Below, one piece after another: positions 1-64,000 of a stretch of DNA of 64,000 bases. A program made the position numbers and the translations under genes. The stretch covers positions 447-64,446 of the forward strand of contig CALHZD010000095.1 in the NCBI GenBank assembly GCA_938040985.1, read 5' to 3'. Position 1 is the first letter of the stretch. The number at the start of each line of letters is the position of its first letter. Below the pieces are notes generated by a model. That model was not told where the DNA came from, searched no databases, and saw only the letters and a program-made list of their open reading frames with translations. Source of the DNA: an uncultured Propionivibrio sp. GTDB taxonomy: Bacteria > Pseudomonadota > Gammaproteobacteria > Burkholderiales > Rhodocyclaceae.

Positions 1-447
1 TTGGAACCTGCGTGGAGTGGGTATCTCAGCAGGCAAAAAGAAGATGCCCAGAAACACCGCACAAACAGACTAGAAAACATAAAATTCCCTGAAGTCCCCT
101 AAATACGTGGGGATCAGAGCATCAAAAAACATAAACCGAAAAAGTAGCTATTTTCTTTGCAGAAATGCCGCGTTAGCTTGCCTTGCCTTTTATAGCGCCT
201 TCCTTTGCCAAACTACGGTGTTGCTGTGTTGGCCTTGCCTTGCCGTACGACTCGTACTGCCTGCGGCTCGCCGCCTTGTCTTTGGCAACGTCGAGCCGCT
301 CTTCCTCATACACTGAGACCCTTGTATTTAGGGCTCCTTTAGGCAGATACTCCGGAAACCCGCGTAAACAGGGCGTTTCCCGACACCTTATCGGAGACCC
401 GCGTGGATAGGGCGTTTGCGGGGCGCTTTGATACGGCTGGCATGGTC
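1..447 (+). repeat. Composite intergenic repeat element, copy A (truncated by window edge). Head module 73..137 in forward orientation, stem-loop units at 319..334, 354..380 and 394..426.
   Basis: The head GAAAACATAAAAT...CCCTAAATACGTGGGG...GCATCAAAAAACATAAA matches 13593..13657 and the reverse complements of 9689..9755 and 29786..29852. Downstream units are GGAAAC-CCGCGTAAACAGGGC-GTTTCC and CCGCGTGGATAGGGCGTTTGCGGGG. Confidence 0.7.
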
Positions 448-1416
448 TCAGCGGTCAAGCCCCTGGTCGATGTGCGAGGCGGGGTCTTCAAACGGTTCGA
501 AGTGCGTGATGACCGTCGTCTGCGGCAATGCGGCGCGGATTTCGGCTTCGATACGCTCGGCGTAGGCGTGGCCGCGCAGAATCGTCCACGCCCCCGGCAT
601 GAGGATGTGCACCGAAACGAAACGGCGCGCGCCCGATTCGCGCGTGCGCAGCGCGTGGTAATCGAGCCCCTCGCGGCGATAGCTGTCCAGAATGGCGATG
701 ATCTTGGCGTATTCCGCCGCCGGCAGAGACTGATCCATCAATCCCTGGATTGCTCTTCGGGTTAACGCCCAGCCGGTGCGGACGATATTGGCGGCGACCA
801 GGAGCGCGATGACCGGGTCGAGCCATAGCCAGCGCGTCAGGGTGACGGCGCCGACGGCAGCAATGACGCCGGCCGAAGTCCAGACATCGGTCAGCAGATG
901 CCGGGCGTCGGCCTCCAGCGTCAATGAGCGGTATTTGCGTCCGGCGGAAAGCAGCGTCAGCGCCGTCGCCAGATTGAGTACGGAGGCGAGGGCGGAAACG
1001 GTTAGGCCGAGCCAGGCCTGCTCGAGCGGTTGCGGGTTGCGCAGGCGCTCGACGGCGCCCAGGGCGATAGCGGCCGCTGCGGCCAGGATCAGCAAGCCTT
1101 CAAAACCGGCGGAAAAATATTCCGCCTTGCCGTGGCCGTAGGCGTGCGCTTCGTCGGCCGGCTGTTCGGCAAGCGAAATCATCGCCAGCGCCATCATTGC
1201 ACCGGCCAGATTGACCAGCGATTCCAGCGCATCGGAAAGCAGGCCGATCGAACCGGTGAGCCACCAGGCCAGGGCCTTGAGCAGGATGGTAATGAACGCT
1301 GCGGCGATCGATAGCCAGGCGAAATGTTTGGCGGACGAGAACATCATGCCGCTATTATCGCCGCCAGAATGCCGTCGTGTCATTTCCGTCATGCTAAACT
1401 TCCCGTGTCGAAACAA
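448..1416 (-). CDS. Cation diffusion facilitator (CDF) family metal efflux transporter
   Basis: 322-aa ORF with six hydrophobic segments and a cytoplasmic C-terminal domain. CDF-like TM2 (LLSDALESLVNL) and TM5 (HLLTDVWTS) motifs are present. The true start may be an internal Met (e.g. 1392). Confidence 0.85.
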   Translation of the reverse strand: MFRHGKFSMTEMTRRHSGGDNSGMMFSSAKHFAWLSIAAAFITILLKALAWWLTGSIGLLSDALESLVNLAGAMMALAMISLAEQPADEAHAYGHGKAEYFSAGFEGLLILAAAAAIALGAVERLRNPQPLEQAWLGLTVSALASVLNLATALTLLSAGRKYRSLTLEADARHLLTDVWTSAGVIAAVGAVTLTRWLWLDPVIALLVAANIVRTGWALTRRAIQGLMDQSLPAAEYAKIIAILDSYRREGLDYHALRTRESGARRFVSVHILMPGAWTILRGHAYAERIEAEIRAALPQTTVITHFEPFEDPASHIDQGLDR

Positions 1417-1434
1417 TGTTCAGGATGACGAACG

Positions 1435-2832
1435 TTGTCCTCACTGCCGAGAAAATTCAAGATCATCAAGGCGGCTGCTGTCGCTGGGATGTCGCCGCGG
1501 ACGGGGGGAAAAACATGCACGCTGGCGCCGGATTCGCTTGCGTGCAGCCTGTGGTTCGCGGCACAGGCGCTGCTCGGCGTCAGCGGCGGCAAGAACCTTA
1601 CCGAGGCGCTGGCTGCCATAGCGGATGCGCCGCCGGCCGCGCGTGCGGCGGCCCAGGACATTGCCTACGGCGTGTTGCGCCGGTATGGCTGGGCCGAATT
1701 CCTGCTTGCCCGTCTGCTGCGAACGCCGCTTAGCCATGCGGGAATCGAGGCATTGCTAAGCGCTGCGCTTTATCGCCTGGAGACCCGTCCGGATGCCCGG
1801 CATACCGTTGTCGATCAGGCCGTGCAGGCGGCGGGCGAGCTGGCGGGCAGTCCTCTCAAGGGGCTGGTCAACGGCGTGCTGCGCAACTATTTGCGGCAAC
1901 GCGATACGCTGCTGGCCGCCGCCGCGTGCGACGAAGTGGCTAAAAACTGGCATCCGCGCTGGTGGCTGCAACGCTTGCGACGACGCTGGCCGGCGCAATG
2001 GGAATCCATTGTCGCCGCCGACAATGCGCCGCCGCCGATGACCCTGCGCGCCAATGCCCGGCGTGGCACGGCGGCATCTTATCTGGCGCGTTTGCAGGCG
2101 GCCGGGCTGACAGCGCACCTGCTGGGCAAAGCGGGCGGGAGCGCTTTGCGGCTGGAACGCCCCGTACCCGTCGATGCGCTACCCGGTTTTTTCGAGGGCG
2201 AAGTTTCCGTGCAGGATTTGGGCGCACAGCGCGCTGCTGAACTGCTTGCGCCGACGGCGGGCATGCGGGTGCTCGATGCCTGCGCCGCGCCGGGCGGAAA
2301 AACCTCGCACCTGCTCGAACGGTCCGATCTCGACCTGCTGGCGCTCGATGTTGACAGTGCGCGCGCAGCACGCATCACGGACAATCTGCGCCGTTTACAG
2401 CTTTCTGCCGAAGTGTGTGTCGGGGATGCCGCTCATCCGGCCGACTGGTGGGATGGCCGTGCCTTTGATGCGATCCTTGCCGATGTTCCCTGCTCCGCGT
2501 CGGGCGTAGTGCGCCGGCATCCCGATATCAAGGCGTTGCGCCGGGAAAGCGATGTGCGCCGCTTTGCCCGCGAGCAGGCGGCCATTCTCGATGCGCTCTG
2601 GCCGCTGCTCCGGCCAGCAGGGCGTCTGCTCTATGCGACGTGTTCGCTGTTTGAGGAGGAAAATAAGGGGCAGGTTGATGCTTTTCTTTACCGTCATGCG
2701 GACGCGCGGCCGCTGGCTGAAGAATACTGGCTGCCGTGCCCGGAGAACGATGGTTTCTACTATGCGCTGCTGGAAAAGCGACATGCGCCGGAAAATCAAG
2801 GTATTCAGGAGGGCGCGCGTGAAGCCGGCTGA
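1435..2832 (+). CDS. rsmB: 16S rRNA (cytosine967-C5)-methyltransferase RsmB
   Basis: AdoMet motif VLDACAAPGGKT; catalytic Cys motifs DVPCSASGVVRRHPDIK and LLYATCS; NusB-like N-terminal half. The start is uncertain (1435 or 1489). Confidence 0.9.
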   Translation: MSSLPRKFKIIKAAAVAGMSPRTGGKTCTLAPDSLACSLWFAAQALLGVSGGKNLTEALAAIADAPPAARAAAQDIAYGVLRRYGWAEFLLARLLRTPLSHAGIEALLSAALYRLETRPDARHTVVDQAVQAAGELAGSPLKGLVNGVLRNYLRQRDTLLAAAACDEVAKNWHPRWWLQRLRRRWPAQWESIVAADNAPPPMTLRANARRGTAASYLARLQAAGLTAHLLGKAGGSALRLERPVPVDALPGFFEGEVSVQDLGAQRAAELLAPTAGMRVLDACAAPGGKTSHLLERSDLDLLALDVDSARAARITDNLRRLQLSAEVCVGDAAHPADWWDGRAFDAILADVPCSASGVVRRHPDIKALRRESDVRRFAREQAAILDALWPLLRPAGRLLYATCSLFEEENKGQVDAFLYRHADARPLAEEYWLPCPENDGFYYALLEKRHAPENQGIQEGAREAG

Positions 2833-3742
2833 GTGCGGGCGGCAATGCCGGCAGCAACATCGGCCACGGTATTGGCAATCGTGGCTGGCCGTGCTGATGC
2901 TGGTTTGGGTCATGTGCCTGATGCCGCAGGCGCAGGCCTCGGGCATTGCCGTGTTTACGCCGCGCATCGAGGCGGACGGCGAGGGCTACGGTCTTTCCGC
3001 CGATTTTATGATCGACCTGCCGCCACGCATCGAGGAGGTCATCAATCGCGGCATCGAGCTCCATTTTGTCGTTGACTTTGAATTGACGCGCAGCCGCTGG
3101 TACTGGTTCGATGCGCGTATCGCCCAGCGCAGCCGCACGTATCGGCTCTCCTATCATGCCTTGACGCGCCGGTATCGTTTGTCTACCGGCGGGCTGCATC
3201 AGGGGTTTGCAACGCTGAACGAGGCTTTGCGCGTGCTGGCGCGGCTGCGTAACTGGCCAGTTGCCGATCAGGGCGATTTATCGCCGGATGTCGTTTATCT
3301 GGCGGCCTTACGCATGCGGCTGGATTTGTCGCAGATGCCCAAGACGTTCCAGGTCAGCGCGCGCGCCAAGTCCGAATGGAATCTGGATTCCGGCTGGCTG
3401 CGCTGGCGCTTTCAACCGCCGGCTGCCGATGTGTCTGGCGCACCGGCAGCGGACGCCGGCCCGATTCAAGGCGGCAAGGCGCCGATCCATGCCGATCAGG
3501 CCGCAGGTGCAGCGGAACCTGCCGGGGAGGCGACCAAAGAACCCGATAAAGTGCAGGACAAAACACTGCCTGCTGACCCGTCGGCAGACATTCCCGCCGT
3601 GCCTACCGAGGCCGATTTTGCCGGCGCTGAGGCGCCTGCGGACGGCGCACGTTCTCCTGATCTGCCGCCTGCACCACAACAGGAACAGCAGGAAAAACAG
3701 GAGGCGCAAGAGACGCCGAAAATGCGGGAGAGCGCCCCATGA
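2783..3742 (+). CDS. Secreted DUF4390-like protein with a long Ala/Pro/Glu/Gln-rich C-terminal tail
   Basis: Signal peptide ...VWVMCLMPQAQA/SG. The conserved core FTPRIEADGEGYGLSADF...WYWFDARI...YRLSYHALTRRYRL matches my memory of the family usually found between rsmB and an NtrY-like kinase. ATGA overlap with the next gene. The start is chosen to limit overlap with rsmB (alternative GTG ~2819). Confidence 0.7.
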   Translation: MRRKIKVFRRARVKPAECGRQCRQQHRPRYWQSWLAVLMLVWVMCLMPQAQASGIAVFTPRIEADGEGYGLSADFMIDLPPRIEEVINRGIELHFVVDFELTRSRWYWFDARIAQRSRTYRLSYHALTRRYRLSTGGLHQGFATLNEALRVLARLRNWPVADQGDLSPDVVYLAALRMRLDLSQMPKTFQVSARAKSEWNLDSGWLRWRFQPPAADVSGAPAADAGPIQGGKAPIHADQAAGAAEPAGEATKEPDKVQDKTLPADPSADIPAVPTEADFAGAEAPADGARSPDLPPAPQQEQQEKQEAQETPKMRESAP

Positions 3743-5895
3743 AAACGCTGATCATCCTTACCGCTGCATTCGGCGGCATTCTATTGTTTCTGCTTGCCTC
3801 GGCGAGCGCCGATACGGCGCTGTTCGTTCGCCATTATCCGTGGTTGCTGGGGCTGAACGCCATGGCCGCCCTTTCCCTGTTCGCGTTGATTACCTGGCAG
3901 GTATATGCGCTGTGGCGGGAATATCATGCCAAGGTTTTTGGCTCGCGCCTCAAGTTGCGCCTGATGCTGATGTTCGTCCTGATCGCCGTGCTGCCCGGCA
4001 TGCTGGTTTATGGCGTGTCAGTGCAGTTCGTCACCAAAAGTATCGATGCCTGGTTCGATGCGCGCGTCGAAAAAGCACTCGAATCCGGCCTCGACCTCGG
4101 GCGCGAGGCGATTGATGCCATTCGTGACGAACTGATCGAAAAGGCGCGCAGTATGGCGCTTGAAATGAGCGAATCGGGCGAAATGCAGACGCATCTGGCG
4201 CTTGGTCGTCTGCGCGAACAAGCTGCCGTGCAGTCGGCGGCGCTTTATGCTGCCAATGGGCTGTTACTGGCAACGGCCACCAGCGAGCTGGCTTCGCCGC
4301 CCTTGCCGCAGCCGTCCGCCGAACTGATCAGCCGCGTGCGCAACGGCCGCGTGTATAGCGAAACGGAATCGGGCGAGCGCGACAGCATTCTGATTCGCGC
4401 CTACGCGCCGGTCAGCGCCAATGGTCTAGGGGCGGAAACGCGCGTGCTGCTGCTCATGCAGAGCGTGCCGGAGGGACTGGCCAGCAACGCCGGGCAGGTG
4501 CAAGCGGTCTACCGCGATTACCAGGAACTTTCTCTCGGCCGCCAGGGATTGACGCGCATTTATGCGCTGACGCTGACGCTGACCGTGCTGCTGGCCTTAT
4601 TCACGGCGATCGCCACGGCGTTCGTGCTGGCGCGCCGGCTTTCGGCGCCATTGTCGATCCTTGCCGAAGGTACGCAGGCGGTCGCTTCCGGCGATTTCAC
4701 GCCGCGCCAGGCCATTTACAGCCGCGACGAACTGAGCGTGCTGACTCAATCGTTCAGCCAGATGACGCGTCAGCTCAACGATGCGCAGCGGGAGACGGAA
4801 CGCCACCGCGCCGAACTCGAATCGGCGCGCGCCTATCTGGAATCCATCCTGTCGAATCTGTCGGCCGGCGTGCTCGTTTTCGATGCGCGTTTTCTGCTGC
4901 GCACCGTCAACCAGGGGGCGAAAATGATTCTGCGCGATAGCTTGGACGATCTGTACGGCAAGCCGGTCGATGCCTGGGCGCGGCAGCGCCGGCTGGGCGC
5001 GGCGATCCGGGACGCTTTTGCCGAACATGGACATGCGGAGTGGCAGACGCAGATCGAACTGGCTCGCCAGGGGGAACTGCCGCAGATCCTCAACCTGCGC
5101 GGCACGCAGCTGCCTGAGGATAGCGGCGGCGGCTACGTGGCCGTTTTCGACGACGTCACCCGCCTGGTGGCCGCCCAGCGCAGCGCCGCCTGGGGCGAAG
5201 TGGCGCGCCGTCTGGCGCATGAGATCAAGAATCCGCTCACGCCGATCCAGCTTTCCGCCGAGCGCCTGCAACTGAAGCTGGACGGCAAGCTGACGGGCAA
5301 CGACGGCGATATGCTCCGGCGCTCGACGCAGACGATCATCAATCAGGTCATGGCGATGAAACGGATGGTGAATGAATTTTCCGACTACGCACGCCTGCCG
5401 CCGCCTGATCTGACAGCGCTTGATCTGAATGCGCTGATTGGCGAAGTGCTCGGTCTGTACGAAAATTCCGTCGCCTGCATCGAGCTGGCTCTGGCCGCGG
5501 ATTTGCCGCTGGTGCGCGGCGATGCGTCACAATTGCGCCAGATCATCCATAATCTGCTGCGCAACGCCGAGGATGCGCAGGAGGGCATGGAGAATCCGTG
5601 GATCGGCATCCAGACCCGTTGCGACGGTGCGATGGTCGAGCTGAGGGTGGCGGATAATGGCGCGGGTTTTCCGCCGGAAATCATGGCGCGTATCTTTGAG
5701 CCGTATGTGACGACCAAGGCGCAGGGAACAGGATTGGGGCTGGCGATCGTCAAGAAAATTGTCGATGAGCACGGCGGCGTGATCCGCATCCACAACCGGC
5801 AGCCGTCGGGCGCGCAGATCAGCATTCTGTTACCCTCGGCTTCGTCGGCGGAGGCGAACGCTTTCATTGGAACTGAAACATCCATAGAGAACTGA
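3739..5895 (+). CDS. NtrY-like sensor histidine kinase (TM / HAMP / PAS / HisKA / HATPase)
   Basis: H-box HEIKNPLTPIQLSAERL; HAMP region LARRLSAPLSILAEGTQAVASGDF; G2 box GTGLGLAIVKKIVDEHGG; N-terminal TM segments. Confidence 0.9.
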   Translation: MKTLIILTAAFGGILLFLLASASADTALFVRHYPWLLGLNAMAALSLFALITWQVYALWREYHAKVFGSRLKLRLMLMFVLIAVLPGMLVYGVSVQFVTKSIDAWFDARVEKALESGLDLGREAIDAIRDELIEKARSMALEMSESGEMQTHLALGRLREQAAVQSAALYAANGLLLATATSELASPPLPQPSAELISRVRNGRVYSETESGERDSILIRAYAPVSANGLGAETRVLLLMQSVPEGLASNAGQVQAVYRDYQELSLGRQGLTRIYALTLTLTVLLALFTAIATAFVLARRLSAPLSILAEGTQAVASGDFTPRQAIYSRDELSVLTQSFSQMTRQLNDAQRETERHRAELESARAYLESILSNLSAGVLVFDARFLLRTVNQGAKMILRDSLDDLYGKPVDAWARQRRLGAAIRDAFAEHGHAEWQTQIELARQGELPQILNLRGTQLPEDSGGGYVAVFDDVTRLVAAQRSAAWGEVARRLAHEIKNPLTPIQLSAERLQLKLDGKLTGNDGDMLRRSTQTIINQVMAMKRMVNEFSDYARLPPPDLTALDLNALIGEVLGLYENSVACIELALAADLPLVRGDASQLRQIIHNLLRNAEDAQEGMENPWIGIQTRCDGAMVELRVADNGAGFPPEIMARIFEPYVTTKAQGTGLGLAIVKKIVDEHGGVIRIHNRQPSGAQISILLPSASSAEANAFIGTETSIEN

Positions 5896-5897
5896 AC

Positions 5898-7163
5898 ATG
5901 GCGCAAATACTGGTGGTTGATGATGAAATGGGCATCCGTGAGCTGCTCTCGGAGATTCTGGCCGACGAGGGGCATAACGTGACGCTGGCAGAGAATGCCG
6001 CCGCCGCGCGCAGCGTCCGCGCCGAAAAGCGTCCGGATCTTGTTTTGCTCGACATCTGGATGCCCGATACCGATGGTATTTCGCTGCTCAAGGAATGGTC
6101 ATCCGCCGGTCTGCTGACAATGCCGGTCATCATGATGTCCGGACATGGCACCATCGATTCGGCGGTGGAAGCGACGCGGGTCGGCGCCGTTGATTTTCTG
6201 GAAAAACCAATCGCCTTGCAGAAACTGCTGGCGACCGTCAAAAAAGCGCTCAAGCACGATGTGTCGCCCAACCGGCCGCCACTGACGCTCGAAGCCTTTG
6301 CCCGCTCCTCCCTGCTCAAGGATTTCCGGCGGCGGCTTGAGCAGGCGTCCGGAAAAACCTCCGTGCTCCTGCTCAAAGGGGCCTGCGGCAGCATGGCCGA
6401 AATCTGCGCGCGCACGCTGCATGCGCCGAAAACGCCGTGGCTTGACCTGTCCTCGTCGAGCGCGCCGCTGACGCAGGAAATGCTGGAGAACGCCAGCGGC
6501 GGCCTTCTTTTCATCGCCGACCTGATGCTGCTGGGCAAGTTGCAGCAGAAGAATCTGAGCTTTGCGCTGGAGCGGCTGGAAAAATACCACCTGCAACTGG
6601 TCGCGGCGCTGGCGCGCCCGCTGTCCGCGCTGACCGAAGCCGGCTGGGACGCAGCGCTGGTTGCCCGCTTGGGCGAAGTCTGGCTGGGACTGCCGCCGCT
6701 GGCCGGCCATACGGACGAAGTGCCGGAAATCGCCACGCTGCTGCTCACCCATATGGTTGAACGCAATGAGGTGCCCCCCCGCACATTTTCCAGCGGCGCG
6801 CTCAATGCGCTGCGCCTGCACCGCTGGCAGGGCGACTGGGTCGAACTGCTGGCGACCGTGCGCAATCTCGCCTTGTCGGCGCTGGATGAAGAAATCACGC
6901 AGAATGACGTGGAGCCGCTGTTGCAGCGCGAAGCGGGCGAGGCGCCGGAGCCGCTGCCCATCATGCCGCTGCTCGATCAACCGCTGCGCGAGGCGCGCGA
7001 GGCCTTTGAACGCCTGTATTTCGAGCATAACCTGAAAATTGAGAACGGCAACATGACGCGCGTCGCCGAGCGCACCGGCCTGGAGCGCACGCATCTGTAC
7101 CGCAAGCTCAAGCAGCTCGGCCTGAACCCGGGGCGGCGCAACGAGGAGGCGCAGGAGGCGTAA
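5898..7163 (+). CDS. NtrX-like response regulator (REC + degenerate AAA+ sigma54-activator-like domain + Fis-type HTH)
   Basis: REC domain with LVLLDIWMPDTDG; C-terminal HTH NMTRVAERTGLERTHLYRKLKQLG. The central domain lacks a recognisable Walker A GxxGxGK and a GAFTGA loop. Confidence 0.85.
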   Translation: MAQILVVDDEMGIRELLSEILADEGHNVTLAENAAAARSVRAEKRPDLVLLDIWMPDTDGISLLKEWSSAGLLTMPVIMMSGHGTIDSAVEATRVGAVDFLEKPIALQKLLATVKKALKHDVSPNRPPLTLEAFARSSLLKDFRRRLEQASGKTSVLLLKGACGSMAEICARTLHAPKTPWLDLSSSSAPLTQEMLENASGGLLFIADLMLLGKLQQKNLSFALERLEKYHLQLVAALARPLSALTEAGWDAALVARLGEVWLGLPPLAGHTDEVPEIATLLLTHMVERNEVPPRTFSSGALNALRLHRWQGDWVELLATVRNLALSALDEEITQNDVEPLLQREAGEAPEPLPIMPLLDQPLREAREAFERLYFEHNLKIENGNMTRVAERTGLERTHLYRKLKQLGLNPGRRNEEAQEA

Positions 7164-7226
7164 TTTCACGGAATAGCCGCGTAGCGGTTCCGGAGCGCCG
7201 GAAAATGTGTTGGGAGGGAACGATCC

Positions 7227-7610
7227 ATGAATCTGGAAAAAGTGGTTTTCGGTTTTGTCATCATCCTGGCGTGTACGCTCAATTTTGGCTTTTTCGTCGG
7301 CGGGATCGACAACATTCATGTACATGACGCCGGCCATCTGTTCGGCGCCGTCGTCGTTAACCTGATTGCGCTGATCATGAAATTCGGCGATCGCACGCAC
7401 CTGGGCGCCACGCACCTGGCCACCAGCCTGGTAGCCATGCTGCAATTGCTGGCGGCCTCGCTCGTCTGGATGTGGCACGTCAATATCCAGCATCTGGCAA
7501 TGACCGGCGAAACCATGTCGAGCATTGTCTCGCTGAGCGGCGGCGCGCTGCTCGCCAATGCCATCTCGGTCATTCTTCTGGTCAGCGAAACCCTGTACCA
7601 GTCGCGCTGA
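7227..7610 (+). CDS. Small integral membrane protein (about 4 TM), function unknown
   Basis: 127-aa hydrophobic ORF with typical codon usage, 12 nt upstream of the channel gene and probably co-transcribed with it. Confidence 0.6.
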   Translation: MNLEKVVFGFVIILACTLNFGFFVGGIDNIHVHDAGHLFGAVVVNLIALIMKFGDRTHLGATHLATSLVAMLQLLAASLVWMWHVNIQHLAMTGETMSSIVSLSGGALLANAISVILLVSETLYQSR

Positions 7611-7622
7611 TCCGGCGGGCGC

Positions 7623-9500
7623 ATGAACGAAATTTCTTTCGTCATCCTGCGGCGTTTGCGCCGCCCGCTCATTGCGCTGGTCATCGCCTATGCGGTTTCC
7701 GTGTGGGGGATGGTGGTCATTCCCGGCATCGATGAACATGGCCGGCCCGATCATCTGAGTTTCTTCCATGCCCTGTACATCGTCAGCTATACCGCGACGA
7801 CCATCGGCTTCGGCGAAATTCCCCATCAGTTTACCGACCTGCAACGCGCCTGGATCATCGTTTGCATCTACCTGTGCGTCGTGGCCTGGGCCTATACGCT
7901 CGGCAGCGTCTTCCACCTCTCGCAGGATCCCACCTTTCGCCGGGCGATCAGCCGCCGGCGCTTCATGATCCGCGTGCAGCGCCTACAGACGCCGTTCGTC
8001 CTGATTGCCGGTTATGGCCAGAGCGGCATCATGCTGGCGCGCATGCTTGATCGCATGGGCTACCGCATCGTCATCATCGAACAGCGGCACGAACGCGCCT
8101 CGCGCATCGAGATCGATGAATTTGAGCGGCGCCCGATCTTCTGGGACGGCGACGCCCGCCTGCCCGACGTGCTGGTCGATGCCGGCGTGACGCATCGCCA
8201 CTGCATGGCGATGGTGGCGATGGCCGGCAACGACGAGACCAACCAGTCGGTCGCCATCGGCGGTACGGTGCTTAATCCCTCGCTGCGCATCATCGCCCGC
8301 GTGCATACGCCGATGGCGCAGGCAAACCTGAAGTCTTTCCGCAACATCGAGCTGATCAATCCGTACGAAACGTTTGCCAGCAATATACGTCTCGACATGG
8401 GGTCGGCGACAAAGCTGCGCGCCATCGAATGGCTGTCCGGACTGCCGGGCGGCGAATGCCCCGAATCGCTAAATCTGCCGAAAGGATACTGGGTCGTCTG
8501 CGGGTCGGGCGCCTTCTCGCTCTATGTGGTCGCGGCGCTCGAACAGGCGGGCGTCAGCTATTCGCTCGTCAACATCGATACGGCGCACAAAACCGAGGAC
8601 GATCTGGTTCGGCTGTCGAGCTTGCAGGAGATGGAAGACGATGAATTACACCAGGCCGGCATCGAAAGAGCCGTCGGCCTGGTGGCCGGCACCGACTCCG
8701 TCGCCGTTAACCTGGCGCTGATCAACCGCGCCCGTCTGGTCAATGCCAATCTCTATGTGGCGATTCGCCAAACGCATGTCGTCAATGCCAGCCTGGTGGA
8801 CGCTTCGATGGCCAATCTGCGCTTCGTCAAGGCCGATGTGGTCGCCCACAAAGCGCGGCAGCTGCTGACCTCGCCGCTGCTGATTCGCTATCTGCGCCAT
8901 CTTGAGTGCGATGACGATACGCTGGCGCAGCGCACGATCGAACTGTTGCAAACGCAAGTTGGCGAAAAAGTGCCGTTCATGTGGGGATTCGACTGCTTTG
9001 CTTCCTATGCCGGCTTGCGCGATGCGCTGTCGCCGGAAATTGATCCGCCGCTGTCGATTGCCGACCTGCTCTCGCATCCGACAACGCCTGCCGAGCGCCT
9101 GCCCGCCTTCGCCTTGCTGTTGCTGCGCCACCAGACGGAAATTCCCCTGCCGCCGGAAGATACCGTGCTGCGCTCCGGCGATCGTATCCTGTTCGCCGGC
9201 CGGCGCGGCGTGGCCGCCTTGCAGCGCCGCTTCCAGTTCGAGCCCGGCTTGCTGGAATTTGTCCGGACCGGCGTTGAAGCGCCGCGCAGCTGGCTGTTCT
9301 GCTATTTCCGTTCGGCGAAAAAGCGGCGGCTTCGGCGGGAACGCCTGCAACAACGTCTTGCCGCCGCACGGCGCGTCAGTGCTGAAAGCGCTGAAAATCT
9401 TGAAGAAGCATCCGACGAGTCCAATGACGCCGGCCCTGCCGATGAGAATCGCCGCAGCGACGGCGCGGACTCTTCCGAGCGGAGCGCACACGATCGCTGA
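7623..9500 (+). CDS. Potassium-channel-like protein with pore loop and RCK/TrkA-N type cytoplasmic domains
   Basis: Two TM segments flank a pore signature YTATTIGFGEIP. This is followed by a Rossmann-like FVLIAGYGQSGIMLAR (GxGxxG) and a second VVCGSGAFS domain. Arg/Glu-rich C-terminal tail. Confidence 0.8.
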   Translation: MNEISFVILRRLRRPLIALVIAYAVSVWGMVVIPGIDEHGRPDHLSFFHALYIVSYTATTIGFGEIPHQFTDLQRAWIIVCIYLCVVAWAYTLGSVFHLSQDPTFRRAISRRRFMIRVQRLQTPFVLIAGYGQSGIMLARMLDRMGYRIVIIEQRHERASRIEIDEFERRPIFWDGDARLPDVLVDAGVTHRHCMAMVAMAGNDETNQSVAIGGTVLNPSLRIIARVHTPMAQANLKSFRNIELINPYETFASNIRLDMGSATKLRAIEWLSGLPGGECPESLNLPKGYWVVCGSGAFSLYVVAALEQAGVSYSLVNIDTAHKTEDDLVRLSSLQEMEDDELHQAGIERAVGLVAGTDSVAVNLALINRARLVNANLYVAIRQTHVVNASLVDASMANLRFVKADVVAHKARQLLTSPLLIRYLRHLECDDDTLAQRTIELLQTQVGEKVPFMWGFDCFASYAGLRDALSPEIDPPLSIADLLSHPTTPAERLPAFALLLLRHQTEIPLPPEDTVLRSGDRILFAGRRGVAALQRRFQFEPGLLEFVRTGVEAPRSWLFCYFRSAKKRRLRRERLQQRLAAARRVSAESAENLEEASDESNDAGPADENRRSDGADSSERSAHDR

Positions 9501-9539
9501 GCGTCCTGGCGCAGCTCGGCCTGGCGCGCCGCGCCGCTG

Positions 9540-9835
9540 CACCCGCCAGACCACTGCCGGAACCCGCGTAAACAGGGCGTTCCCCGGCACCTCCTCTGAA
9601 ACCCTTATCAATAAAGGGCTGGCAGGCAGGGTGTCCGGAGATGCCCTATCTACACGGTTTGCAGAGAATTGGTCGGGCGCAGTGTTCCAAGTTATGTTTT
9701 GTGATGCTTTGGAGCCCTTGTATTTAGGGCGTTTCAGAGCATTTTATGTTTTTTGGCTTGTTTGCGTAGCTTTTGGAGCACTTTTTTTTGTTTTTTAAGA
9801 TGCCCGTGGATAAAGGCGCTTCGGGCAGCGGTTTT
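9540..9835 (-). repeat. Composite intergenic repeat element, copy B (stem-loop units 9557..9660, head module 9689..9755 in reverse orientation, T-rich tail 9756..9800, extra unit 9793..9806)
   Basis: Same unit types as copy A: CCGGAAC-CCGCGTAAACAGGGC-GTTCCCCGG, CCCTTATCAATAAAGGG, CCCTATCTACACGG. The head is the reverse complement of 73..137. Confidence 0.7.
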
Positions 9836-9852
9836 GCGTCCGGCGCGCTTTG

Positions 9853-11862
9853 TCAGAATGCCATCGGATCAACTTCCAGGTGCCAGCGCAGCCGGGACGG
9901 TGTTTTGATTGCCGCAACAGCCGCCCGCCAGGGCGTGAGAAATGCCTGCAAGACCCGCCGTGAAGGCGATTCGACCAGCAGTTGCGCGCGTTCGAGATTA
10001 GCACGGCGGGCCAATCGCATGGGCACCGGGTCGTAGAGCATGACCTCCGGATACTCTGCGGCCTGCGGCCAGGCGCGCGCCGTGGCGAGAAAAGCGATGG
10101 CGTCGGCCATCTGTGGCGACTCGGCGCGGAGCATGGCCTGGTAGGCGTAGGGCGGAAAGCCCGCCTGCTCGCGCTCCTTGAGCTGCGCCTCGGCAAAGCC
10201 GGCGTAATCGTGGCGCACCAGCGCCGCGTAGAGCGGGTGGTCGGGGTACTGCGTCTGGATAATGACTTCGCCGGGCAGATCGGCGCGGCCGGCGCGGCCG
10301 GCAACCTGCATCAGCTGGGCAAACAGTCGCTCCGCCGCCCGCCAGTCGGCGGCGAACAGGGCGGCATCGGCGCCCAGTACGCCGACCAGCGTCAGCTTTG
10401 GGAAGTCGTGCCCCTTGGCCAGCATCTGCGTGCCGACGAGGATGTCGGCCTCCCCGGCGCGAATGCGGGCGACCAGGGCTTCCCATTGTTTACGGCTTTT
10501 TGCCGCATCGCGGTCAACGCGCAGCACGCGGGCGTAGGGAAAGCGCGCGGCGAGCGCCGCTTCGAGCCGTTGCGTGCCGCGCCCGAAGGGCATGATGTCC
10601 TGATTGCCGCAGGTCGGGCAATGTTTCGGCACGCGGCACTCGAAGCCGCAATGGTGGCAGCGCAGCCGCCGGTCGGCCAGATGCAGCACCAGATTGGCGG
10701 CACAGCGCCGGCAACGCGAAATCCAGCCGCACGCCGGGCAGGACAGCACCGGCGCATAGCCGCGCCGGTTGAGGAAGACGAGGCTTTGCTCGCCGCGCGC
10801 CAGACGCATATTGATCGCCGCCAATAAAGCCTCGCAGCAGCCGTCCTGCAATTTTTCCTGGCGCGTGTCAATGCGCCGCACCGCCGGCAGGCGCGCGCCG
10901 CCGATGGCGCGCGCCTTGAGCGTGAGCAGCCGGTAGCGCGCGCGGGTACGCGGATCGGTCGCATTCGCCCAGCTTTCCAGCGACGGCGTCGCCGAGCCGA
11001 GCACGATCGGGATGTTGCGGGCGCGGGCGCGAAACACGGCCACGTCGCGCGCCGAATAGCGCATGCCCTCCTGCTGCTTGAACGAAGCGTCATGTTCCTC
11101 ATCAACGATGATCAGGCCAAGATCAGGCAGCGGCGTAAATACCGCCAGCCGCGTCCCCAGCACGATGCGCGCCGCGCCCTCGAACGCCGCCCGCCAATGT
11201 TGCGCGCGCGCCGCTTCGCTCAGTTCGCTGTGCAGGCTGACCAGCGGCGCCTCCGGAAAACGCGCGGCGACGCGCTCCTCAAGCTGCGGCGTCAGGTTGA
11301 TTTCCGGCACCAGCAGCAGCGCCTGCCGGCCGGCGGCCAACGCCCGTGCAATCAGGCGCAGATAAACCTCGGTTTTGCCGCTGCCGGTTACGCCATGCAG
11401 TAGGTACGGCTGAAAACCCTCCTCGCCGGCAATGGCCGCCAGCGCGGCTTCCTGTTCATCGGTCAGCGCCGGCGCGGGGCTGGGAGACGGCGTTCGGGCG
11501 GCACGGCGCGGCGTTCGCGCTCGCGGCGGGTCGATGCGGCGCAGCCTGGTCGGCAGGGTCGAGAGCATGACTTCGCCCAGCGGCGCATGGTAGTAGGCGG
11601 CGCAGAACTCGCACAGACGGAACCATTCGGCCGGCAGCGGCGGCAGGTCGCGCAGCACCGCATCGGCCTCTTTCAGCCGCGCCTCGGCCAGTTCGCTGCG
11701 CTCGGGCAGCGCGGTCAGCACGCCGATGCGCATCTGCCGGCCGAAGGGGACGCGCACGCGCAGCCCGATGTCGGCAGCGCCCAGGGACTCGCCCGCCGGC
11801 GCGTAATAATCAAACAGGCCCTCCAGCGGCACGTCAAGAGCAACACGGATAATCTGGCGCAC
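9853..11862 (-). CDS. priA: Primosomal protein N' (replication restart helicase PriA)
   Basis: Walker A GVTGSGKTEVY; DEEH box IIVDEEHD; Cys-rich zinc-binding insert CPACGW..CRRC...CHHCG...CPTCG. Confidence 0.95.
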   Translation of the reverse strand: MRQIIRVALDVPLEGLFDYYAPAGESLGAADIGLRVRVPFGRQMRIGVLTALPERSELAEARLKEADAVLRDLPPLPAEWFRLCEFCAAYYHAPLGEVMLSTLPTRLRRIDPPRARTPRRAARTPSPSPAPALTDEQEAALAAIAGEEGFQPYLLHGVTGSGKTEVYLRLIARALAAGRQALLLVPEINLTPQLEERVAARFPEAPLVSLHSELSEAARAQHWRAAFEGAARIVLGTRLAVFTPLPDLGLIIVDEEHDASFKQQEGMRYSARDVAVFRARARNIPIVLGSATPSLESWANATDPRTRARYRLLTLKARAIGGARLPAVRRIDTRQEKLQDGCCEALLAAINMRLARGEQSLVFLNRRGYAPVLSCPACGWISRCRRCAANLVLHLADRRLRCHHCGFECRVPKHCPTCGNQDIMPFGRGTQRLEAALAARFPYARVLRVDRDAAKSRKQWEALVARIRAGEADILVGTQMLAKGHDFPKLTLVGVLGADAALFAADWRAAERLFAQLMQVAGRAGRADLPGEVIIQTQYPDHPLYAALVRHDYAGFAEAQLKEREQAGFPPYAYQAMLRAESPQMADAIAFLATARAWPQAAEYPEVMLYDPVPMRLARRANLERAQLLVESPSRRVLQAFLTPWRAAVAAIKTPSRLRWHLEVDPMAF

Positions 11863-12128
11863 GCAATAGGCTCTTTAAGACAATCTCAGATCCCCCAAGC
11901 CGTCAAGCGTCGGGCCTGGCGGCGCGGGACGGAATGGGGCGCCCCTGGCGGAATTTCTCGCCGTGCGAGTGATGGAACGGCTGGAACAACGGCAAAGCCG
12001 CGGCGCGGCGGTGTTACCCTCCTTGGCAAGCGGGATAAAGCGGGATGAAATATCATGCGGTTGCGCTACTTTTTTCATTTGCTTTCTACGAAACGCGCCT
12101 AATGCTTTCTCTCGACAAGGTTTTTTCG

Positions 12129-12328
12129 TTATGCACATTTTCTGTGGATAATTTTGTGGAATTGGGCTGAAAAGCGCGTCTAATTGCGTGTTCCATAAGG
12201 GTTTTCATTAGCTTGCCTGAAAAATAATCAGAAAAATATCTTTTAATAATCAAATAGATAAAAATAATACGCTGATTATCAACGGGTTTGCGAATGCGCC
12301 GGCACAACAAGCTGATTTTTGTGCATAA
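12129..12328. promoter_or_regulatory. Cluster of DnaA-box-like 9-mers flanking an AT-rich tract
   Basis: TGTGGATAA (12143..12151) is a perfect complement of TTATCCACA. Four other 9-mers are one to two mismatches away: TTATGCACA 12129..12137, TGTGGAATT 12155..12163, TTATCAACG 12276..12284, TGTGCATAA 12320..12328. An AT-rich stretch at 12180..12275 carries repeated AATAATCA-type words. Confidence 0.5.
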
Positions 12329-12350
12329 GTCAAGCGTTCGCCGGTCTGTT

Positions 12351-13475
12351 TTACGCCATTTCAGGATGTCCGGCCGGATTTCCGGCTGAATTCCCCGCCT
12401 TGTTTCCCGGCAGCAAAGGCGGGCGGCGGTAGGCATGCACCGTTTCGACCAGCGCAGCAATGTTTTCGGGCGGTGTGTATTGGGAAATCCCGTGGCCGAG
12501 GTTGAACACATGCCCGGTATCCCCAGCGCCATAGCGATCCAGCACCTTGATCGCCTCCGCCGCCACGACCGCCGGCGGAGCGAAGAGGACACTCGGATCA
12601 AGATTGCCCTGCAAGGCGACTTTATCGCCGACGCGCCGGCGCGCTTCGCCCAGATCAATCGTCCAGTCCAGGCTGACGGCGTCACAGCCGCAGGCGGCGA
12701 TGGCTTCCAGCCACAGGCCGCCGCCTTTGGTAAATACGATTACGGGAATGCGCCCGTCCTCTTGCTCACATTTCAGGCCGGCAATGATCCGTTGCAGATA
12801 CGCCAGCGAAAACTCCCGGTATGCGGCCGCCGACAGGCTGCCGCCCCAGGTATCGAACAGCATCAGCGCCTGCGCGCCGGCCTCAATCTGGGCATTGAGG
12901 CAGGCCGTCACCGCCTCGGAAGTCACCGCCAGCAGGCGGTGCAGCAAATCCGGGCGCGCATAGAGCATGGTCTTGATATGGCGATAGTCGCTGCGGGAAG
13001 CGCCTTCAACCATGTAGCAGGCCAAGGTGTAGGGGCTGCCGGCAAAGCCGATCAGTGGCACGTGATTATCGAGCGCCCGCCGGGCCTCGCTGATGGCGTC
13101 GGTCACATAACGCAGGCGATCGTAGGGGTCGGGGGCGGCCAGCCGCAGGATGTCCCGTTCCTCACGCAAGGGATGTTCAAAGCGCGGCCCTTCGCCCTCG
13201 CTGAAATACAGCCCCAGCCCCATGGCATCGGGCACAGTCAAAATGTCGGAAAAAATGATGGCGGCGTCCAGATCGTAGCGCGCCAGCGGTTGCAGCGTCG
13301 CTTCACAGGCCAGCGCCGGATTCCGGCACAAATCGAGAAAGCCGCCGGCGCGCCGGCGCAGCGCGCGGTATTCCGGCAGATAACGCCCAGCCTGGCGCAT
13401 CATCCAGATCGGCGTATGGTCGGTCGGCCGGCGCAGCAGCGCGCGCAGAAAATTATCGTTACGGGGTCGGGCCAT
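12351..13475 (-). CDS. hemE: Uroporphyrinogen decarboxylase HemE
   Basis: N-terminal signature [31 protein letters not shown] and full-length family-like sequence. Start moved to the Met at 13475. Confidence 0.95.
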
Positions 13476-13559
13476 GGCGGTTTTGATCGTTCGGCGGGGG
13501 TATCGGGACAAAAACGGATTATGCGTTAATTTGCAAAGTCAAGCCGCTATTTAAGCTTG

Positions 13560-14190
13560 CGAAGTTTCCTCTGAATTCCGTAAAGACCGGGCAGAAAACA
13601 TAAAATGCTCTAAAACGCCCTGAATACAAGGGCCCAAGGGCATCAAAAAACATAAACCCCTCAGTTCTTCAAACTGCCCCCTTTAAAAAAGGGGAAGCAA
13701 GTGGAGCTACCCTAGGCTCCTTTATCCACGGGAATTTCAGAGCGCCTGCCCTGAACGCTTTTATTCACGCGGGGTCCGGATCACCCCAAAGACCCCTTGC
13801 CCTTTAGGAGAGGGTAAAAAAGATAAAAAGAGCGCAGGGGCAATATCAAATCCCATCTGAAGTAACAGAAGCCAAGAGAAGCCAAGCCTTCGGCGTGTTG
13901 CCCTCTCTGCCCCTTCGGGGCATCTTCCTCACAGGGGGAGAATTGGAAACGCGGGGACGGAAGCGTAGGTGCATCTCCCAAAAGAGGTGGCCTGAAGCCC
14001 ACGTATTTAGGGCATCTCCGAGGAGGTGATCCGGAACCCTTATAAACAGGGCATCTCAGAGCACCCGGCCGCCAGCCCTTTATTTATAAGGGTTTCAGCG
14101 CCTCCCACTCGGAGCGCCTTTATCCATGCGGGGTTCAGAGAGGTATGCCCGGAAACGCCCAATCCACGCGGGTCTTCGGGGCGCTGTTTT
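13560..14190 (+). repeat. Composite intergenic repeat element, copy C (largest). Head module 13593..13657 forward, ~220-bp unique insert, at least 7 stem-loop units.
   Basis: The head matches copy A. Units include CCTTTATCCACGGG, CCCACGTATTTAGGGC, CCCTTATAAACAGGGC, GCCCTTTATTTATAAGGGT, CCTTTATCCATGCGGGG, CCCAATCCACGCGGG. The 73-aa ORF 13781..14002 inside it looks spurious. Confidence 0.7.
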
Positions 14191-14199
14191 TGACCGCGC

Positions 14200-14973
14200 T
14201 TAGGCCAGGGCGTCCCGGATCAGCTTGACGCCGCTGAAAAACAGCAGCAGGTAGCTGATCTGGAAAAAGGCTTTCTCAGAAATACGCTTGTGCAGCCAGA
14301 TGCCAAGCCAGATCCCGAGCGGCGCCAGCGGCGTAAAGAGCAGCGATGCGGAAAGGTTGCCCGGGTTTAATTGGCCGAGAAAGTAATATGGCGCCAGCTT
14401 GACGTAATTGGCGATGCAGAACAGCAGCGCCGAGGTGGCGACGATGGCCGATTTGTCCAGACGCTGCGAGTAGATGTAAACGGCAAAAGGCGGCCCGCCG
14501 GCATGCGCCAGCGTGCTGGTCAAGCCGGAGAATACGCCGCAGATTGCGCCCATGACCGGGCCGGGCGTTTTCTCGCTCATGGACAGGCGGGCGGCCAGAC
14601 GCTCGCTAAGTGCGAAGTGTTTGTTGACCGAGAAAAGCACGGCGATAAGGCCGACGATCAGCCGGATTGCATTGACCGGAAGCATGCCGAACGCCAGGCT
14701 GCCCAGGGCGATGCCCGTCAGTACGCCGGGGAGCAGAATGCGCAGATGCCGGGTCGACCAGCGCCCGCGCCAGGCATAAACGGCGAAAATATCCATGGCG
14801 CAAAGAATGGGCAGCATGATGCCGGCGGCTTCCGGCGGGGCAATGACCAGCGACAGGATCGGTACGGCCAGCCCGCCGGCCGCCGCGCCAAATCGGCCCT
14901 TGGAAATGCCGGTCAGCAAAATGGCAACAACGGCGACCGGATAAAACGCGAGGGGGACTTCAGGAAGCGTCAT
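14200..14973 (-). CDS. TauE/SafE-family (sulfite exporter-like) membrane transporter
   Basis: About 257-aa polytopic membrane protein with the internal duplication and Gly-rich TM pattern of the TauE/SafE (DUF81) family. Start moved to the Met at 14973. Confidence 0.75.
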   Translation of the reverse strand: MTLPEVPLAFYPVAVVAILLTGISKGRFGAAAGGLAVPILSLVIAPPEAAGIMLPILCAMDIFAVYAWRGRWSTRHLRILLPGVLTGIALGSLAFGMLPVNAIRLIVGLIAVLFSVNKHFALSERLAARLSMSEKTPGPVMGAICGVFSGLTSTLAHAGGPPFAVYIYSQRLDKSAIVATSALLFCIANYVKLAPYYFLGQLNPGNLSASLLFTPLAPLGIWLGIWLHKRISEKAFFQISYLLLFFSGVKLIRDALA

Positions 14974-15583
14974 CGGCGGCGGGCGTGGCTTTCTTCCCGC
15001 CTTCAAGCGATTCGATCAGCTCGAACAGGCGCTGGTAGAACCCGGCGTTGGTAATGGTTTCCTCGCTGATTTTGACCAGCGTATTGCGATCCATCGTCCA
15101 CGGCAGAGAGAGCGACCCCATGCCGGAAACGCTGAAGCCGGCGCTGTTGCCGCTCGATTTAAGCTCGTAATGGGTTTCCTGGGCGTTGGCGTAAATGACG
15201 GCGCCCCGGCCGCTTGCCAGGCAGACGAGATTGATGCCGAGGCGGACGACTCTTTCTGCTTCGGGGCGGAAAATTTTTTCGCCGTTCAGACTCAAGGCCT
15301 TCTCTTCACCGATACGGTAGCCCTGACTCAACAGCGCGCGCTTGCCGGTTTCGCACGCCGCTTCCGGCGTATGTCGGCTGGTATAGGCAAAAGGCGTATC
15401 CGTCGTAAATGTTTCGTTCGCATGGACGCGCTTCTCCGGCGCGGTAGCGCTTTTGCAGGCCGTAAGCGTTAACGCCAGCCCAAGTCCAAGAATCAATATA
15501 GCGGCCTGCGAAAGCCGTTGAAAATATGGATGTTGCTTGTCCCGCGGTTTTTGCGGAAAAAAGATCGAAGTCATGGCATTCAT
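14960..15583 (-). CDS. Predicted lipoprotein (DUF2242-like, assignment from memory)
   Basis: Signal peptide with lipobox LALTLTAC. ATG at 15583 lies 5 nt after the stop of the upstream frame-B ubiJ-like segment. It is in frame with the upstream ORF but has its own export signal. Confidence 0.7.
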   Translation of the reverse strand: MNAMTSIFFPQKPRDKQHPYFQRLSQAAILILGLGLALTLTACKSATAPEKRVHANETFTTDTPFAYTSRHTPEAACETGKRALLSQGYRIGEEKALSLNGEKIFRPEAERVVRLGINLVCLASGRGAVIYANAQETHYELKSSGNSAGFSVSGMGSLSLPWTMDRNTLVKISEETITNAGFYQRLFELIESLEGGKKATPAADDAS

Positions 15584-15587
15584 ACAA

Positions 15588-16315
15588 TCATTGAGAGTAA
15601 GCGCACGTCCGGATTTCCATGCCGCCCAGTCGTTCCAGGCGCTGTTTGAGCGATGTCGTATCCCGGGGCTGCGCGTCGATGGGGCGAGCCAATGCCCCAG
15701 CTCGACTCGTCCGAGAATAAGCGAGGTTTCCTCGCTGAAAGATTCGGCGAAATTCCGTGCAAATGCGCGGGCCGCGCGCGAAACGCCGGAAAATACCGCG
15801 CGGCCGCCCTGCGCCAGCCATCGGACGGAATGGACGGCGATGTCTCCGGCGCAGCGGGACAGATCGTCCCCGACATCTCGGCGCAGATTGCGCCGGCGGA
15901 AAACCGGCGTGTCGGCCCGATCCGCGGCGTCCCCAATACGGGCGCGGGCGGCGGTCAGGAAACCTTTGCCGGCAGGCGTTCTGGAAGCGCCGGGTGCGCC
16001 TGGATTGACGAAGCCGACAGCCGTCCATTGCGTTACCCGGACCATTCGCGCAACCGGCGGAAAAGTGAGCGAGGTGGGAAGGGTCAGGCGGGTCAGGATA
16101 TTGGCGGCTGAAGGCGCTTCGCGCAGCGCATGCCCAATGTTTGGCGCGGCGCGCAAAGCGCCGGCGTCGCTGACTTTGATGTGAAGATCGACAGGCGGAC
16201 AGCGCGCGTACATCGCCCGTCCGGCAAATGGCCGCGGGCGGGCCGTCGCCGACGCCTCGCCAATCTCGCCGGTGGGCGGGTAATTGATACAAGCCAGCGC
16301 GGTCGCCGTCAGCAT
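15588..16315 (-). pseudogene. ubiJ: UbiJ-like (SCP2-domain ubiquinone biosynthesis accessory factor) gene with an apparent frameshift near 15681..15685
   Basis: Frame A (from 16315) gives ...DLSRCAGDIAVHS...NFAESFSEETSLILGRVELGHWLA. Frame B then gives PIDAQPRDTTSLKQRLERLGG...stop at 15588. Joined, they align colinearly with my recollection of the E. coli UbiJ C-terminus (GDIAAE...AEAITEE...EVAWF + 21 aa ...LTKRLEKLE). Position downstream of ubiE and a Tim44-like gene is the usual betaproteobacterial synteny. Confidence 0.6.
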
Positions 16316-16323
16316 GGTAAGAA

Positions 16324-17181
16324 TTACTGAATCTGCTGAATGCCGGCGACAACCCAGCCGCTGTTGCCGTCGACCGGTTTGGTCAGATGCCAGATTTCTT
16401 CAAAGGGCGCCGCGGCGGCTTCGGCATCGCCAAGGGTCTCCCGAATCATGCCGCTAAAGCGCACGCTGGCGATATAACGCGAGCCTTCCTGGACGACTTC
16501 CAGCAAATCGGCCGCAAGCGTCACGATGTCGGTTTGCTGGGGCGTGTTACCGCGCTCGTCCATTTGTAGTTTGATCTCGGCGTAGATTTCGGGCGTGACG
16601 AATTCGCGAATGTCGTCGAGATTTTTCGCATCGTTGGCCGCCTGCAGGCGAACGAAGTTGAGTTTGGCAACGCGCAGGAAAGCTTCGTCGTCAAAACCGG
16701 CGAGGATGTTGCCGGGAGCCGATGGCGTATCGTCCGGCGCCGCAGCCCGCATGGATTGGGCGTTTGCGGCCGCCCCGTCGGTATGGCGCGGCGATTGCCC
16801 GGGAGTGTTTACGCCGGCATAGCGCATCGGCGCCTGCTGCATCTGCCGGGGGCGGCGGAACAGGCGGATAAGGAACATGCCGGCCATCACCAGCAGGATA
16901 AGCATGACGAAATTCGCCAGTTCGGCGCTCAGACCGAGAGATGAAAACAGTGCGGCGAGACCGAGGCCGGTTGCCAAACCGGCGATCGGGCCGAGCCAGC
17001 TGCGCTGCGCCTGACCCGGCGCGGGCGCGGCCTGCCGCTGCGGCGTGACCGGGCGGGGCGTGAGCGCCCGCCGCTGCATACCGACGGAGCGCCCGCCGCC
17101 CAAACGCGCGGCTTCGGCATCGTCGACGCTTGACACGACGGCGAGTAAGGCGATGAACATGGCGGCCAAAAATCTTTTCAT
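16324..17181 (-). CDS. Tim44-like domain membrane protein
   Basis: N-terminal signal/anchor, Pro/Gly-rich linker, TM segment. The C-terminal domain FDDEAFLRVAKLNFVRLQAANDAKNLDDIREFVTPEIY...WHLTKP...GWVVAGIQQ is typical of bacterial Tim44 homologues. Confidence 0.85.
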   Translation of the reverse strand: MKRFLAAMFIALLAVVSSVDDAEAARLGGGRSVGMQRRALTPRPVTPQRQAAPAPGQAQRSWLGPIAGLATGLGLAALFSSLGLSAELANFVMLILLVMAGMFLIRLFRRPRQMQQAPMRYAGVNTPGQSPRHTDGAAANAQSMRAAAPDDTPSAPGNILAGFDDEAFLRVAKLNFVRLQAANDAKNLDDIREFVTPEIYAEIKLQMDERGNTPQQTDIVTLAADLLEVVQEGSRYIASVRFSGMIRETLGDAEAAAAPFEEIWHLTKPVDGNSGWVVAGIQQIQ

Positions 17182-17229
17182 CAGGCGTTCTCCTTGGGTT
17201 TTTTAAATTTAATTGACTGAAAAATTCCT

Positions 17230-17964
17230 TCAAAACTTAAAACCCCGATGCAGGGCGACAACGCCCAGCGTCAGGTTGAAATATTCGACGTTTTCCAGCC
17301 CGGAGCGTTCCATCATCCGTTTCAGCGTCATCTGGTCCGGATGCATGCGGATCGACTCGGCAAGGTAGCGGTAGCTTCCTTCGTCCCGCGTCACGAGCCG
17401 GCCCAGCTTCGGGATGATTTTAAACGAATAGAAATCGTAGGCCGGCGCCAGCGGTTTCCAGATGCGCGAGAATTCGAGGATCAGCAGGCGTCCGCCCGGC
17501 CGCAGAACACGGCGCATTTCGGCGAGCGCCCTATCCTTGTGCGTCATGTTGCGCAAGCCGAAAGCGACCGTCACGCAATCAAAATAATCATCGGGGAACG
17601 GCAGCTTCTCAGCGTCACACTGCGCCACCGGCAATAGAATTCCCTGATCGCACAGGCGATCGCGGCCGCGCGTAAGCATGGCGTTGTTGATGTCGGTCAG
17701 CCAGACTTCACCGCTTTTGCCGACGCGGCGGGCAAAAGCGCGCGACAGGTCGCCGGTGCCGCCTGCCACATCAAGCACGCGCGCGCCTTCGCGCACGCCG
17801 CTGCGGTCGATGGTAAAGATTTTCCAGAGCCGATGCAGCCCGCCGGACATCAGATCGTTCATCAGGTCGTAGCGCGTCGCCACCGAATCGAAGACGCCGG
17901 CGACGCGCCGCGCTTTTTCGCGCTCGGCAACGTGTTCAAAGCCAAAATGGGTTTGTTTATCCAT
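17230..17964 (-). CDS. ubiE: Ubiquinone/menaquinone biosynthesis C-methyltransferase UbiE
   Basis: THFGF...[32 protein letters not shown] and SAM motif [11 protein letters not shown]. Start moved to MDKQTHFGF. Confidence 0.95.
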
Positions 17965-18110
17965 GGCAGGGTCAGGGCGATCGACGTTCATACTTTCGGG
18001 CTACAACGCAATTTTAGGCGATTGCAGGAAGATCGTAAGCCGTCAGGCGCGCAACGAGGGCGATGAGCATGGCGAACAGGCGAAGGCGCGGCGTATTTTG
18101 TACGCGGCGC

Positions 18111-18539
18111 TCAGTGTCTGACCAGGCCGCATTGCGCTGCGGGCGGCTCGGGCGACGGCGGGCATTCGGCCGGATCGCGGCTGCCGCCGGTCGCGGCGAG
18201 GCGGTCGAGGTAGGCTTGCCACAGCGCGTCGCGGTGGCGGCAGAAGTTGTACAGCAGATCCCAGGAATACAGGCCGCTGTCGTGACCGTCGGAAAAAACC
18301 AGACGAAGCGCGTAATTGCCAACCGGTTCGATGCGCTCGATTGCGACGTCGCGCTTGCCCAGTTGCAGGGTTTCCTGACCGCGCCCGTGGCCGCGCACGG
18401 CCGCCGAAGGCGAGAATACGCGGAGAAACTCATGGCTGAGTTCATAGCGCGCGTTCTCATAGACAAGTTCAAGGCGGCGGGTTTTCTGATGCAGCCGGAT
18501 TTCGGCGGGAATCGGCGTATCGGGAGAAAGTCCGGTCAT
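18111..18539 (-). CDS. DUF971 (gamma-butyrobetaine hydroxylase-like N-terminal domain) protein
   Basis: LELVYENARYELSHEFLRVFSPSA...IERIEPVGNYALRLVFSDGHDSGLYSWDLLY matches the DUF971 pattern. Commonly found next to ubiE in betaproteobacteria (from memory). Confidence 0.8.
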   Translation of the reverse strand: MTGLSPDTPIPAEIRLHQKTRRLELVYENARYELSHEFLRVFSPSAAVRGHGRGQETLQLGKRDVAIERIEPVGNYALRLVFSDGHDSGLYSWDLLYNFCRHRDALWQAYLDRLAATGGSRDPAECPPSPEPPAAQCGLVRH

Positions 18540-18772
18540 GGCGAATATCAGTCGGTCGAACGCGGCGGAGAAGGCGGAATGGGCGCAAATAAAAAACGAA
18601 TCGGGCAACACAGCCGGCGCGCCAATCATAACGTAAAACGGTGGTTCCCCGCCGGCGATATAAAGTCAGTCACGCTAAAAACTGCGCAGTTTTACGCCCG
18701 CTGTCTGAAGCCGTCCGTTCCAGTGGCCTGGTCAGTCCGGCGCAGTACGCCGCAATCCGGTCCGCGGTTAGA

Positions 18773-19282
18773 TCAATCGTCATCATCGTCGTCGTCATCG
18801 TGATGGCGGCGATGCTGCGGAAAATAGCGATACCCGCGCCAGCGGTAACCGTCGTACATATGGCGCCCGCGCCAATCTTCACGGTGACGGAAATGGGGCG
18901 GAGGCGAAACCTCGTAGCCCATGTAGCGCGGCGCAAACTCACGCTGATACCAGCTATCGCGCACGAAAAACACCGGCTCGCCGCAGGCGCCGTAATCGCG
19001 ACAGTGACGGCGCCAGTGTCTGGGGTGCCGATGCGGCACGCGCATATAGATTGGCGGCCCGACGACGTGCGACGGCGTAACGATGATGGGATCGGCATAA
19101 ATCACCGGGGGCGGCGGGCGGCCGCCGATATCGATGCGCCCGTAAAACCGCGGATCGCCGATGCTGAACGTAACCTCGGCCTGGGCGATGCCGGCCAAGC
19201 CGAGCAGCGCGGCGAACGCGGCGCCGGCAAGAAATCGCACGGTGCGGCGGCGTGAATGTGGTAAATCGTGTTGCTTCAACAT
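18773..19282 (-). CDS. Small secreted His/Arg/Pro/Tyr/Trp-rich protein ending in HH-D8
   Basis: Strong RBS (GGAGA) 7 nt before the ATG at 19282. Signal peptide ...LLGLAGIAQA/EV. Mature part has PPPPV/PPIY/PPPH motifs, 2 Cys, and a C-terminal RRHHDDDDDDDD. Confidence 0.7.
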   Translation of the reverse strand: MLKQHDLPHSRRRTVRFLAGAAFAALLGLAGIAQAEVTFSIGDPRFYGRIDIGGRPPPPVIYADPIIVTPSHVVGPPIYMRVPHRHPRHWRRHCRDYGACGEPVFFVRDSWYQREFAPRYMGYEVSPPPHFRHREDWRGRHMYDGYRWRGYRYFPQHRRHHDDDDDDDD

Positions 19283-19424
19283 GGTGCGTCTCCTTTTTTC
19301 CTTCGGTGCGCAATGCCGTTTTAACAACGCCGGACGCCTGCTTTGGGCCGACAGGGCAAAGGTAAAAGATTGTGTCATGCCGATAGTACATGGAATACAC
19401 GCCGGGCAGGAAAGAATCAAGGGC

Positions 19425-19592
19425 TGCCCGCAAACCCGCGTGGATAGGGCGTTTGCGGGCAGGCACCCTGAAACCCTTATAAATAAAAGGCTGGCGGGCA
19501 GCCCTTCCGAAATGCCCTGTTTACAAGGGCTCCAGAGCATCCCCTTTAGAGGTGCCCTATCTACGCGGGTTGCAGAGGCGCTTGCCGGAACA
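19425..19592. repeat. Intergenic stem-loop repeat array, copy D (no head module)
   Basis: Units: CCCGCAAAC-CCGCGTGGATAGGGC-GTTTGCGGG (9-bp stem), CCCTTATAAATAAAAGG, GCCCTGTTTACAAGGGC, CCCTATCTACGCGGG. Confidence 0.65.
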
Positions 19593-19627
19593 GCCTTGGC
19601 GACGCCGCCTGTTCTTTACGCGCCGTT

Positions 19628-19936
19628 TTATAAGGAAGGTTTGCGCCGGAAGGGGAAGTATTCCTGCGGGCGGTCTTCCGGTGACGCCGGGAAAGGCATT
19701 TCCTGGCAAGTGACGCGGTCGACGCGCGCCGGATTCGGACCATGATGGGCCCAGGTAATCAAAACATTGACGCGCGCTTGCTCGCCGCAGAGAAAGGCTT
19801 CGACGCGGCCGTCGCGGCGATTGCGCACCCAGCCGCCGACGTCAAGGCGCAGGGCTTCGGCGCACAGCGCGTTGCGGAAGCCGACGCCCTGCACGCGGCC
19901 TTCAATCAACAGCCGGCAGGCAATGCGGCGCTTCAT
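19628..19936 (-). CDS. Acylphosphatase-like protein with a ~20-aa C-terminal extension
   Basis: Signatures IEGRVQGVGFR and GWVRNRRDGRVEA. The ATG overlaps the TGA of the upstream NuoB-like gene (ATGA at 19933..19936). Confidence 0.85.
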   Translation of the reverse strand: MKRRIACRLLIEGRVQGVGFRNALCAEALRLDVGGWVRNRRDGRVEAFLCGEQARVNVLITWAHHGPNPARVDRVTCQEMPFPASPEDRPQEYFPFRRKPSL

Positions 19937-20466
19937 TGGGCTTCGCGGGCATCCGGTGCGATGGCGGCGAGAATGCCTTGCATCAGTTGCAGCGGCGTCG
20001 GCGGGCAGCCCGGGATAGTGACATCGACGGGAATCACGTTGGCGACGCGCCCGCACGAGGCGTAGCTCTCGCCGAACGGGCCGCCGGTGCAGCCGCAGTC
20101 GCCGACGGCGACGACGAGTTTCGGCGCGGGCGTCGCCTCATAGGCGCGTTTGAGCGCGGTTTCCATGTTTTTGGCGACCGGCCCGGTGACCAGCAGCATG
20201 TCGGCATGGCGCGGGCTGGCGGAAAATTTGATGCCCAGCGCTTCGAGGTTGTAATAGGGATTGCCCAGCGCGTGGATTTCCAGCTCGCAGCCGTTGCAGG
20301 AGCCGGCATCGACGTGGCGGATGACCAGCGCGCGGCCGAGCAGGCGGCGCATTTCCGCGTCCAGCCGTTGCCGGACGGCGGCCAGCGCCTCCTCGTCGGC
20401 GCTGGCTTCGGGCGGCGGCTCGGTGACGATGCCGGTGCGGAGAATTTGTCGGATGAGGGGAAACAT
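19933..20466 (-). CDS. NuoB/HycG/HyfI-like small subunit ([4Fe-4S] cluster cysteines retained)
   Basis: GSCNGCELE, VAVGDCGCTGGPF and IPGCPPTP motifs. Start moved to MFPLIRQ (20466), 2 nt after the stop of the large-subunit gene. Confidence 0.9.
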   Translation of the reverse strand: MFPLIRQILRTGIVTEPPPEASADEEALAAVRQRLDAEMRRLLGRALVIRHVDAGSCNGCELEIHALGNPYYNLEALGIKFSASPRHADMLLVTGPVAKNMETALKRAYEATPAPKLVVAVGDCGCTGGPFGESYASCGRVANVIPVDVTIPGCPPTPLQLMQGILAAIAPDAREAQ

Positions 20467-20468
20467 GG

Positions 20469-22025
20469 CTACAAATCCGGCCCGGAATAAGAAAGGTTGA
20501 ATGATTTGTTGATGAGCGGGAAGTCGGCGACGATGTTGTCGATCACCGCGTGTTCGAGCGCCGGCCAGTTGTGCCAGGAAGGATCGTGGCAATGGCAGCG
20601 GCGGATTTTGCCGTCCGCGCCGGTTTCCAGCGCGACCAGCACGTCACCGCGCCAGCCTTCGACCCAGCCGAAACCGCGCCGGTTGGGCCGGCTGTGCAGC
20701 GCGGCGCGTGTTTCGCCTTCCGGCAGGTGGTCGAGCAGCCCTCGGATCAAGGCCAACGATTCAAATAGTTCGGCAAAGCGCACGGCGGCGCGCGCGGCTA
20801 CGTCGCCGCGTTTTTCGAGCGCCAGCGTCGGCACCATCCGGTCGTACGGCAGGCAGGGGTGGTTGCAGCGCAGGTCCCACGCCTGCCCGCTGGCGCGGCC
20901 GGCCAGGCCGATGAGGCCGAGGCGCTGCGCCAGATCGGGCGTGACGACACCGGTGCTCAGAAAGCGATCCTGGAGGCCGGCGTGTTCGTCGTAGATGGTC
21001 TTGAGACGGCGCACCTCTTTTTCGACGGCGTCACACTGACTGTGTAAAGCGCCGATGCCGGCCGCGTCGACATCGACGGTCACGCCGCCGGGAACAATAC
21101 GGTCCTTCATGAAACGGTGCCCGAACAGGCGGGCGTTGAGGCGCACCCAGTCTTCCTTCAGGCGCATGAACTGCATCAGCCCGAAGGCAAGCGCTACGTC
21201 GTTGCCCAGGTAGCCGAGATCGCTCAGGTGATTGGCGATGCGCTCGCGTTCGAGCAGCAGGGCGCGCAGCCAGGCGGCGCGCGGCGGCGGTGCGACCTCG
21301 GCGATGGCTTCGGCGGCCTGGCTGTACGCCCAGGCGTAAGCGACCGTGGAGTCGCCGGAGATCCGCCCGGCCAGCGTTGCGCCGGCGGCCAGCGGCATGC
21401 CGGTAAACAGCCGGTCGATTCCCTTGTGCTTCCAGCCCATCCGCTCTTCCAGGCGCAGCGTGCGCTCGCCCATCGTTGAAAAACGGAAGTGGCCCGGTTC
21501 GATGATGCCGGCGTGAATCGGGCCGACGGCAATTTCATGGACGCCCTCGCCCGCGACGCGAACGAAGGGGTAATCTTCATTAGCCGCCGGAAACTGGCGA
21601 CCCGGCGTGTCGCGGCGCAGCGGGAAGTAGTCGGCCGGCCAGTTGGCGTGGCGTAGCCAGGGGCGCGTATCCTCGCCGTCCTCAATGCGCAGGCCGAGCA
21701 GGTCGCAGGCGGCGCGTTGCAGGCGGTTGGCGCTGTAGAACAGCGAGGCCAGATCGGGGAAGGCAGGGTTGTCTGCCGACAGCGGCAGGCTCAGGCACGC
21801 CAGCCCTTCGGCCAGATCGAAGGCGACATGCAGGGCAAAGCCGGAGCCCGCATCCGCAGCGCGGTCGCGCTCGTCGCTGCCCCACAGGCTGACCAGCCGC
21901 CGGCCGGCGCGATGGACGGCAACGCTGAAGTCCAGCAACTGCGGGGCACTGACGCTCGCCGCGTAAGCGGCCATCGTCTGGCCGGCGACGGGCGAAAAAT
22001 CAATGGGCTGGTCGAGGAATCGCAT
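20469..22025 (-). CDS. HycE/HyfG-like large subunit (NuoC-NuoD fusion type) lacking all four [NiFe]-ligand cysteines
   Basis: Colinear with HycE-type proteins: VGPIHAGIIEPGHFRF, ERIANHL, C-terminal ...PLINKSF. It reads RISGDST where hydrogenases have RxCGxC, and NLSYSGPDL-stop where they have DPCxxCxxR/H. Confidence 0.9.
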   Translation of the reverse strand: MRFLDQPIDFSPVAGQTMAAYAASVSAPQLLDFSVAVHRAGRRLVSLWGSDERDRAADAGSGFALHVAFDLAEGLACLSLPLSADNPAFPDLASLFYSANRLQRAACDLLGLRIEDGEDTRPWLRHANWPADYFPLRRDTPGRQFPAANEDYPFVRVAGEGVHEIAVGPIHAGIIEPGHFRFSTMGERTLRLEERMGWKHKGIDRLFTGMPLAAGATLAGRISGDSTVAYAWAYSQAAEAIAEVAPPPRAAWLRALLLERERIANHLSDLGYLGNDVALAFGLMQFMRLKEDWVRLNARLFGHRFMKDRIVPGGVTVDVDAAGIGALHSQCDAVEKEVRRLKTIYDEHAGLQDRFLSTGVVTPDLAQRLGLIGLAGRASGQAWDLRCNHPCLPYDRMVPTLALEKRGDVAARAAVRFAELFESLALIRGLLDHLPEGETRAALHSRPNRRGFGWVEGWRGDVLVALETGADGKIRRCHCHDPSWHNWPALEHAVIDNIVADFPLINKSFNLSYSGPDL

Positions 22026-22029
22026 GAGG

Positions 22030-23484
22030 CTACCCGATGAAAGCGACGGCCTGGCGGAACCAATCGGCCAGATAGGGCGGAATCCACACGCCGAGCATGA
22101 GCACCAGGCCAAGATGCAGGAACACCGGCAATAGCGCCGGATTGTGCGCCAGCGGCTTGACTGTCGGCTCGCCGAAAACCATGCCCTGCACCTTATGGAA
22201 CATGGCGGCGAAGGCAACGCTCAGTGCAATCAGCAGAATCGGCGCCGCCCAGGGGTGCTGCCGGATGGCGATGGTCAGGATCATGAATTCGCTGGCAAAT
22301 ACGCCGAAGGGCGGCATGCCGAGAATGGCCAGCGTACCGAGCATGAGTCCCCAGCCAATGGTCGGCGAGCGTTTGAGCAGACCGCGGATGTCTTCGATGG
22401 TTTGCGTGCCGGCCATTTGCGCGGCATGACCGACGGCGAAGAAAATGGCGGACTTGGTTAACGAATGCACGGTCATGTGCAGCAGGCCGGCGAAGCTGGC
22501 GACCGGCCCGCCCATCCCGAAAGCAAACGTGATCAGCCCCATGTGCTCGATCGACGAAAAGCCGAACAGGCGCTTGATGTCTCTCTGGCGGGAGAGATAA
22601 AAAGCCGGCACGACGACGGTCAGCAAACCGAAGGCCATCATGAGGTTCTCGGCAAAGCGGGTGCCCAGCGCCCCGTCAACGAGCACCTTGCCGCGGATGA
22701 TGGCGTAGAGCGCCACATTGAGCAGCAGGCCGGAAAGTACGGCGGAAACGGGCGTCGGCCCTTCGGCGTGGGCGTCCGGCAGCCAATTGTGCAGCGGCGC
22801 CAGACCGGTCTTGGTGCCGTAACCGACGAGCAAAAAGACAAAAGCCAGCGACAGCGTCGTCGGCTCGAGCAAGGTGCGCACGCCGTTCAGATGCGTCCAT
22901 AGCAGCGCATGGCCTTCGCTGCCGAGCATGCGTTCTGCGGCAAAGTAGATGAGGATGGTGCCGAACAGCGCCTGGGCGATGCCGACGCCGCAGAGGATGA
23001 AGTATTTCCACGCCGCCTCCAGACCCGCCGGCGTGCGGTAAAGGGCGACGAGCAGCACGGTGGTCAGCGTTGCCGCCTCCATGGCGACCCAGAGGATGCC
23101 GAGGTTGTTGGTCGACAGCGCCGTCAGCATGGTGCACATGAACATCTGGAACATGCTGTGATAAAGCCGCAATCGCCCGGCCGAAAGGCGGCCGTGATCG
23201 TGCTCGATGCGCATGTAGGGGCGCGAGAACAGGGCGGTGGTGAAACCGACCAGCGCTGTCAGCGCAATCAGGAAAACATTGAGCGGGTCGACGAAAAACT
23301 GCATGTCGTATGCCCACATCGAACCGTCGGTAATAATGCGCCGGGTCAGAAAAGCGGCAGCGACCAGGGTCAGCAGGCTGCATACGGCATTGATCGCGCC
23401 CGCTGCGCGCCAGTGGCCGACCAGCGCCAGCAATATCGCGGCGAAGAGCGGAATGCCGAGAACGCAGCCCAGTTCGACCGTCAT
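22030..23484 (-). CDS. NuoN/NuoM/HyfF-like antiporter-type membrane subunit
   Basis: 484-aa polytopic protein with Mrp/NuoLMN-type conserved stretches (WLPDAHAEGPTPVSAVLSG, SSIEHMG). Confidence 0.9.
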   Translation of the reverse strand: MTVELGCVLGIPLFAAILLALVGHWRAAGAINAVCSLLTLVAAAFLTRRIITDGSMWAYDMQFFVDPLNVFLIALTALVGFTTALFSRPYMRIEHDHGRLSAGRLRLYHSMFQMFMCTMLTALSTNNLGILWVAMEAATLTTVLLVALYRTPAGLEAAWKYFILCGVGIAQALFGTILIYFAAERMLGSEGHALLWTHLNGVRTLLEPTTLSLAFVFLLVGYGTKTGLAPLHNWLPDAHAEGPTPVSAVLSGLLLNVALYAIIRGKVLVDGALGTRFAENLMMAFGLLTVVVPAFYLSRQRDIKRLFGFSSIEHMGLITFAFGMGGPVASFAGLLHMTVHSLTKSAIFFAVGHAAQMAGTQTIEDIRGLLKRSPTIGWGLMLGTLAILGMPPFGVFASEFMILTIAIRQHPWAAPILLIALSVAFAAMFHKVQGMVFGEPTVKPLAHNPALLPVFLHLGLVLMLGVWIPPYLADWFRQAVAFIG

Positions 23485-24170
23485 TTTTCGCGCGCCTTTT
23501 GTGCTTCTTCCATGCGGCCGATGTCCAGACTGTCAAACTGCTCGCGGATCTGGAAGAAGAAGATGGCCAGGATGACCATGCCGACCATGACATCGAGCGC
23601 AATGCCCAGCTCGACGACCATCGGCATGCCGTAGGTGGTGCTCGTGGCGGCGAAAAACAGGCCATTTTCCATGGCCAGAAAGGCGATCACCTGCGGTACG
23701 GCCTTGCTGCGCGTGATCATCATCAGAAAAGAAAGCAACACGCAGGCCAGCGCGATGCCGACGGTCGAGCGCATGATCGTGCCGGAGAGCTGCGAGATCG
23801 GCTGCGCCACGTTGAAGGAGATGATGACGAGCAGGATGCCGACCAGCATTGTCGTCGGGATGTTGAGCAGCGTCTCGACATCCCACTTGACCGACAGCCG
23901 GCGGATCAGACGGTGCAGAATCCAGGGCAGGGCAAGTACCTTGAGGAGCAAGGTCAGCGCCGCCGACCAGTAAAGGTGGCGCTGGTGCGTCGTCACGGCG
24001 ACGATCAGCGTCGAGCAGAACAGGGCGAATCCCTGCATCATGAACAGGTTGATCAGTGTCAGGATGCGCCGCTGCGAGAGCATGGCGAAGCCGAGCAGCA
24101 GCAGGATCGCGGCGCACAGGTTGATGAGCGGCAAGGCTTCCTGGATGGGTAGCGAGGGGAGCGTCATCAT
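23481..24170 (-). CDS. HyfE-like (NuoK-related) membrane subunit
   Basis: 229-aa membrane protein with LAMENG and ELGIALD motifs as in E. coli HyfE (from memory). 4-nt overlaps with both neighbours. Confidence 0.8.
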   Translation of the reverse strand: MMTLPSLPIQEALPLINLCAAILLLLGFAMLSQRRILTLINLFMMQGFALFCSTLIVAVTTHQRHLYWSAALTLLLKVLALPWILHRLIRRLSVKWDVETLLNIPTTMLVGILLVIISFNVAQPISQLSGTIMRSTVGIALACVLLSFLMMITRSKAVPQVIAFLAMENGLFFAATSTTYGMPMVVELGIALDVMVGMVILAIFFFQIREQFDSLDIGRMEEAQKAREK

Positions 24171-25114
24171 GCCCTCAGCAGCAGGTGAACAAGCATGGCC
24201 AGCACGGCCAGCATGAAGGCGGCGCCGAGAAATTCCGGCGTGCGGAAAACGCGCATTTTGGCCGAAAGCGTTTCGATCAGCGCCAGGCAGAAGCCGCTGA
24301 CGGCCAGCTTGGCGACCAGGATCAGCGCGGCGCGGCCTAGTGACAGCGGATCGGAGGCGTCAGGAATGCCAAAGGGAAAGAACAGCGCGATACCGATGCA
24401 CGAGTAGGCGAAAAGTTTGAGGCTGGACGCCCATTCGATCAGCGCCAGATGGCGGCCGGAATATTCGAGAATCATCGCTTCGTGAATCATCGTCAGTTCT
24501 AAGTGCGTCGTCGGGTTATCCACCGGCACGCGCGCATTTTCGGCCAGTGAGACCATGACGAAGGCGACGCCCGCAAAAGCCAGGCTTGGGTAGATGGCGA
24601 CTTCGCGGTTGCCCAGGCTATCGACGATCGTTGACAGCGAGGTCGATTGCGAAATCAGTGAGGCGGTAAAAAACCCCATCAGCAGCCCCGGTTCGGCGAG
24701 GAAGCCGATCAGCATTTCACGGCGCGCGCCGAGCGAGCCGAACGCCGTGCCGACATCCATGCCCGCCAGCGCGATAAACACGCGCGCCAGTGCAAACAGG
24801 CCGACCAGGGCGATGGCATCGGCGGCCGGCGACAGAATCAGATCGGTAGATAGGGTGGGGACGATGGCCGAAGCTAAGGCCATGCAGGCAAAAATCACAT
24901 AGGGGGCGGTGCGGAACAGGGGCGAAGCGTTGTCGGCCAGCACCACTTCCTTGCGGAAAAGTTTGTGCAGCGTGTAATACGGTTGCAGCAAAGAGGGCGC
25001 CGAACGGTTCTGCAACCAAGCGCGGCACTGGTTGACCCAGCCGACGAGCATGGGCGCCAGGATAATGGCCGCGGTCAATGCGAGCATCTGGGCGAAAAAT
25101 GGGTAAAACCTCAT
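24167..25114 (-). CDS. NuoH/HycD/HyfC-like membrane subunit
   Basis: 315-aa polytopic protein of the NADH dehydrogenase subunit 1 / HycD family type (E-rich loop ...HLELTMIHEAMILEYSG). Confidence 0.85.
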   Translation of the reverse strand: MRFYPFFAQMLALTAAIILAPMLVGWVNQCRAWLQNRSAPSLLQPYYTLHKLFRKEVVLADNASPLFRTAPYVIFACMALASAIVPTLSTDLILSPAADAIALVGLFALARVFIALAGMDVGTAFGSLGARREMLIGFLAEPGLLMGFFTASLISQSTSLSTIVDSLGNREVAIYPSLAFAGVAFVMVSLAENARVPVDNPTTHLELTMIHEAMILEYSGRHLALIEWASSLKLFAYSCIGIALFFPFGIPDASDPLSLGRAALILVAKLAVSGFCLALIETLSAKMRVFRTPEFLGAAFMLAVLAMLVHLLLRA

Positions 25115-25118
25115 CGCC

Positions 25119-27146
25119 TCATCCCCGCGTCAGCACCAGCAACGCGATCAGCGTCACAAAACTGTAAAGCAGATAAATGGCGATCCGCCCCTGCTGAAGC
25201 AGCGCCGCCAGGCGCGTGCCGTATTCGACGAAGCGAGCGATCGGCAGATACAGCCAGTACCAGGTCGGATCTTCGACAACACTGCGGTAGACCGGCGCTT
25301 TGTCGAAAGGCGAAGGGTGCTTGCGCGTGCGGCGCAGAAAGACATCGAAAATGCGCCGCACAGGCTGACCGAAGCCCTCGGCCGTATCCTGCATACGCGG
25401 CGTTTGCAGCGGAAAGCCGCAATCCCAGGCCGGCGCGCGCCGGTGCCCGGGCATTCCCTGTTGGCGGCGCTGAAAACGGCGCACGGCGAAATAGACGATC
25501 GGCGTCAATAGCGCCAGACTGACGAAAAAGGCCAGCGCGCTGTAACTGGCGCGATCGGCATTGATCGGCGTGAGCAGCCACCAACTGTTGCTGGCCGCAT
25601 CGCGCAGGCTGACGCCGACCAGCAGGCGCGTGACCGGGTCGAGCAAGGCGACGACCGCATTCGGCAGCAGGCCGAGCAGAACGCAGCCGAGCGCCAGCCA
25701 GAGCAGGCCAAAGCGTTCGAGCTGACCGGCGTCGCGCGCCTCGGACAGTTTTTCTTCACGCGGCTGGCCGAGAAAAATGACGCCGAAAAACTTGACCATC
25801 GCAAAGCCGGCCAGCGCGGCCACCAGCGCCACGGCCGCTGCGACGACCGGCAAAAGCATATTCAGATAACCGTGCGGCAGGCCGGAAGTAAACAGAAAGC
25901 TTTGCAGCAACAGCCATTCCGAAACAAAGCCGTTGAGCGGCGGCAGGCCAGCGGCTGCGAGCGTGCCGATGAGCGCCAGCCAGGCCACCCAGGGCATACG
26001 GTGGATGAGGCCGCCCAGCTTGCCGAGATTGCGCTCGTGCGTAGCATGCAGCACGGAGCCGGTCGACAGGAACAGCAGCCCCTTGAAAAAAGCGTGGTTG
26101 AGACAGTGATAAAGCGTGGCGGTCAGCGCCAGCGCCGACAGATAGGGCAGCTGGAAGGTGACGAAAATCAGTCCGAGGCCGGCGCCGACCAGGATCAGGC
26201 CGATGTTTTCGATCGAAGAATAGGCGAGCAGGCGCTTCATGTCGCTCTGGATCGCCGAATAGATGACGCCGAACAGCGCCGTCAGCAGCCCGGCGACCAG
26301 CATCAGCGCACCCCACCACCAGGTTTCCGCATCCAGCAGATCGAAGCTGACGCGCAGGATGCCGTACACAGCGGTTTTCAGCATGATGCCGCTCATCATT
26401 GCCGACACCGGCGAGGGCGCGGCCGGGTGCGCCTCCGGCAGCCAGATATGCAGGGGCAGCATGCCGGCCTTGGCGCCAAAACCGAAAAGTGCCAGCAGAA
26501 AAGCGCCTGCCGCCCAAGCGCCGCTGCGCGGAAATTCGCGCATGGCTTCGAACGTATAGTCGCCGGCGCCACCGGCCATGACGCCAAAAGACAGCAAAAT
26601 GCCGATGGCGCCGATGTGGGCGATCAGCAGATAAAGATAAGCGGCGCGTCGAATCTCGGCGTGGCGATGCTCGAACGCAACGAGAAAAAACGAGGACAGC
26701 GCCATCGATTCCCAGGCGACCATGAAGGCGTAACCATCATCTGCCAGTAAAACGCAAGCCATGCTCGCCAGAAAGACGTGATAAAGAAAACAGTAGAGGC
26801 CGGGCGGGGCGCTGTCGTCGCGGTGCATGTAGCCGGCGGCATAGAGGGAAATGCCTGCCGCCGCTGCGCCGAGCAGGAACAGAAAAAACGCCGAGAGCGC
26901 GTCCAGCCGCAGATGGAACGGCTGACCGGGAAGACCCAGCGGCAGGATGAGCGTTTGCGGTGAGGCCGCCATGGCCAGCAACGCCTGCACGGCGACCAGC
27001 GCGGCGATACCCGCACCGAGCGGGAACAGGAAACGGCTGATTAGGGTAAAGCGACCGGGCTGCACGAGGCCGATACAACCAATCAGCAGCCAGCCGGATG
27101 CGGCCAGCAGGATACTGTCGATTCCGTTGGAAAATAGCGCGCTCAT
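25119..27146 (-). CDS. NuoL/HycC/HyfB-like antiporter-type membrane subunit
   Basis: 675-aa polytopic protein with WLPEAHPAAPSPVSAMMSG and SSIENIG motifs typical of NuoL/HyfB. Confidence 0.9.
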   Translation of the reverse strand: MSALFSNGIDSILLAASGWLLIGCIGLVQPGRFTLISRFLFPLGAGIAALVAVQALLAMAASPQTLILPLGLPGQPFHLRLDALSAFFLFLLGAAAAGISLYAAGYMHRDDSAPPGLYCFLYHVFLASMACVLLADDGYAFMVAWESMALSSFFLVAFEHRHAEIRRAAYLYLLIAHIGAIGILLSFGVMAGGAGDYTFEAMREFPRSGAWAAGAFLLALFGFGAKAGMLPLHIWLPEAHPAAPSPVSAMMSGIMLKTAVYGILRVSFDLLDAETWWWGALMLVAGLLTALFGVIYSAIQSDMKRLLAYSSIENIGLILVGAGLGLIFVTFQLPYLSALALTATLYHCLNHAFFKGLLFLSTGSVLHATHERNLGKLGGLIHRMPWVAWLALIGTLAAAGLPPLNGFVSEWLLLQSFLFTSGLPHGYLNMLLPVVAAAVALVAALAGFAMVKFFGVIFLGQPREEKLSEARDAGQLERFGLLWLALGCVLLGLLPNAVVALLDPVTRLLVGVSLRDAASNSWWLLTPINADRASYSALAFFVSLALLTPIVYFAVRRFQRRQQGMPGHRRAPAWDCGFPLQTPRMQDTAEGFGQPVRRIFDVFLRRTRKHPSPFDKAPVYRSVVEDPTWYWLYLPIARFVEYGTRLAALLQQGRIAIYLLYSFVTLIALLVLTRG

Positions 27147-27400
27147 TGTGGCGGCTCCGTCGGTGGCGCTGGCATTTCGAGCATTTCACGCAATAGTCTG
27201 GCAATGGCGTAGACCATCAGTACCAGGCCGCCGCCCAGGGCGATGAAAGCTTCCGCCTTCGTCACCGGAAAGTCGCGAAAGAACAGGGGCACGCCGCGTA
27301 TCAGCCAGAGCGCGCCTGAAGAAAACAGCGCAATGCCCAAAACATCGCAGGCAATATAGGCCAGCACTTTCGGTGTCAGGCGCAGCCGCATGGTTTTCAT
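27143..27400 (-). CDS. Small two-TM membrane protein at the head of the hyf-like operon (possibly DUF1418/YbjC-like)
   Basis: 85 aa with two hydrophobic helices. Its stop overlaps the start of the NuoL-like gene (ATGA). It starts 43 nt after the metG stop. Confidence 0.6.
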   Translation of the reverse strand: MKTMRLRLTPKVLAYIACDVLGIALFSSGALWLIRGVPLFFRDFPVTKAEAFIALGGGLVLMVYAIARLLREMLEMPAPPTEPPQ

Positions 27401-27443
27401 GCGGGTCGCCTCTGCCTCATCGCGCGCATTGCCGTCCTCCGGA

Positions 27444-29606
27444 TTACTTGACCTTCATGCCGGCCTGTGCGCCTGCATCAGGCGACAGCAGGAAGATTCC
27501 CGGCGTTTTGCCGTCCGCGTCGGAGGCAGCGAGGATCATCCCTTCGGACAAGCCAAACTTCATTTTGCGTGGCGCCAGATTGGCGACCATGACCGTATGG
27601 CGGCCGATCAGTGCGGCCGGGTCGTAAGCGGACTTGATGCCGGCGAATACCTGCCGGGGCCTGTCTTCACCAATATCGAGCAAGAGACGGAGCAGCTTTT
27701 CCGCCCCTTCGACATGGCCGGCATCGACAATACGCGCCACGCGCAGGTCAACCTTCATGAAATCGTCGATGCTGATTGTTCCCTTGCCCGCGTTGTCTGC
27801 CGGTCCGGTTTTTCGGGAAGAAGACCCCTCTGGCGCGGCGGAGGCAGGGCGTGCGGCGGACTTGCCGGAGCGCTGCCCGTCGGCGTCGTTGTGCGTTTTT
27901 GCTTTCGCTCCGGCATCTGCCGGAGCGGCGTTCAGCGAGGCCTTGTTGGCTTCGATCAGGGCGGTAATCTGTTTCGGGTCGATGCGTGTCATCAGATGGC
28001 TGTAGGTGCCGATGACGTGACCGGCCGGCAACGGCGTCTGTGCGTCGTCCCAGGCAAGCGGGGGCACGCCGAGAAAAGCCTCGACCGCTTCGGCGACTTT
28101 GGGCAGGACGGGCTTGAGGTATACGGTCAGCAGGCGGAACGCCTCGATGGCCTGCGAACAGGCGGCATGCAAAGCTTCCTGCTGTCCTTCCTGTTTGGCG
28201 AGTTCCCAGGGTTTCCGGTCGTTGACGAAGACATTGGCGGTATCGGCCAGGGCCATGACTTCACGCAGGGCGCGCCCGAATTCGCGCGCTTCGTAGGCGG
28301 CAGCAATGTTGCTGGCGGCATCGCGCAAAGGTTGCAGCCACGCCGCGTCGGTCGCAGCCAGACGGCCGCCGAAGCGCTTGCCGATGAAGCCGGCGCAGCG
28401 GCTGGCGATATTGACATATTTGCCGATCAGGTCGGCATTGACGCGGGCCACAAAATCTTCGAGGTTAAGGTCGATGTCTTCCATTGTCGCGTTGAGCTTG
28501 GCGGCGTAGTAATAGCGCAGCCATTCGGGGTTCAGTCCCTGCTTCAAATAGCTTTCGGCGGTGATGAACGTGCCGCGCGACTTGCTCATCTTGGCGCCGT
28601 CGACGGTCAGAAAGCCGTGCGCGAAGACGCCGCTCGGTGTACGGAAGCCGGCGTGCGCCAGCTGGGCCGGCCAGAATAGTGCGTGGAAATAGAGGATGTC
28701 CTTGCCGATAAAGTGATACAGCTCGGTTTGCGTATCTGCTTGCCAGTAGTCGTTGAAGTCGATGCCGTTTTTTTCGCACAGGTTTTTGAACGACCCCATG
28801 TAGCCGATTGGGGCGTCGAGCCAGACATAAAAGTATTTGCCGGGCGCCTCGGGGATTTCAAAGCCGAAGTACGGCGCATCGCGCGAAATGTCCCAGTCAC
28901 TGAGCCGGTTTTCGCCTTCTGCGCCCAGCCATTCCTGCATCTTGTTGGCGGCTTCCGGTTGCAAATGGCCGCTTTCGTGCGTCCAGCGGCGCAGGAAATC
29001 CTGGCAGCGCGGGTCGGAAAGCTGGAAGAAATAATGCTCGGACTGGCGCAGCTCCGGCGTGGCGCCGGAAACAGCCGAGTAGGGGTTTTTCAGTTCATTC
29101 GGCGTGTAGGCAGCGCCGCACGACTCGCAGTTGTCGCCATATTGGTCGGGGGTGCCGCATTTCGGGCATTCGCCTTTAATGAAGCGGTCGGGCAGAAACA
29201 TCTGCCGGGTCGGGTCGTAATACTGTTCAATCGTGCGCGTTGCGATCAGGCCGTTTTCCCGCAGACGGGCGTAGATCAGGTTGGCGTAGTGGCGGGTTTC
29301 CGGCGAATGCGTCGTGTAGAAATTGTCAAAACCGACGTGGAAGCCGGAAAAATCGCGGAAATGCTCATCATGCACGCGCGCGATCAGCGCCTCCGGCGTG
29401 ATGCCTTCCTGCTCGGCGCGCAGCATGACCGGCGTGCCGTGCGTATCGTCGGCGCAGACGTACCAGCACGCCGCTACCCGGTCTTTCGCCTGCATTTTCT
29501 GGAAGCGCACCCAGATATCGGTCTGGATATATTCGACAAGATGGCCGAGATGGATCGCGCCGTTGGCGTAAGGCAGGGCGGAAGTGACGAGAATTTTGCG
29601 GGACAT
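27444..29606 (-). CDS. metG: Methionine--tRNA ligase MetG (with C-terminal tRNA-binding domain)
   Basis: HIGH-type NGAIHLGH; KMSKS (GAKMSKSRG); zinc knuckle CPKCG...CESCG; C-terminal [10 protein letters not shown]...GIKSAY tRNA-binding domain. Start moved to [13 protein letters not shown]. Confidence 0.97.
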
Positions 29607-29699
29607 GACGGTATGCAAGGCATTCTTAGGAATTGGCAAGCCGTCATTTTATAGCGAATGGTGGCTGAAACCTACCGTTCCATGCGCCTGTGCCCGATG

Positions 29700-29892
29700 A
29701 AAATCTTTGTAAACAAGGTGTTTCAGGGTGGGGCGCGGAGATGTTCCGGTCACGTGGGTTTCAGTGGGTCATTGGGCCATGATTTTCCATTTTATGTTTT
29801 TTGATGCCCTGAAGCCCTTTATTTACGGCGACTTCCGGGCATTTTATGTTTTCTGGCCTGCTTGCACGGGGTTCCGGCGCACTTTTTTCAGC
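29700..29892 (-). repeat. Composite intergenic repeat element, copy E (stem-loop units 29705..29765, head module 29786..29852 in reverse orientation, T-rich tail)
   Basis: CATTTTATGTTTTTTGATGCCCTGAAGCCCTTTATTTACGGCG...GGGCATTTTATGTTTTCTGGCC is the reverse complement of the head in copies A and C. The tail ...GCGCACTTTTTTC parallels copy B ...GGAGCACTTTTTTTT. Confidence 0.7.
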
Positions 29893-29985
29893 TAGACTGG
29901 TCACAGTCTCCAGGCGTCACGCGCAGCTTTGAATCCGCTTTACCTGCACAGTCACACCGTTAGAAAATATTTCAAGGAACCCGTC

Positions 29986-31077
29986 ATGGCAGTCACTCAG
30001 GAAAACGTACTTGCAGCCTTGCAGCAATGGATTGACCCGAATACGCGGAAAGATTATGTTTCCAATCGGTCGGTCAAAAACCTCCGGATCGACGGCGGCA
30101 GGGTCGCGTTCGACATCGCGCTCGGCTATCCGGCCGGAACGCAGATCGAAACGATTCGTCAGGCATTGGTAGATCTCGTGCAGGCTGTCCCCGGCGTGAC
30201 GGCGGTGGACGCCAATGTCGCCAGCAACATTGTTGCGCACGCCGTTCAGCGCGGCCTGAAGCCGCTGCCGGGGGTCAGGAACATCATCGCCGTGGCTTCC
30301 GGCAAAGGCGGCGTCGGCAAAAGCACGACCGCCGTTAATCTGGCGCTGGCGCTGGCGCAGGAAGGCGCATCGGTGGGGCTGCTCGATGCCGACATTTACG
30401 GGCCGTCGATTCCGCAGATGACCGGCCTCTCCGGCCGGCAGCCGGATTCGCCGGATGGAAAAACCATGACGCCGCTTGTGGCGCACGGCATCCAGACGAT
30501 GTCGATCGGCTTCATGATCGACGTCGATTCGCCGATGGTCTGGCGCGGGCCGATGGTGACGCAGGCGCTCGAACAGTTGCTCAAGCAGACGAGCTGGCAG
30601 GATCTGGACTACCTGATCGTCGATATGCCGCCCGGCACCGGTGACACGCAACTGACCCTGGCGCAGAAGGTGCCGGTAACGGGCGCGGTGATCGTCACGA
30701 CGCCGCAGGACATTGCCCTGATTGATGCGCGCAAGGGGCTGAAAATGTTTGAAAAGGTCGGCATCCCGATTCTGGGACTGGTCGAGAACATGAGTCTGCA
30801 TACCTGCTCGCAATGCGGCCATGAGGAACCGATTTTTGGTGAGGGCGGCGGCGAGCGCATGGCGCGGGATTACGGCACGGAGCTGCTCGGCGCCTTGCCG
30901 CTGGAGCTGTCCATCCGCGAGATGACCGACGCCGGTAGGCCGACCGTGGTTGGCGCGCCCGATTCGCGCGCGGCGGAAATCTATCGTGCCATTGCCCGCC
31001 GCATCGCCGTCAAGATCGCCGAGAAAGCCAAGGATATGAGCGGCAAGTTTCCGAATATCGTCGTCCAGAATACCTGA
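29986..31077 (+). CDS. apbC: Fe-S cluster carrier ATPase ApbC/Mrp
   Basis: N-terminal DUF59-like domain; deviant Walker A ASGKGGVGKSTT; CxxC motif CSQCGH. Confidence 0.93.
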   Translation: MAVTQENVLAALQQWIDPNTRKDYVSNRSVKNLRIDGGRVAFDIALGYPAGTQIETIRQALVDLVQAVPGVTAVDANVASNIVAHAVQRGLKPLPGVRNIIAVASGKGGVGKSTTAVNLALALAQEGASVGLLDADIYGPSIPQMTGLSGRQPDSPDGKTMTPLVAHGIQTMSIGFMIDVDSPMVWRGPMVTQALEQLLKQTSWQDLDYLIVDMPPGTGDTQLTLAQKVPVTGAVIVTTPQDIALIDARKGLKMFEKVGIPILGLVENMSLHTCSQCGHEEPIFGEGGGERMARDYGTELLGALPLELSIREMTDAGRPTVVGAPDSRAAEIYRAIARRIAVKIAEKAKDMSGKFPNIVVQNT

Positions 31078-31240
31078 AGCGCATGCGGCTGAACCGGCGC
31101 TGTAGGCGATGCCGTGGTGCCGGTTTCCGTTTGCTTGCGGGCGGCAAAACCGCTAGTCTTGATCCCCGTGGAATTTCGGCTTGCCGCCGTGGCGGCTGGA
31201 CGGCCGGGAACACGTTTTCAACGACCTCAAGGAGAACGCT

Positions 31241-31756
31241 ATGAAAAAAATGTGGCTATGTCTGCCGATCGTCGCGGCATTGAGCGCCTGCGCAGGCAGC
31301 GGTACGGGCGGCGCGAACGGAATGGCGGGCGCGGAAGCCGTCCTGAAGGCGACGCAGGGGAACAGCGTCGCCGGCAGCGTGGTTTTCCGCCAGGAAGGCA
31401 ATACACTGGTCGTCATGACGCAGGCTTCGGGGCTGACGCCCGGCGCACATGGCTTCCACGTCCATGAATTCGGCGATTGCAGCGCGCCGGATGCCGCCAG
31501 CGCCGGCAATCATTTCAACCCGACGGGCAAACCGCACGGCAAGCCGGGGCAGGCCGACAGTCACGCGGGCGACATGCCCGAACTGGTTGCCGACGCGAAA
31601 GGCAATGTTCGCCAGATGGATCGCCTGGCGGGCGTTTCTGTGAACGATTTCATCGGCAAGAGCGTCATCATCCATGCTGGTCGGGATGATTACAAAACGC
31701 AGCCGACGGGTAATTCCGGCGCGCGCGTCGCCTGCGGGGTGATCGCGGCCAAGTAG
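31241..31756 (+). CDS. sodC: Periplasmic Cu,Zn superoxide dismutase SodC (lipoprotein-type signal)
   Basis: RBS AAGGAG; lipobox LSAC; signatures GFHVHEFGDCS and GNSGARVACGVI. Confidence 0.93.
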   Translation: MKKMWLCLPIVAALSACAGSGTGGANGMAGAEAVLKATQGNSVAGSVVFRQEGNTLVVMTQASGLTPGAHGFHVHEFGDCSAPDAASAGNHFNPTGKPHGKPGQADSHAGDMPELVADAKGNVRQMDRLAGVSVNDFIGKSVIIHAGRDDYKTQPTGNSGARVACGVIAAK

Positions 31757-31967
31757 CGGTCAGCGATCTGCCGCCGGGATCGTCGGGCGGCGGCGCACGC
31801 TTGCCGCCCGATGTTCGCCGCGTCGCAGCCGCGGTCTGTTCCCCGGCTTGCTTTCCTTCTATGCGCGGTTTTATATGGAAAGCAGGTTTCATCGACTATA
31901 GAATACGCGCCTGAGCAGTTTCCGATTCATTCTTCCGCTTTATTTAGTGGGCGCAGCAAGGAAAGCG

Positions 31968-32537
31968 ATGTCCATCAAACCCGACAAATGGATCCGCCGT
32001 ATGGTGGAACAGTACGGCATGATCGAGCCGTTCGAGCCGCATCTGGTGCGTGAACTCAACGGCGACAAAATCGTCTCCTACGGAACGTCAAGCTACGGTT
32101 ACGATATCCGCTGCGCCGATGAATTCCGCGTATTCACCAATATCAATTCGACGATCGTCGATCCCAAGGCCTTCGATCCGCAGTCCTTCATTGAGGTTTC
32201 CGGCAAAGGCTATTGCGTCATTCCGCCCAATTCTTTCGCGCTGGCGCGTACGGTCGAATATTTCCGCATCCCGCGCTCGGTGCTGACGGTCTGTCTCGGT
32301 AAAAGCACGTATGCGCGCTGCGGCATCATCGTCAATGTCACGCCCTTTGAACCGGAATGGGAAGGCTTCGTGACGCTCGAATTTTCCAACACGACGCCCT
32401 TGCCGGCCAAAATCTATGCCGGCGAAGGCTGTGCGCAGGTGCTGTTCTTTGAATCCGACGAGGAATGCGAAACTTCGTACAAGGATCGGGGCGGAAAATA
32501 CCAGGGGCAGATCGGCGTCACCTTGCCGAAAATCTGA
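31968..32537 (+). CDS. dcd: dCTP deaminase
   Basis: [12 protein letters not shown]...SYGYDIRC...[28 protein letters not shown] is typical of Dcd. Confidence 0.93.
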
Positions 32538-32634
32538 TTCCGAGGGTTGATCGCGAGCCGCTGTCAGGCTGTTTTTGTGACTATATTTGTCAGACCCGCT
32601 GCGGCGGGTCGTTGCTTTCCGGGAGCCAAATGCC

Positions 32635-34875
32635 ATGCGCTTTAATTTTCCGATCATCATCATCGACGAGGATTTCCGTTCGGAAAATGCCTCCGGACTG
32701 GGCATCCGCGCGCTGGCGGAGGCCATTGGCGCCGAAGGCATGGAAGTGCTCGGCGTGACGAGTTACGGTGACCTGAGCGCCTTTGCCCAGCAGCAAAGCC
32801 GTGCGTCGGCTTTCATTCTGTCAATCGATGACGAGGAGTTCAGCGGCGACGAGGCGCAGACGACTATTGAAGAATTGCGCGCCTTTGTGGTGGGTATCCG
32901 CCGCCGCAACGAAGATATTCCGATTTTCCTTTACGGCGAAACGCGCACCTCATACCACATTCCGAACGACGTGCTGCGCGAGTTGCACGGCTTCATTCAC
33001 ATGTTTGAGGATACACCGGAATTTATTGCCCGCTATGTCGTCCGCGAAGCGCGCGCCTATCTGGGCAGCGTGCCGCCGCCCTTTTTCCGCGCGCTGACGC
33101 ATTACGCAGCGGACGGCTCATATTCCTGGCACTGTCCGGGGCACTCGGGCGGCGTGGCTTTTCTTAAATCGCCGGTCGGACAGATGTTCCACCAGTTTTT
33201 CGGTGAGAATATGCTGCGCGCCGACGTCTGCAACGCCGTCGAAGAGCTGGGGCAGTTGCTCGATCATACTGGGCCGGTCGCCGCTTCTGAGCGCAACGCC
33301 GCACGCATTTTTAATGCAGACCATCTGTTCTTCGTCACTAACGGTACGTCGACCTCGAACAAGATCGTCTGGAATTCTGCGGTTGCTCCCGGCGATATCG
33401 TCATTGTCGACCGCAATTGCCATAAATCCATTCTTCACTCGATTATCATGACCGGCGCCATCCCGGTCTTTCTGATGCCGACGCGCAACCACTTCGGCAT
33501 CATCGGGCCGATTCCCAAGGAAGAGTTCCGTTGGGAAAATATCGAGAAAAAAATTGCCGCCCATCCGTTCGCCAGCGGCGTGACGGCGAAGCCGCGTGTG
33601 CTGACGATCACCCAGAGCACCTATGACGGGATTCTCTATAACGTCGAGGAAATCAAGGAAATGCTCGACGGGCGTATCGATACGCTGCATTTCGACGAAG
33701 CCTGGCTGCCGCACGCGGCATTCCACGATTTCTATGGGGATTATCATGCGATCGGCGCCGACCGTCCGCGCTGCAAGGAATCGATGGTTTTTTCCACGCA
33801 ATCGACCCATAAGCTGCTGGCCGGGCTGTCGCAGGCTTCGCAAATTCTCGTCCAGAACTCGGAAAACCGCGAACTGGATCGCGCCGTTTTCAACGAGGCT
33901 TATTTGATGCACACCTCGACCTCGCCGCAGTATTCGATCATCGCTTCCTGCGATGTGGCGGCGGCGATGATGGAAGCGCCGGCCGGCACGGCGCTGGTGG
34001 AGGAATCCATCGCCGAAGCCCTCGATTTTCGCCGCGCCATGCGCAAGGTGGCCGAGGAATGGGGCGATGACTGGTGGTTCAAGGTCTGGGGGCCGGACGA
34101 TCTGTCCTCCGAGGGAATCGAGGAGCGCGAAGCCTGGATGCTCAAGCCCGGCGAGCGCTGGCATGGTTTTGGCCGGCTGGCTGATGGTTTCAATATGCTC
34201 GATCCGATCAAGGCGACGATCATCACGCCGGGGCTGGATGTGGATGGCGATTTTGCCGAAGGCGCGGGGATTCCGGCCGCCATTGTGACCAAGTATCTGG
34301 CCGAGCACGGCATCATCGTCGAGAAGTGTGGTTTGTATTCCTTCTTCATCATGTTCACCATTGGCATCACCAAAGGGCGCTGGAATACGCTGGTGACGGA
34401 GTTGCAGCAGTTCAAGGACGATTACGACAAAAACCAGCCGCTCTGGAAAGTGCTGCCGGAATTCGTGGCCAAACATCCCGTTTATGAAAACATGGGGCTG
34501 CGCGACCTGTGTCATACCATCCACGGCGTCTATGCGCTCAACGACGTGGCGCGGCTGACCACCGAAATGTATCTTTCGGATATGGTGCCAGCCATGAAGC
34601 CGACTGACGCCTTTGCCAAAATGGCGCACCGCGAGATCGACCGCGTGCCGATCGATGACCTGGAAGGGCGCATTACCAGCATTCTGCTGACGCCCTATCC
34701 GCCGGGGATTCCGCTGCTGATTCCGGGCGAGCGCTTTAACGCGACCATCGTGCGTTATCTGAAATTTGCCCGCTTCTTTAATGAGCAGTTCCCCGGTTTC
34801 GAGACGGATATTCACGGTCTGGTCAAACAGACGGTCAACGGTAAGGCCGAGTATTTCGTTGATTGTGTTCGTTGA
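32635..34875 (+). CDS. Orn/Lys/Arg decarboxylase, large (fold I, wing-domain) type; substrate not assignable from sequence alone
   Basis: N-terminal receiver-like wing domain; PLP-lysine region FSTQSTHKLLAGLSQAS; about 746 aa colinear with the LdcC/CadA/SpeC/AdiA class. Confidence 0.88.
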   Translation: MRFNFPIIIIDEDFRSENASGLGIRALAEAIGAEGMEVLGVTSYGDLSAFAQQQSRASAFILSIDDEEFSGDEAQTTIEELRAFVVGIRRRNEDIPIFLYGETRTSYHIPNDVLRELHGFIHMFEDTPEFIARYVVREARAYLGSVPPPFFRALTHYAADGSYSWHCPGHSGGVAFLKSPVGQMFHQFFGENMLRADVCNAVEELGQLLDHTGPVAASERNAARIFNADHLFFVTNGTSTSNKIVWNSAVAPGDIVIVDRNCHKSILHSIIMTGAIPVFLMPTRNHFGIIGPIPKEEFRWENIEKKIAAHPFASGVTAKPRVLTITQSTYDGILYNVEEIKEMLDGRIDTLHFDEAWLPHAAFHDFYGDYHAIGADRPRCKESMVFSTQSTHKLLAGLSQASQILVQNSENRELDRAVFNEAYLMHTSTSPQYSIIASCDVAAAMMEAPAGTALVEESIAEALDFRRAMRKVAEEWGDDWWFKVWGPDDLSSEGIEEREAWMLKPGERWHGFGRLADGFNMLDPIKATIITPGLDVDGDFAEGAGIPAAIVTKYLAEHGIIVEKCGLYSFFIMFTIGITKGRWNTLVTELQQFKDDYDKNQPLWKVLPEFVAKHPVYENMGLRDLCHTIHGVYALNDVARLTTEMYLSDMVPAMKPTDAFAKMAHREIDRVPIDDLEGRITSILLTPYPPGIPLLIPGERFNATIVRYLKFARFFNEQFPGFETDIHGLVKQTVNGKAEYFVDCVR

Positions 34876-34997
34876 GGTGACAGGCTGATGCGGCAGCTCA
34901 GCGTTGAGCAGGGCGCGGGGCTTTCCAGCCCGGCGGCATGTCTCTGCATCTGACGGCCAGCCTGGTTTTTCCAATCTTGCAAGGGGCACATCCTTAT

Positions 34998-36488
34998 ATG
35001 TCCAGCGTATCCGACACTTCCGAAGCCGTGCATCAGGTACAGCGCCGCCTGAAACTACGGCACCTGTCCATGATTGCCATCGGCGGCTGTATTGGCACGG
35101 GATTGTTCATGGCCAGCGGCGCGGCCATCCACAGCGCCGGTCCGGGTGGCGCCTTGCTGGCCTATGCCGCGGTCGGGCTGATGGTTTATTTTTTCATGAC
35201 ATCACTGGGGGAGATGGCGACGCACATGCCTGTCTCAGGGTCGTTCAGCACGTATACGGCGCGCTACATCGACCCTTCGCTCGGCTTTGCGCTGGGGTGG
35301 AATTTCTGGTTCAGCTGGACGATCACCGTTTCGGTCGACGTTGCCATTGCCGCGGTGGTGATCAGCTACTGGGAGCCGCTGCATGAGTTGATGCCTACCT
35401 GGGGCTGGAGCCTGATGTTCCTGGTCATCATCTTCGCCCTCAATACCGCCTCGGTGCGCGTGTATGGGGAAACGGAGTACTGGATGGCGCTGATCAAGGT
35501 CGTCACCGTCATCCTGTTTTTGACGATTGGCGTGCTGACCATCTTCGGCATCGTGGGCGGGCACTATATCGGCCTGAGCAACTTTACCATGGGCGAAGCG
35601 CCGTTTTTGGGCGGTACGTTGGGCGGTCAGTTCCTGACGACCCTGGGCGTATTTCTGGTGGCGGGCTTTTCGTTTCAGGGCACCGAGCTGATCGGCACGG
35701 CGGCGGGCGAGTCCGAGCACCCGGAGGAAAGCATCCCGCGCGCCATCAAGCAGGTGTTCTGGCGCATCCTCATTTTTTACGTGCTGTCCATCGCAGTCAT
35801 CGGGCTGATCATCCCCTATACCAGCCCGGAACTGCTGGGCGCCGATGTCAACGAAATTTCCAAATCCCCTTTTACGCTGGTGTTTGAGCGGGCGGGGTTG
35901 GCGTTTGCGGCAGCGGTGATGAATACGGTGATTTTGACTTCCATCCTGTCGTCGGGAAATTCGGGCATGTTTTCATCGACCCGCATGCTCTACGCCATGG
36001 GGCGCAACGGCCTGGCCTGGCCCATTCTCGGCGAAGTCAACACGCGCGGCGTGCCCGTGCCCGCCCTGCTGGTAACGGCCACAGTCGCGCTGGCCGTGTA
36101 CCTGCTACAACTGATCAACGACGCTGCTTATCAATATGTGCTAGCCGCCTCGGGGCTGACGGGATTCATCACCTGGGTCGGCATCGCCGCCAGCCATTGG
36201 CGCTTTCGCCGCGCCTGGATGGCACAGGGCAAACCATTATCCGATCTGAAATATCGCGCCAAGTGGTTTCCCGTCGGGCCGTTAATGGCATTGGCGCTCT
36301 GTGTGCTGGTCATCATTGGGCAGGACACGCAACTGGTGTTGCATGGTGATTTTGACTGGGAGCGCCTGGCGATTACCTATATGGGATTGCCGGTGTTTCT
36401 GGGCTTTTATATCTATCACAAGCTCAAGCACCGCACGCGGCTGATCCCCTTGCAGGACGTGGATTTGAGCAAGCGGGAATATGATTGA
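34998..36488 (+). CDS. APC-family amino acid permease (LysP/basic amino acid permease-like)
   Basis: 12-TM permease with N-terminal signature RRLKLRHLSMIAIGGCIGTGLF. Confidence 0.85.
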   Translation: MSSVSDTSEAVHQVQRRLKLRHLSMIAIGGCIGTGLFMASGAAIHSAGPGGALLAYAAVGLMVYFFMTSLGEMATHMPVSGSFSTYTARYIDPSLGFALGWNFWFSWTITVSVDVAIAAVVISYWEPLHELMPTWGWSLMFLVIIFALNTASVRVYGETEYWMALIKVVTVILFLTIGVLTIFGIVGGHYIGLSNFTMGEAPFLGGTLGGQFLTTLGVFLVAGFSFQGTELIGTAAGESEHPEESIPRAIKQVFWRILIFYVLSIAVIGLIIPYTSPELLGADVNEISKSPFTLVFERAGLAFAAAVMNTVILTSILSSGNSGMFSSTRMLYAMGRNGLAWPILGEVNTRGVPVPALLVTATVALAVYLLQLINDAAYQYVLAASGLTGFITWVGIAASHWRFRRAWMAQGKPLSDLKYRAKWFPVGPLMALALCVLVIIGQDTQLVLHGDFDWERLAITYMGLPVFLGFYIYHKLKHRTRLIPLQDVDLSKREYD

Positions 36489-36561
36489 CGCGATGGTGAC
36501 TAACACGGTGGCAATTGACACTGTTGATCGCACGCTACCGTGATGCCGCCGCCGGCTGTAT

Positions 36562-37080
36562 CTACGGTTTACGTTGGTACTCGACAAATGCCAGTGTAAA
36601 TGTCCGCCCGTCGTTTGTGCCTGATGCAGGGGGTATGGTCTGGCGGCTGGTTTTCTGCCATTGCGCCGGATTGAGCGTTGGGAAGAACGTATCACCGACA
36701 AAATCCGCATCAATTTCCGTCAGGTAGAGGCGGTCAGCCAGCGGTAGGGCCTGCCGATACAGTTCGGCACCGCCGATGACGAAAACTTCCGCCGCCCCGG
36801 GCGCAAGGCGCGCAGCCTGCTGCAAGGCATCCTCCAGCGAGGCCGACAATACGGCGCCTGCGGCGTGATACTGAGGGTTGCGGCTGACGACGATATTCAG
36901 TCGGCCGGGGAGCGGACGGAATTTTTCAGGGAGGGATTCCCAGGTTTTGCGCCCCATGATGAGCGGCTTGCCAGAGGTGATTTCGCGGAAATGGCGCATA
37001 TCTTCGGGCAGCTGCCAGAGCAGCTGTCCGTCCTTGCCAATGGCGCGATTGCGGGCGACGGCGGCGATCAGCGAGAGCAT
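36562..37080 (-). CDS. folA: Dihydrofolate reductase
   Basis: MLSLIAAVARNRAIGKDGQLLWQLPEDMRHFREIT.GKPLIMGRKTWESL. It starts 1 nt after the thyA stop. Confidence 0.93.
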   Translation of the reverse strand: MLSLIAAVARNRAIGKDGQLLWQLPEDMRHFREITSGKPLIMGRKTWESLPEKFRPLPGRLNIVVSRNPQYHAAGAVLSASLEDALQQAARLAPGAAEVFVIGGAELYRQALPLADRLYLTEIDADFVGDTFFPTLNPAQWQKTSRQTIPPASGTNDGRTFTLAFVEYQRKP

Positions 37081-37081
37081 G

Positions 37082-37903
37082 TCAGACGGCCACCGGAGCG
37101 GCGATGTGCGGGTGCGGATCGTAGCCCTCGAGCGTGAAATCTTCGAACCGGAACGCAAAAATATCGCTGATTTCCGGATTGAGCCGCATGGTCGGTAACG
37201 GGCGCGGTGTGCGCATAAGCTGGAGGCGCGCCTGTTCGAAATGGTTGCTGTAAAGGTGCGCATCGCCAAAGGTATGTACAAAATCGCCGGGGCGATAGCC
37301 GCATACCTGCGCGATCATCATCGTCAGCAACGCATAGGAAGCGATATTGAACGGTACGCCAAGGAAAATGTCGGCGCTGCGCTGGTAAAGCTGGCAGGAT
37401 AACTTTGGGCGCGGGTCGGTATCCCCGGCGGCGGGCGGCGAGACATAGAGCTGGAAGAGCGCGTGGCAGGGCGGTAGAGCCATCCGTTCCACATCGGCCG
37501 GGTTCCAGGCGGTGACGATGTGCCGCCGTGAATCGGGATTGCGCTTGAGGTCGGCCACAAGCCGGGCAATCTGGTCGATCTCGCCGCCTGCGGGCGTTTG
37601 CCAGTGCCGCCACTGATGGCCGTACACTGGCCCCAGATCCCCGTTCTCATCTGCCCACTCGTCCCAGATGCGGATACCGTGTGCTTTCAGATAGGCAATA
37701 TTGGTGTCGCCGCGCAGGAACCAGAGCAGTTCGTAGATGATTGAGCGCAGATGTAGTTTTTTTGTGGTGAGCAGGGGGAAACCGGCCGCCAGATCGAAGC
37801 GCATCTGCCAGCCGAACACCGAACGGGTGCCCGTGCCGGTACGGTCAGCTTTGTCGACGCCCTGTTCAAGTACATGGCGCATCAGGTCAAGATAAGGTTT
37901 CAT
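37082..37903 (-). CDS. thyA: Thymidylate synthase ThyA
   Basis: DRTGTGT, active-site [12 protein letters not shown], and a C-terminal ...APVAV end typical of ThyA. Confidence 0.96.
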
Positions 37904-38040
37904 AAAAAAGTAGAAAAACAGTCCGGATGATCAACGCCAGGCATTGTAATGGAACGAAAGCCAATCGGCGGATAACGTAGGTACAAATCGCGCCGTACGC
38001 TTGCGGTCTCAGCGCTGGAATAATACTATTGGAATAAATC

Positions 38041-39624
38041 TTGGTAGGGCACACGTGCCGGAATAACAAAGGCAAGACCGTGATACTTGATCTGTTTACG
38101 CCACGCCCCATACATCAACTATGTGATGCCGCGGAGTTGAAGCGGACGCTGGGTGCATTGCTGGCTGGCGAGGCTTTTAAGGCGGTTGAAGAAATCTATG
38201 GCTGGTTTGAATCGCTGCATCGTGCGGAAGGCGTGCGGCCGATGCAGTTGTTCGATATTGTGCGCCAGCTCGACGAGGTCGGTTATCACAAGATACGTCG
38301 GCTGACGCGGGATTACTTGCATTCCGCGCGCCTGTCGAAAGGCGAAGAACGCCGGTTATGGTCGATGTGCTTCAATTACTGGGGCGAGTTGACCAGCCTT
38401 TATGCTTATTGCGCCGAGCAGCTTCGCCCCGCTTTGCAGGACAAGGCGGATAAGTCAGAGCAGGCGGGCGAGTCGCTTAAATCCATCATGCCGCTGTTGC
38501 TGTCTCGTCAGATGGCGGCGCGGACGAACCAGCTGCGATGGATGGTTTATAGCTATTCTGTGATTGGCGAGGATCTTTGGCGCGGGTTGGGGCATGCATT
38601 CTCGCGTGCCGTTGCGGACGGCTTCGCCAATGAGCCGGTACTGCTGTATCCGGGCATGAATCAGACGACGAGCGTGACGCGGGAGTATCTGCATCTGCTG
38701 GTGCTTTCGGCGTCCTCGGCGGATAGTCTGATGCCTTTTGAGATCGATCTGGCGGATCGGCTGATCGGCCATCTGTTACCGCATTTCGTTCTTTCGGAAA
38801 CTTTCCAGAAAGACAGTGTGTATTGGGTCGATATCGCCGAAGGCAAGCCGCCAACCCGCCTGGCGCGTGAGCCTGCCGCACTGACGCCGACATTGCGCTT
38901 CTTTTCGCCTGGCCGGGCGCATCAGGCGTTAAGCCAGCTCATTCAGCGTGTCGGTCAGGGGGAGGTGCCTGAGGAGTTAAATCTGGGCGGCAATTATGCG
39001 GCTGATATCGTTTTGCCGGTGATGCAGCATTTGGCCTTGTATTGGGCGCCCGAGCCGCCATTGCGTCAACATCCGCGCCATTCGGTCAAGGCGCGCATTG
39101 CTGCGCTGCAGGGGTTTGAGGATTGCTTTACGCTGTTCTCCGGCGAAATTGCGCGTTTCGGCAAGGAACAGACCGCGGCCGTCTGGGTTGTCGAAAACGT
39201 CAGCCTCGGCGGTTTTCTGGCCTCGGCGGATATTGCCGCGGAAGGGCTAAAGATCGGCACCTTGCTTGGCTTGCAGCCGGAAGGCAGCGAGAATTGGGTG
39301 CTCGGCATCGTCCGCCGTTACAGCAAGGAGACGACGACGCAGGCCAGCGTCGGTATCCAGGCGCTGTCACGGCAGGCGTGGAGCGTCAAATTACGTCCCG
39401 GCGGCAATGGGTTTTCGCCGCACAACGCCATCCCAGGTATTTGTCTGGAAGAACATGCGGGCGAAAGTGAGATCCGGATCGTCGTTCCCTCGGGGTGTTT
39501 CGACGCACGCGAGACGATCGAGTTCGTCCATGAAAATCGGCACTACATGCTCACGCCCATTGCATTGGAAGAAGTCGGCGATGATTTTGAGATCGCCCGC
39601 TATCGATTCACCGTGTTTTCCTGA
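38041..39624 (+). CDS. Large cytoplasmic protein with a C-terminal canonical PilZ domain (predicted c-di-GMP receptor)
   Basis: C-terminal RQHPRHS (RxxxR) followed ~40 aa later by ENVSLGGF ([D/N]xSxxG). I do not recognise the ~330-aa N-terminal region. The start is uncertain (alternative GTG ~38080). Confidence 0.7.
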   Translation: MVGHTCRNNKGKTVILDLFTPRPIHQLCDAAELKRTLGALLAGEAFKAVEEIYGWFESLHRAEGVRPMQLFDIVRQLDEVGYHKIRRLTRDYLHSARLSKGEERRLWSMCFNYWGELTSLYAYCAEQLRPALQDKADKSEQAGESLKSIMPLLLSRQMAARTNQLRWMVYSYSVIGEDLWRGLGHAFSRAVADGFANEPVLLYPGMNQTTSVTREYLHLLVLSASSADSLMPFEIDLADRLIGHLLPHFVLSETFQKDSVYWVDIAEGKPPTRLAREPAALTPTLRFFSPGRAHQALSQLIQRVGQGEVPEELNLGGNYAADIVLPVMQHLALYWAPEPPLRQHPRHSVKARIAALQGFEDCFTLFSGEIARFGKEQTAAVWVVENVSLGGFLASADIAAEGLKIGTLLGLQPEGSENWVLGIVRRYSKETTTQASVGIQALSRQAWSVKLRPGGNGFSPHNAIPGICLEEHAGESEIRIVVPSGCFDARETIEFVHENRHYMLTPIALEEVGDDFEIARYRFTVFS

Positions 39625-39675
39625 GGGCATATGGGCGTATGCCGCCGCGATGCGTGCGGTGTTTCGTGCCAATGC

Positions 39676-40260
39676 CTAATTCTCGGGCGCGGGCTTTTCC
39701 GTTAGTGACTTGAGGGCCTGAAACAGTGCGCGGTAACTGCGCGGCGGTTTATTCTGCGCCCGTTCCTTGAGCGCGGCGCGGCGTAACGCGCGTAGTTGCT
39801 GCAAATCGGCGGCAGGATAAGCGCGCGCAATCTCGTAAAGCTGTTTTTCATCAGCCAGAAAATCTTCGCGCCACTTTTCCAGTCGATGCAAACTGGCGAG
39901 CGCCTGCGCCGATTCGCCGCGTGCCTCGGCCAGGGCGGCGCGTATCGGTTCCGGGTCGACATCGCGCATTAGGCGGCCGATGTATTGCATCTGGCGGCGC
40001 CGCGCTTCATCGTGTTTTTTCATGGCGCCGACGGTCTGGATGGCGTCGCGCAGATTTTCCGGCAGATCGATCCGTGCAATGCGCTCGGCGGGTAATGTTG
40101 TCAGTGCCTCACCCAGCGCTTGCAGGTCCTGCATTGCCCGCTTGCGCTGGGTTTTGGAAGGAGGCGGTGCCAGCCCTGCTTCATTTTCGTTATCCGCTCC
40201 CATCTTTATCTCCGCAGCCGGGTAATTGTCCCGGCCATTTGCCGTCTTCATAGCGATCAC
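39676..40260 (-). CDS. yjgA: Ribosome-associated DUF615 protein YjgA-like
   Basis: Highly charged helical protein: SKTQRKRAMQDLQALGEAL..L...RIARIDLPENLRDAI...HDEARRRQMQYIGRLMR. Divergent from pmbA as in many proteobacteria. Confidence 0.8.
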   Translation of the reverse strand: MIAMKTANGRDNYPAAEIKMGADNENEAGLAPPPSKTQRKRAMQDLQALGEALTTLPAERIARIDLPENLRDAIQTVGAMKKHDEARRRQMQYIGRLMRDVDPEPIRAALAEARGESAQALASLHRLEKWREDFLADEKQLYEIARAYPAADLQQLRALRRAALKERAQNKPPRSYRALFQALKSLTEKPAPEN

Positions 40261-40356
40261 ATCATTAGGTAAAAACAGAAAAAACCAGCGCGTGTCGTGC
40301 GCGTGCGCACCCGATGGCGCGCCTGATAACTGCTATGATAGCGGCTCTTTTGACAG

Positions 40357-41778
40357 TTGATGGTCCCTATGCCCCATGACCCTGCCGTAGTATCCACGCA
40401 GCCCCTCGCTCCCGCTCGTGCGCATGCCCGCCCGCCCTCACGTTTTGCGCATCACTCGTCTGTATTGCAGGCGCTGGCCGGTGATGTGCTTCAGTATGCA
40501 AAAATGCTTGGCGCGAGCGACTGCGAGGTGGAGGTTTCCGAAGGCTTCGGGCAGGCGGTAACGGTTCGCTGCGGCGATGTCGAGAATATCGAATATAACC
40601 GTGATAAAGGCATCGGCGTTACGGTCTATCTTGGCGCGCGCAAGGGCTATGCAAGTACCTCGAATTTCTCGTCCGCAGCCTTGCGTGAAACGGTCGACGC
40701 AGCGCTCAATATCGCCCGCTATACCGCCGAGGATTCATGCGCTGGCCTGCCGGAAACCGGCTTGCTGGCGACGCGCGAAGAGTGCGCGCGTGATCTCGAC
40801 CTCTACCATCCGTGGTATATCGGCATCGAAGAAGCCGTCGATACGGCGCGCCGTTGCGAACAGTCGGCCTTTGCCGTCAGCCCACAAATTACCAATTCGG
40901 AGGGGGCGACGGTTTCGGTTCAGGAAGCCCATTTCATTGCCGCCAATAGTCGCGGCTTCATGGGCGGTTATCCCAGCTCACGCCACTATGTGTCCTGCTC
41001 GGTGATTGCCGGTAAGGACGCGGCCATGCAGCGCGATGACTGGTATTCGACTGCGCGTAACCCGGCGCATCTGTCTTCTCCTGAAGCCATCGGCAACTAT
41101 GCGGCGCAGCGCGCACTGGCCCGGATGGGGGCGCGTCAGGTCAAAACGTGCAGAGTGCCCGTTTTATTTGAAGCGCCACTGGCAGCCTCGCTGATCGGCC
41201 ATTTCGTGCATGCCGCCAGCGGCGGCAGCCTGTATCGCAAAAGCTCTTTCCTCACCAACTGCCTTGGTGCGCGCGTGTTTTCGCCCGTCGTGCAGATCAG
41301 CGAGCACCCGCATCTGGTCGGCGGCATGGCCAGTAGTCTGTTCGATAGTGATGGCGTGGCGACGCGACATCGTGAGGTCGTGACCGCCGGGGAACTGAAA
41401 GGCTATTTTCTCGGCGTGTATTCGGCGCGCAAGCTAGGCATGCAAAGCACGGGTAATGCCGGCGGGTGCCATAACCTGATTGTGCGGCCGGGCAGCCATG
41501 ATTTTGCCGGCCTGCTGCGCACAATGCGGCGCGGGCTGTTGGTGACCGAATTGCTTGGGCATGGAGTCAATTATGTGAGCGGCGATTATTCGCGCGGTGC
41601 GGCCGGTTTTTGGGTTGAAGACGGGGAGATCGCTTATCCGGTTGAGGAAATCACTATTGCCGGTAATCTGAAAGACATGTTCCGCCATATTGTCGAGGTC
41701 GGCAACGATATCCTAGTGCGCGGATCAAAGCAGGTCGGTTCGATTCTGATCGAAGAAATGAAAGTGGCCGGCGGCTGA
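40357..41778 (+). CDS. pmbA: Metalloprotease PmbA/TldE
   Basis: Full-length PmbA/TldD family pattern, e.g. C-terminal GVNYVSGDYSRGAAGFWVEDGEIAYPVEEITIAGNLKDMF. Confidence 0.9.
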   Translation: MMVPMPHDPAVVSTQPLAPARAHARPPSRFAHHSSVLQALAGDVLQYAKMLGASDCEVEVSEGFGQAVTVRCGDVENIEYNRDKGIGVTVYLGARKGYASTSNFSSAALRETVDAALNIARYTAEDSCAGLPETGLLATREECARDLDLYHPWYIGIEEAVDTARRCEQSAFAVSPQITNSEGATVSVQEAHFIAANSRGFMGGYPSSRHYVSCSVIAGKDAAMQRDDWYSTARNPAHLSSPEAIGNYAAQRALARMGARQVKTCRVPVLFEAPLAASLIGHFVHAASGGSLYRKSSFLTNCLGARVFSPVVQISEHPHLVGGMASSLFDSDGVATRHREVVTAGELKGYFLGVYSARKLGMQSTGNAGGCHNLIVRPGSHDFAGLLRTMRRGLLVTELLGHGVNYVSGDYSRGAAGFWVEDGEIAYPVEEITIAGNLKDMFRHIVEVGNDILVRGSKQVGSILIEEMKVAGG

Positions 41779-41983
41779 AATATCGTCGATACACTTGATC
41801 TTTCCACGAAGGCAGGCCCGGTCTATTTCGCCGGATGAGGATGATTGTCCGCTGCGGCGTAGCGGGTGGGCGCTCCTATGCTTTTGACGATTCTGCCGTC
41901 TGTCTGGCAAGCCGGAGTAAACGGGCGCTTGCCGGCACCCTGCCTTCCTTGCGCCTTTTTCCAAACTGAGAGAGAGGTGGCGC

Positions 41984-43600
41984 TCAGTTTGCGTCGGGCG
42001 CGCCAAGTTGCCAGCGCTCATTGTCACCATGGCGCTCGATGAGAGACTGTGGCGTGAATGGCAGCGGCAGCAATGCAGAGTCGGCGCCGTTATAAAGGCG
42101 GCAACGCAGGACGCGCGCCAATGCGTTGGTCGGCAGAATTATCTGAGATTCGTTTCCCGATCCGGTCAGCAACAGTGCCGGGTATCGGAAAGTTGCGTTT
42201 GAGATTTTTTCCGTGATTTCCACTGTCAAGGGCGAAATTTTTCCGGCCAGGAAATACGCACCGACCATAATCTGGCCGTCTTGCGCCGACAGGCGAATGA
42301 CGCTTGCTAACTGCAGCTCGGCATCCGGCGTCTGACGAATACCGAGCAGATCGCCGCAGGCCAGGCGCTTTCCTGGCCGATTCACGGCGCGCTGCAAATT
42401 CAGCGTTGTCGTTGTGTCCGCCGAGAGTGCGCCCTGCCAGGTTTCGAAAACGATCGGCGTGAGGTTTTCGGGATCGGCAATGTGTCCGAAAATGGCCAAC
42501 CGTTCGGCCTTGATGCGTGCGACGGAGGTTTCCGGCTGGTTTTCCTGAGTGCTGGTGCCGCCGATGAGACGGTAAATGTCTGTCAACGTGCAGAGTATTT
42601 CTACTGGTTGCATTGCCGTTGCGGCGGCGCAGGATGGCGTGAGCACAGGCGCGTACAGACGCGCGCCCAGTTTCCCCAGCAGGTCGATGGCGACTTCGGA
42701 CGTTACGAGCTTGCCCAGGCGGAGATCTTCCGGCGAAGCGCCGCCTTTCAGCGCCTTAATGCGCTTTCCGATTTTGCGGAAGATGGCGTCAAATGAAATC
42801 TGGCGCTGCGTTGCGCTGCCTTTATTGTCGCGTGCGGAATCCTGAGGGAGAAATAGATCGAGGATAACGCTGTACGCATGATTATTGAAAGGCGTATCTG
42901 CCGGCTCCTGTACAGTAACCAGTTCTCGCCAGCGGGAAAGCCACTGGAGGACGGCGAGCAGGTGAACGTGCCGCAAGCTATAGGGATCGGCCAAGTGTGT
43001 CAGTATCGCCATGCCGTACTGGCCGGTCAGCGTTGATTCGGCTGTTTCATTGGGTAGCGGATCGCGGACGAATTCGCTGAGCGCCTGCAATTTTTCGGCC
43101 GCCAGATAGATGGCGTGCAGTTCTTTCCAGAAATGATCGCCCAGCGCGCTGCCGGCACTGTAGCAGCACAATTGTTCCATGCGCAGGCTGGTGATGGCCC
43201 GGTGCGCGATCTTTCCGGCCAGACCGTTGAGGCCGGCTTCGCCTTCCAAACAGGCATTCAGGCAATATAAGTAACCCAGCGTGCAGCAGCGCCAGAGCCG
43301 GGAGGTAGCCAAAAAGACCGACTGCTCGTCAGAGGCAAGCGGCAATGGTTTGTTTTCAAAATGGCGGCGGCTTTCGGTGCCGATGGTAAATACCGTTCTG
43401 CGCAGTGCTTCCAGTGTCTTGAAGCGCTCCCGCGTGGGCAGGGCAAAGTGGTTAAAGGCATCGATCTCGCGCGTCAGCGCTTCAAGCATGGCCGGGACGT
43501 TAGCCTGAGGCTGCCTGGCAAGCCATTGGCTAGCGAGAAATGCATCGCGGAAGGCGACGGGCTGCTCGGTGCTGGTTTTCGGTAGTGAGAAACGAACCAT
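41984..43600 (-). CDS. Paralogue of 38041..39624 with a degenerate PilZ-like C-terminus
   Basis: Similar length and colinear patches: CGDLLGIRQTPDAELQLASVIRLS...VGAYFL versus GTLLGLQPEGSENWVLGIVRRYS...VGIQAL. The RxxxR / DxSxxG motifs are not conserved. Confidence 0.6.
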   Translation of the reverse strand: MVRFSLPKTSTEQPVAFRDAFLASQWLARQPQANVPAMLEALTREIDAFNHFALPTRERFKTLEALRRTVFTIGTESRRHFENKPLPLASDEQSVFLATSRLWRCCTLGYLYCLNACLEGEAGLNGLAGKIAHRAITSLRMEQLCCYSAGSALGDHFWKELHAIYLAAEKLQALSEFVRDPLPNETAESTLTGQYGMAILTHLADPYSLRHVHLLAVLQWLSRWRELVTVQEPADTPFNNHAYSVILDLFLPQDSARDNKGSATQRQISFDAIFRKIGKRIKALKGGASPEDLRLGKLVTSEVAIDLLGKLGARLYAPVLTPSCAAATAMQPVEILCTLTDIYRLIGGTSTQENQPETSVARIKAERLAIFGHIADPENLTPIVFETWQGALSADTTTTLNLQRAVNRPGKRLACGDLLGIRQTPDAELQLASVIRLSAQDGQIMVGAYFLAGKISPLTVEITEKISNATFRYPALLLTGSGNESQIILPTNALARVLRCRLYNGADSALLPLPFTPQSLIERHGDNERWQLGAPDAN

Positions 43601-43818
43601 CTCATGCCTCTGAATGATGTGCGATGTGTTTTTCTGGCCAATAGCGGACGCTGCGGCTATTTTTCATGCACTCGTCGAATTACTGCGGTGCCCTCGAATT
43701 CGTTGCAATGCACACGCCAAAATATATCCCGTATTCGAGCCACGGATTTTGGTTTTATGTGAGCTGCACGTTATAGCGCATGCCCGCATATCGGCCGGGA
43801 TGCAAAATTCGTCAGCCC

Positions 43819-43860
43819 GAAAAACAATCGGCCAGAACCGTGCAGGTTCCGGCCGATTGT
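43819..43860 (-). terminator. Rho-independent terminator downstream of the epimerase gene
   Basis: Minus-strand hairpin CAATCGGCCGGAACC-loop-GGTTCTGGCCGATTG (one G-U/mismatch) followed by TTTTTC. Confidence 0.7.
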
Positions 43861-43896
43861 AATCCAAACCGAATAAATTATGTGAATTGCTTATTC

Positions 43897-44310
43897 TTAT
43901 TTCTTATTCGGATCTTCGCACAGTTCCATCAGGATGCCGCCCGTGGTTTTCGGATGCACGAAGGCGATGTTGAGGCCTTCGGCACCCTTACGCGGGGTTT
44001 TATCGATCAGCTGGGCGCCCTTGCTGGCCAGTTCGTCTAGGTTTTCTTGCAGTCCCTCAACGGCAAAGGCCAGGTGGTGGATGCCGCCGCCATTCTTTGC
44101 AACGTATTTGCCGATGGGGCCGTCCGGCTCGGTCGATTCGAGCAGTTCGATCTTCGATTGGCCGATTCTGAAGAAGGCAGTGCGGACCTTTTGTTCTTTC
44201 ACTTCTTCAATCGAGTAGCACTTCATGCCCAGCTTTTCTTCCCAGAAGGGAATGGCTTCATCCAGGCTCTTGACGGCGATGCCGAGGTGTTCGATGTGTG
44301 TCAGTTTCAT
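43897..44310 (-). CDS. Methylmalonyl-CoA epimerase / VOC (glyoxalase-fold) family protein
   Basis: IEHLGIAVKSLDEAIPFWEEKLGM...IELLE...GPI.KY..KNGGGIHHLAF.V pattern of methylmalonyl-CoA epimerases. Confidence 0.85.
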   Translation of the reverse strand: MKLTHIEHLGIAVKSLDEAIPFWEEKLGMKCYSIEEVKEQKVRTAFFRIGQSKIELLESTEPDGPIGKYVAKNGGGIHHLAFAVEGLQENLDELASKGAQLIDKTPRKGAEGLNIAFVHPKTTGGILMELCEDPNKK

Positions 44311-44487
44311 GTGTGATTTCCTTGTGTTACGAGGTGATAGAAAACGGGAAAGAACCCGACTAGAAACCTGAAAACCCTTAACGGGTCGGACACTAGCTTA
44401 TACACCTTTTCCAGAAACAATCAATAAGGGGCTTCCACAATATCCGCCGTACTCCGTTTGTAATCAGTGCATTGGGCTGATGCGTCT

Positions 44488-45294
44488 TTACCCCCTCCTT
44501 TGCCAGCGATTGGCCCAGAACAGCAGTGCAATGCCGGATAAAATCATCGGTAGCGAGAGCCATTGTCCCATGCTGATAACTTCCGAGAGGCCGAAAATGC
44601 CCGAATCGGGTTGGCGGAAGTATTCGGCAATGAAACGAAAGGCGCCGTAGCCGACGAGAAATGCGCCGGACACCGCGCCCAGCGGCCGCGGTTTGGCCGA
44701 GAACTGCCACAGGATAACGAAGAGCGCCACTCCTTCCAGCCCGGCCTGGTAGAGCTGTGACGGATGGCGCGGCTGCAAATCCCCGGCCTGCGGAAACACC
44801 ATTGCCCAGGGAAGTGACGGATCACAGACACGCCCCCAGAGTTCGCCATTGATGAAATTGCCGATGCGTCCCACTGCCTGACCGAGCGGCACGAGCGGCG
44901 CGATGAAATCGGTGATGGCCAACCACGGACGCTGCATTTTCCATGATGCAAAGGCCATGGCGACGAGAACGCCGAGAAGCCCGCCGTGGAAAGACATCCC
45001 GCCTTTCCATACGGCAAGGATTTCGAGCGGATGCGACAGGTAATACGCGGGCGCGTAGAAAATGACTTCGCCCAGCCTGCCGCCGAGGATCACGCCGAGA
45101 ACGCCGTAGAACAGCAGGTCGTCGAGCTGCTCGACCGTCCAGCCGTCGGCAATGTACTGCGCATGCGTGCGGATGCGCCGCCGGCCAAGCCACCAAAATT
45201 GCAGAAAAGCCAACAGGTACATCAGCCCATACCAATGGATCGATAAAGGGCCGAGGCGGAGTGCAACAGGATCGAACTGCGGGTGGATCAGCAT
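44488..45294 (-). CDS. lgt: Phosphatidylglycerol--prolipoprotein diacylglyceryl transferase Lgt
   Basis: [41 protein letters not shown] motifs. Confidence 0.95.
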
Positions 45295-45480
45295 GCGCGT
45301 GATTACCTTGAAACAAGCGGTTTTAGGCTAGAATCGGAAAGGATTTCGACAAATAACGGGTGGGGGTAACTGCGCGGAAATTATAGCGCGCCGCGTTGCT
45401 TGCGTTTTTGCCGTTTTTTGCCTGTTCGCCTTCGCCTCTCAAGCTGTGTTGACCTGATTCTTGACTTATTGGAGATTCCC

Positions 45481-47337
45481 ATGCCCGCTTATCGCTCCCG
45501 CACGTCTACCCATGGCCGCAACATGGCCGGCGCCCGCTCGCTGTGGCGGGCCACCGGCATGAAGGACGACGATTTTGGCAAACCCATCGTCGCCATCGTT
45601 AATTCCTTTACGCAATTTGTCCCGGGGCACATGCATTTAAAAGACCTCGGCCAGATGGTCGCGCGTGAGGTCGAAGCAGCAGGCGGTGTCGCCAAAGAGT
45701 TCAATACGATCGCCATCGATGACGGTATCGCCATGGGGCATGACGGCATGCTTTACTCATTGCCTTCGCGTGATCTGATCGCCGATTCGGTCGAATACAT
45801 GGTCAACGGCCATTGCGCCGACGCGATGATCTGCATCTCCAATTGCGACAAGATTACGCCGGGGATGCTGATGGCGGCGATGCGCCTGAATATTCCGACT
45901 ATTTTCGTCTCCGGCGGGCCGATGGAGGCGGGTAAGCTTCAACTGAGCAACGATCAGGTCGTGCGTACCGATCTGATTGACGCCATGATTAAAGCAGCCG
46001 ATAAAACGATTTCCGACGCAGATGTCGCCAAGATCGAACGTCTGGCCTGCCCCACCTGCGGTTCCTGCTCCGGCATGTTTACGGCCAATTCGATGAACTG
46101 CCTGACGGAAGTTTTGGGGCTGTCCTTTCCGGGCAACGGCACGTTGCTGGCGACGCACGCCGACCGCAAGGCGCTGTTTCTGCGCGCCGGACGCCATATC
46201 ATCGATCTGTGCCGCCGCTATTATGAGCAGGACGATGCTTCTGTACTGCCGCGCGGCATCGCCTCATTCGGTGCGTTCGAAAACGCCATGTCGCTCGATG
46301 TGGCGATGGGCGGTTCGACCAATACCGTCTTGCATCTGCTGGCGATTGCGCACGAAGCCCAGGTCGATTTCACCATGGCCGATATCGACCGCATCTCGCG
46401 TAAGGTGCCGCATCTGTGCAAACTGGCGCCCTCGACCGAGATCTATCACATTGAGGATTGCCATCGGGCGGGCGGCATTTTCGGTATTCTGGGCGAGCTC
46501 GATCGCCTTGGGCTGATTCATCGCCTGTCCGCGACGATCCACGCGCCGACGCTGGGCGAAGCGATCGACCATTGGGACATTCGCCGCTCGGACGATCCTG
46601 CCGTGCGGCAGATGTACCTTGCCGCGCCGGGCAATAGGCCGAGCGGTGAAGCCTTCTCGCAGGATAAGCGTTATACGGCGCTTGACCTCGATCGCCAGGC
46701 CGGCTGCATCCGCGACCGCGAGCATGCCTACAGTCAGGACGGCGGCCTGGCCGTGTTGTTCGGCAACATTGCCGAGGATGGCTGCATCGTTAAAACGGCG
46801 GGCGTCGACGCCAGCATCCTCAAATTTACCGGCAGGGTGCGCGTTTTTGAGAGCCAGGAAGAGGCGGTCAACGGCATTCTCGGCGACCAGATCGTCGCCG
46901 GCGACGTGGTGCTGATCCGCTACGAAGGGCCGAAAGGCGGGCCGGGCTGCCAGGAAATGCTTTATCCCACCTCCTACCTCAAGTCGCGCCATCTCGGCAA
47001 AGAATGCGCGCTGATCACCGATGGCCGCTTTTCCGGCGGTTCGTCGGGGCTGTCGATCGGTCACGTTTCGCCGGAAGCCGCCGAGGGCGGGGCGATCGGC
47101 TTGGTTGAAGAGGGCGATGTCATCGAAATTGACATTCCCAACCGCAGCATCCGGCTTGCCGTTTCTGACGCGGAACTGACCCGGCGCCGTGCGGCGATGG
47201 AGGCTAAGGGCGACAAGGCCTGGAAGCCGGTCTCCCGTCAGCGCGTCGTCTCCACGGCTTTGCAGGCGTATGGCCTGATGGCGGCTTCTGCATCGCGCGG
47301 CGCGGTGCGCGATCTCGGCCAGTTGCGGCGGCGTTAA
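45481..47337 (+). CDS. ilvD: Dihydroxy-acid dehydratase IlvD
   Basis: [55 protein letters not shown]. Start moved to 45481 (RBS GGAGA). Confidence 0.97.
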
Positions 47338-47392
47338 CCGTCAAAGATAGAAAAAGGCGCCGCAGGACGCCTTGTTACGCGGGGACTTGGCA

Positions 47393-47653
47393 ATGAAAAA
47401 ATTTTTTTATGGCTTTTACTGGAGCGGAGTCTGGATCGGTATTTGTTTCCTTGCTTTTGCCGGCAGGTTATTTTCCCCGGGGGCGTTTTTGGCGCTTTTC
47501 TTTATCGCCCTTGTTCTGAGTTTGCCGTGGAATATCTTCGCCTGCCTGCTCGGGATTCTTCTCATGATGCTAATCCACCCGATAGGTGACTTTTTTCTGT
47601 TTTTGGGAGGCGGGGAAGGTGGGGCATTGGGCGCAATGATAGGGATTCATTAA
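47393..47653 (+). CDS. Small hydrophobic membrane protein, unknown function
   Basis: 86 aa with three hydrophobic segments and visibly lower GC than the flanking core genes. Confidence 0.45.
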   Translation: MKKFFYGFYWSGVWIGICFLAFAGRLFSPGAFLALFFIALVLSLPWNIFACLLGILLMMLIHPIGDFFLFLGGGEGGALGAMIGIH

Positions 47654-47867
47654 TTGCGATAGCCATTGGCCTGCATATCAATGGAATGTGGTTCATCAGC
47701 CATAGAAAAAAGAGGCAACAGCGCAGAATGGAAAAGGAACAAGAACAAGAACAGGCACGGCGGCAAGCGTAGGAAAAAACTTAAGAGCGGGTTTCCCTAG
47801 CCCGGCTGCTGGAATAGCGATTGCAGGTATCCGCTGATTGGTTTTCCATCGGTCGGCATTTTCATTT

Positions 47868-48480
47868 ATGGCAGCGAATCTTTGGCTGGCTTTTTTGACC
47901 GCCTCAGCTGCATTCGCCGTTTTACCGGGGACGGGCGCGGCATTGTCGATGGGCAACGGTCTGCGCTATACGGCTACCGGATGACCCTTCGCAGCATCGC
48001 CCGCTGGCACTGCGCGCTGGCGCCTGAGATTGGCGTCACCGTCGTGGATTTGGGCGGAGCTGACGGCATTTCCCGCACCATTCGATGCGCTTCGCCATTT
48101 AGGGCGCGCATCTGATCAGCAAAAAGCTGCTCCGTCTGAACGAGCATTGCCCAGGGACGTCATGCAAAACGTTGATCATCATTGCTTTTTATTTACGGAA
48201 TCCTTGGCTGAAGCTGTTGCCGGATCGAGTGGAAGACCAAACGGGTCTGGGGCGTCGATTCGTTGACATGGCGTCAAGGCATTGTGCGCAGAGGCTCAAG
48301 CCTGTCGGTCTCTGGCAGGCGCTGGCCAATCAGGTTAAAACATTGTGGAACATTGGCGTAACAAGCGGGAATATTCCGTATGCTCGGCAAAAAATGGATG
48401 GCGCATCCATCAGGTAGTACTGGCAGTTAGCCTTTGCCCTTGCATTGAGCCGCCTGGGCTGGCATAAACAGTCGGTGTAT
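47868..48480 (+). pseudogene. Possible degraded LysE/RhtB-family exporter gene
   Basis: ATG at 47868 opens MAANLWLAFLTASAAFAVLPGTGAALSMGNGLRY (LysE-type N-terminus) and stops after 38 codons. Downstream frames hold further LysE-like fragments (e.g. ...AELTAFPAPFDALRHLG...). No intact ORF of normal length exists. Confidence 0.35.
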
Positions 48481-48523
48481 CCGGTGACACATCTATTATT
48501 CATTTACCCCCAGGAGAGTTGCC

Positions 48524-49288
48524 ATGAAGAAAATACATTATCGAATCGGCCAGATTGTTCCCAGTTCCAATACGACGATGGAGACGGAAATCCCTGCCAT
48601 GCTGCGGGCGCGTGAAACCGTTGAGCCGGAACGTTTTACCTTCCACTCAAGCCGTATGCGCATGAAGAATGTGACGAAGGAAGAACTGGCGGCGATGGAT
48701 AACGACTCTGACCGTTGTGCCATTGAGCTGTCCGATGCGCGCGTCGATGTCCTCGGCTACGCCTGCCTGGTAGCGATCATGAGCATGGGCAAGGGCTATC
48801 ATCGCGTTTCCGAAGCGCGCCTGCATCAGCGCACGGCCGATAATGGGGGTCCGGCGCCCGTTGTGACCAGCGCCGGTGCCCTAGTGGAAGGTCTGAAAGT
48901 CCTCGGTGCGAAAAAGATCTCGCTTCTGGCGCCTTACATGAAGCCGTTGACGCAACTGGTCATTGACTACATCGAAAATGAAGGCATTGAGGTTGTCGAT
49001 AGTTTTTCGCTCGAAATTCATGACAATCTCGAAGTCGGCGCGCGCGACCCGCGTGCGCCGGCCGAACTCTGGCGCAAGCTCAATCTTGCCAACGTCGATG
49101 CCATTGTGGCGTCGGCCTGTGTACAGATGCCGTCGCTGGCTTCGATTCCCTTGATTGAAGCGGCGAGCGGTCTGCCGGTGGTCTCGAGCGCCGTCTGCAC
49201 GACTTACCAGATGTTGGCCAAACTGGGGCTGAAAACTGTTGTGCCGCATGCGGGCAGTCTGCTGTCCGGACGTTATCCAGCAGTTTGA
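48524..49288 (+). CDS. Maleate cis-trans isomerase / Asp-Glu-hydantoin racemase superfamily protein
   Basis: IGQIVPSSNTTMETE N-terminus and two conserved Cys contexts (LGYACLVA, ASACVQMPS), as in maleate isomerases (from memory). Confidence 0.8.
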   Translation: MKKIHYRIGQIVPSSNTTMETEIPAMLRARETVEPERFTFHSSRMRMKNVTKEELAAMDNDSDRCAIELSDARVDVLGYACLVAIMSMGKGYHRVSEARLHQRTADNGGPAPVVTSAGALVEGLKVLGAKKISLLAPYMKPLTQLVIDYIENEGIEVVDSFSLEIHDNLEVGARDPRAPAELWRKLNLANVDAIVASACVQMPSLASIPLIEAASGLPVVSSAVCTTYQMLAKLGLKTVVPHAGSLLSGRYPAV

Positions 49289-49620
49289 TCCGTGCCCTAG
49301 ACGTCATGGCGCCGGCGGCATCGGGTATGCCGTCGGCGTGTGCGCTCTGGCTCAAAATAAGCTTCAGGCCGGCTGACAGCGCTGATGCAAGCGGCGGGCG
49401 ACTGGCGACGCGGCAGCCGCGTAACGCGGGAAGAATGGCGCAATCCCAATACAGACGCGGGCTGGCGGCGAGTGTCGCCATGGAACGACAGTATCAATGG
49501 GCTGAAACACGGGAAATTTGTGCGCATTCCCTCAAGTGTGTCGTTCACAGGCGACGCCTAAAGACTTGGAAAACCAGGATAGGTTATATAACAAATTGAA
49601 TATAAAAATAAAATTATTTA

Positions 49621-49636
49621 TGGCACGGAGTGTGCT
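49621..49636 (+). promoter_or_regulatory. Candidate sigma54 (-24/-12) promoter for the 49.8-53.0 kb operon
   Basis: TGGCACG-GAGT-GTGCT versus consensus TGGCACG-N4-TTGCW. GG-to-GC spacing is correct, with one mismatch in the -12 element. An AT-rich tract lies immediately upstream at 49581..49620. Confidence 0.4.
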
Positions 49637-49810
49637 TTAACTCCTTCGGCAAAAGCCGTTTCGTGCGTGAAGCCGGTTTTCTGATGGTGCTGATTTCTGG
49701 CCTCGCGTTTCATGGTTATCCCGTGAATAGGCGGGAGAGACTTCCGGCAGATGGTACTTGGGAATTTTCCCGACATGTTTTCCGCCGGATATAAGGAAAG
49801 GAGAATCAGA

Positions 49811-50155
49811 ATGAGCCTTCTCAAAAAACTCGCGCTGGCCGGTATTTTTTCTTCGTTTGCAATGGGCGCTTACGCGGGCGACATCGGCGATACGGCCGGC
49901 GCGATTTCCAGCGTGGCCTCGATACAAGGAAATGTTGCCGTTGGCGTTAATACCAAGGAGACAACGATCACGTCGCAAGCCTCGGGTGGTGGATCGGTTT
50001 CCAATGCGGGTTTAGGCGTGGTCGATGCCAAAGCACGTGGCGGAAAGAGCATCAATGCCGCAGTGGGCGTCAATACCGGTACGGCAAATATCAGTTCGAC
50101 GGCTCGAGATGGCGCAACGTCTAACGCCGGTCTGGCGGTGGTTCGTTCGCAATAA
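49811..50155 (+). CDS. Secreted 92-aa (mature) protein made of two tandem ~31-aa Asn/Gly/Ser/Thr-rich repeats; candidate fibre subunit
   Basis: RBS AGGAG. Signal peptide MSLLKKLALAGIFSSFAMGAYA/GD. Repeats are NVAVGVNTKETTITSQASGGGSVSNAGLGVV and NAAVGVNTGTANISSTARDGATSNAGLAVV. Confidence 0.75.
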   Translation: MSLLKKLALAGIFSSFAMGAYAGDIGDTAGAISSVASIQGNVAVGVNTKETTITSQASGGGSVSNAGLGVVDAKARGGKSINAAVGVNTGTANISSTARDGATSNAGLAVVRSQ

Positions 50156-50315
50156 GCTGCGCCTTGTCGTAAGTCTGACCGTATTCGTCCGGCCAGCGGC
50201 ATGACGCTCGACGCCCGTTGGCCGTCTGGCCGGATGCAAATGCGGTCAAGGCGGCCAATGGGCGCGAGCGATTAACCGATCAGTATGGATAACGATTCCT
50301 TGCCGGAGATAACGC

Positions 50316-50699
50316 ATGTTTCATGAACCAAAGAATGCACGCCGCTCGTTGTCGGGTTTTCTGACGTGCCTGCTGATGTTGGGCGGCGGGCTTGAGGTGG
50401 CTGCCTATGCGGCTGGGGCGGCCCATGTGGCTGGGCGCGCCGACAGTGTTGCCAAGCAGGGCGCTTCCGTCGTGGGTTCCCGTGTGTTCATCGATGGCGT
50501 TGAAGTCGATCCATCCGTTGAGCGTTACATCTCGCCGGCTTCCGGGGATGTGTACCGTATCCAGCGTAATGGCGACGCGGTTGCCGTGGTGCTTGAGCGC
50601 AGCGGGCAAAAAAACGGCGTGACGCGGATCGAATCGCACGCTTCCGGGCGTGGCACGACGGCGAACGCCGGGCAGGTGGTGATTACGACCGGGCAGTGA
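50316..50699 (+). CDS. Secreted protein ending in one copy of the same repeat motif
   Basis: RBS GGAGA and a signal-like N-terminus. The C-terminus RIESHASGRGTTANAGQVVITTGQ parallels NISSTARDGATSNAGLAVVRSQ of the preceding gene. Confidence 0.65.
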   Translation: MFHEPKNARRSLSGFLTCLLMLGGGLEVAAYAAGAAHVAGRADSVAKQGASVVGSRVFIDGVEVDPSVERYISPASGDVYRIQRNGDAVAVVLERSGQKNGVTRIESHASGRGTTANAGQVVITTGQ

Positions 50700-50827
50700 A
50701 GACAATGAATTATTAGACGCCATGGCGTATCTAAGAGTCAGATACGAGTTGGTGGCTTGCTAGCGGGTTGCGAGGTTTTATTGTCGATTAGATAGAATGC
50801 GGAATGAAAACATTGAAAGGAGGCGCA

Positions 50828-51589
50828 ATGAATCGTCGAGAATTGAGTCGAAAAGTTTATGCCCTACAAGAAGGGCAGTGGACGCGCATGGAAGCTTTCT
50901 TTCTGTCGTTTTCCTTAGGGTTCCTTTTGGCATTTTTATGTGCGCTCATGGCGCCTTCGCGAGCAATGGCCGGTGATATTGCGGGCGATGCGTCATCGGC
51001 CAATCGGCAGCAGGTTTTAAACCAGAACGGAATGGTTTCTGGCAAAGTGACCGAAACGGCGGATAGCGTCATCATTGATGGCGCGACTTTTGTTTCCAGC
51101 GGAAATGATCAGCCGGTCGTCAAAGTCGATGCGGATACCCGGAAAAAGGTCATTCTGCGCAACGTTAAGATCATTAGCAACAACCAGACGATTTCGGATC
51201 TGAACGACACGCACAAGGGCACGGCCGGCCTTGTCGCGGTCGACAATAGCCTCTCGAAGTCCAAGGTAGTCATGAGGAATGTCCGTGTCGTGGCGCACAA
51301 CGCCAATGTGAGCAGCGTCAGCGAGGAACGCGATGGCTGCGCCGGGCTGGTGTGCAGCAAGGGCGGGCGTTACGACCAGACGCAGTCCGTTTCGACAGCC
51401 GCAGTGGGGCGGACGAATATTTCATCGGTGCAGGGCGCGCGCCCGGATTACCGCAAGGTCGCCGCCACCCATAACACGCGCTATGGTACGCAGCGCACGG
51501 CGGCGGCCGCTTCGGCCTCCAGCGTTTCGCCTGTGACGGCGACGCAGCGCACACGGCCGGATTACCGCAAACTGCCGCAAGCGAACTGA
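50828..51589 (+). CDS. Larger secreted/anchored protein with two or three copies of the repeat and a duplicated RPDYRK C-terminal motif
   Basis: RBS AGGAGG 5 nt before the ATG at 50828. Hydrophobic segment ends ...SRAMA/GDIAGD. Repeats are RNVKIISNNQTISDLNDTHKGTAGLVAV and RNVRVVAHNANVSSVSEERDGCAGLVCS. Confidence 0.65.
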   Translation: MNRRELSRKVYALQEGQWTRMEAFFLSFSLGFLLAFLCALMAPSRAMAGDIAGDASSANRQQVLNQNGMVSGKVTETADSVIIDGATFVSSGNDQPVVKVDADTRKKVILRNVKIISNNQTISDLNDTHKGTAGLVAVDNSLSKSKVVMRNVRVVAHNANVSSVSEERDGCAGLVCSKGGRYDQTQSVSTAAVGRTNISSVQGARPDYRKVAATHNTRYGTQRTAAAASASSVSPVTATQRTRPDYRKLPQAN

Positions 51590-51635
51590 CTAACCGGGCC
51601 TTCAGGGGCGCCTTTCAACAATAAGAATCGATTTT

Positions 51636-52583
51636 ATGAAAACCAGACACCCACGTTTATTGCCGCTTGCAGCTGCTCTGTTGCTGGGCGGCTGCGCCAC
51701 CGTTGACCTGAAAACGCCGCGCGCTGACGATTACAGTGATGCCAGCAAGGAGAAGATTCGCGGCATCGCCGAGCTGCGTTCAAAAACGCTAGCCGACAAC
51801 GAAACCTACTTCACGGATCACCTGCGCTGCATCGGTAAGGGCAAACTGCTCAACGACCTGTCCTTAAGAGTCAGCGTCGCGCCCATTTACGACAAGACGG
51901 CCAAGGTTTTTCCCAACGGATCGACGGCGATTTCGGAAATGGTGCTGAACGCCCTTTCCTATGTGAAGGGCCTGCACATCGTCGATACGCCCTTTGGCGA
52001 CATCACCGAATCGCGCGTCAACCTGCTCAGCGACCGCTACGTCTTTCTCGCCAAGGGGCTGAAAGACAACATCGTCCCGATCTCCAACAAGATCGCCCCA
52101 CTGCCCTATGGCATCCTCTTCCCCAGCCAGATCAGCATTTCCGGCGCGCTCGTCCAGTATGACGAGGGGACGGAAACGGTCTCGCCGGAAATTGGGGTGG
52201 ATATTGATGCGTTTTCCGGCAAGCGTATGGTTGAAACTATTTCCGTCGGCCTGCACCTGCGCCTGATCAACGCTAACGACGGCGAGATTCTCAGCAACAG
52301 CGCGCTGGGCAAGCGCGGCAGCGTGCTGCTTTCCAACAAGGTTTACAAGATCAAGACTAGTGGCAGCTATTTCCGCCTGATCAGCGCTAAGCAGTACGGC
52401 TTGGACGTATCCGTGTCCGTGGATGACCCCAAACACTACGTCATTCAGGAAATGGTCGAGCGGGGCGTTGCCGAACTGCTCTCGGTTTTGCCAAGCGATG
52501 TCGTGTGCCCGGAAAAGAAGAACGATGCTGCTGTAAATGCCCAGGAAACAGCGAGCGTAGCGACCCCCTCAGGGTCTGAATGA
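51636..52583 (+). CDS. CsgG/HfaB-family outer-membrane secretion-channel lipoprotein
   Basis: Lipobox LLLGGC. Colinear with my recollection of E. coli CsgG in three stretches: RVSVAPIYDKT...STAISEMVLNAL; ISISGALVQYDEG...ISVGLHLRLINANDGEILSNS; YFRLIS...DDPKHYVIQEMVERGVAELL. Confidence 0.75.
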   Translation: MKTRHPRLLPLAAALLLGGCATVDLKTPRADDYSDASKEKIRGIAELRSKTLADNETYFTDHLRCIGKGKLLNDLSLRVSVAPIYDKTAKVFPNGSTAISEMVLNALSYVKGLHIVDTPFGDITESRVNLLSDRYVFLAKGLKDNIVPISNKIAPLPYGILFPSQISISGALVQYDEGTETVSPEIGVDIDAFSGKRMVETISVGLHLRLINANDGEILSNSALGKRGSVLLSNKVYKIKTSGSYFRLISAKQYGLDVSVSVDDPKHYVIQEMVERGVAELLSVLPSDVVCPEKKNDAAVNAQETASVATPSGSE

Positions 52584-52610
52584 AAAGCTCAGTGAGAGGT
52601 GATGCTTATT

Positions 52611-53018
52611 ATGCGTAAACAATACTGGATAGCGTTGAGCGTTTTTTTGGGGGCACTGTTGCAGGCCCCACTGTTGATGGCCGCCGATGAAGTGCTTGTC
52701 CCTTGGGTGCCGGCGGTAATTGATTCTGATGAACAGGCGGAAACGGAGCGGCGCGCACGCGCAAGCGCTTTGGAGAATCTGCACGCACCCGAAGAAAACA
52801 GCGAAGAAGCATGGCTGAAAAAATTTAATCCTGAATTGGAAGATGCGGCGACGGAAGAAACGTCACAAACGGGTTCCCGCTATTCTTCTACAGCCAAAGC
52901 ATCCACTAAGGATGTAGCAGGCAAATCAAGAAAACGGAAAAGTACGGGCGCCGAAAAGAAATCGCTACAAAACACGCGCGACTCAGGTTCCGGGATTCAC
53001 GGCGCTGGGGGACGCTAA
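52611..53018 (+). CDS. Secreted, highly charged low-complexity protein (acidic N-half, Lys/Ser-rich C-half)
   Basis: Signal peptide ...LLQAPLLMA/ADE. No recognisable domain. Last gene before the terminator. Confidence 0.55.
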   Translation: MRKQYWIALSVFLGALLQAPLLMAADEVLVPWVPAVIDSDEQAETERRARASALENLHAPEENSEEAWLKKFNPELEDAATEETSQTGSRYSSTAKASTKDVAGKSRKRKSTGAEKKSLQNTRDSGSGIHGAGGR

Positions 53019-53133
53019 CTGAGCGAAATACAAAGTGGCAGCGTGATGAAGCGCCATGGGAGATACATAAACTGAATGTGGGGCGGGTAGTCTCATAATA
53101 TTTTATGGTTTCCGCTAGGGGCGGCGATGCCTT

Positions 53134-53171
53134 GTCCCGTATCTCCAAAAAAGATACGGGACATTTTTTTG
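53134..53171 (+). terminator. Rho-independent terminator of the 49.8-53.0 kb operon
   Basis: Perfect 11-bp stem GTCCCGTATCT / AGATACGGGAC with a 7-nt loop, followed by ATTTTTTTG. Confidence 0.8.
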
Positions 53172-53375
53172 TGCGATAAAAGTTCAGAAGATATTGCGCA
53201 TGATTGCTCACTTAGCGCAGTTCGAAAGATTTGTAACGTAAGTAGGCAGAATATGGCTCGATATCATAAATAAAATGCAATGCCCCCTTTTGTGTTTGGC
53301 TATAATCCTTACAGTGTTGGCGCCGTATGGATTTTTTATTGGCACGACCGTTGTTCTCAATATCTGGAGAAAATT

Positions 53376-54458
53376 ATGGAAAGACGTTCTTTTCTGAAAA
53401 CCGCTGGGCTGGGCCTTGCTGCCGGCACCGTGGCGACGCCTGCGCTAGCGCAGAATTTACCGACAATCAAGTGGCGTATGGCTTCGAGCTTTCCCAAGAG
53501 TCTGGATACGCTGCATGGCACGGGTGAATTCCTCGTAAAACGTATTTCAGACATGACGGGCGGAAAGTTCCAGATCCAGCTGTTTGCCGCCGGCGAACTC
53601 GTTCCGCCGGCTGGCGTACATGATGCCGTTAGGGATAATACGGTCGAAATCGGCTTCACCTGCTCTTACTATTATTTCGGCAAGGATCCGACGTATTGCA
53701 TCGATACGGCGATCCCGTTCGGCATGACGGCTCGTCAGATTTCCGCCTGGTACCGTCAGGGTAATGGCGCCAAGTTGATGGGTGAATTTTTTGCCAAATC
53801 CAATATTCTCTCTATTCCGACCGGCAATACCGGTGCGCAAATGGGCGGATGGTATCGCAAGGAAATCAAGAATGCCGCTGATTTTAAAGGGTTGAAAATG
53901 CGCGTGGCCGGTCTGGCGGGGGCGATTCTATCCAAACTGGGGGTTGTACCGCAGCAGATCGGCGGTAGCGATGTCTATCCGGCGCTTGAAAAAGGCACGA
54001 TTGATGCTGTGGAATGGGTGGGGCCTTACGATGACCTGAAACTAGGCTTCAACAAGGTTGCCAAGTATTACTATTACCCGGCATGGTGGGAAGGCGGCCC
54101 GCAGGTTTCTACGTACGTTAACCTCAAGAAATGGGCTGAATTGCCGAAAGAATACCAAGCGGTTCTCTTGGCGGCGTGTGCTGATGCGGATACCGAAATG
54201 GGAGCGCGCTATGATGCGAAGAACCCGGCGGCAATCAAGCAGCTGCTTGCCTCGGGGACAAAAGTTTTGCCTTTTCCAAAAGACGTTATGGAAGCCAGCT
54301 ATAAAGCTGCGATGGAGTATTACGCGGAGACTTCGGCATCTAATCCAGGATTCAAGAAGATTTACGAGGATTACAAGAAATTCATGGATGATCAGAATTT
54401 CTGGTATCGCGTTGCTGAGAATGAATACACTCGCTTCATGCTCAGTCGCAAGCACTAG
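53376..54458 (+). CDS. TRAP transporter substrate-binding protein (DctP family, Tat-type signal)
   Basis: MERRSFLKTAGLGLAAG (twin-arginine), followed by WRMASSFPKSLDTL...; RBS GGAGA. Confidence 0.88.
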   Translation: MERRSFLKTAGLGLAAGTVATPALAQNLPTIKWRMASSFPKSLDTLHGTGEFLVKRISDMTGGKFQIQLFAAGELVPPAGVHDAVRDNTVEIGFTCSYYYFGKDPTYCIDTAIPFGMTARQISAWYRQGNGAKLMGEFFAKSNILSIPTGNTGAQMGGWYRKEIKNAADFKGLKMRVAGLAGAILSKLGVVPQQIGGSDVYPALEKGTIDAVEWVGPYDDLKLGFNKVAKYYYYPAWWEGGPQVSTYVNLKKWAELPKEYQAVLLAACADADTEMGARYDAKNPAAIKQLLASGTKVLPFPKDVMEASYKAAMEYYAETSASNPGFKKIYEDYKKFMDDQNFWYRVAENEYTRFMLSRKH

Positions 54459-54482
54459 CTAAATCTGAAATAGAAGGCATGT

Positions 54483-54510
54483 AAAACGGGGGCGAAGCCC
54501 CCGTTTTTAT
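54483..54510. terminator. Bidirectional rho-independent terminator between the convergent TRAP genes
   Basis: AAAACGGGGGC-GAA-GCCCCCGTTTT, flanked by an A-run and a T-run. Confidence 0.8.
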
Positions 54511-54556
54511 TTCATCTACTGAATATTGTGCGGATAGCAGTGCCAAGAGTCTCTGT

Positions 54557-56188
54557 CTATTCAGCCGGTAAGCTAAGCGCGGGCGGCTCGCCGGTCTCTG
54601 GATCATCGTAGTGCGTATCAGGTATTTCCATTTGTACGGAATCAAGATCAACCTGTGCCTGATTGTGATCCAGGCCAAGCGTTACCAGCTGCGGTATGGC
54701 AATGACGAGCAGCACCATCAGCACCTGGATGCAGACAAAAGGAATAGCTCCCCAGTAAATATCGCTGGATTTCACTGACGGCGGCGCAACCGAGCGCAGA
54801 AAGAAGAGCGCAAAGCCAAACGGTGGGTGCAGGAATGAGGTCTGCATGTTAATAGCCAACAGAACACCAAACCAGATCAGGTCGATTCCCAGTTTTTCGG
54901 CAACTGGCCCGAGCAATGGCACGATAATGAATGAAAGCTCGAAATAATCGAGGAAGAATGCCAGTAAAAAAACCAGAATATTGACCGTGATTAAAAATCC
55001 GTACTTACCGCCGGGTAAATCGACCAGTAGATGCTCGACCCAGACATGGCCGTCGACGCCGTAAAAAGTTAGCGAGAAAACGCGCGAGCCGATCAGGATA
55101 AAGATTGCAAAAGTGGTCAACTTTGCCGTACTTTGCATGGCTTGTTTGAGCAGCTTTAAATCGAGGCGCTTGCGTAGCAGCGCCATTAGTAGCGCGCCGG
55201 TTGCGCCCATGGCACCCCCTTCGGTTGGCGTGGCGATGCCGAGATAGATCGTGCCGAGCACCAGGAAAATTAGTGCCAGCGGCGGAATCAACACAAAAGT
55301 GACCCGCTCGGCTATGACTGAAAGCAGCCCCAGTTTCAGTGCACGATTGATGAGTGCCATGAGAAAAGGGACACTGACGCCCATCATGATGCACATGACC
55401 ACCAGTTCATCGGTCGGCGTATTGTCCGGGCGTGTTTTCGCAAAGACTGTACCGACGATCAGTGCGGTGACAGTCAGAACAATCAGCGATGTACCTCCCA
55501 TCGTGCCATTGGGTTCGCGAAAAGTACGTGCTTCCGCAGGCAATGCCGGCGCCCATTTGGGGCGAAAAATCGCAATCAGAATGACGTAAAGCACATACAA
55601 TGCGGTGAGTACCAAACCGGGGATGAATGCGCCCCTATACATGTCGCCGACTGATTTGCCGAGCTGATCGGCCATGACAATCAGTACCAACGAGGGCGGA
55701 AGAATCTGTGCCAGCGTTCCCGATGCGGCAATGACGCCGGATGCCAAACGCTTGTCGTAGCCATAGTGCAACATGATCGGCAGCGAGATCAGTCCCATCG
55801 AGATCACCGATGCTGCAACAACACCGGTCGTTGCGGCCAGTAGGGCGCCGACAAAAATTACGGCATAGGCCAGACCGCCGCGGATCGGACCAAATAACTG
55901 ACCAATCGTATCGAGCAGATCCTCAGCCATTCCGGAACGTTCGAGGATCAGCCCCATGAACGTAAAAAATGGCACGGCCAGCATGGTTTCATTGGTCATT
56001 ACGCTGTAAATACGGTCGGGCAGCGCTTGAAAAAGCTGTGGCCCTAGCAGTCCCAGCTCGATGCCGATCAGGCCGAAGACGATTCCGTTGGCTGCCAGTG
56101 CGAAAGCGACAGGAAATCCAAAGAGTAGAAATACGATCATCGAAACGAAGATGATCGGCGCCATATTGGCGATCACAAAATCCATCAT
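54557..56188 (-). CDS. TRAP transporter large permease (DctM family, long form)
   Basis: 543-aa polytopic protein with DctM-like conserved stretches and an acidic C-terminal tail. 4-nt overlap with the upstream small permease gene. Confidence 0.88.
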   Translation of the reverse strand: MMDFVIANMAPIIFVSMIVFLLFGFPVAFALAANGIVFGLIGIELGLLGPQLFQALPDRIYSVMTNETMLAVPFFTFMGLILERSGMAEDLLDTIGQLFGPIRGGLAYAVIFVGALLAATTGVVAASVISMGLISLPIMLHYGYDKRLASGVIAASGTLAQILPPSLVLIVMADQLGKSVGDMYRGAFIPGLVLTALYVLYVILIAIFRPKWAPALPAEARTFREPNGTMGGTSLIVLTVTALIVGTVFAKTRPDNTPTDELVVMCIMMGVSVPFLMALINRALKLGLLSVIAERVTFVLIPPLALIFLVLGTIYLGIATPTEGGAMGATGALLMALLRKRLDLKLLKQAMQSTAKLTTFAIFILIGSRVFSLTFYGVDGHVWVEHLLVDLPGGKYGFLITVNILVFLLAFFLDYFELSFIIVPLLGPVAEKLGIDLIWFGVLLAINMQTSFLHPPFGFALFFLRSVAPPSVKSSDIYWGAIPFVCIQVLMVLLVIAIPQLVTLGLDHNQAQVDLDSVQMEIPDTHYDDPETGEPPALSLPAE

Positions 56189-56793
56189 TTTTCGTCTCCT
56201 GCCGCAGTTTCGTCATTCTGGCGCAGGCGGATCGTTTTAATCAGCTCATCTTCGGCGCTGGCTTCCTCGTTTCTTTGCGTTGGGTCAGGGCACAAACCTT
56301 TCAAAAAACCGATGCGCTTGATGAGCTCTGAGATAGCTTGCAGGATGAGCAGGAAAAATCCAACGGGAATCATCAAGCGCGCCGGCCAGACAATCAGGCC
56401 ACCGGGGCTATTGGACATTTCATCGCTCAGGAAGGCATTAACGAATACCGGCCAGGAGAGCGTCATGATGGCGATTGCCATCGGCATCAAGAAAAACAGG
56501 ATGCCCAGAATATCGACCCAAATCTGTCCACGCTTTGGCAGTTTGTGAAGGATCAGATCGATGCGGACGTGTTCGTTGCGCAGTAGCGTGTACCCCGAAC
56601 AGGAAAGAAAAATCAGTCCAAATAAATACCACTGTGCTTCGAGAAACGCATTCGAACTGAAATTGAACAGATAGCGTAAAACGGCATTCAGGGAGCTGAA
56701 CAGTACGATGATGAGAACGAACCAGACCGCAACTCTGCCAATACATTCCGTACAGGCGTCGATACACCTGGATAATTTGAGTAAAGCGTTCAT
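56185..56793 (-). CDS. TRAP transporter small permease (DctQ family)
   Basis: Four TM segments directly upstream of, and overlapping, the DctM gene. Start moved to MNALLKLSR (56793). Confidence 0.8.
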   Translation of the reverse strand: MNALLKLSRCIDACTECIGRVAVWFVLIIVLFSSLNAVLRYLFNFSSNAFLEAQWYLFGLIFLSCSGYTLLRNEHVRIDLILHKLPKRGQIWVDILGILFFLMPMAIAIMTLSWPVFVNAFLSDEMSNSPGGLIVWPARLMIPVGFFLLILQAISELIKRIGFLKGLCPDPTQRNEEASAEDELIKTIRLRQNDETAAGDEK

Positions 56794-56858
56794 GATATGA
56801 GTAAAGCAAAAGCCAAAATAAGCGCCGTGAAATAAATGGAATAACAATGAGTTCACGG

Positions 56859-56915
56859 ATTGCAGGCAAATAGGCGATACATCAAGCGATTCCTTGATGT
56901 ATCACTTCCTGCAAT
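56859..56915. promoter_or_regulatory. 57-bp nested palindrome upstream of the TRAP permease genes
   Basis: ATTGCAGG-N9-GATACATCAAG-cgattc-CTTGATGTATC-N4-CCTGCAAT, with perfect 11-bp inner arms and 8-bp outer arms. Confidence 0.5.
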
Positions 56916-57225
56916 TCGTTATACAAGCGAGTTTTACGGGTGCGCAGAGAGCTTTTGGCATCTGCCTGGCAGGCAGTCCGGCGTGGGTGTTGCCGGTTTG
57001 TCACGCATGACCCGATTCATTTTTTGAATGATTTTAAAATTATCCCACAGAAACTTTTTTTCCGCATTTAAGCATTTAATTCTAAAAGTGCAAATGTGTT
57101 TCTAATATATTGATTATTCTGGTTTTATATCGTACAAAATAAAAATGCCCATTTTGTCCATGATACAATTTGGACATTTGCAGTACATCAAATAGCCGTA
57201 TTTTCATAAACAGGTCACGAGGAAA

Positions 57226-58479
57226 ATGATGTTCTCAGCGCAAAACACTCTGGCAAAAGTTGATCCTGAACTTTGGCAGGCAATCGCCTCTGAAAACCGG
57301 CGGCAGGAAGATCATATTGAGCTGATTGCCTCCGAAAACTATGTCAGCAAGGCTGTCATGGAAGCGCAAGGGTCACAATTAACCAACAAATATGCTGAAG
57401 GCTATCCTGGCAAGCGTTACTACGGCGGCTGTGAATATGTCGACATCGCCGAGCAAATTGCCATCGATCGCCTGAAAGCGCTGTTTGGCGCCGATTGCGC
57501 CAATGTCCAGCCCAATTCCGGCTCGCAGGCCAACCAGGCCGTCCTGATGGCTTTTGCAAAGCCGGGGGATACGCTGATGGGCATGAGCCTGTCTGAAGGC
57601 GGGCATCTGACACACGGTATGCCGCTCAATATGTCCGGCAAGTGGTTCAACGCCATTTCCTACGGCCTCAACGCCGATGAGGAAATCGATTATCCGCGCA
57701 TGGAAGCACTGGCGCGCGAGCATAAACCGCGCATCATCATTGCCGGCGCGTCGGCGTATTCGCTGCGTATCGATTTTGCCCGTTTTGCCGCCATTGCTAA
57801 GGAAATCGGCGCGATTTTCTGGGTAGATATGGCGCATTATGCCGGTCTGATTGCAGCGGGCTGTTACCCTAATCCGGTGCCGTTCGCCGATGTGGTGACC
57901 TCGACGACGCATAAGACGCTGCGCGGCCCGCGCGGCGGCGTCATCTTAATGAAAGCCGAGCACGAAAAGGCCATCAATTCGGCCGTGTTTCCGGGCCTGC
58001 AAGGCGGGCCGCTCATGCATGTCGTTGCTGCCAAAGCGGTGTCTTTCAAAGAGGCCGCTTCGCCAGAATTCGTTAAATATCAGGAGCAGGTGCTCGCCAA
58101 CGCCCGCGCGATGGTACGCGTATTGGTCGAGGAGCGCGGTTTGCGCGTCGTTTCCGGGCGTACGGAATCCCATGTTTTCCTGCTCGATCTGCGTGCTAAG
58201 AACATTACGGGTAAAGATGCTGAGGCGGCCTTGGGCAAGGCGCACATCACGGTTAATAAAAACTCGATCCCGAACGATCCGCAGAAACCGATGGTGACGT
58301 CGGGCATTCGTATCGGTTCGCCCGCTATGACAACGCGTGGTTTTACCGAGGCCGAGGCAAAAATGGTGGCCTATCTGATTGCAGATGTACTGGAAGCGCC
58401 TACCGATGAGGCGGTGTTGGCACGGGTACGCCAGCAGGTGGCCGCCTTGTGTGCGAAATTCCCGGTCTATGGTGACTGA
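57226..58479 (+). CDS. glyA: Serine hydroxymethyltransferase GlyA
   Basis: PLP-lysine motif [14 protein letters not shown] and full-length SHMT pattern. Preceded by ~230 bp of AT-rich DNA. Confidence 0.97.
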
Positions 58480-58604
58480 TCCGTTGTGATCTGTGTAAAT
58501 GGTCTGATCATGCCGGATTGCTATGCGGATCACTGCGTAAAAAATTCAGCATGATCGATTCACCCGTTGAGGTGCCCCGTTCTTTCCCCTTTCGCTGACT
58601 TCTC

Positions 58605-59054
58605 ATGAAATGCCCATTCTGCGGAGCTGCCGAGACGGCGGTTGCTGATACCCGCATTAATGACGACGGTGACATCATTCGACGCCGTCGTCGTTGCCTG
58701 CGTTGCGACAAACGTTTTTCGACCTATGAGCGTGCTGAAATCCGCTTGCCGCAAGTCGTCAAGCGCAATGGCTCGCGTGTCGATTACGATCGCGAGAAAC
58801 TCTCCGCCAGCCTTTGGCTGGCATTGCGTAAACGCCCGGTGACGGTGGAGGCTGTCGACGCGGCAATCGTTCGCATCGAGGAAAAATTGCTGGCGTTGGG
58901 TGAACGCGAAGTCGTCTCGGAGAAGATTGGCGAATTGGTTATGCGTGAACTTAAAAAGCTCGATAAAGTCGCCTACGTCCGTTTCGCCTCGGTCTATCGG
59001 AATTTTGAAGACGTGGATGAATTTACCGACATTATCCGCGAGGTATCGCCATAG
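58605..59054 (+). CDS. nrdR: Transcriptional repressor NrdR
   Basis: Zinc ribbon MKCPFCG...[16 protein letters not shown] followed by an ATP-cone. Confidence 0.96.
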
Positions 59055-59125
59055 TGCGCAGCGTCGTAGTCGCGCAGCGCAGTCGCCTTCCCGTATTGTC
59101 GTTATCCCTAGTTTCCTATTCCGGC

Positions 59126-60211
59126 ATGTTCACTTCCGAAGATCATCGCTTCATGGCGCGCGCCCTGCGTCTGGCTGAACGCGGGCTGTTAACGACGACG
59201 CCCAATCCGCGCGTCGGCTGCGTCATTGTCAATCACGGTGAAATCGTTGGCGAAAGCTGGCACGAAAAGGCTGGCGAAGCGCACGCGGAAATCCGCGCCT
59301 TGCAGGCTGCGGGCGATGCGGCATACGGTGCAACTGCCTATGTAACGCTGGAACCCTGTAGCCATTACGGGCGTACGCCGCCTTGCGCCGAGGCATTGAT
59401 TGCCGCCGGTATTCGACGCGCCGTCGTCGCCATGGCGGATCCCAATCCGCTGGTATCCGGGCGCGGGCTGGCCCGGCTGGAGGCTGCGGGGATCACGACC
59501 GTCTGCGGCCTGCTGGAAGAGGAGGCGCGAGAACTCAATATCGGTTTCGTCAGCCGTATGGCGCGCGGTCGGCCCTGGGTGCGGCTGAAAGCCGCCGCCA
59601 GTCTTGATGGAAAAACCGCATTGAATGATGGTCAGAGTCAATGGATTACGGGGAATGCCGCGCGTCAGGATGGACACCGTTGGCGCGCGCGCGCCTGCGC
59701 CATTCTGACGGGCATCGGCACCGTTCGCTGTGACGACCCGCAATTGACCGTACGCGGTATCGATACGCCCCGCCAGCCTTTGAAGATTGTTGTTGACAGC
59801 CGGCTCGAACTCTCGCCGCAAGCGCGCCTGTTTGACGGAAATGCCGTGCTGATCGTCACCGCTACGGGGGCAGCCGAACGCATCGACAGATTACGCGGCT
59901 GTGGCGCGGAAGTGCTTGTTCTCCCCGAGCGGAGCGGGCGGGTCGACCTGAGCGCATTGACGCTTGAACTTGGACGACGCGGCATCAATGAGTTGCATGT
60001 CGAAGCGGGAAGCACGCTCAATGGCGCGCTGCTGGGCCGCGGTCTGGTCGATGAACTGCTGCTTTATCTGGCGCCTTGCCTGATTGGAAATTGTGCCCGC
60101 GGCCTGTTTGACCTGCCTGCGCTTGCATCGTTGGGGGCAAAGAAAGTGCTTGCTGTCCGTGAATGGCGGCAAATCGGCGAAGACCTACGCCTGCTGGCGC
60201 GTTTTGGCTGA
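59126..60211 (+). CDS. ribD: Bifunctional riboflavin biosynthesis protein RibD (deaminase/reductase)
   Basis: Deaminase zinc motifs HAEIRAL and TLEPCSHYGRTPPC; C-terminal reductase domain. Start moved to MFTSEDHRFM. Confidence 0.93.
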   Translation: MFTSEDHRFMARALRLAERGLLTTTPNPRVGCVIVNHGEIVGESWHEKAGEAHAEIRALQAAGDAAYGATAYVTLEPCSHYGRTPPCAEALIAAGIRRAVVAMADPNPLVSGRGLARLEAAGITTVCGLLEEEARELNIGFVSRMARGRPWVRLKAAASLDGKTALNDGQSQWITGNAARQDGHRWRARACAILTGIGTVRCDDPQLTVRGIDTPRQPLKIVVDSRLELSPQARLFDGNAVLIVTATGAAERIDRLRGCGAEVLVLPERSGRVDLSALTLELGRRGINELHVEAGSTLNGALLGRGLVDELLLYLAPCLIGNCARGLFDLPALASLGAKKVLAVREWRQIGEDLRLLARFG

Positions 60212-60460
60212 AACGAAAGATGCCTGAAGGCGCTGCGCAAACGGCGTAAAAACTTTCGACACAGATAGCAAGGCGAGCAGCCAAGCAGACATTACCCACC
60301 AATCACGCACTTTCGGGCGAGCGACGAGCCGCCCAGCCATTGACCTTGACGCGCTATGCAGGCATAGATCAGATCGGCCTATCTCCTCTCCCGCCTTGTC
60401 TCAGCAGCCTCGAATTTACCGGCGTTTTCCGCAGGTACGATCAGCGGAACGGCCGCTTTT

Positions 60461-61903
60461 TTATCTCGGCTGAATAATTTGTAAGCCCTTGAGCAAATTG
60501 AGCGCCTGCATGAACTGGTAATCTTTCTTCGAAGCCAGTTCCCGCGTCGTGATCGGCGCATCATCCTGATCGTCGGAGCGGTTGTTGTCATCCTTGTCGT
60601 TCTTCGGTGAAGGAGACTTGGTTTTTTCCGACGTTTTATTCTGCAGTGATTTGTCTGAAGCCGGCGTTTGTGCTTTTTCTTCCGTGCCGTTGGCCAGATG
60701 GTGTTCCAGATCGGCCTCGCGCAAACGCATGGAGGAACTCGAATTTCCATTGGGGCTTTCCTCGACAACGATGTCCGGCTCGATGCCTTTGGCCTGAATC
60801 GAGCGTCCCGATGGCGTGAAGTAACGCGCCGTTGTCAGCTTAATCGCCGTATTGCTGGGCAGCGGCAATACGGTTTGTACGGAACCTTTGCCAAAACTGG
60901 TCGTGCCCATAACGATTGCACGCTTGTGATCCTGTAGCGCACCGGCGACAATTTCGGAAGCAGAAGCCGACCCACCGTTGATCAGCACGACGATCGGCAC
61001 TTTGCGTACCTCGGGCGGCAGATTTCTTAGATAGTCATCACGCGTGCCGCGCAGGTAATCCTCTGGCGTGGCAAAGAATTTGTGCTTGGCATCCGGCGCG
61101 CGGCCATCGGTCGAAGTGACGAGTGATTTCGGCGGCAGGAATGCCGCGGCAACGCCGACTGCGGAGTTGAGCAGCCCGCCCGGATCGTTGCGCAAGTCGA
61201 GCACCAGACCTTTGAGCGCGCCGTCTTTGTACAGGTCGTTCAGATGTTTTGCAACGGTCGCGCCGGTGCTTTCCTGGAACGAGGTGATGCGCAGATAGCC
61301 GTAGCCCTTTTCAACGAGCTTGGATTTAACGCTTCGCACCTTGATGATCTCGCGCGTCAGCGTTAGCTCAATGGGCTTGAGCTCGCCTCTACGCATGATC
61401 GACAGCTTGATCCGGGTTTTCGGCTTGCCGCGCATGCGTTTGACGGCGTCGGAAAGCGTTAGCCCCTTGACCAGGGTATTATCGATCTTGAAGATCAGAT
61501 CGCCCGTCTTGATACCGGCGCGATCAGCCGGCGTATCCTCAATAGGCGAGATAACCTTGACCAGGCCGTCTTCCATGCCGACTTCAATGCCGAGGCCGCC
61601 GAATTCCCCTTGCGTCCCGACCTGCAGTTCCTTGTAGGCGTCGGCGTCAAGATAGGACGAGTGCGGGTCAAGGTTCCCCAGCATGCCGCTAATGGCGTGC
61701 GTAATCAGTTTCTTGTCATCGACTTCTTCGACATAGCCTTGCTTGATGGCATTGAATACTTCGGCAAAAATGCGCAGATCTTCGATCGGCAAACGATTGC
61801 GCACATCTTCTTTTTCGGCCAGCGCCGGCAATTGCAGGCTAATCAGGATGCCGCCCAGCATTCCTGCACAGACCAGACCGGCGTGTTTCAATTTATCCAT
61901 CAA
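60461..61903 (-). CDS. S41-family carboxy-terminal processing peptidase (Ctp/Prc-like)
   Basis: PDZ domain (GIKTGDLIFKIDN); catalytic-region motifs GGSASASEI and TSFGKGSVQ; Lys/Asp-rich C-terminal tail. Confidence 0.9.
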   Translation of the reverse strand: MMDKLKHAGLVCAGMLGGILISLQLPALAEKEDVRNRLPIEDLRIFAEVFNAIKQGYVEEVDDKKLITHAISGMLGNLDPHSSYLDADAYKELQVGTQGEFGGLGIEVGMEDGLVKVISPIEDTPADRAGIKTGDLIFKIDNTLVKGLTLSDAVKRMRGKPKTRIKLSIMRRGELKPIELTLTREIIKVRSVKSKLVEKGYGYLRITSFQESTGATVAKHLNDLYKDGALKGLVLDLRNDPGGLLNSAVGVAAAFLPPKSLVTSTDGRAPDAKHKFFATPEDYLRGTRDDYLRNLPPEVRKVPIVVLINGGSASASEIVAGALQDHKRAIVMGTTSFGKGSVQTVLPLPSNTAIKLTTARYFTPSGRSIQAKGIEPDIVVEESPNGNSSSSMRLREADLEHHLANGTEEKAQTPASDKSLQNKTSEKTKSPSPKNDKDDNNRSDDQDDAPITTRELASKKDYQFMQALNLLKGLQIIQPR

Positions 61904-61924
61904 TTTTGCTCCAGAACGAAGTCA

Positions 61925-63460
61925 TTACAGGCTGACCCACTTCAAGGGGTCAATCGGTTTTCCCTGATGACGTATTTCAAAGTATAAACCGGATTCCGCG
62001 TTGCCACCGCTGCTTCCTGCCGATGCAATGACATCACCGCTGTGCAATGTATCGCCGGTCTGTTTGAACAAGGTGTCATTATTGCCGTAAATCGACAGGT
62101 AGCCCCTGCCGTGGTCAATGATCAGCAGATTGCCAAAACCGCGCATCCAGTCGGCAAAGACAACCCGCCCGCCGGCGATGGCTTTGACATCGCTGCCTGT
62201 GGCGGCGCGGATGAATACGCCTTTCCACGTGCCGCCTTCCGGCCGCGCGGCGCCGAAACGGTTGGTGACGGTGCCGCGTACGGGCAGACGCATCCGTCCG
62301 CGCATTTGCGTGAGGTTGCCTGCGGGCATCGGCGCCGGCGCCTGTGCGACGCGGGTTTCTGGCGCCGGAGCGGGCGCGTTGTCTTCGGCCGGCGGCGTAC
62401 CCGCCGGACGGCGTAACCTCTGTATCCGCCGTGCTTCTTCCTGCCGAGCCGCCTCGCGCCGGGTGGCCGCCTGACGCGCCGCTTCACGGCGGGCGGCCGC
62501 TTCCTGGGCGGCGATTGCCCGATTCAGCTGATCGACTAATTGCGATAGCTGCTTCTCGTCGCGTTCGAGATTCCCGATTTTCCGCCGTTGTTCGGCAAGC
62601 TGCGTTTCCATTTTACCCAGAACGATTTTGCGTTGTGCATGCTGGACGACAAGTTTGTCACGCTGCTGTTTATGCCGGTTTTCAACGGCGGTCAGATCGT
62701 TGGCGCGCGCCTGCGTCGTCTCGGCTACATCGCGTTTGCGCTTCAGCGTCGTTTCGATATCCGCCACCATTTCGCGGCGCGCTTGCCCGACGGCTGACAG
62801 GTAGTACAGATCACGCATCGACTGATTCAAATCGTCCCCATTAAGCAGGGTTTGCAGCGCATCCGGACGGCCTTGCAGATACTGGCGGTAGACGAGTTGC
62901 TCCAGTTGCGTTTGCTGGGCCGATAACTGGCTTTCCAGATCGCGTTCCTGCTGGTTAAGCGCTTTCAGCGTTGCCTGCAATTTACTGCGTTGCAGTGACA
63001 GGGTTCTCAGATCCCGTTCGCTAGAGGAAATCTCTTTCTCGATGCTTTTCAACTGGTCGGTCGCGCTGGCATGCTTGTCCTCGGTATGTGCTACTTCCTT
63101 GCGCAGCGCTTCCAGTTGCCCGCGTAGCTCACGTAAATTTCCCTGTTTTCTGGAGACTTCCTGCTGCGTTGAAAAGACGGCCTTTGCCGGCGAGGATTTT
63201 CGCGCGGGTTTTATTTCCCGGGTGTTCGCTTTAACGCCGGATTTTGTGGCGACCGTCTTTGTCGTAATGACTTTTTTTCCAGGTTTTCTGGCGCTATTGT
63301 CCGCCTTGGCAAAAGCGGGTACGGAGGTCTGCAATACAACCGCAATTATCAACAACAAGCACGCCACGCCGCCGTATGCAGTGCGAAAAACAGGCAACGC
63401 ACGCCCTGCGGCGGGAAACATGCCGGGCAATGCCACGGAAGTCAGGCGAAGTAAGCGCAT
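61925..63460 (-). CDS. EnvC-like murein hydrolase activator (coiled coil + M23/LytM domain)
   Basis: Long Gln/Arg/Glu-rich coiled-coil region, then a C-terminal LytM-like GVFIRAATGSDVKAIAGGRVVFADWMRGFGNLLIIDHG.GYLSIYGNN. The start is uncertain (63460 or 63496). Confidence 0.85.
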   Translation of the reverse strand: MRLLRLTSVALPGMFPAAGRALPVFRTAYGGVACLLLIIAVVLQTSVPAFAKADNSARKPGKKVITTKTVATKSGVKANTREIKPARKSSPAKAVFSTQQEVSRKQGNLRELRGQLEALRKEVAHTEDKHASATDQLKSIEKEISSSERDLRTLSLQRSKLQATLKALNQQERDLESQLSAQQTQLEQLVYRQYLQGRPDALQTLLNGDDLNQSMRDLYYLSAVGQARREMVADIETTLKRKRDVAETTQARANDLTAVENRHKQQRDKLVVQHAQRKIVLGKMETQLAEQRRKIGNLERDEKQLSQLVDQLNRAIAAQEAAARREAARQAATRREAARQEEARRIQRLRRPAGTPPAEDNAPAPAPETRVAQAPAPMPAGNLTQMRGRMRLPVRGTVTNRFGAARPEGGTWKGVFIRAATGSDVKAIAGGRVVFADWMRGFGNLLIIDHGRGYLSIYGNNDTLFKQTGDTLHSGDVIASAGSSGGNAESGLYFEIRHQGKPIDPLKWVSL

Positions 63461-63746
63461 GATGCGGATAAAGGGCGTAGAGGGAGACAGCCTCATAAAC
63501 AGGAAATACAGGAAATATTTTATAATGGACTGCCTTTTTGAACGAACGTTGACGCAACGCTTTTCGCAAACAGGGCGTTTGCGCCGACTGAAAATTTTGC
63601 CTCTGGGCCGGTGCGTTCTGTCTATGTTTTTTGTCTTGATTGGTAGGATGGAACGCGCCTACGGCGGGAAGTGTTTTCGGCCTTAGCCTGCATCCCGTGC
63701 TTTCAGTGCCTATTCGGCGAACAAGAATTTAGGGAGTGGATAGGGA

Positions 63747-64000
63747 GTGGATTTGGAATTTATTCAGCAGAATATCTTATACGTCGCAATGGCGGCCATC
63801 AGCGGCAGCCTCTTTTTATTTTTGACGTTTCGCCGCCCCGACGCCAAGTACATGATCGATGCGGCGCGTGCGACACAACTGATCAACCGTGAGGATGCGG
63901 CGATCGTCGATGTCCGCGAAACGTCGGAATACGTCGAAGGCCATTTACCGCAGGCGCGTAGTATTCCCCTCGGGCAGCTCGAACAACGTCTTGGCGATCT
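63747..64000 (+). CDS. Membrane-anchored rhodanese-domain protein (5' part, runs off the window)
   Basis: GTG/TTG start region, one TM segment (ILYVAMAAISGSLFLFL), then a rhodanese-like AIVDVRETSEYVEGHLPQARSIPLGQL. It is not in the ORF track because it is open at the window end. Confidence 0.6.
   Translation, partial: MDLEFIQQNILYVAMAAISGSLFLFLTFRRPDAKYMIDAARATQLINREDAAIVDVRETSEYVEGHLPQARSIPLGQLEQRLGD

Follow-up and report, generated by a model that had tools for sequence, protein, structure and literature searches.

Which donor and acceptor, if any, drive a complex I-like assembly that has two antiporter-like subunits and no ferredoxin-type subunit? The question is raised by a locus in the 64-kb stretch of Propionivibrio DNA analyzed here (the window), in which eight tightly packed minus-strand genes span positions 19628-27400. 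These genes and two adjoining features are as follows:

27143-27400, minus strand: small 2-TM protein, 85 aa, without a family match
25119-27146, minus strand: EhrA (HyqB/HyfB-like), NuoL/HycC-type antiporter-like subunit, 675 aa; Pfam Proton_antipo_M and Proton_antipo_N
24167-25114, minus strand: EhrB (HyqC/HyfC/HycD-like), NuoH-type subunit, 315 aa; Pfam NADHdh
23481-24170, minus strand: EhrC (HyqE/HyfE-like), membrane subunit, 229 aa; NCBIfam NF008556 (HyfE model)
22030-23484, minus strand: EhrD (HyqF/HyfF-like), second antiporter-like subunit, NuoM/N type, 484 aa; NCBIfam NF005045
20469-22025, minus strand: EhrL (HyqG), large subunit, fused NuoC and NuoD/HycE-like, 518 aa; Pfam Complex1_30kDa and Complex1_49kDa
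19933-20466, minus strand: EhrS (HyqI), NuoB/HycG-like small subunit, 177 aa; Pfam Oxidored_q6
19628-19936, minus strand: acylphosphatase, 102 aa; Pfam PF00708, E=2.5e-20
27444-29606, minus strand: metG (methionyl-tRNA synthetase), context only; from ORF and sequence
19427-19577, no strand: REP-like intergenic repeat cluster; repeat families D1, D3, D5 and I1-I9

Read from the sequence, the junctions of all eight genes are ATGA overlaps of 4 nt or else gaps of 2-4 nt, as the preliminary description had stated, and the complex I-like order given there, L-H-K(HyfE)-N-CD-B, is borne out by the open reading frames and their Pfam and NCBIfam domain matches. Measured against a relative of 81% identity (locus L081), the eight genes have dN/dS ratios of 0.09-0.33, indicating purifying selection; the six core genes fall at 0.09-0.26 and the neighboring metG at 0.13. 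The eight-gene locus is confirmed as real, far beyond chance.

Identity and distribution of the operon

By homology, the operon almost certainly encodes a six-subunit complex of the Ehr/Hyq type, which as a 'core' form is related both to the group 4 membrane hydrogenases of the Hyf type and to the quinone and proton modules of complex I. All six proteins share 36-55% identity with the hyq operon of Rhizobium leguminosarum and 57-73% with operons of Paraburkholderia and Variovorax. The order A-B-C-D-L-S is constant in 86 of 86 related loci from several phyla (64 with all six genes); it recurs, along with motifs that hardly vary, in Beta-, Gamma- and Alphaproteobacteria, Acidobacteria, Nitrospirota and Mariprofundus. 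It reads hyfB-C-E-F-G-I, that is, hyf minus hyfA, hyfD and hyfH, and orthologous loci carry hydrogenase-4 subunit names in RefSeq.

The family is known under three names: Ehr (Geobacter ehrABCDLS), Hyq (Azorhizobium and Rhizobium hyqRBCEFGI) and 'hyf-like hyfBCEFGI' (Nitrospira). The Ehr of Geobacter sulfurreducens (GSU0739-0745) reportedly goes back to Coppi 2005, and the Ehr class to Marreiros et al. 2013; in the latter sense Ehr is said to be heterogeneous, taking in Mbx-like complexes with a NuoI homologue. 'Ehr' denotes an 'energy-converting (Ech) hydrogenase-related' complex, and the Geobacter subunit names (PMC7894505) fit the EhrABCDLS label given in the preliminary description. Judged from published descriptions rather than sequence comparison, GSU0739-0745 likewise has a group 4-related large subunit without [NiFe] CxxC motifs, a NuoB-like small subunit and, among its membrane subunits, a NuoL-like EhrA and a HyfE-like EhrC (PMC7894505), whereas the 2-TM protein and the acylphosphatase are additions of the present locus.

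The Hyq 'endo-hydrogenase' hyqRBCEFGI of Azorhizobium caulinodans (Ng 2009, PMC2650096; Sprecher 2012, PMC3357923), with orthologues in R. leguminosarum, Bradyrhizobium and Xanthobacter, has the identical six structural genes in the same order and also lacks NuoI, HyfA and HyfD; HyqG is devoid of both CxxC motifs and HyqI has four cysteines, as do EhrL and EhrS, respectively. In contrast to Hyq, metG rather than hyqR lies upstream here (HyqR-like XRE genes occur in other related loci), and the H2-related phenotype comes from outside the clade of the present locus. The 'hyf-like' operon was noted in Nitrospira (PMC5596200), and the function of Ehr is termed unknown in four reports (PMC6349859, PMC10284858, PMC10432482, PMC6728331). 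The same six-gene architecture has an experimental literature under the name Hyq, so that an answer to the donor/acceptor question is already in print, although contested; the locus, being an intact copy of a widespread, previously described and biochemically uncharacterized family, was described correctly but is not new.

The peripheral subunits EhrS and EhrL

The CNGC, GDCGC and GCPP motifs of EhrS align with the cluster ligands of MbhJ (6cfw_J, E=1e-36) and of HycG, which ranks just behind it (7z0s_G, E=3e-34), from the cryo-EM structure 7z0s of E. coli formate hydrogenlyase-1 (FHL-1, Hyc; PMC9474812). The corresponding residues Cys57, 60, 124 and 154 occur in 76 of 76 homologues and, by sequence, mark one strictly kept proximal (N2-position) [4Fe-4S] site. 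EhrS is without a fused ferredoxin domain. The earlier statements that these motifs are retained and that the cluster of the NuoB-like subunit is the sole predicted cofactor are both supported by the EhrS and EhrL alignments. The cluster could, nevertheless, be purely structural.

EhrL has HycE of FHL-1 as its best solved relative (7z0s_E, E=5e-52) and has the beta1-beta2 loop and the PRGD arginine in common with it. All four [NiFe] cysteines are replaced, RVCGIC of HycE by RISGDS and DPCYSC by NLSYSG. The former metal pocket now consists of Ser223, Asp225, Ser/Thr226, Asn510, Ser512 and Tyr513. By sequence, this pocket and the loop overlying it scarcely vary: G224 and D225 occur in 85 of 85 sequences, as does each of D501, F502, P503, N506, K507, S508, Y513 and D517, and the loop, VGPxHAGxIEPGHFRF, is close to invariant. 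R459, itself invariant, is matched in the alignment to the PRGD arginine of HycE, by our reading the canopy arginine Arg478 (PMC9474812). In contrast to complex I, the position of the quinone-ligating Tyr87 of Nqo4 is taken by the invariant Gly224. In contrast to FHL-1, the aspartate preceding the first C-terminal cysteine of HycE, by our count the 'canopy' Asp529, is Asn in EhrL and in 84 of the 85 family sequences; the canopy aspartate is said to be strictly conserved across hydrogenases and complex I (PMC9474812). Because of these two replacements, a canonical quinone site in EhrL is only putative.

The membrane arm and comparison with related complexes

Homology places the EhrL/EhrS pair on the NuoH-like EhrB, with EhrC, EhrA and EhrD predicted to form the membrane arm. 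EhrB, which matches Pfam NADHdh over its full length (E=8e-37) and is 48-80% identical across 80 loci, should join the peripheral pair to this arm. Both antiporter-like subunits exceed the NCBIfam equivalog cutoffs of hydrogenase 4, EhrA for subunit B (NF005086, 863 bits, cutoff 667) and EhrD for subunit F (NF005045, 832 bits, cutoff 543). The best solved relative of EhrA is HycC of FHL-1 (7z0s_C, E=3e-65), in an alignment that spans residues 45-618 and takes in the C-terminal region; the ion-translocation motifs of EhrA were spotted by eye rather than by residue-by-residue alignment. EhrD, aligned with MbsH and MbhH, has AMEAAT, GTKTGLAPLHNWLPDAH and FASEF at conserved charged positions and retains the TM5 Glu, TM7 Lys and TM12 Glu. 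EhrC scores 83 bits with the HyfE model, under its cutoff of 136, and has about seven predicted helices in which Glu168-Asn169 is invariant and Glu187 nearly so (alignment A3). Sequence and profile searches found no solved homologue of EhrC and its single-sequence AlphaFold model is poor (pLDDT 56); we infer a resemblance to NuoK/MrpC.

The order B-C-E-F-G-I is common to E. coli hydrogenase-4/formate hydrogenlyase-2 (hyfABCDEFGHIJ), but HyfA (4x FeS), HyfD, HyfH (2x[4Fe-4S]) and the [NiFe] ligands are missing in the present locus. FHL-1 differs in having a [NiFe] site, HycF, HycB, FdhF and a single antiporter-like subunit. Every solved member of the superfamily reportedly contains the N-terminal helix of a HycF/NuoI-type subunit (PMC9474812), a subunit that is missing here. 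Compared with complex I (Nuo/Nqo), the locus has counterparts of NuoB, C, D, H, L and M/N and retains the N2-position ligands, but there is no homologue of NuoA, E, F, G or I, the HyfE-like EhrC would at most stand for NuoJ/K, and two antiporter-like subunits take the place of three (NuoL, M and N).

Search for an electron-input partner

No hyp, formate dehydrogenase, nif, HyfA/HycB-like, Fer4 or NuoEFG genes were found in the 64-kb window, which holds only housekeeping genes outside the operon. The motif CxxCxx(x)CxxxC is absent from all called genes of the window, and a six-frame scan gave a single hit, in a stop-to-stop frame of 94 codons (3499-3780). The reported lack of a NuoI/HycF ferredoxin subunit, and of formate dehydrogenase, HyfA and maturation genes, was thus confirmed for the window, and the former extends to 81 related loci, in which the gap between L and S (median 8 nt, maximum 296 nt) is too short for a NuoI/HycF gene of ~500 nt. 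Absence of this subunit is a property of the family.

Nor did the neighborhoods of related loci reveal a ferredoxin or dehydrogenase consistently encoded next to the operon, as the preliminary description had considered: a ferredoxin-motif ORF lies within 10 kb in only 3 of 80 loci, the 125 immediate neighbors carry 155 different Pfam families with the commonest in 6 neighbors, and no such conserved neighbor was found among the 86 loci.

A paralogous cluster on plasmid 3 of Variovorax sp. PBL-E5 (L087, 1099-8383), an example of a ferredoxin-fused sister subfamily, has the same six-gene layout and a large subunit that also lacks the [NiFe] cysteines (VGDSS, FDLSYCGNDL). Its proteins are 26-40% identical to those of the window, and a 2x[4Fe-4S] domain, missing in EhrS, is fused to the N-terminus of its small subunit. 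This fusion to the NuoB-like subunit shows that FeS relays feed the EhrS position in close paralogues.

Possible mechanisms

We tentatively propose a single-cluster, redox-coupled proton (or cation) translocator with a soluble partner docking at the NuoI position, a mechanism that we infer and to which we give somewhat less than an even chance; identity, architecture and mechanism taken together form the best explanation, at only just below even. Electrons would pass singly through the EhrS cluster. At one end a soluble partner, either a ferredoxin- or flavodoxin-type carrier or an FeS protein whose gene lies elsewhere, would dock directly on the surface that HycF or NuoI covers in all solved relatives; at the other end the L/S/B pocket would hold the acceptor, for which a membrane quinone is the most plausible candidate. 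Changes of charge in the pocket would be relayed via EhrB and EhrC to EhrD and EhrA. The forward run would conserve energy, and the backward run would spend the proton gradient on low-potential reductant. A redox role of the cluster is favored by the strictly kept cysteines and the ferredoxin-fused sister subfamily, a working pocket by the invariant EhrL residues, and an intact pump by the charged residues of EhrD, the near full-length alignment of EhrA with HycC and the low core dN/dS; the lack of a donor gene in the window and of a conserved neighbor speaks for a complex without a built-in donor. Counted against the redox mechanism are the replacements of Tyr87 and of the canopy aspartate, and the H2 genetics of A. 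caulinodans, where a hyq deletion, the only genetics on the six-gene architecture, favors H2 uptake/evolution over ferredoxin chemistry (PMC2650096, PMC3357923).

The same replacement of Tyr87 would suit an Mrp-like cation/proton antiporter, redox-independent or merely redox-gated, in which ion exchange falls to EhrA, EhrD, EhrB and EhrC, the L/S pair caps them on the cytoplasmic side, the oxygen-rich former metal pocket is a cation/proton relay, and the cluster is structural or a sensor. Its pocket residues suit hard cations or water over quinone or H2, charged residues are kept in the antiporter-like subunits, no electron-input or -output partner lies nearby in any of the 86 loci, and transporters or stress regulators are frequent among the neighbors (SulP/STAS, universal stress proteins, ArsR). 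We nonetheless consider such an antiporter unlikely: the cluster cysteines are kept across phyla, the gain of two more FeS clusters by the sister subfamily is hard to explain without electron transfer, and true Mrp systems have no peripheral arm, while MrpB, E, F and G are missing here.

The operon might instead encode an incomplete module that takes its FeS or dehydrogenase subunits from elsewhere in the genome (NuoI/HyfH-like, formate dehydrogenase or the ferredoxin-fused paralogous cluster), of which the search covered 64 kb. A partnership between formate dehydrogenase and Ehr has been suggested in Margulisbacteria and Saganbacteria (PMC6349859), Geobacter grown on formate contains more of the Ehr subunits (PMC7894505), and the ferredoxin-fused cluster sits beside its minimal counterpart in L011, in L032 and on the Variovorax plasmid. 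That cluster, however, has its own full set of six genes and therefore looks like an independent complex, and the 86 loci have no such conserved neighbor even though the other subunits are all translationally coupled, which makes this reading quite improbable.

A cytoplasm-facing H2:quinone oxidoreductase of the kind claimed for A. caulinodans, taking up or evolving H2 with no canonical [NiFe] site, draws on the identical architecture and the identity to the R. leguminosarum operon, as well as on the altered H2 evolution and diazotrophic growth upon hyq deletion and the high H2 output still given by a nifK mutant (PMC2650096, PMC3357923). This evidence is solely in vivo and from a whole-operon deletion including the regulator, and a Ni,Fe site is 'uncertain, if not unlikely' in the words of the Hyq authors (PMC2650096, PMC3357923). 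Beyond the four [NiFe] cysteines, EhrL also lacks the three conserved in alphaproteobacterial HyqG (Cys 258, 491 and 497, here Gly274, Ile505 and Leu511), which occur in 20, 19 and 5 of 85 family members, and the window has no nif context and no hyp or other maturation genes; such an activity is very doubtful here. A non-functional remnant of a Hyf-type hydrogenase operon, suggested by the fact that the catalytic metal ligands, hyfA, hyfD and hyfH have all been lost, is effectively refuted by intact, translationally coupled reading frames, a core dN/dS like that of metG, and the order and motifs kept across phyla.

Accessory genes and flanking repeats

The stop codon of the small 2-TM protein overlaps the ehrA start (ATGA). 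The protein has two hydrophobic segments, no Pfam or NCBIfam match and a dN/dS of 0.26 (against L081); among close relatives, L081 and L084 have it at 59% and 44% identity, its presence in L082 is doubtful (23%) and L083 lacks it, and phmmer found none in 80 more distant loci. The acylphosphatase, whose start overlaps the ehrS stop (ATGA), has intact motifs (GRVQGVGFR, GWVRNRRDGRVE) and a dN/dS of 0.33 in the same comparison; it lies directly downstream in L042 and L081-L084 and, elsewhere among 80 loci, turns up just in L013 and L048, some distance away. Both are lineage-specific accessories, mainly of Rhodocyclaceae, rather than core subunits, and could act as clade-specific passengers or modulators.

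The gene metG lies immediately upstream on the same strand, a synteny common to Rhodocyclaceae and other Betaproteobacteria. The 43-nt gap revealed no site resembling a promoter or a terminator, and metG is possibly co-transcribed with the operon. The REP-like repeats at 19427-19577 lie just downstream of the acylphosphatase gene and a second cluster, at 29783-29888, upstream of metG, so that the two bracket the metG-to-acylphosphatase block; in run X1, the former site has a spike in depth and numerous joints.

Organization and conservation of the operon

Pfam and NCBIfam assignments, together with junctions read from the sequence, agree with the gene content and tight packing given in the preliminary description. 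Eight minus-strand frames lie within 19628-27400, joined by 4-nt ATGA overlaps or separated by gaps of 2-4 nt (2 nt between ehrL and ehrS), and metG ends 43 nt upstream of the operon on the same strand.

Genes of the operon
27143-27400, minus strand: small 85-aa protein (2-TM), no family (Pfam and NCBIfam without match)
25119-27146, minus strand: EhrA, HyfB/NuoL-like antiporter subunit (NCBIfam NF005086, 863 bits, above cutoff)
24167-25114, minus strand: EhrB, NuoH-like subunit (Pfam/NCBIfam)
23481-24170, minus strand: EhrC, HyfE-like subunit (weak match)
22030-23484, minus strand: EhrD, HyfF/NuoN-like subunit (NF005045, 832 bits, above cutoff)
20469-22025, minus strand: EhrL, fused NuoC-NuoD/HycE-like large subunit (Pfam/NCBIfam; start set at MRFLDQ)
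19933-20466, minus strand: EhrS, NuoB/HycG-like small subunit (Pfam/NCBIfam)
19628-19936, minus strand: acylphosphatase (Pfam/NCBIfam)

The first observation was fully confirmed with respect to subunit order, the single [4Fe-4S] site and the absence of a ferredoxin-type subunit from the window. A six-frame scan of the 64 kb for CxxCxx(x)CxxxC gave one match, a 94-codon stop-to-stop frame; no gene called in the window has the motif of the NuoI-type 2x[4Fe-4S] subunit (HyfH, HycF, EchF, MbhN). Nor were hyp, formate dehydrogenase, nif or HyfA/HycB-like genes found in the 64 kb, the rest of which is of housekeeping character (czcD-like, rsmB, ntrYX, priA, hemE, ubiE, apbC, sodC, dcd, thyA, ilvD, glyA, ribD and others). 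Measured against an 81%-identical relative, dN/dS is 0.09-0.33 across the eight genes, comparable with metG. Judged by its sequence, the operon is a functional machine under strong constraint.

Relation to published systems

The window locus is a system already published under three names, Ehr, Hyq and hyf-like hyfBCEFGI. Since the architecture recurs in these descriptions and in orthologous operons annotated in RefSeq (Paraburkholderia, Variovorax and Rhizobium, with the names hydrogenase 4 subunit B/F, NuoH, NuoC and NuoB-family), the locus belongs to a known system. Ehr, the Ech/energy-converting hydrogenase-related complex encoded by ehrABCDLS in Geobacter, has been described as lacking [NiFe] ligands, its function being given as unknown (PMC6349859, PMC10284858, PMC10432482, PMC6728331). 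Like Ehr (Coppi 2005; Marreiros 2013), the window operon combines a large subunit homologous to that of group 4 [NiFe]-hydrogenases but missing both CxxC ligand motifs, a NuoB-like small subunit with the proximal [4Fe-4S] ligands, and membrane subunits A (NuoL-like), B (NuoH-like), C (HyfE-like) and D (NuoN-like) in the order ehrA-B-C-D-L-S. The likeness to Geobacter Ehr was drawn from its published description and subunit names (PMC7894505), the cluster names of EhrL homologues being generic and giving no link to Geobacter GSU0739-0745.

The "endo-hydrogenase" operon hyqRBCEFGI of Azorhizobium caulinodans has been explicitly termed a six-subunit core form of complex I without a NuoI counterpart (PMC2650096, PMC3357923); HyqG lacks both CxxC motifs and HyqI has four conserved cysteines (PMC3357923). 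Each of the structural genes of Hyq (B, C, E, F, G, I) has an orthologue in the window, and R. leguminosarum, named as carrier of an orthologous hyq operon (PMC2650096), has on a plasmid (locus L086) an operon whose products are 45 (A), 53 (B), 36 (C), 55 (D), 45 (L) and 53% (S) identical to those of the window. Whereas hyqR stands at the head of the Hyq operon, the window has metG and the small 2-TM frame upstream, and among the loci surveyed HyqR-like XRE genes were found only in L065, L066, L075 and L086. Hyq is also tied to the nif regulon and to H2 uptake or evolution in vivo; no nif genes were found in the 64-kb window. The role of the third published form, the hyf-like hyfBCEFGI operon of Nitrospira, has been called unclear (PMC5596200).

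Other relatives are set apart by their gene sets. Group 4 [NiFe]-hydrogenases (Hyf/FHL-2, Hyc, Ech, Mbh) bind the Ni-Fe centre through the L1 and L2 CxxC motifs, absent from window EhrL, and carry a NuoI-type 2x[4Fe-4S] subunit in the operon, whereas the window operon has none. Respiratory complex I has the NuoEFG input module, NuoI, NuoA, NuoJ and NuoK, none of which were found in the window; the complex I-type domains in the locus are exclusively of the B, C, D, H, L and M/N types. Mrp antiporters consist of an MrpA-G set with no peripheral arm, of which the window has only MrpA/D-like domains (EhrA, EhrD), and unlike Mrp the locus has a NuoH-like subunit and a NuoB/CD-like peripheral pair. 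A literature search on the Burkholderia low-oxygen (lxa) locus returned no paper tying lxa to hydrogenase-4-like genes.

Cofactor sites and pocket residues

Alignment of EhrL with HycE of E. coli formate hydrogenlyase-1 (7z0s, chain E) places RISGDS at RVCGIC and NLSYSG at DPCYSC, so that all four [NiFe] ligands are, by this alignment, gone from EhrL: HycE C241/C244 correspond to S223/S226 and C531/C534 to S512/G515 (HycE numbers counted from the alignment and the D529 anchor). The same Cys-less pattern is found in most full-length representatives at 50% clustering and in 85 aligned homologues, while the minority of representatives with ERxCGxC and FELCYxC are true hydrogenases. In EhrS, Cys57, Cys60, Cys124 and Cys154 align with the proximal-cluster ligands of the solved relatives MbhJ and HycG, and these four cysteines are kept in all 76 small subunits.

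Not one cysteine is conserved throughout the 85 EhrL sequences. Invariant residues include Gly224 and Asp225, as well as D501, F502, P503, N506, K507, S508, Y513 and D517 of the C-terminal DFP.xNKSFNxSYxGxD; the beta1-beta2 loop VGPxHAGxIEPGHFRF shows little or no variation. In this alignment, the pocket and the coupling loop of EhrL are demonstrably under extreme constraint. R84-M-D-Y87 of Nqo4 of complex I aligns with R221-I-S-G224 of EhrL, and thus the quinone head-group ligand Tyr87 (which acts with His38) is matched by the invariant Gly224; the equivalent of His38 is ambiguous, the loop being longer. Every sequence has His171, and 81/85 have His179. The aspartate preceding the first C-terminal cysteine of HycE, by count the "canopy" Asp529, described as strictly conserved across hydrogenases and complex I (PMC9474812), is Asn in EhrL.

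Among the membrane subunits, EhrD retains Glu in TM5, Lys in TM7 and Glu in TM12, as found in active antiporter-like subunits, and EhrA aligns with HycC across nearly its whole length. EhrC had no PDB match by sequence or by a 27-sequence profile, apart from chance-level matches to signal peptidase II, and its single-sequence structure model was poor (pLDDT 56), below use for structure search.

Family survey and gene neighbourhood

EhrL has more than 8000 homologues, from Beta-, Gamma- and Alphaproteobacteria, Acidobacteria, Nitrospirota and others; the closest among the matches listed (70-94% identity) are from Propionivibrio, Accumulibacter and other Rhodocyclaceae. For the neighbourhood survey, 80 genome loci with EhrL 41-76% identical to that of the window (Beta-/Gammaproteobacteria, Acidobacteria, Nitrospirota, Mariprofundus and others) were supplemented by six from assemblies or plasmids. 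The order A-B-C-D-L-S is kept in 86/86 loci, 64 of them with the full six-gene set. Between L and S the median gap is 8 nt and the longest 296 nt (81 loci), and therefore a hyfH/nuoI-like gene never fits between the two. A ferredoxin-motif ORF lies within 10 kb in only 3/80 loci, and neither a ferredoxin nor a dehydrogenase gene was a consistent neighbour in the surveyed loci. The preliminary reading of an Ehr-type, ferredoxin-less complex thus passed its own check for such a neighbour.

When flanking genes were clustered, no family was shared by more than 12 loci, and a Pfam scan of 125 immediate neighbours gave 155 families, the commonest in at most six neighbours. Most frequent were metG, a spermidine-synthase-like protein, a SulP/STAS transporter, RHH regulators and AhpC. 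In L005, L007, L014, L068 and L073 (Thiobacillus, Rhodocyclaceae, another betaproteobacterium and two Methylococcales-type genomes), a STAS-domain permease of the SulP family lies directly upstream of ehrA on the same strand and may hint at a tie to anion or bicarbonate transport. The spermidine-synthase-like protein ("fused MFS/spermidine synthase") is found beside the operon in L085 (3041-3874), on Variovorax sp. PBL-E5 plasmid 3 (L087; 10714-11448 and 19651-20409) and in L003, L004, L018, L021, L041, L049 and L067, mostly in Burkholderiales but also in one acidobacterial and one Gallionella locus. Universal stress proteins occur near the operon in Paraburkholderia and Variovorax plasmid loci, and upstream regulators vary by lineage (HyqR-like XRE, CopG/RHH_9 or ArsR). 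One Nitrospirota MAG (L061) has tandem Ehr-type clusters, 2-4359 (C-D-L-S) followed by 4420-12086 (A-B-C-D-L-S), both without [NiFe] cysteines and neither ferredoxin-fused; the two large subunits share 36% and 46% identity with window EhrL. In a Nitrospirae MAG (L062, about 8250-9820), a 456-codon gene between ehrD and ehrL is the sole large interruption of the operon among the 86 loci.

A ferredoxin-fused sister family

A second, paralogous six-gene cluster adjoins the minimal one in three loci.

Ferredoxin-fused Ehr-like paralogue clusters
L087 (Variovorax sp. PBL-E5 plasmid), 1099-8383
L011, 3-2857
L032, 2-3539

Its proteins are 26-40% identical to those of the window, and its large subunit is likewise without [NiFe] cysteines. 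The NuoB-like small subunit carries a fused N-terminal 2x[4Fe-4S] ferredoxin domain, a fusion that is widespread (at least about 8000 matches). An FeS relay thus does feed the N2-position cluster in the sister family, which argues that electron transfer belongs to the ancestral job.

Possible mechanism and alternatives

A single coupling mechanism is believed to be common to the complex I superfamily. In every solved member a NuoI-type subunit with two clusters separates the electron donor from the N2-position cluster (PMC9474812), a rule that the very widespread Ehr/Hyq family breaks. The finding is accurate and its first interpretation supported, but the system had been described before: since the family, its lost [NiFe] ligands and the six-gene layout were already published, it is not the window alone that opens the question, and the remaining value lies in the function of the family. 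The survey sharpens that problem through the lack of a conserved partner gene, the limited reach of the three-cysteine idea for HyqG, the ferredoxin-fused sister family and the availability of tractable hosts. Orthologous operons reside on replicons of Cupriavidus metallidurans CH34, C. necator N-1, Paraburkholderia, Variovorax and Rhizobium, cultivable and genetically tractable organisms in which decisive biochemistry is feasible.

We tentatively infer that a single-electron event at the EhrS [4Fe-4S] cluster and the L/S/B pocket would drive proton or cation movement through EhrB, EhrC, EhrD and EhrA, with a soluble carrier docking at the position held by NuoI/HycF in every solved relative. 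A canonical quinone site is weighed against by the alignment of Nqo4 Tyr87 with invariant Gly224, by the Asn in place of the HycE canopy aspartate and by the lack of a known donor or acceptor for the complex.

A broader proposal, which we regard as doubtful, is that minimal Ehr/Hyq complexes are the only superfamily members without a NuoI-type relay, being either single-cluster machines or non-redox gated antiporters. In the former, soluble ferredoxin or flavodoxin would plug straight onto the N2-position cluster, as for example in a proton-gradient-driven quinol:ferredoxin reductase supplying low-potential electrons within aerobes and lithoautotrophs; in the latter, the ex-hydrogenase pocket, lined by Ser, Asp, Asn and Tyr, would be a cation/proton site gating the two antiporter modules. 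If true, either version would constitute a new coupling mode for the superfamily.

An Mrp-like antiporter, redox-independent or redox-gated, would fit the oxygen-rich EhrL pocket and the missing partner genes, but is unlikely given the universal EhrS cluster ligands and the ferredoxin-fused sister family, with which it is at odds. That the operon encodes a module borrowing subunits from elsewhere in the genome, our search having covered the 64-kb window, is quite improbable, as it has zero synteny support. A Hyq-type hydrogenase would accord with in vivo H2 measurements on a whole-operon deletion; we consider it very improbable here, since the three fully conserved cysteines of alphaproteobacterial HyqG (A. 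caulinodans Cys258, 491 and 497; PMC3357923) correspond to Gly274, Ile505 and Leu511 of window EhrL. Cysteine occupies these columns in 20, 19 and 5 of 85 family sequences, respectively, and the published three-cysteine idea thus does not extend to most of the family. Electron supply to nitrogenase was considered as an explanation of Hyq phenotypes, but a nifK mutant has been published as having high H2 output, which weakens it. A decaying hydrogenase remnant is excluded by the conservation data.

Accessory genes and other features of the locus

In the Rhodocyclaceae clade (L042 and the close relatives L081-L084), and there alone, the acylphosphatase gene comes directly after ehrS. Beyond this clade it was found in 2/80 surveyed loci, at a distance, and its reading as a core part or HypF relic was therefore rejected. 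The small 2-TM protein is recognizable only in the closest relatives and absent from one of them. Both are real genes and lineage-specific accessories; in Rhodocyclaceae, the translationally coupled acylphosphatase might tie the complex to acyl-phosphate metabolism.

A promoter and terminator scan gave no more sites than shuffled sequence did, and the metG-ehr gap had none; no RNA genes turned up when 15-32 kb was scanned with Rfam and for tRNAs. Between metG and the small 2-TM frame lies a 10-codon uORF (MRAMRQRRPA; 27400-27429, minus strand) with a strong GGAGGA ribosome-binding site and a stop overlapping the start of that frame; it is not conserved in L081, L082 and L084 and was dropped as a regulatory element. 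None of the sequencing runs contained this genome; 32% of sampled words were found in the best DNA run and 6-7% in "RNA?" runs. Of contigs from runs of uncertain type, only a few pieces of 150-220 nt fell on ehrL and ehrC.

REP-like intergenic repeats with imperfect palindromic units occur at 38-143, 357-425, 9561-9765, 13561-13658, 13992-14180, 19427-19577 and 29783-29888, two clusters flanking the metG-to-acylphosphatase block on both sides; the cluster at 19427-19577 has a depth spike and many joints in the metagenome run X1. Downstream of the operon, an ORF at 18773-19540 (minus strand), whose upstream part overlaps REP-like repeats, encodes a probable secreted small protein with a signal-peptide-like N-terminus, a high content of Arg, His, Tyr and Pro, and eight Asp at its end.

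Follow-up and report, generated by a model that had tools for sequence, protein, structure and literature searches.

A tight eight-gene operon lies on the minus strand of the window (the whole 64,000-nucleotide stretch analyzed here, from an uncultured Propionivibrio sp.), in the order orf85-hyfB-hycD-hyfE-hyfF-large-small-acylphosphatase (Table 1). The metG gene ends ~43 nt before orf85, the stop codon of orf85 and the ATG of the hyfB-like gene overlap as ATGA, the hyfE-like gene overlaps each neighbor by 4 nt, the large-subunit ATG at 22025, the same Met from which its close homologs begin, lies 4 nt past the stop of the hyfF-like gene, and the ATG of the acylphosphatase gene overlaps the small-subunit stop, again as ATGA. 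About 80 loci, drawn from Beta-, Gamma-, and Alphaproteobacteria, Acidithiobacillus, and Leptospirillum, have the six core genes in collinear arrangement, and their order is the same in each locus of adequate length, including Rhizobium and Burkholderia replicons. The cassette is also carried by Cupriavidus metallidurans CH34, Paraburkholderia phymatum STM815, Burkholderia pyrrocinia, and Rhizobium leguminosarum. The two outer genes are more restricted. The product of orf85 matched no Pfam or NCBIfam family and had homologs only in three Propionivibrio/Accumulibacter loci; a small hydrophobic open reading frame 5' of hyfB occurs only in this closest clade, and orf85 was therefore rejected as a universal seventh subunit. 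The acylphosphatase was likewise rejected as a core component because it is present in just 7/80 loci, all from the Propionivibrio/Accumulibacter clade.

Table 1. Genes and sequence features of the operon, in the direction of transcription, with the evidence for each.
Feature	Position in window	Strand	Evidence
orf85, small hydrophobic protein, 85 aa, two predicted membrane helices; first gene of the operon	27143..27400	-	called as gene in identical ENA contig
HyfB/HyqB-like antiporter-type membrane subunit (NuoL family), 675 aa	25119..27146	-	Pfam Proton_antipo_M, 1.5e-53
HycD/HyqC-like membrane subunit (NuoH family), 315 aa	24167..25114	-	Pfam NADHdh, 8e-37
HyfE/HyqE-like membrane subunit, 229 aa	23481..24170	-	NCBIfam NF008556 "hydrogenase 4 membrane subunit," 3e-23, under its cutoff
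HyfF/HyqF-like antiporter-type membrane subunit (NuoM/N family), 484 aa	22030..23484	-	NCBIfam NF005045 "hydrogenase 4 subunit F," 832 bits versus cutoff of 543
Fused NuoC-NuoD/HycE-like large subunit (HyqG-like) without [NiFe] ligand cysteines, 518 aa	20469..22025	-	translation, Pfam, HMMER, homolog alignments
R221-I-S223-G-D225-S226-T227, counterpart of hydrogenase RxCGxC	21345..21365	-	alignment to HycE, codon arithmetic
Asp276 codon, second clade-specific Asp	21198..21200	-	representative alignment
N510-L-S512-Y-S-G515-P-D-L518 and stop, counterpart of DPCxxCxx(H/R), no extension	20472..20498	-	HycE alignment, codon arithmetic
HycG/HyqI/NuoB-like small subunit, 177 aa, one [4Fe-4S] site, no ferredoxin domain	19933..20466	-	Pfam Oxidored_q6, 1.8e-31
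Acylphosphatase, 102 aa; last gene of the operon	19628..19936	-	Pfam Acylphosphatase, 8.8e-21

Each of the four membrane subunits (NuoH-like, HyfE-like, and two antiporter-like) is intact, their synteny is strict, and their Escherichia coli homologs are HyfB, C, E, and F. The HyfB-like subunit reached 863 bits against the NCBIfam model NF005086 "hydrogenase 4 subunit B" (cutoff, 667) and shares 34% identity with HyfB of E. coli across 685 residues. The best PDB match of the HycD-like subunit was HycD of formate hydrogenlyase (7z0s_D, 8e-38, residues 11 to 308), whereas complex I ND1/NdhA matched at only ~1e-6. The HyfF-like subunit aligned with MbsH (6u8y_H) and MbhH (6cfw_H) over the conserved segment ...K-x-G-x-x-P-L-H-x-W-L-P-D-A-H.... 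In the small subunit, C57, C60, C124, and C154 pair with the cluster ligands of MbhJ and HycG and are conserved in 77/77, 77/77, 75/75, and 74/75 loci, respectively, and the N-terminal 2x[4Fe-4S] insert of sister lineages is cleanly deleted. On this alignment, the small subunit of the window clade has lost the 2x[4Fe-4S] relay domain and keeps exactly one predicted [4Fe-4S] cluster.

The large subunit translates as one open frame ending in a stop codon and carries the Pfam domains Complex1_30kDa (residues 42 to 144) and Complex1_49kDa. Its top HMMER match among PDB chains was E. coli HycE (7z0s_E, E = 5e-52, residues 80 to 516). In that alignment, "RvCGiCgfaH" of HycE pairs with "RiSGdStvaY" (R221 to Y230), and "DPCYSC" (D-P-C-Y-S-C-T-D-R) pairs with "NLSYSG" (N-L-S-Y-S-G-P-D-L-stop), so that the four [NiFe] ligand positions are S223, S226, S512, and G515. 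The fold and sequence homology of a group 4 large subunit are thus present (the Foldseek TM score to HycE is 0.75), and both the N-terminal RxCGxCxxxH and the C-terminal DPCxxCxx(H/R) ligand pairs are absent. Inspection of the entire 518-residue chain found seven cysteines (77, 107, 331, 387, 391, 477, and 479), none of them at or adjoining a ligand position. Residues of the hydrogenase/NuoD second shell are kept, namely, H171, E176, H179, R459, K507, Y513, and D517. The chain stops 3 residues beyond the last ligand position, where mature hydrogenases are cleaved, and E. coli HycE and HyfG extend 32 residues farther. A first-pass annotation, made from the sequence and proposing alignment, structural modeling, and a search for hyp genes as checks, had described this gene as a hydrogenase-type large subunit with all four ligand cysteines replaced, no C-terminal maturation extension, and a NuoC-like N-terminal half, and had held that it was not a decaying pseudogene. 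The translation and the realignment, with HycE placed first, agree with that description: no frame error was found, and no cysteines came up at the ligand positions.

The cysteine-less motifs are not peculiar to this genome. The sequences RxSGD[ST]T and NKSFNLSY[AS]GxDL-stop are invariant in 16 close homologs, and the cysteine-less pattern is maintained across the 80 genomic loci, in which the first ligand position is mostly Ser, with a minority of Ala or Cys, and the second is mostly Ser, Thr, or Ala. The same pattern was found in 75/91 diverse representatives at 50% identity and in 120/120 alphaproteobacterial relatives, and G515 is present in 71/75 of the cysteine-less representatives. Against nine relatives, the dN/dS of the large subunit was 0.17 to 0.35.

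Two or three aspartates (D225, D276, and D481) were gained in the cysteine-less group. D225 occurs in 70/75 cysteine-less representatives, its position being occupied by V or A in cysteine-containing sisters, I in HycE, and L in NuoCD. D276 occurs in 67/75, compared with Gly in 15/16 cysteine-containing sisters and Phe in HycE/HyfG, and it aligns exactly with Asp139 of Thermus thermophilus Nqo4 and the matching Asp of mitochondrial NDUFS2. In the alignment of representatives, the loss of the cysteines coincides with the gain of Asp225 and Asp276. Of the complex I quinone-site residues, Asp139 is the only one matched; the head-group ligands His38 and Tyr87 (T. thermophilus numbering) correspond to I175 and G224. 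Two AlphaFold2 models of the large subunit were obtained, the first with a pLDDT of 66.8 and the second with a pLDDT of 80.3 and a pTM of 0.86. The second is good overall, but residues 149 to 199 and 495 to 518, which form the pocket, have pLDDT values below 50, and the model is thus unreliable there. With the first, lower-confidence model as the query, Foldseek returned HycE (7z0s_E) as the top match, followed by E. coli NuoCD. In a neighbor-joining tree of 94 sequences, built without bootstrap and without labeled HydDB references, the cysteine-less proteins formed one cluster, the extension-less four-cysteine sisters were basal, and HycE/HyfG fell outside both.

The four-cysteine sisters, which probably belong to HydDB group 4f ("Ehf"), are 33 to 40% identical to the window protein. 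Their large subunit is the same NuoC-NuoD fusion, with ...C-x-D-R-stop at its end, and the hyfB-hycD-hyfE-hyfF-large-small order is shared as well. Unlike the window protein, they keep the four cysteines (ERICGxC...ELCYxC), they have Gly at the D276 position and Val or Ala at the D225 position, and a 2x[4Fe-4S] ferredoxin domain or gene accompanies their small subunit. This shared gene order and their basal position in the tree suggest descent from a hydrogenase, as does the placement of Ehr beside group 4f in the literature. Hydrogenases 3 and 4 of E. coli (formate hydrogenlyase, PDB 7Z0S) provide the best match of solved structure; HycE/HyfG are 28 to 29% identical to the window protein and differ from it in their four cysteines and C-terminal extension, and these enzymes also have HycF/HyfH, HycB/HyfA, HycH, HycI, and a formate dehydrogenase partner. 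With the Q module of complex I (NuoB, NuoCD, and NuoH), the window complex shares a metal-free NuoD-type subunit, a single N2-type cluster, and the Asp at the Asp139 position. It differs from complex I in the missing His38 and Tyr87 and in its hydrogenase-type NuoH homolog, and no NuoA, I, J, K, E, F, or G was found in the operon or the 64-kb window. The Pyrococcus furiosus MBS/Mbx complex (PDB 6U8Y) is likewise derived from a hydrogenase and combines degenerate NiFe ligands with antiporter modules (MbsL match, 2e-19; MbsH match, 5e-36). It is far more distant, however, with 13 subunits, a full Mrp module, and a ferredoxin-type subunit, and its MbsL retains two of the four cysteines.

Among betaproteobacteria, the operon is the counterpart of hyqBCEFGI, the "endo-hydrogenase" operon of Azorhizobium caulinodans, and a new member of the already described Ehr class. 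Both systems have their genes in the same order, B-C-E-F-G-I. At about 504 aa, HyqG is likewise a NuoC-NuoD fusion with neither CxxC motif, as the Hyq authors noted (Ng 2009, PMC2650096; Sprecher 2012, PMC3357923), HyqI has four cysteines for one N2-type [4Fe-4S] cluster (Cys-55, -58, -112, and -152 [PMC3357923], compared with C57, C60, C124, and C154 in the window), and equivalents of HyfA, HyfD, and HyfH are missing from both systems. The link to A. caulinodans was made through its residue numbering, which agrees with that of the R. leguminosarum ortholog. The latter HyqG is 45% identical to the window protein over its full length and reads R-T-S-G-D-S and N-C-S-Y-S-G-H-D-L-stop; the alphaproteobacterial set reads ...PLCNKSFNCSYSGHDL. 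In the pairwise alignment with R. leguminosarum HyqG, the HyqG cysteines C258, C491, and C497, which were reported as completely conserved, correspond to G274, I505, and L511. Hyq further differs in being known from alphaproteobacterial diazotrophs, the window host being a Rhodocyclales-type betaproteobacterium, and in having hyqR and NifA/sigma-54 control. Upstream of the hyfB-like gene there is no hyqR, the preceding genes being orf85 and then metG, and the upstream minus strand has no TGGCAC-N5-TTGCA-like (NifA/sigma-54) site, which is a weak test. The window clade adds the 85-aa membrane protein and the translationally coupled acylphosphatase. The same six-gene cassette is present in Acidithiobacillus ferrooxidans as hyfBCEFGI (AFE2149-54), which carried the annotation of a group 4 hydrogenase until its catalytic subunit was recognized to be a "non-hydrogenase" (PMC7735108). 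Four Acidithiobacillus loci have collinear genes with 54 to 55% identity; unlike the window operon, they are flanked by an HTH-cupin regulator and defense or mobile genes and have neither orf85 nor the acylphosphatase.

The Ehr class is defined by homology to group 4 hydrogenases/NuoD without the Ni/Fe-coordinating residues (PMC6349859, PMC10284858) and has been placed close to group 4f (PMC10284858). On these complexes, PMC6349859, PMC7894505, and PMC10284858 cite Coppi 2005, for Geobacter EhrL/EhrS, and Marreiros et al. 2013. The first-pass annotation had proposed this class, and the assignment fits: the large subunit is homologous to group 4/NuoD with its Ni/Fe ligands gone, the Pfam matches to Oxidored_q6, NADHdh, and (twice) Proton_antipo_M inside one operon supply the NuoB-, NuoH-, and Mrp-antiporter-like subunits that Ehr complexes share, and in the tree without bootstrap the protein appears to cluster beside the extension-less cysteine-containing hydrogenases rather than with HycE/HyfG. 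Ehr is, however, a broad and heterogeneous class, whose other sampled cysteine-less members keep the 2x[4Fe-4S] domain of the small subunit that the window clade has lost. The Ehr/Hyq type of complex is already known; what is new here is the single cluster kept by the small subunit, the lost 2x[4Fe-4S] domain, and the gain of Asp225 and Asp276.

We tentatively favor the reading that the six core subunits form an Ehr/Hyq-type, complex-I-like membrane complex which descends from a group 4 (4f-like) [NiFe] hydrogenase, has no NiFe(Cys)4 site, and acts as a minimal ion-translocating redox module. We hypothesize that the single N2-like cluster would exchange electrons with a small molecule in the polar, carboxylate-lined former NiFe pocket, at the interface of the large, small, and HycD-like subunits where complex I holds the quinone head group; a quinone or quinol would be the most plausible ligand. 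The Asp139-equivalent D276, with E176 and D225, may form a redox-linked protonation site, from which a change in charge could pass via the HycD-like and HyfE-like subunits to the two antiporter-like subunits, so that H+ (or Na+) would cross the membrane in a reversible process. The cytoplasmic redox partner would be encoded outside the operon and dock directly on the small subunit. This partner is purely hypothetical, since no electron input module (HycF/NuoI, HycB, or NuoEFG) lies in or beside the cassette in the 80 loci or the window; a CxxCxxCxxxC scan of all open reading frames of these loci and the window, aimed at a HycF/NuoI-type ferredoxin subunit, gave a match beside the cassette in one Gallionella locus only. 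The fold homology, the loss of the NiFe ligands under strong purifying selection, the invariant cluster cysteines, the synteny, the gain of D225 and D276, and the lack of maturation genes in the window together suggest this interpretation. Several points count against it. The quinone ligands His38 and Tyr87 are absent, and the NuoH-like subunit is far closer to HycD than to ND1; in the structures of Mbh and formate hydrogenlyase, hydrogenase-type NuoH-like subunits are not known to have an open quinone tunnel. The invariant cluster could be purely structural, the predicted model is unreliable exactly at the pocket, and the genetics of A. caulinodans indicates H2 as a substrate.

It is also conceivable, if unlikely, that the complex is a redox-independent or merely redox-gated cation or proton transporter for pH or ion homeostasis, in which a hydrogenase arm with a structural Fe-S cluster caps or senses pH for an Mrp-like module. 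A stepwise shedding of redox functions would agree with this, as cysteine-containing sisters and distant cysteine-less relatives keep the 2x[4Fe-4S] domain and the window clade has lost both it and the NiFe ligands; so would the carboxylate-rich former metal site and the lack of any conserved partner redox gene nearby. Acidophiles and acid-tolerant soil bacteria commonly carry the cassette (Acidithiobacillus, Leptospirillum, Thiomonas, and Paraburkholderia), a SulP anion transporter gene lies beside the cassette in separate lineages, and a probable ortholog in Methylocystis, linked by its quoted motif, was induced 16- to 23-fold at pH 5 (preprint 10.1101/2025.08.29.672306). However, four invariant cluster cysteines and the conserved second-shell residues E176, R459, H171, and H179 exceed the needs of a passive cap. 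We know of no complex-I-type peripheral arm that functions without redox chemistry, and the phenotypes attributed to hyq in A. caulinodans relate to nitrogen fixation and H2 rather than ion homeostasis.

Those phenotypes are a reason to consider that H2 is activated at a site which does not use the four classical cysteines, a reading that we regard as improbable. The hyq operon of A. caulinodans is NifA dependent, and its deletion slows diazotrophic growth. In vivo H2 recycling was credited to it, and of the H2 that a hupSL mutant evolves at very high levels under microaerobic conditions, about 80% was found to depend on hyq, also in a nifK background (PMC2650096, PMC3357923). The window cassette is the orthologous gene set and retains the proton relay Glu of hydrogenases (E176) and Arg459. 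Against this, no cysteine stands at or adjoining the ligand positions, G, I, and L replace the three Hyq cysteines, and Asp at 225 and 276 would make the site hydrophilic; these two positions we take to be those of V74 and L122 of Desulfovibrio fructosovorans, which gate the gas channel. The suggested search for hyp genes, run by tblastn with E. coli queries over the 64-kb window, found no HypA-F, HycI, HycH, or HycF homolog, the lone exception being a match of the HypF acylphosphatase domain to the operon's acylphosphatase gene (3.7e-4). In At. ferrooxidans, the cluster was not expressed during growth on H2, and HydDB calls it a non-hydrogenase (PMC7735108). For Hyq, all of the evidence comes from in vivo work, in which the deletion also removed hyqR and no enzyme was purified. 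H2 turnover by the window complex is unlikely. The first-pass conclusion that the protein cannot be a hydrogenase holds for a canonical [NiFe] enzyme, given the missing ligands, extension, and hyp, hycI, and hycF genes, but is too absolute in view of the Azorhizobium genetics, and its remark that the role of the class is unknown passes over this literature on the same six-gene cassette. That the complex turns over H2 at a cysteine-thiolate-free site lined by Asp225, Asp276, Glu176, and Arg459 near the single [4Fe-4S] cluster, without the three Hyq-specific cysteines, seems very doubtful; if true, it would represent a chemically new class of hydrogenase inside a minimal complex I.

A decaying hydrogenase pseudogene, or an assembly or frame artifact masking the cysteines, is scarcely credible and was rejected: its sole support is the missing catalytic residues themselves, and against it stand the intact 518-codon frame in a tight operon with 4-nt overlaps, an identical protein in an independent ENA assembly, the same substitutions in hundreds of genomes, the dN/dS of 0.17 to 0.35, and 118 invariant columns among beta- and alphaproteobacterial sequences that are 41 to 46% identical to the window protein.

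The family is often annotated, and sometimes read in papers, as a [NiFe] hydrogenase, under names such as "hydrogenase 4," "nickel-dependent hydrogenase large subunit," "formate hydrogenlyase," "NuoC," "HypE," and "group 4f." Such misannotation leads to overestimates of H2 metabolism in Accumulibacter/Propionivibrio wastewater bacteria, acidophiles, rhizobia, Burkholderia, and methanotrophs. The complex, which has six subunits and one Fe-S cluster, is the smallest known relative of complex I, and its driving force would inform both the evolution of complex I from hydrogenases and the coupling of charge at the Q/NiFe site to pumping. The cysteine-less sequence conflicts with the H2 evolution reported to depend on hyq, a discrepancy that merits resolution, and genetically tractable strains carry the cassette.

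Clusters of flanking open reading frames in the sampled loci were lineage specific only and comprised SulP, histidine kinase/response regulators, MetG, HTH regulators, and, in Gallionella, one molybdopterin oxidoreductase; the idea that conserved neighbors might name a substrate was rejected on this ground. In three separate lineages, the SulP anion transporter gene is a same-strand neighbor of the cassette.

Translation of the large-subunit gene gives an uninterrupted open reading frame. It begins 4 nt past the end of the gene before it, with a methionine common to its homologs. Pfam assigns it a Complex1_30kDa domain (NuoC type, residues 42 to 144) and a Complex1_49kDa domain (NuoD/hydrogenase type); no NCBIfam model reached its cut-off, the best being NuoD with 170 bits versus a cut-off of 360. 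The top HMMER match among PDB chains was Escherichia coli HycE (7z0s_E; E = 5e-52, residues 80 to 516), followed by Pyrococcus furiosus MbhL, Thermus thermophilus Nqo4, and mitochondrial NDUFS2. In the HMMER alignment, R221-I-S-G-D-S lies opposite R-V-C-G-I-C of HycE and N510-L-S-Y-S-G lies opposite D-P-C-Y-S-C, and the ligand positions are therefore S223, S226, S512, and G515. The chain stops three residues beyond the last of these, whereas HycE and HyfG continue for 32 further residues. The first-pass annotation had placed the codons of both motifs exactly, and it was right that no ligand cysteine is present and that the C-terminal extension is missing.

The large-subunit gene is the sixth of eight packed minus-strand genes, which are separated by spacers of 2 to 4 nt or joined by ATGA overlaps. 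Along their entire length, the membrane subunits can be aligned with HycD, MbsH, and MbhH, the conserved Lys/Glu/His-bearing segments included. The stop of orf85 overlaps the hyfB-like start as ATGA, and an overlap of the same kind couples translation of the acylphosphatase to that of the small subunit; orf85 and the acylphosphatase gene were confined to the Propionivibrio/Accumulibacter clade, with orf85 homologs in only three (L002, L015, and L018) of the 80 related genomic loci. The only feature tying the acylphosphatase to hydrogenases is that it weakly resembles the acylphosphatase domain at the N terminus of HypF (38% over 77 residues, E = 3.7e-4). With the metG stop codon only about 43 nt before orf85, transcription from metG may continue into the operon. 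Homologs of HypA-E, HycI, HycH, HycB/HyfA, and NuoEFG were absent from the 64-kb window, and no gene for a HycF/NuoI-type 2x[4Fe-4S] protein was found in or beside the cassette in the window or the 80 loci, except in Gallionella (L068).

Genes of the operon and features downstream of it
Feature	Coordinates	Strand	Length (aa)	Family or similarity
orf85	27143-27400	-	85	None; small membrane protein, two predicted membrane helices
HyfB-like		-	675	Antiporter type; above cut-off of NCBIfam "hydrogenase 4 subunit B"
HycD/NuoH-like		-	315	NuoH family
HyfE-like		-	229	HyfE family
HyfF-like		-	484	Antiporter type; above cut-off of NCBIfam "hydrogenase 4 subunit F"
Large subunit	20469-22025	-	518	NuoC-NuoD/HycE family
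Small subunit		-	177	NuoB/HycG family
Acylphosphatase	19628-19936	-	102	Acylphosphatase family, stand-alone
ORF downstream	18773-19282	-	169	Signal-peptide-like N terminus, Arg/His/Tyr/Pro-rich body, C-terminal run of eight Asp
Further genes downstream	14200-18629	-		GBBH-like_N protein, UbiE methyltransferase, Tim44-like protein, DUF2242, TauE/SafE-family permease

The loss of the ligands is a conserved feature. The motifs RxSGD[ST]T and NKSFNLSY[AS]GxDL-stop were invariant in 16 close homologs (69 to 94% identity), and the same substitutions recurred in 80 genomic loci, in 75 of the 91 full-length sequences representing 50%-identity clusters, and in all 120 alphaproteobacterial relatives. 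Comparison with nine relatives gave large-subunit dN/dS values of 0.17 to 0.35, and the identical protein, surrounded by the same genes, was present in an independent ENA metagenome assembly. The gene is thus no decaying pseudogene, and the first-pass annotation was right to say so.

In alignments, the small-subunit residues C57, C60, C124, and C154 fall on those that bind the proximal [4Fe-4S] cluster in MbhJ and HycG, and they were conserved in 77/77, 77/77, 75/75, and 74/75 loci, respectively. A related large subunit that retains all four cysteines is encoded on a Bacillota-like contig in the same six-gene order as in the window, together with a 240-aa small subunit carrying an N-terminal 2x[4Fe-4S] domain; of two further four-Cys sisters, one has the fused domain and one a separate ferredoxin gene, and the fused domain also occurs in two distant cysteine-less relatives. 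In the small-subunit alignment, this insert is cleanly deleted between the conserved leader (MFPLIRQILRTGIVTE) and the NuoB-like core, both in the window protein and in an alphaproteobacterial relative. The proteobacterial clade is thus devoid of the electron relay as well as of the catalytic metal ligands, both of which it has lost, and keeps one cluster.

The large subunit retains several residues common to true hydrogenases, namely, H171, H179, E176, R459 (of the E-x-x-R-G motif), K507, Y513, and D517. E176 aligns with MbhL Glu21, the proton-donor glutamate, and R459 is presumably the "canopy" arginine. Three aspartates stand out among the 75 cysteine-less representatives: D225 (Asp in 70; Val/Ala in the four-Cys sisters, Ile in HycE, Leu in NuoCD), D276 (Asp in 67; Gly in 15 of 16 sisters, Phe in HycE, Asp in NuoCD), and D481 (Asp in 56; Ser in the sisters, Ala in HycE, Thr in NuoCD). 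By residue numbering in the HMMER alignments, D276 corresponds exactly to T. thermophilus Nqo4 Asp139, which in complex I is paired with His38 where the quinone binds. Positions 225 and 276 are presumably those of the two Ni-adjacent gas-channel gate residues V74 and L122 of Desulfovibrio fructosovorans hydrogenase, an assignment that the Ile/Phe pair of HycE fits. The hydrophobic metal site has thus turned into a polar, carboxylate-rich pocket.

The architecture is that of the Q-module plus pump of complex I and Mbh, with a single conserved Fe-S cluster; the membrane arm is intact, and the remodeled pocket is conserved. We tentatively propose, with slightly less than even confidence, a redox-driven, complex-I-like ion-translocating module with a ligand in the former NiFe pocket. 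A cytoplasmic partner would dock directly on the small subunit, the Fe-S cluster would exchange electrons with the pocket ligand, and protonation changes at D276, E176, and D225 would be transmitted to the two antiporter-like subunits by way of the HycD-like and HyfE-like ones, with H+ or Na+ being moved reversibly. The most economical candidate for the ligand is a quinone, because the pocket occupies the site of head-group binding in complex I and an aspartate has been gained at the Asp139 position. The sampled hosts are mostly Proteobacteria, which in general use quinone-based respiratory chains. However, the quinone-site residues His38 and Tyr87 of complex I are absent (I175 and G224 occupy their places), and the NuoH homolog is of the hydrogenase type.

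It is also conceivable, if rather unlikely, that the complex is a redox-independent or redox-gated ion transporter serving pH homeostasis. The stepwise loss of redox parts would fit such a role, as would the occurrence in acidophiles, the SulP neighbors, and the acid induction of a probable counterpart in Methylocystis, all genes of whose "group 4f [NiFe]-hydrogenase" were reported to be induced at pH 5 (log2FC of +4.2 to +4.5; 10.1101/2025.08.29.672306). The motif quoted in that 2026 preprint, PLHQIPVGP...ANGExVVRL...AARVS, matches the cysteine-less alphaproteobacterial subfamily: LHQIPVGP occurs in 92 of 120 cysteine-less alphaproteobacterial proteins, L076:9872-11380 reads SLHQIPVGP...ANGEAVVRL...AGRVSGD, and the end of the quoted motif corresponds to R-V-S-G-D. 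On this motif, therefore, the Methylocystis "hydrogenase" probably belongs to the Hyq/Ehr complexes and not to the hydrogenases.

A noncanonical hydrogenase, as claimed for the hyqRBCEFGI product of Azorhizobium caulinodans, is very improbable. This system, which its authors regard as complex I reduced to a core of six subunits (PMC2650096, PMC3357923), is NifA dependent, and its deletion slows diazotrophic growth (Ludwig laboratory); a hupSL mutant evolves much H2 under microaerobic conditions, and about 80% of this evolution needs hyq, even without NifK (PMC2650096, PMC3357923). The H2 data were obtained in vivo, with no purified enzyme, and the authors called a NiFe site in HyqG "uncertain, if not unlikely" (PMC3357923). 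The first-pass annotation had held that the protein cannot be a hydrogenase; the missing ligands exclude a canonical [NiFe] hydrogenase, but in view of the hyq-dependent H2 evolution the statement was too absolute, and in describing substrate and role as unknown it overlooked the Hyq literature. A pseudogene or frame error is excluded by the recurrent substitutions, the dN/dS, and the identical protein in the ENA assembly. The remaining probability falls to something else.

Like the window proteins, the 504-aa NuoC-NuoD fusion HyqG lacks both CxxC motifs and HyqI has four cysteines for an N2-type cluster (PMC3357923). Rhizobium leguminosarum, among the genera listed with hyq (PMC2650096, PMC3357923), has the order HTH regulator-hyfB-nuoH-hyfE-hyfF-"NuoC" (504 aa)-"NuoB" (177 aa), and its large subunit shares 45% identity with ours from end to end. 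In contrast, the "completely conserved" C258, C491, and C497 of HyqG correspond to G274, I505, and L511 here (alignment with the R. leguminosarum ortholog), and the operon has neither hyqR nor a sigma-54-like site upstream. Because all of these are absent, we file the complex under the broad Ehr class, Hyq-like rather than a strict member of alphaproteobacterial Hyq. The Ehr class, whose definition is credited to Coppi (2005) and Marreiros et al. (2013) in passages of PMC6349859, PMC7894505, and PMC10284858, is already known, and the earlier assignment to it was essentially right; the window complex is a betaproteobacterial addition. In a neighbor-joining tree, the cysteine-less proteins formed one large cluster with the four-Cys sisters (ERICGxC...ELCYxC-x-DR-stop, no C-terminal extension) basal and HycE/HyfG outside both, which would fit the published closeness of Ehr to group 4f (PMC10284858). 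New details are the ferredoxin-domain loss, the paired Asp gains, the absence of the Hyq cysteines, and the clade-specific orf85 and acylphosphatase.

When each GTDB species was represented by a single genome, at least 593 loci were found, of which 80 were kept. These came from Propionivibrio, Accumulibacter, Sterolibacterium, Sulfuritalea, and Usitatibacter; from Paraburkholderia, Burkholderia, Thiomonas, and Gallionella; and from Acidithiobacillus, Leptospirillum, Thioalkalivibrio, a methanotrophic mussel symbiont, and several Alphaproteobacteria. All loci long enough had the six core genes in one constant order, with Thiomargarita (L077) arranged otherwise. The cassette also lies on chromids or megaplasmids in Cupriavidus, Variovorax, Paraburkholderia, Burkholderia, Rhizobium, and Azospirillum, and its presence in tractable hosts makes its function open to experiment.

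An anion transporter of the SulP family, with Sulfate_transp and STAS domains and classed by NCBIfam as generic SulP, neither BicA nor DauA, repeatedly, though not universally, adjoins the cassette on the same strand, upstream in L016, L020, L024, L029, L031, L033, L034, L036, L038-L040, L045, L048, and L056 and also at L070:2887-4551 and L077:6150-7907; hosts include Sulfuritalea/Rhodocyclaceae, the methanotrophic Bathymodiolus symbiont, and Thiomargarita (there together with TauE). Small DNA-binding proteins that differ by lineage precede the cassette (L059:4272-4817, L076:4466-4768, and L094:2472-2861; immediately 5' of hyfB in L010, L012, L013, and L066), either XRE-type HTH proteins with or without a cupin domain, in the hyqR position, or ribbon-helix-helix-like ORFs; neither type stands in front of the window cassette. 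Directly downstream of the small subunit in Gallionella, on the same strand (L068:5199-9783), are genes for a 400-aa 2x[4Fe-4S] protein, an 835-aa molybdopterin oxidoreductase, and a 253-aa 4Fe-4S dicluster protein, possibly a dedicated redox partner in that one lineage. In the window, the 169-aa ORF downstream had no homolog in the 80 loci, and the ENA gene caller has instead a 194-aa ORF on the opposite strand, with no Pfam hit. The genes farther downstream, identified by Pfam hits on the identical ENA contig (L084), look like a ubiquinone-biosynthesis neighborhood.

Public names are inconsistent, as seen in five homologous proteins (P0018, P0026, P0292, P0299, and P0377) and the annotations of L094 and L095. 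In 2008, the At. ferrooxidans hyfBCEFGI cluster was taken for a group 4 hydrogenase; its catalytic subunit was flagged as non-hydrogenase in 2020, and the cluster was undetected in H2-grown cells (PMC7735108). Large subunits appear as "NADH-quinone oxidoreductase subunit C," "hydrogenase large subunit," "nickel-dependent hydrogenase large subunit," "Ni,Fe-hydrogenase III large subunit," and even "hydrogenase expression protein HypE," and the small and HyfE-like subunits are sometimes annotated "formate hydrogenlyase."

Follow-up and report, generated by a model that had tools for sequence, protein, structure and literature searches.

Organization of the operon and its flanking signals

At positions 49811-53018 of the window (the whole 64 kb stretch of DNA that was analysed, from an oral Rhodocyclaceae bacterium from human root-canal infections) lie five ORFs, all on the + strand, here called g1 to g5 (Table 1). 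The operon is bounded by a sigma54-type promoter match and a strong terminator, as an earlier note on this DNA had described. That note had also claimed export signals for genes 1-3, and such features were seen on all five products, each of which, by a heuristic check other than SignalP, combines a positively charged n-region with a hydrophobic core and a cleavage site that resembles AxA. A lipobox is present in g4 only, and g1, g2, g3 and g5 are non-lipoproteins. The start of g3 is backed by an AGGAGG Shine-Dalgarno sequence 5 nt before the ATG.

Table 1. Coordinates of the operon features, counted in the window
Feature	Position	Strand	Description
sigma54-type promoter match	49621..49636	+	TGGCACGGAGTGTGCT; -24 GG / -12 GC; 190 bp 5' of g1
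5' leader	49637..49810	+	~175 nt; conserved blocks across three related loci (alignment)
g1	49811..50155	+	exported, 114 aa, two ~41-aa repeats; putative major subunit
two stem-loops	50165-50201 and 50205-50270	+	directly 3' of the g1 stop codon; ~27-bp stem in the second
g2	50316..50699	+	exported, 127 aa; unique N-terminal domain and one C-terminal g1-type repeat
g3	50828..51589	+	exported, 253 aa; beta-rich N-terminal part, two ~38-aa tandem repeats
g4	51636..52583	+	predicted outer-membrane lipoprotein, 315 aa, CsgG/HfaB superfamily; putative secretion channel
g5	52611..53018	+	exported, 135 aa, charged, low-complexity
intrinsic terminator ending the operon	53133..53173	+	12-bp stem with 6 GC pairs, then TTTTTTT

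The promoter sequence TGGCAC-N5-GTGCT has no second match in the 64 kb of the window. By itself it is weak, since in a shuffled sequence control the pattern arose at least once in 23 of 100 shuffles. Its GG and GC elements (TGGCA, GTGCTT) are kept in the related locus L006 and in the more divergent L011, with drift in the N5 spacer and the flanks; the exact match is missing from the distant loci, and no gene for an enhancer-binding protein was seen near the operon. The 5' leader matched no Rfam family, and with only three sequences to compare, its covariation support is weak.

g4 resembles CsgG/HfaB-type lipoproteins

The earlier note had called gene 4 a lipobox protein colinear with CsgG, and both features were recovered. 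The lipobox is LLGG/C, reading MKTRHPRLLPLAAALLLGG/C, with Ala as the +2 residue; Cys20 (the lipobox cysteine, found across 25 homologues), Cys65 and Cys291 are invariant, and the protein carries an N-terminal helical extension. With the CsgG and HfaB HMMs the match of the single protein is weak, whereas that of the family is clear. On its own, g4 scores 19.9 bits against the Pfam CsgG model (PF03783), just under the cut-off of 20.8 (E 4.8e-4); 16 of the 25 family members match this model at E<=0.01 (best 1.2e-8), and 22 of the 25 match the NCBIfam HfaB model (NF037935) weakly, with a best E of 4.2e-9. In an exhaustive search, a profile of the g4 family retrieves CsgG proteins with E values from 1e-26 to 1e-8, and all of the weaker matches that were checked (10/10) pass the Pfam CsgG gathering score, with 28-86 bits. 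Alignment of g4 with the HfaB-like protein P0089 by hhalign gives a probability of 98.4% (E 9.6e-15), and a phmmer search of the PDB with the orthologue P0007 returns CsgG as the five best matches in a colinear alignment. g4 does not match the CsgG equivalog (NCBIfam PRK15184, cut-off 505 bits), which three of the 25 family members match weakly (best E 1.4e-3), and against the HfaB equivalog (NF037935, cut-off 300 bits) it reaches 19 bits over residues 49-107 only.

The AlphaFold model of g4 (pLDDT 73.6) folds like CsgG, with two long 14-residue beta-hairpins at the CsgG TM1 and TM2 positions (strands 166-179/199-212 and 229-240/246-262). In a Foldseek search with this model the top 20 matches are all CsgG with a probability of 1.0, the best being 4uv2, 6l7a and 4uv3 (E 1.3e-9 to 4e-7); the TM-scores of 0.39-0.58 are modest because the monomer model puts the hairpins elsewhere than the solved structures do. 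The region of the putative constriction loop is highly conserved (PIYDKT.KVFP.GSTA) and includes an aromatic residue and Pro; compared with E. coli CsgG, the loop lacks four residues and does not keep the Tyr51/Asn55/Phe56 triad as such. On the profile and model evidence, g4 is a member of the CsgG/HfaB superfamily and lies nearer HfaB than curli CsgG, without being an equivalog of either.

Ring lipoproteins with no protein-secreting function are also built on the CsgG fold. Further down the Foldseek ranking of g4 come FlgT, PelC, LptE and GNA1162, at E 1e-5 to 1e-3, and g4 might be a non-secretory, periplasm-facing ring lipoprotein of the PelC, FlgT or CsgG/DUF4810/GNA1162 type, in which case the small proteins would not be secreted substrates but would belong to a structural or transport complex in the periplasm or envelope. 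This would be in agreement with the 130-190-aa coiled-coil-like periplasmic insertion of some g4 relatives, with a g5 protein that could span the periplasm and with the report that an Acinetobacter CsgG-family gene without curli partners affects PNAG/pili and not amyloid secretion (bioRxiv 10.1101/2021.05.19.444899). However, CsgG scores three to six orders of magnitude above these other folds, and both CsgG barrel hairpin segments, which PelC and GNA1162 do not have, are present in g4, of equal length and conserved. In addition, the partners of g4 are not lipoproteins and have no match to DUF4810 or DUF799, and the absence of aromatic residues, Cys and Pro from g1 would be unusual for a folded periplasmic protein. 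We therefore regard a ring lipoprotein of this kind as improbable.

The exported partner proteins

Mature g1 has ~92 aa, 76% of which are G, A, S, T, N or V, and contains no F, Y, W, C, P, M or H. Its repeat follows the pattern GN.AVGVN ... SNAGLAVV, and the internal duplication has a z of 7.1 (0/2000 shuffles). The homologues of g1 form only nine clusters, every one unnamed, and g1 has no match in Pfam, NCBIfam or the PDB; g1-like proteins of other loci likewise have no Pfam match. By its composition, g1 looks like a typical secretion substrate. Its AlphaFold model contains one beta-hairpin per repeat, but with a pLDDT of 49 (low confidence) the model is unreliable and does not establish a beta-solenoid or amyloid fold of g1.

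The stem-loops 3' of g1 fold with a minimum free energy of -81 kcal/mol (z -5.5), and none of 200 shuffles folds as well. A stem-loop after g1 is kept by position, not by sequence, in six loci (L006, L011, L001, L002, L004 and L008), and in L004 it is a classic terminator with a U run. These structures are putative attenuators or mRNA stabilisers, and the partial terminators that follow the major-subunit gene in fimbrial operons are a known parallel.

The earlier note had described one repeat across genes 1-3. This description stands for g1 and g2 but is not demonstrable for g3. An HMM of the g1 repeat scores 18.9, 18.4, 9.3 and 8.8 bits on the C-termini of g2 orthologues, the best of 1450 composition-matched decoys reaching 8.1 bits; the g2 of the window, with 18.9 bits at residues 101-125, lies above all of them. 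On any g3, the same HMM gives at most 4.1 bits, and hhalign of g1 against g3 gives a probability of 2%. The common ground of g1 and g3 is limited to the short motif xAGL(V/A)(V/C) and a period of ~39-41 aa, and because the two proteins have no significant sequence relationship, a strict analogy to CsgA/CsgB-style templating is weakened.

g3 has a tandem repeat of its own (z 14.7; pattern V.L.NV.I.S.N ... xAGLV). It also carries a CAGLVC motif that is almost invariant, and its basic tail contains the RPDYRK motif twice. The homologues of g3 fall into only nine clusters. One is present in every locus with readable sequence, among them the remote L014 (23.9 bits) and L016 (54 bits); the partner of the channel gene that is conserved universally is g3, not g1. 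The N-terminal domain of g2 has the pattern VFIDGVEV.P..ERY.SP..GD.YRI, and g2 is missing from L007, L009 and the P0018 contig and is therefore dispensable to the core. Signal features and composition bear out the description of gene 5 as secreted, charged and of low complexity: g5 is disordered and Pro/Glu-rich, its N-terminal motif VPW.P..VIDSDEQAETERR is conserved in the betaproteobacterial clade only, and its gene position is kept in all loci that reach beyond g4. None of g2, g3 and g5 matches a family in Pfam, NCBIfam or the PDB, and g5 does not match CsgE or CsgF.

As the products are small and exported, they could also be secreted effectors, that is, bacteriocin-like or signalling peptides released via g4 without polymerising, and CxxxxC motifs in several orthologues as well as a faint match of g3 (E 0.047, 13.7 bits; cut-off 80) to CCPGW, a putative bacteriocin family, would suit such a role. 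However, the latter match is far under threshold, the cassette has no immunity, processing or ABC-exporter gene, and the tandem strand-turn-strand repeats, the Asn/Gly-rich composition and the three partner types better suit structural proteins. We know of no CsgG-family channel that exports a toxin, and consider an effector function very improbable.

Recurrence of the cassette

The cassette turned up in 12 further loci or contigs whose neighbouring genes are unrelated, in Beta- and other Proteobacteria, a recurrence beyond chance. Unrelated contexts were seen in L001, L002/3, L004/5, L006, L007, L008, L009, L010 and L011-13. The g3-g4 pair is kept even in the remotest members, L014 and L016, and a look-up of a g1 homologue returns to the same cassette. 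The co-occurrence of the small proteins with the channel gene holds in both directions. The g4 channel family is tiny, with 35 clusters at 50% identity in a set of 1.84 billion representatives, and the cassette itself is extremely rare; we found no paper on it.

Proposed function

Because a very divergent CsgG/HfaB-type lipoprotein is paired here with four small exported proteins outside described families, the cassette probably represents a new form of the apparatus by which curli fibres and holdfast anchors are assembled. The reading that we favour, and consider reasonably likely, is that the cassette encodes a self-contained, type-VIII-like (CsgG/HfaB-type) system that exports and assembles surface polymers or anchors, with g1 as the abundant subunit, g3 as the core partner and g4 as the channel. 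The HMM, fold and co-occurrence results, together with the lack of matches to characterised families, support the proposal of the earlier note that a CsgG/HfaB-type channel serves an undescribed substrate family.

We infer the following sequence of steps. Sec would carry all five products across the inner membrane, after which g4 would receive its lipid and be delivered to the outer membrane. There, on the pattern of CsgG with its nonameric, 36-stranded channel, g4 would oligomerise into a beta-barrel channel, to which each protomer contributes two hairpins, with a short conserved constriction loop (K-V-F/Y-P-x-G-S-T-A). The small, aromatic-poor proteins rich in Gly, Ala, Ser, Thr, Asn and Val would depend on g4 for export and pass through it unfolded to the cell surface. 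g1 would be produced in excess, owing to the hairpin behind its gene, and would be the main building block, each molecule providing two ~41-aa strand-turn-strand repeats and the molecules stacking into a polymer. g3, always encoded beside the channel gene, would be the cell-proximal partner, as a nucleator or anchor that a disulfide-stapled repeat and the basic RPDYRK tail hold in place, while g2 with its single g1-type repeat may be an adaptor or cap and g5 a periplasmic or channel-associated accessory factor. The end product would be a surface fibre or an anchor, comparable to curli or to the Hfa holdfast anchor of Caulobacter; the formation of fibres is inferred.

A more specific version of this proposal is that the cassette makes a previously unknown class of surface polymer, in which g1, exported via the HfaB-like channel, forms a head-to-tail cross-beta or beta-solenoid fibre that disulfide-stapled g3 templates and anchors and g2 caps or adapts, with g5 as a new channel accessory factor. 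We put this forward tentatively, as somewhat short of an even chance; if true, the new surface polymer would represent a third type VIII secretion substrate lineage, independent of curlin and the Hfa proteins.

Alternatively, the cassette could be a holdfast-anchor-type system in the strict sense, whose product is not a free matrix fibre but a short multimeric anchor, associated with the outer membrane, by which an exopolysaccharide or another adhesin is tethered to the cell. The nearness of the g4 family to HfaB points in this direction, the HfaB model being matched by 22 of the 25 members and the CsgG model by three. So does the graded series of HfaB-model scores (199 bits for P0089, 81 for P0077, 39 for P0071 and 19 for g4), as does an N-terminal LRC(I/V)G cysteine motif common to g4 and the HfaB-like protein. 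Moreover, there are several small exported partners per channel, as in Hfa (bioRxiv 10.1101/2022.07.20.500906), and the basic tail of g3 with its repeated RPDYRK motifs could bind an acidic polymer or the envelope. However, none of g1, g2, g3 and g5 matches HfaA (NF037934) or HfaD (PF27277), whereas the partners in L015, a true Hfa-like locus, do match these models; the g3 and g1-repeat HMMs, in turn, do not match the L015 partners. No holdfast-type polysaccharide genes (hfs) or polar adhesin were found among the large ORFs at 32-63 kb of the window, nor were polysaccharide-synthesis genes found in the other cassette loci. Furthermore, the hairpin after g1 suggests a large excess of one product, and such an excess is more in keeping with a polymer subunit than with a stoichiometric anchor. 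We consider a strict anchor unlikely. It departs from the favoured export and assembly system only in the nature of the final product.

Comparison with known systems

A CsgG/DUF4810/DUF799 (GNA1162) cluster of three lipoproteins has been described in Acinetobacter (D1G37_12595-12605), Neisseria and Vibrio and tied to extracellular-matrix phenotypes (bioRxiv 10.1101/2021.05.19.444899). Like the g4 cassette, it is a largely uncharacterised CsgG-family gene set without curli subunits; however, it is widespread and has two partner lipoproteins, whereas the g4 cassette has non-lipoprotein repeat proteins and is extremely rare.

The cassette resembles the curli system in the predicted CsgG fold of g4, with CsgG as the top Foldseek match, in having a small repeat subunit, a second, possibly nucleating repeat protein and exported accessory proteins, and in the Gly/Asn/Ser-rich strand-turn-strand repeat composition of its substrate. 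It differs in that its repeat has ~40 aa in two copies, compared with ~22 aa in five copies for curlin, in that its genes form a single operon and not two divergent ones, and in the shorter constriction loop of g4. The earlier note had held that the repeat is not the curlin repeat and that CsgE, CsgF, CsgD, HfaA and HfaD are lacking; Pfam and NCBIfam searches agree, since the curlin repeat (PF07012) has no Pfam match in g1, g2 or g3 at E<=1 and none of CsgE, CsgF, CsgC, CsgH and CsgD was found among the operon products.

In Caulobacter, HfaB is needed for the surface display of the amyloid-like proteins HfaA, HfaD and HfaE, which are small and repeat-rich and form SDS-resistant multimers at the surface (PMC6707917; bioRxiv 10.1101/2022.07.20.500906). 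The cassette differs from the Hfa system in gene order and number, with three partners upstream of the channel gene and one downstream, and in its hosts, which do not belong to the Caulobacterales. Both systems, however, have a compact operon with partner genes on either side of the channel gene, a CsgG/HfaB-family lipoprotein of the outer membrane and the N-terminal cysteine motif described above, and it is to the Hfa branch that the g4 family is closest.

Organization of the operon and its neighbourhood

Our ORF survey places five ORFs on one strand at 49811–53018, followed by a stem and T run, which is in agreement with the earlier note, where five same-strand genes and a terminator near 53134 had been described (see table). 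Recognisable Shine-Dalgarno sequences precede g1, g2, g3 and g5, and the g3 start was fixed at ATG 50828 because AGGAGG lies 5 nt before it. The flanking genes are housekeeping genes, with lgt, ilvD and an Amdase-family gene upstream and a TRAP transporter and glyA downstream, and the GC content of the operon is not distinct from that of its flanks. A mobile island was considered and rejected based on this GC content and on the upstream synteny (Lgt, IlvD, Amdase) common to the window and L011–L013, contigs of a divergent relative.

The Amdase gene precedes the cassette in both the window and L011–L013, where the upstream synteny is kept, and the downstream neighbours of the cassette are all different when the window, the Dentiradicibacter hellwigii locus L006 and L011–L013 are compared. 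In D. hellwigii Wk13, ORFs judged from their translations to be transposase-like lie on both sides of the cassette (L006 2170–2688 and 6602–8053). The interval of about 1.2 kb from ilvD to the Amdase gene (window 47338–48523) holds short ORFs only, whereas LysE, cytochrome c and LysR genes occupy the syntenic position in L011–L013; a deletion or rearrangement may therefore have taken place just upstream of the cassette neighbourhood. Two long candidate ORFs elsewhere in the window, at 38041–39624 (+, 527 aa) and 41984–43600 (−, 538 aa), are without a Pfam match at E≤1e-5.

Features of the operon and of related loci
Feature	Location	Strand	Description
g1, putative major subunit	49811–50155	+	114 aa; N-terminus GDIGD
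g2, single-repeat protein	50316–50699	+	127 aa
g3, repeat partner	50828–51589	+	253 aa; N-terminus GDIAGD
g4, CsgG/HfaB-type lipoprotein	51636–52583	+	315 aa
g5, charged low-complexity protein	52611–53018	+	135 aa; N-terminal peptide DEVLVPWVPAVIDSDEQAETERR
Leader, sigma54-like site to g1	window 49637–49810		~175 nt
Leader, sigma54-like site to g1	L006 3034–3207		~175 nt
Leader, sigma54-like site to g1	L011 ~6826–7000		~175 nt
Stem-loop after g1 stop codon	50165–50201		very stable
Stem-loop after g1 stop codon	50205–50270		very stable
Terminator	53133–53163		12-bp GC-rich stem + T run; end of operon
XRE-family HTH regulator gene	L004/L005 4197–4674	−
XRE-family HTH regulator gene	L009 707–1117	−
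XRE-family HTH regulator gene	P0018 contig 354–755	−

Candidate promoter, leader and post-g1 hairpins

The sigma54-like promoter that had been proposed at 49621 could be upheld in part. The motif TGGCACGGAGTGTGCT is the sole TGGCAC-N5-KTGCW match in the window, but it is weak on its own, as one or more matches arise in 23 of 100 shuffles. Its TGGCA and GTGCTT elements are kept in D. hellwigii and also in L011, which is more divergent, whereas spacer and flanks vary, and we read this as a modest phylogenetic footprint that favours a sigma54 promoter for the clade. The distant loci contain no exact match, and support for this promoter type is therefore confined to the Dentiradicibacter-like clade. 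No enhancer-binding protein gene was found in the operon neighbourhood. In AT-rich distant cassettes, an XRE-family HTH regulator gene stands divergently upstream, in the place of the sigma54-type promoter of the Dentiradicibacter-like clade.

The leader between this site and g1 retains several blocks in three loci, for example GGCA.AAGCCGTT.CGT.CGTGAAGCCGG, and could be regulatory. An Rfam scan of leader and operon returned no riboswitch or known RNA, its single match being a chance snoRNA hit, and RNAalifold gave no supported structure for the leader with an input of three sequences, which is too few. The two stem-loops behind the g1 stop codon fold with z = −5.5, a stability matched by 0 of 200 shuffles. 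Hairpins of unrelated sequence occupy this position in L006, L011, L001, L002, L004 and L008 as well, and that of L004, which has a U run, is a textbook terminator. In fimbrial operons that produce one structural subunit in large excess, the first gene is typically followed by a partial terminator or stabiliser; by this parallel, the positionally conserved stem-loops point to g1 as an abundant product.

The small proteins with export signals

In a heuristic check, the N-terminus of each of the five products shows a basic n-region and a hydrophobic core together with an AxA-type cleavage site, and g4 has in addition the lipobox LLGG↓C (Ala at +2), so that the export signals and the lipobox reported previously are borne out. 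The same holds for the description of g5 as a secreted, charged protein: it combines acidic and basic residues and is of low complexity. Mature g1 has 92 aa, of which 76% are Gly, Ala, Ser, Thr, Asn or Val, and is devoid of Phe, Tyr, Trp, Cys, Pro, Met and His. It contains two copies of a unit of about 41 aa (..GN.AVGVN......I.S.......SNAGLAVV..; z = 7.1, with the score reached in 0 of 2000 shuffles).

The earlier note had assigned one repeat to genes 1–3, which stands for g1 and g2 but had to be dropped for g3. An HMM built from 22 g1 repeats scores 18.9, 18.4, 9.3 and 8.8 bits at the extreme C-terminus of g2 orthologues, and because all four scores exceed the maximum of 8.1 bits among 1450 composition-matched decoys, g2 is described as a distinct N-terminal domain followed by one g1-type repeat. 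The HMM does not exceed 4.1 bits on any g3 protein, and when g1 and g3 are compared by hhalign the probability is 2%, for an alignment that covers the signal-peptide cleavage region only. A separate tandem repeat of about 38 aa (V.L.NV.I.S.N....S......G.AGLV; z = 14.7) occurs in g3 and shares with that of g1 only the period and a terminal xAGL(V/A)(V/C) motif.

Cysteines flank this motif in several orthologues: CAGLVC is near-invariant in g3, distant g2 proteins have ACAGVLC, FCTEIIC or NCAATKC, and SNCAGALCF is found in the remote member L014. In L014 the small exported proteins (1–282 and 2099–2644) are rich in Q, N and G, carry curlin-like QGG.(N)N motifs and both end in SNC(A/S)GA(L)CF. 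This suggests that a C-terminal SN.AGL.V / CxxxC motif is a feature conserved across otherwise unrelated partners.

g1, g2, g3 and g5 have no match in Pfam, NCBIfam or PDB sequences, and g1 and g3 profiles retrieved nothing meaningful from the latter. An AlphaFold model of g1 (8 sequences, pLDDT 49) was too low in confidence for a fold search or a solenoid claim. That the small proteins are secreted effectors seems very improbable to us, in view of their repeat architecture and because genes for immunity or processing are missing.

The putative channel lipoprotein g4

Membership of g4 in the CsgG/HfaB family is borderline when the protein is taken alone (Pfam CsgG, 19.9 bits and E 4.8e-4 against a cut-off of 20.8; NCBIfam HfaB, 19 bits) but emerges from its family, as 16 of 25 orthologues match Pfam CsgG with a best E of 1.2e-8. 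The colinearity with CsgG noticed previously is seen again with the orthologue P0007, for which the five best phmmer matches among PDB sequences are CsgG (E 0.03); the family profile found no CsgG in the same sequences. An exhaustive HMMER search of 1.84 billion representatives with this profile gave 91 matches at E≤1e-3, 35 of them at E≤1e-30. Because each of the 10 weaker matches that were examined clears the Pfam CsgG gathering score, we regard the homology as transitive and solid, and g4 as a divergent CsgG/HfaB-family lipoprotein by sequence.

The AlphaFold model of g4 (pLDDT 73.6) has two long hairpins at the positions of the CsgG transmembrane hairpins. With this model the first 20 Foldseek matches are all CsgG (E down to 1.3e-9, probability 1.0), and FlgT, PelC, LptE and GNA1162 are weaker by three to six orders of magnitude. 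Both the conserved barrel hairpins and the first rank of CsgG speak against g4 forming a non-secretory ring-lipoprotein complex, which we consider improbable.

Within the superfamily, the g4 family lies nearer to HfaB than to curli CsgG. The HfaB model is matched by 22 of 25 family members and the CsgG model by 3, with the equivalog cut-offs reached by none; HfaB-model scores are graded, from 199 bits in the HfaB-like P0089 through P0077 (81) and P0071 (39) to g4 (19). The family aligns with P0089 over 250 columns, including an N-terminal LRC(I/V)G motif (hhalign probability 98.4%). The main rival to a surface polymer is an anchor of Hfa type in the strict sense, tethering a polysaccharide, which we think unlikely; the proximity to HfaB speaks for it, but HfaA and HfaD homologues are absent and no polysaccharide genes were found among the large ORFs around the operon.

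g4 carries an N-terminal helical extension and invariant cysteines at positions 20 (predicted to be lipidated), 65 and 291. About half of its close relatives contain an insertion of 130–190 aa that looks like a coiled coil. These proteins (435–504 aa; P0024–P0028 and about half of P0047–P0067) carry it as a stretch rich in Lys, Glu and Gln that separates an N-terminal RC(L/I)S motif from the CsgG-like core (alignment A1, columns ~105–280). To our knowledge, no comparable insertion has been described for CsgG or HfaB.

Distribution of the cassette

The same layout of g1-, g2- and g3-like genes, channel gene and g5-like gene was found around g4 homologues in L001, L002/3, L004/5, L006, L008 and L010, with flanking genes that are unrelated between loci; g2 is absent from L007, L009 and the P0018 contig. 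The g1 homologue P0031, from a related organism, belongs to the same cassette, which there too follows the Amdase gene, its chromosomal position being unchanged. Since a g3 homologue directly adjoins the channel gene on its upstream side even in the remote L016 and L014 (g3 HMM, 54 and 24 bits), the g3–g4 pair is the evolutionary core, with g1, g2 and g5 more variable. Genes for further surface structures directly follow the cassette in two loci, namely one for an Lcl_C (Legionella collagen-like protein C-terminal) domain protein on the P0018 contig (3578–4237) and a type IV pilin gene in L014 (2680–3336).

Among 5.8 billion proteins, g1 has homologues in only 9 clusters, and so does g3; none of these clusters is named. 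A scan of 185,579 species-representative genomes, which being pattern-based misses distant members, yielded only two loci, in D. hellwigii Wk13 (g4 92% identical) and in a river Pseudomonadota MAG, and our literature search found no paper on this cassette. The cassette is conserved, very rare and undescribed.

Proposed mechanism and comparison with known systems

The mechanism that we favour, with moderate confidence, is that g4 is a CsgG-like channel exporting the small proteins, of which g1 would form a surface polymer with g3, g2 and g5 as partners. All five products would cross the inner membrane through Sec, and g4 would reach the outer membrane via Lol sorting and oligomerize into a CsgG-like barrel through which the unfolded small proteins are translocated. 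The role of a nucleator or anchor close to the channel might then fall to g3, while g2, with its single repeat, might serve as adaptor or cap and g5 as accessory factor.

Based on the D. hellwigii match, the window is assigned to a Dentiradicibacter-like member of the Rhodocyclaceae. The type species D. hellwigii is a cultured isolate from the infected root canal of a human (PMC11881992). As the host lineage includes this isolate, the cassette is a candidate biofilm or adhesion factor in a culturable organism, where it can be studied directly, and should interest specialists in secretion and functional amyloids.

By analogy, the cassette would work like curli and Hfa (type VIII secretion), whose channels belong to the same superfamily as g4. 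A canonical curli operon was rejected since, as the earlier note had stated, the curlin repeat, CsgE and CsgF are absent by Pfam and NCBIfam. The defining partner proteins of the curli, Hfa and CsgG/DUF4810/DUF799 systems were each tested and are absent, which places the cassette outside all three as judged from its gene content. CsgG-family channels are simple, energy-independent outer-membrane channels, and we know of only two substrate sets tied to them experimentally, curli CsgA/CsgB and the Caulobacter Hfa proteins. If our reading is true, this cassette would add a third, sequence-unrelated set with g3 as a conserved core partner, and the CsgG-type channel would have been re-used for different surface polymers. 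CsgG is also in use for nanopore engineering, and for this as well as for secretion mechanics the g4 family may be of interest as a source of natural pore variants, with an N-terminal extension carrying a conserved cysteine pair, a coiled-coil-like insertion and a short constriction loop, the g4 region KVFPGGSTA being four residues shorter than its counterpart QFKPYPASNFSTA in E. coli CsgG.
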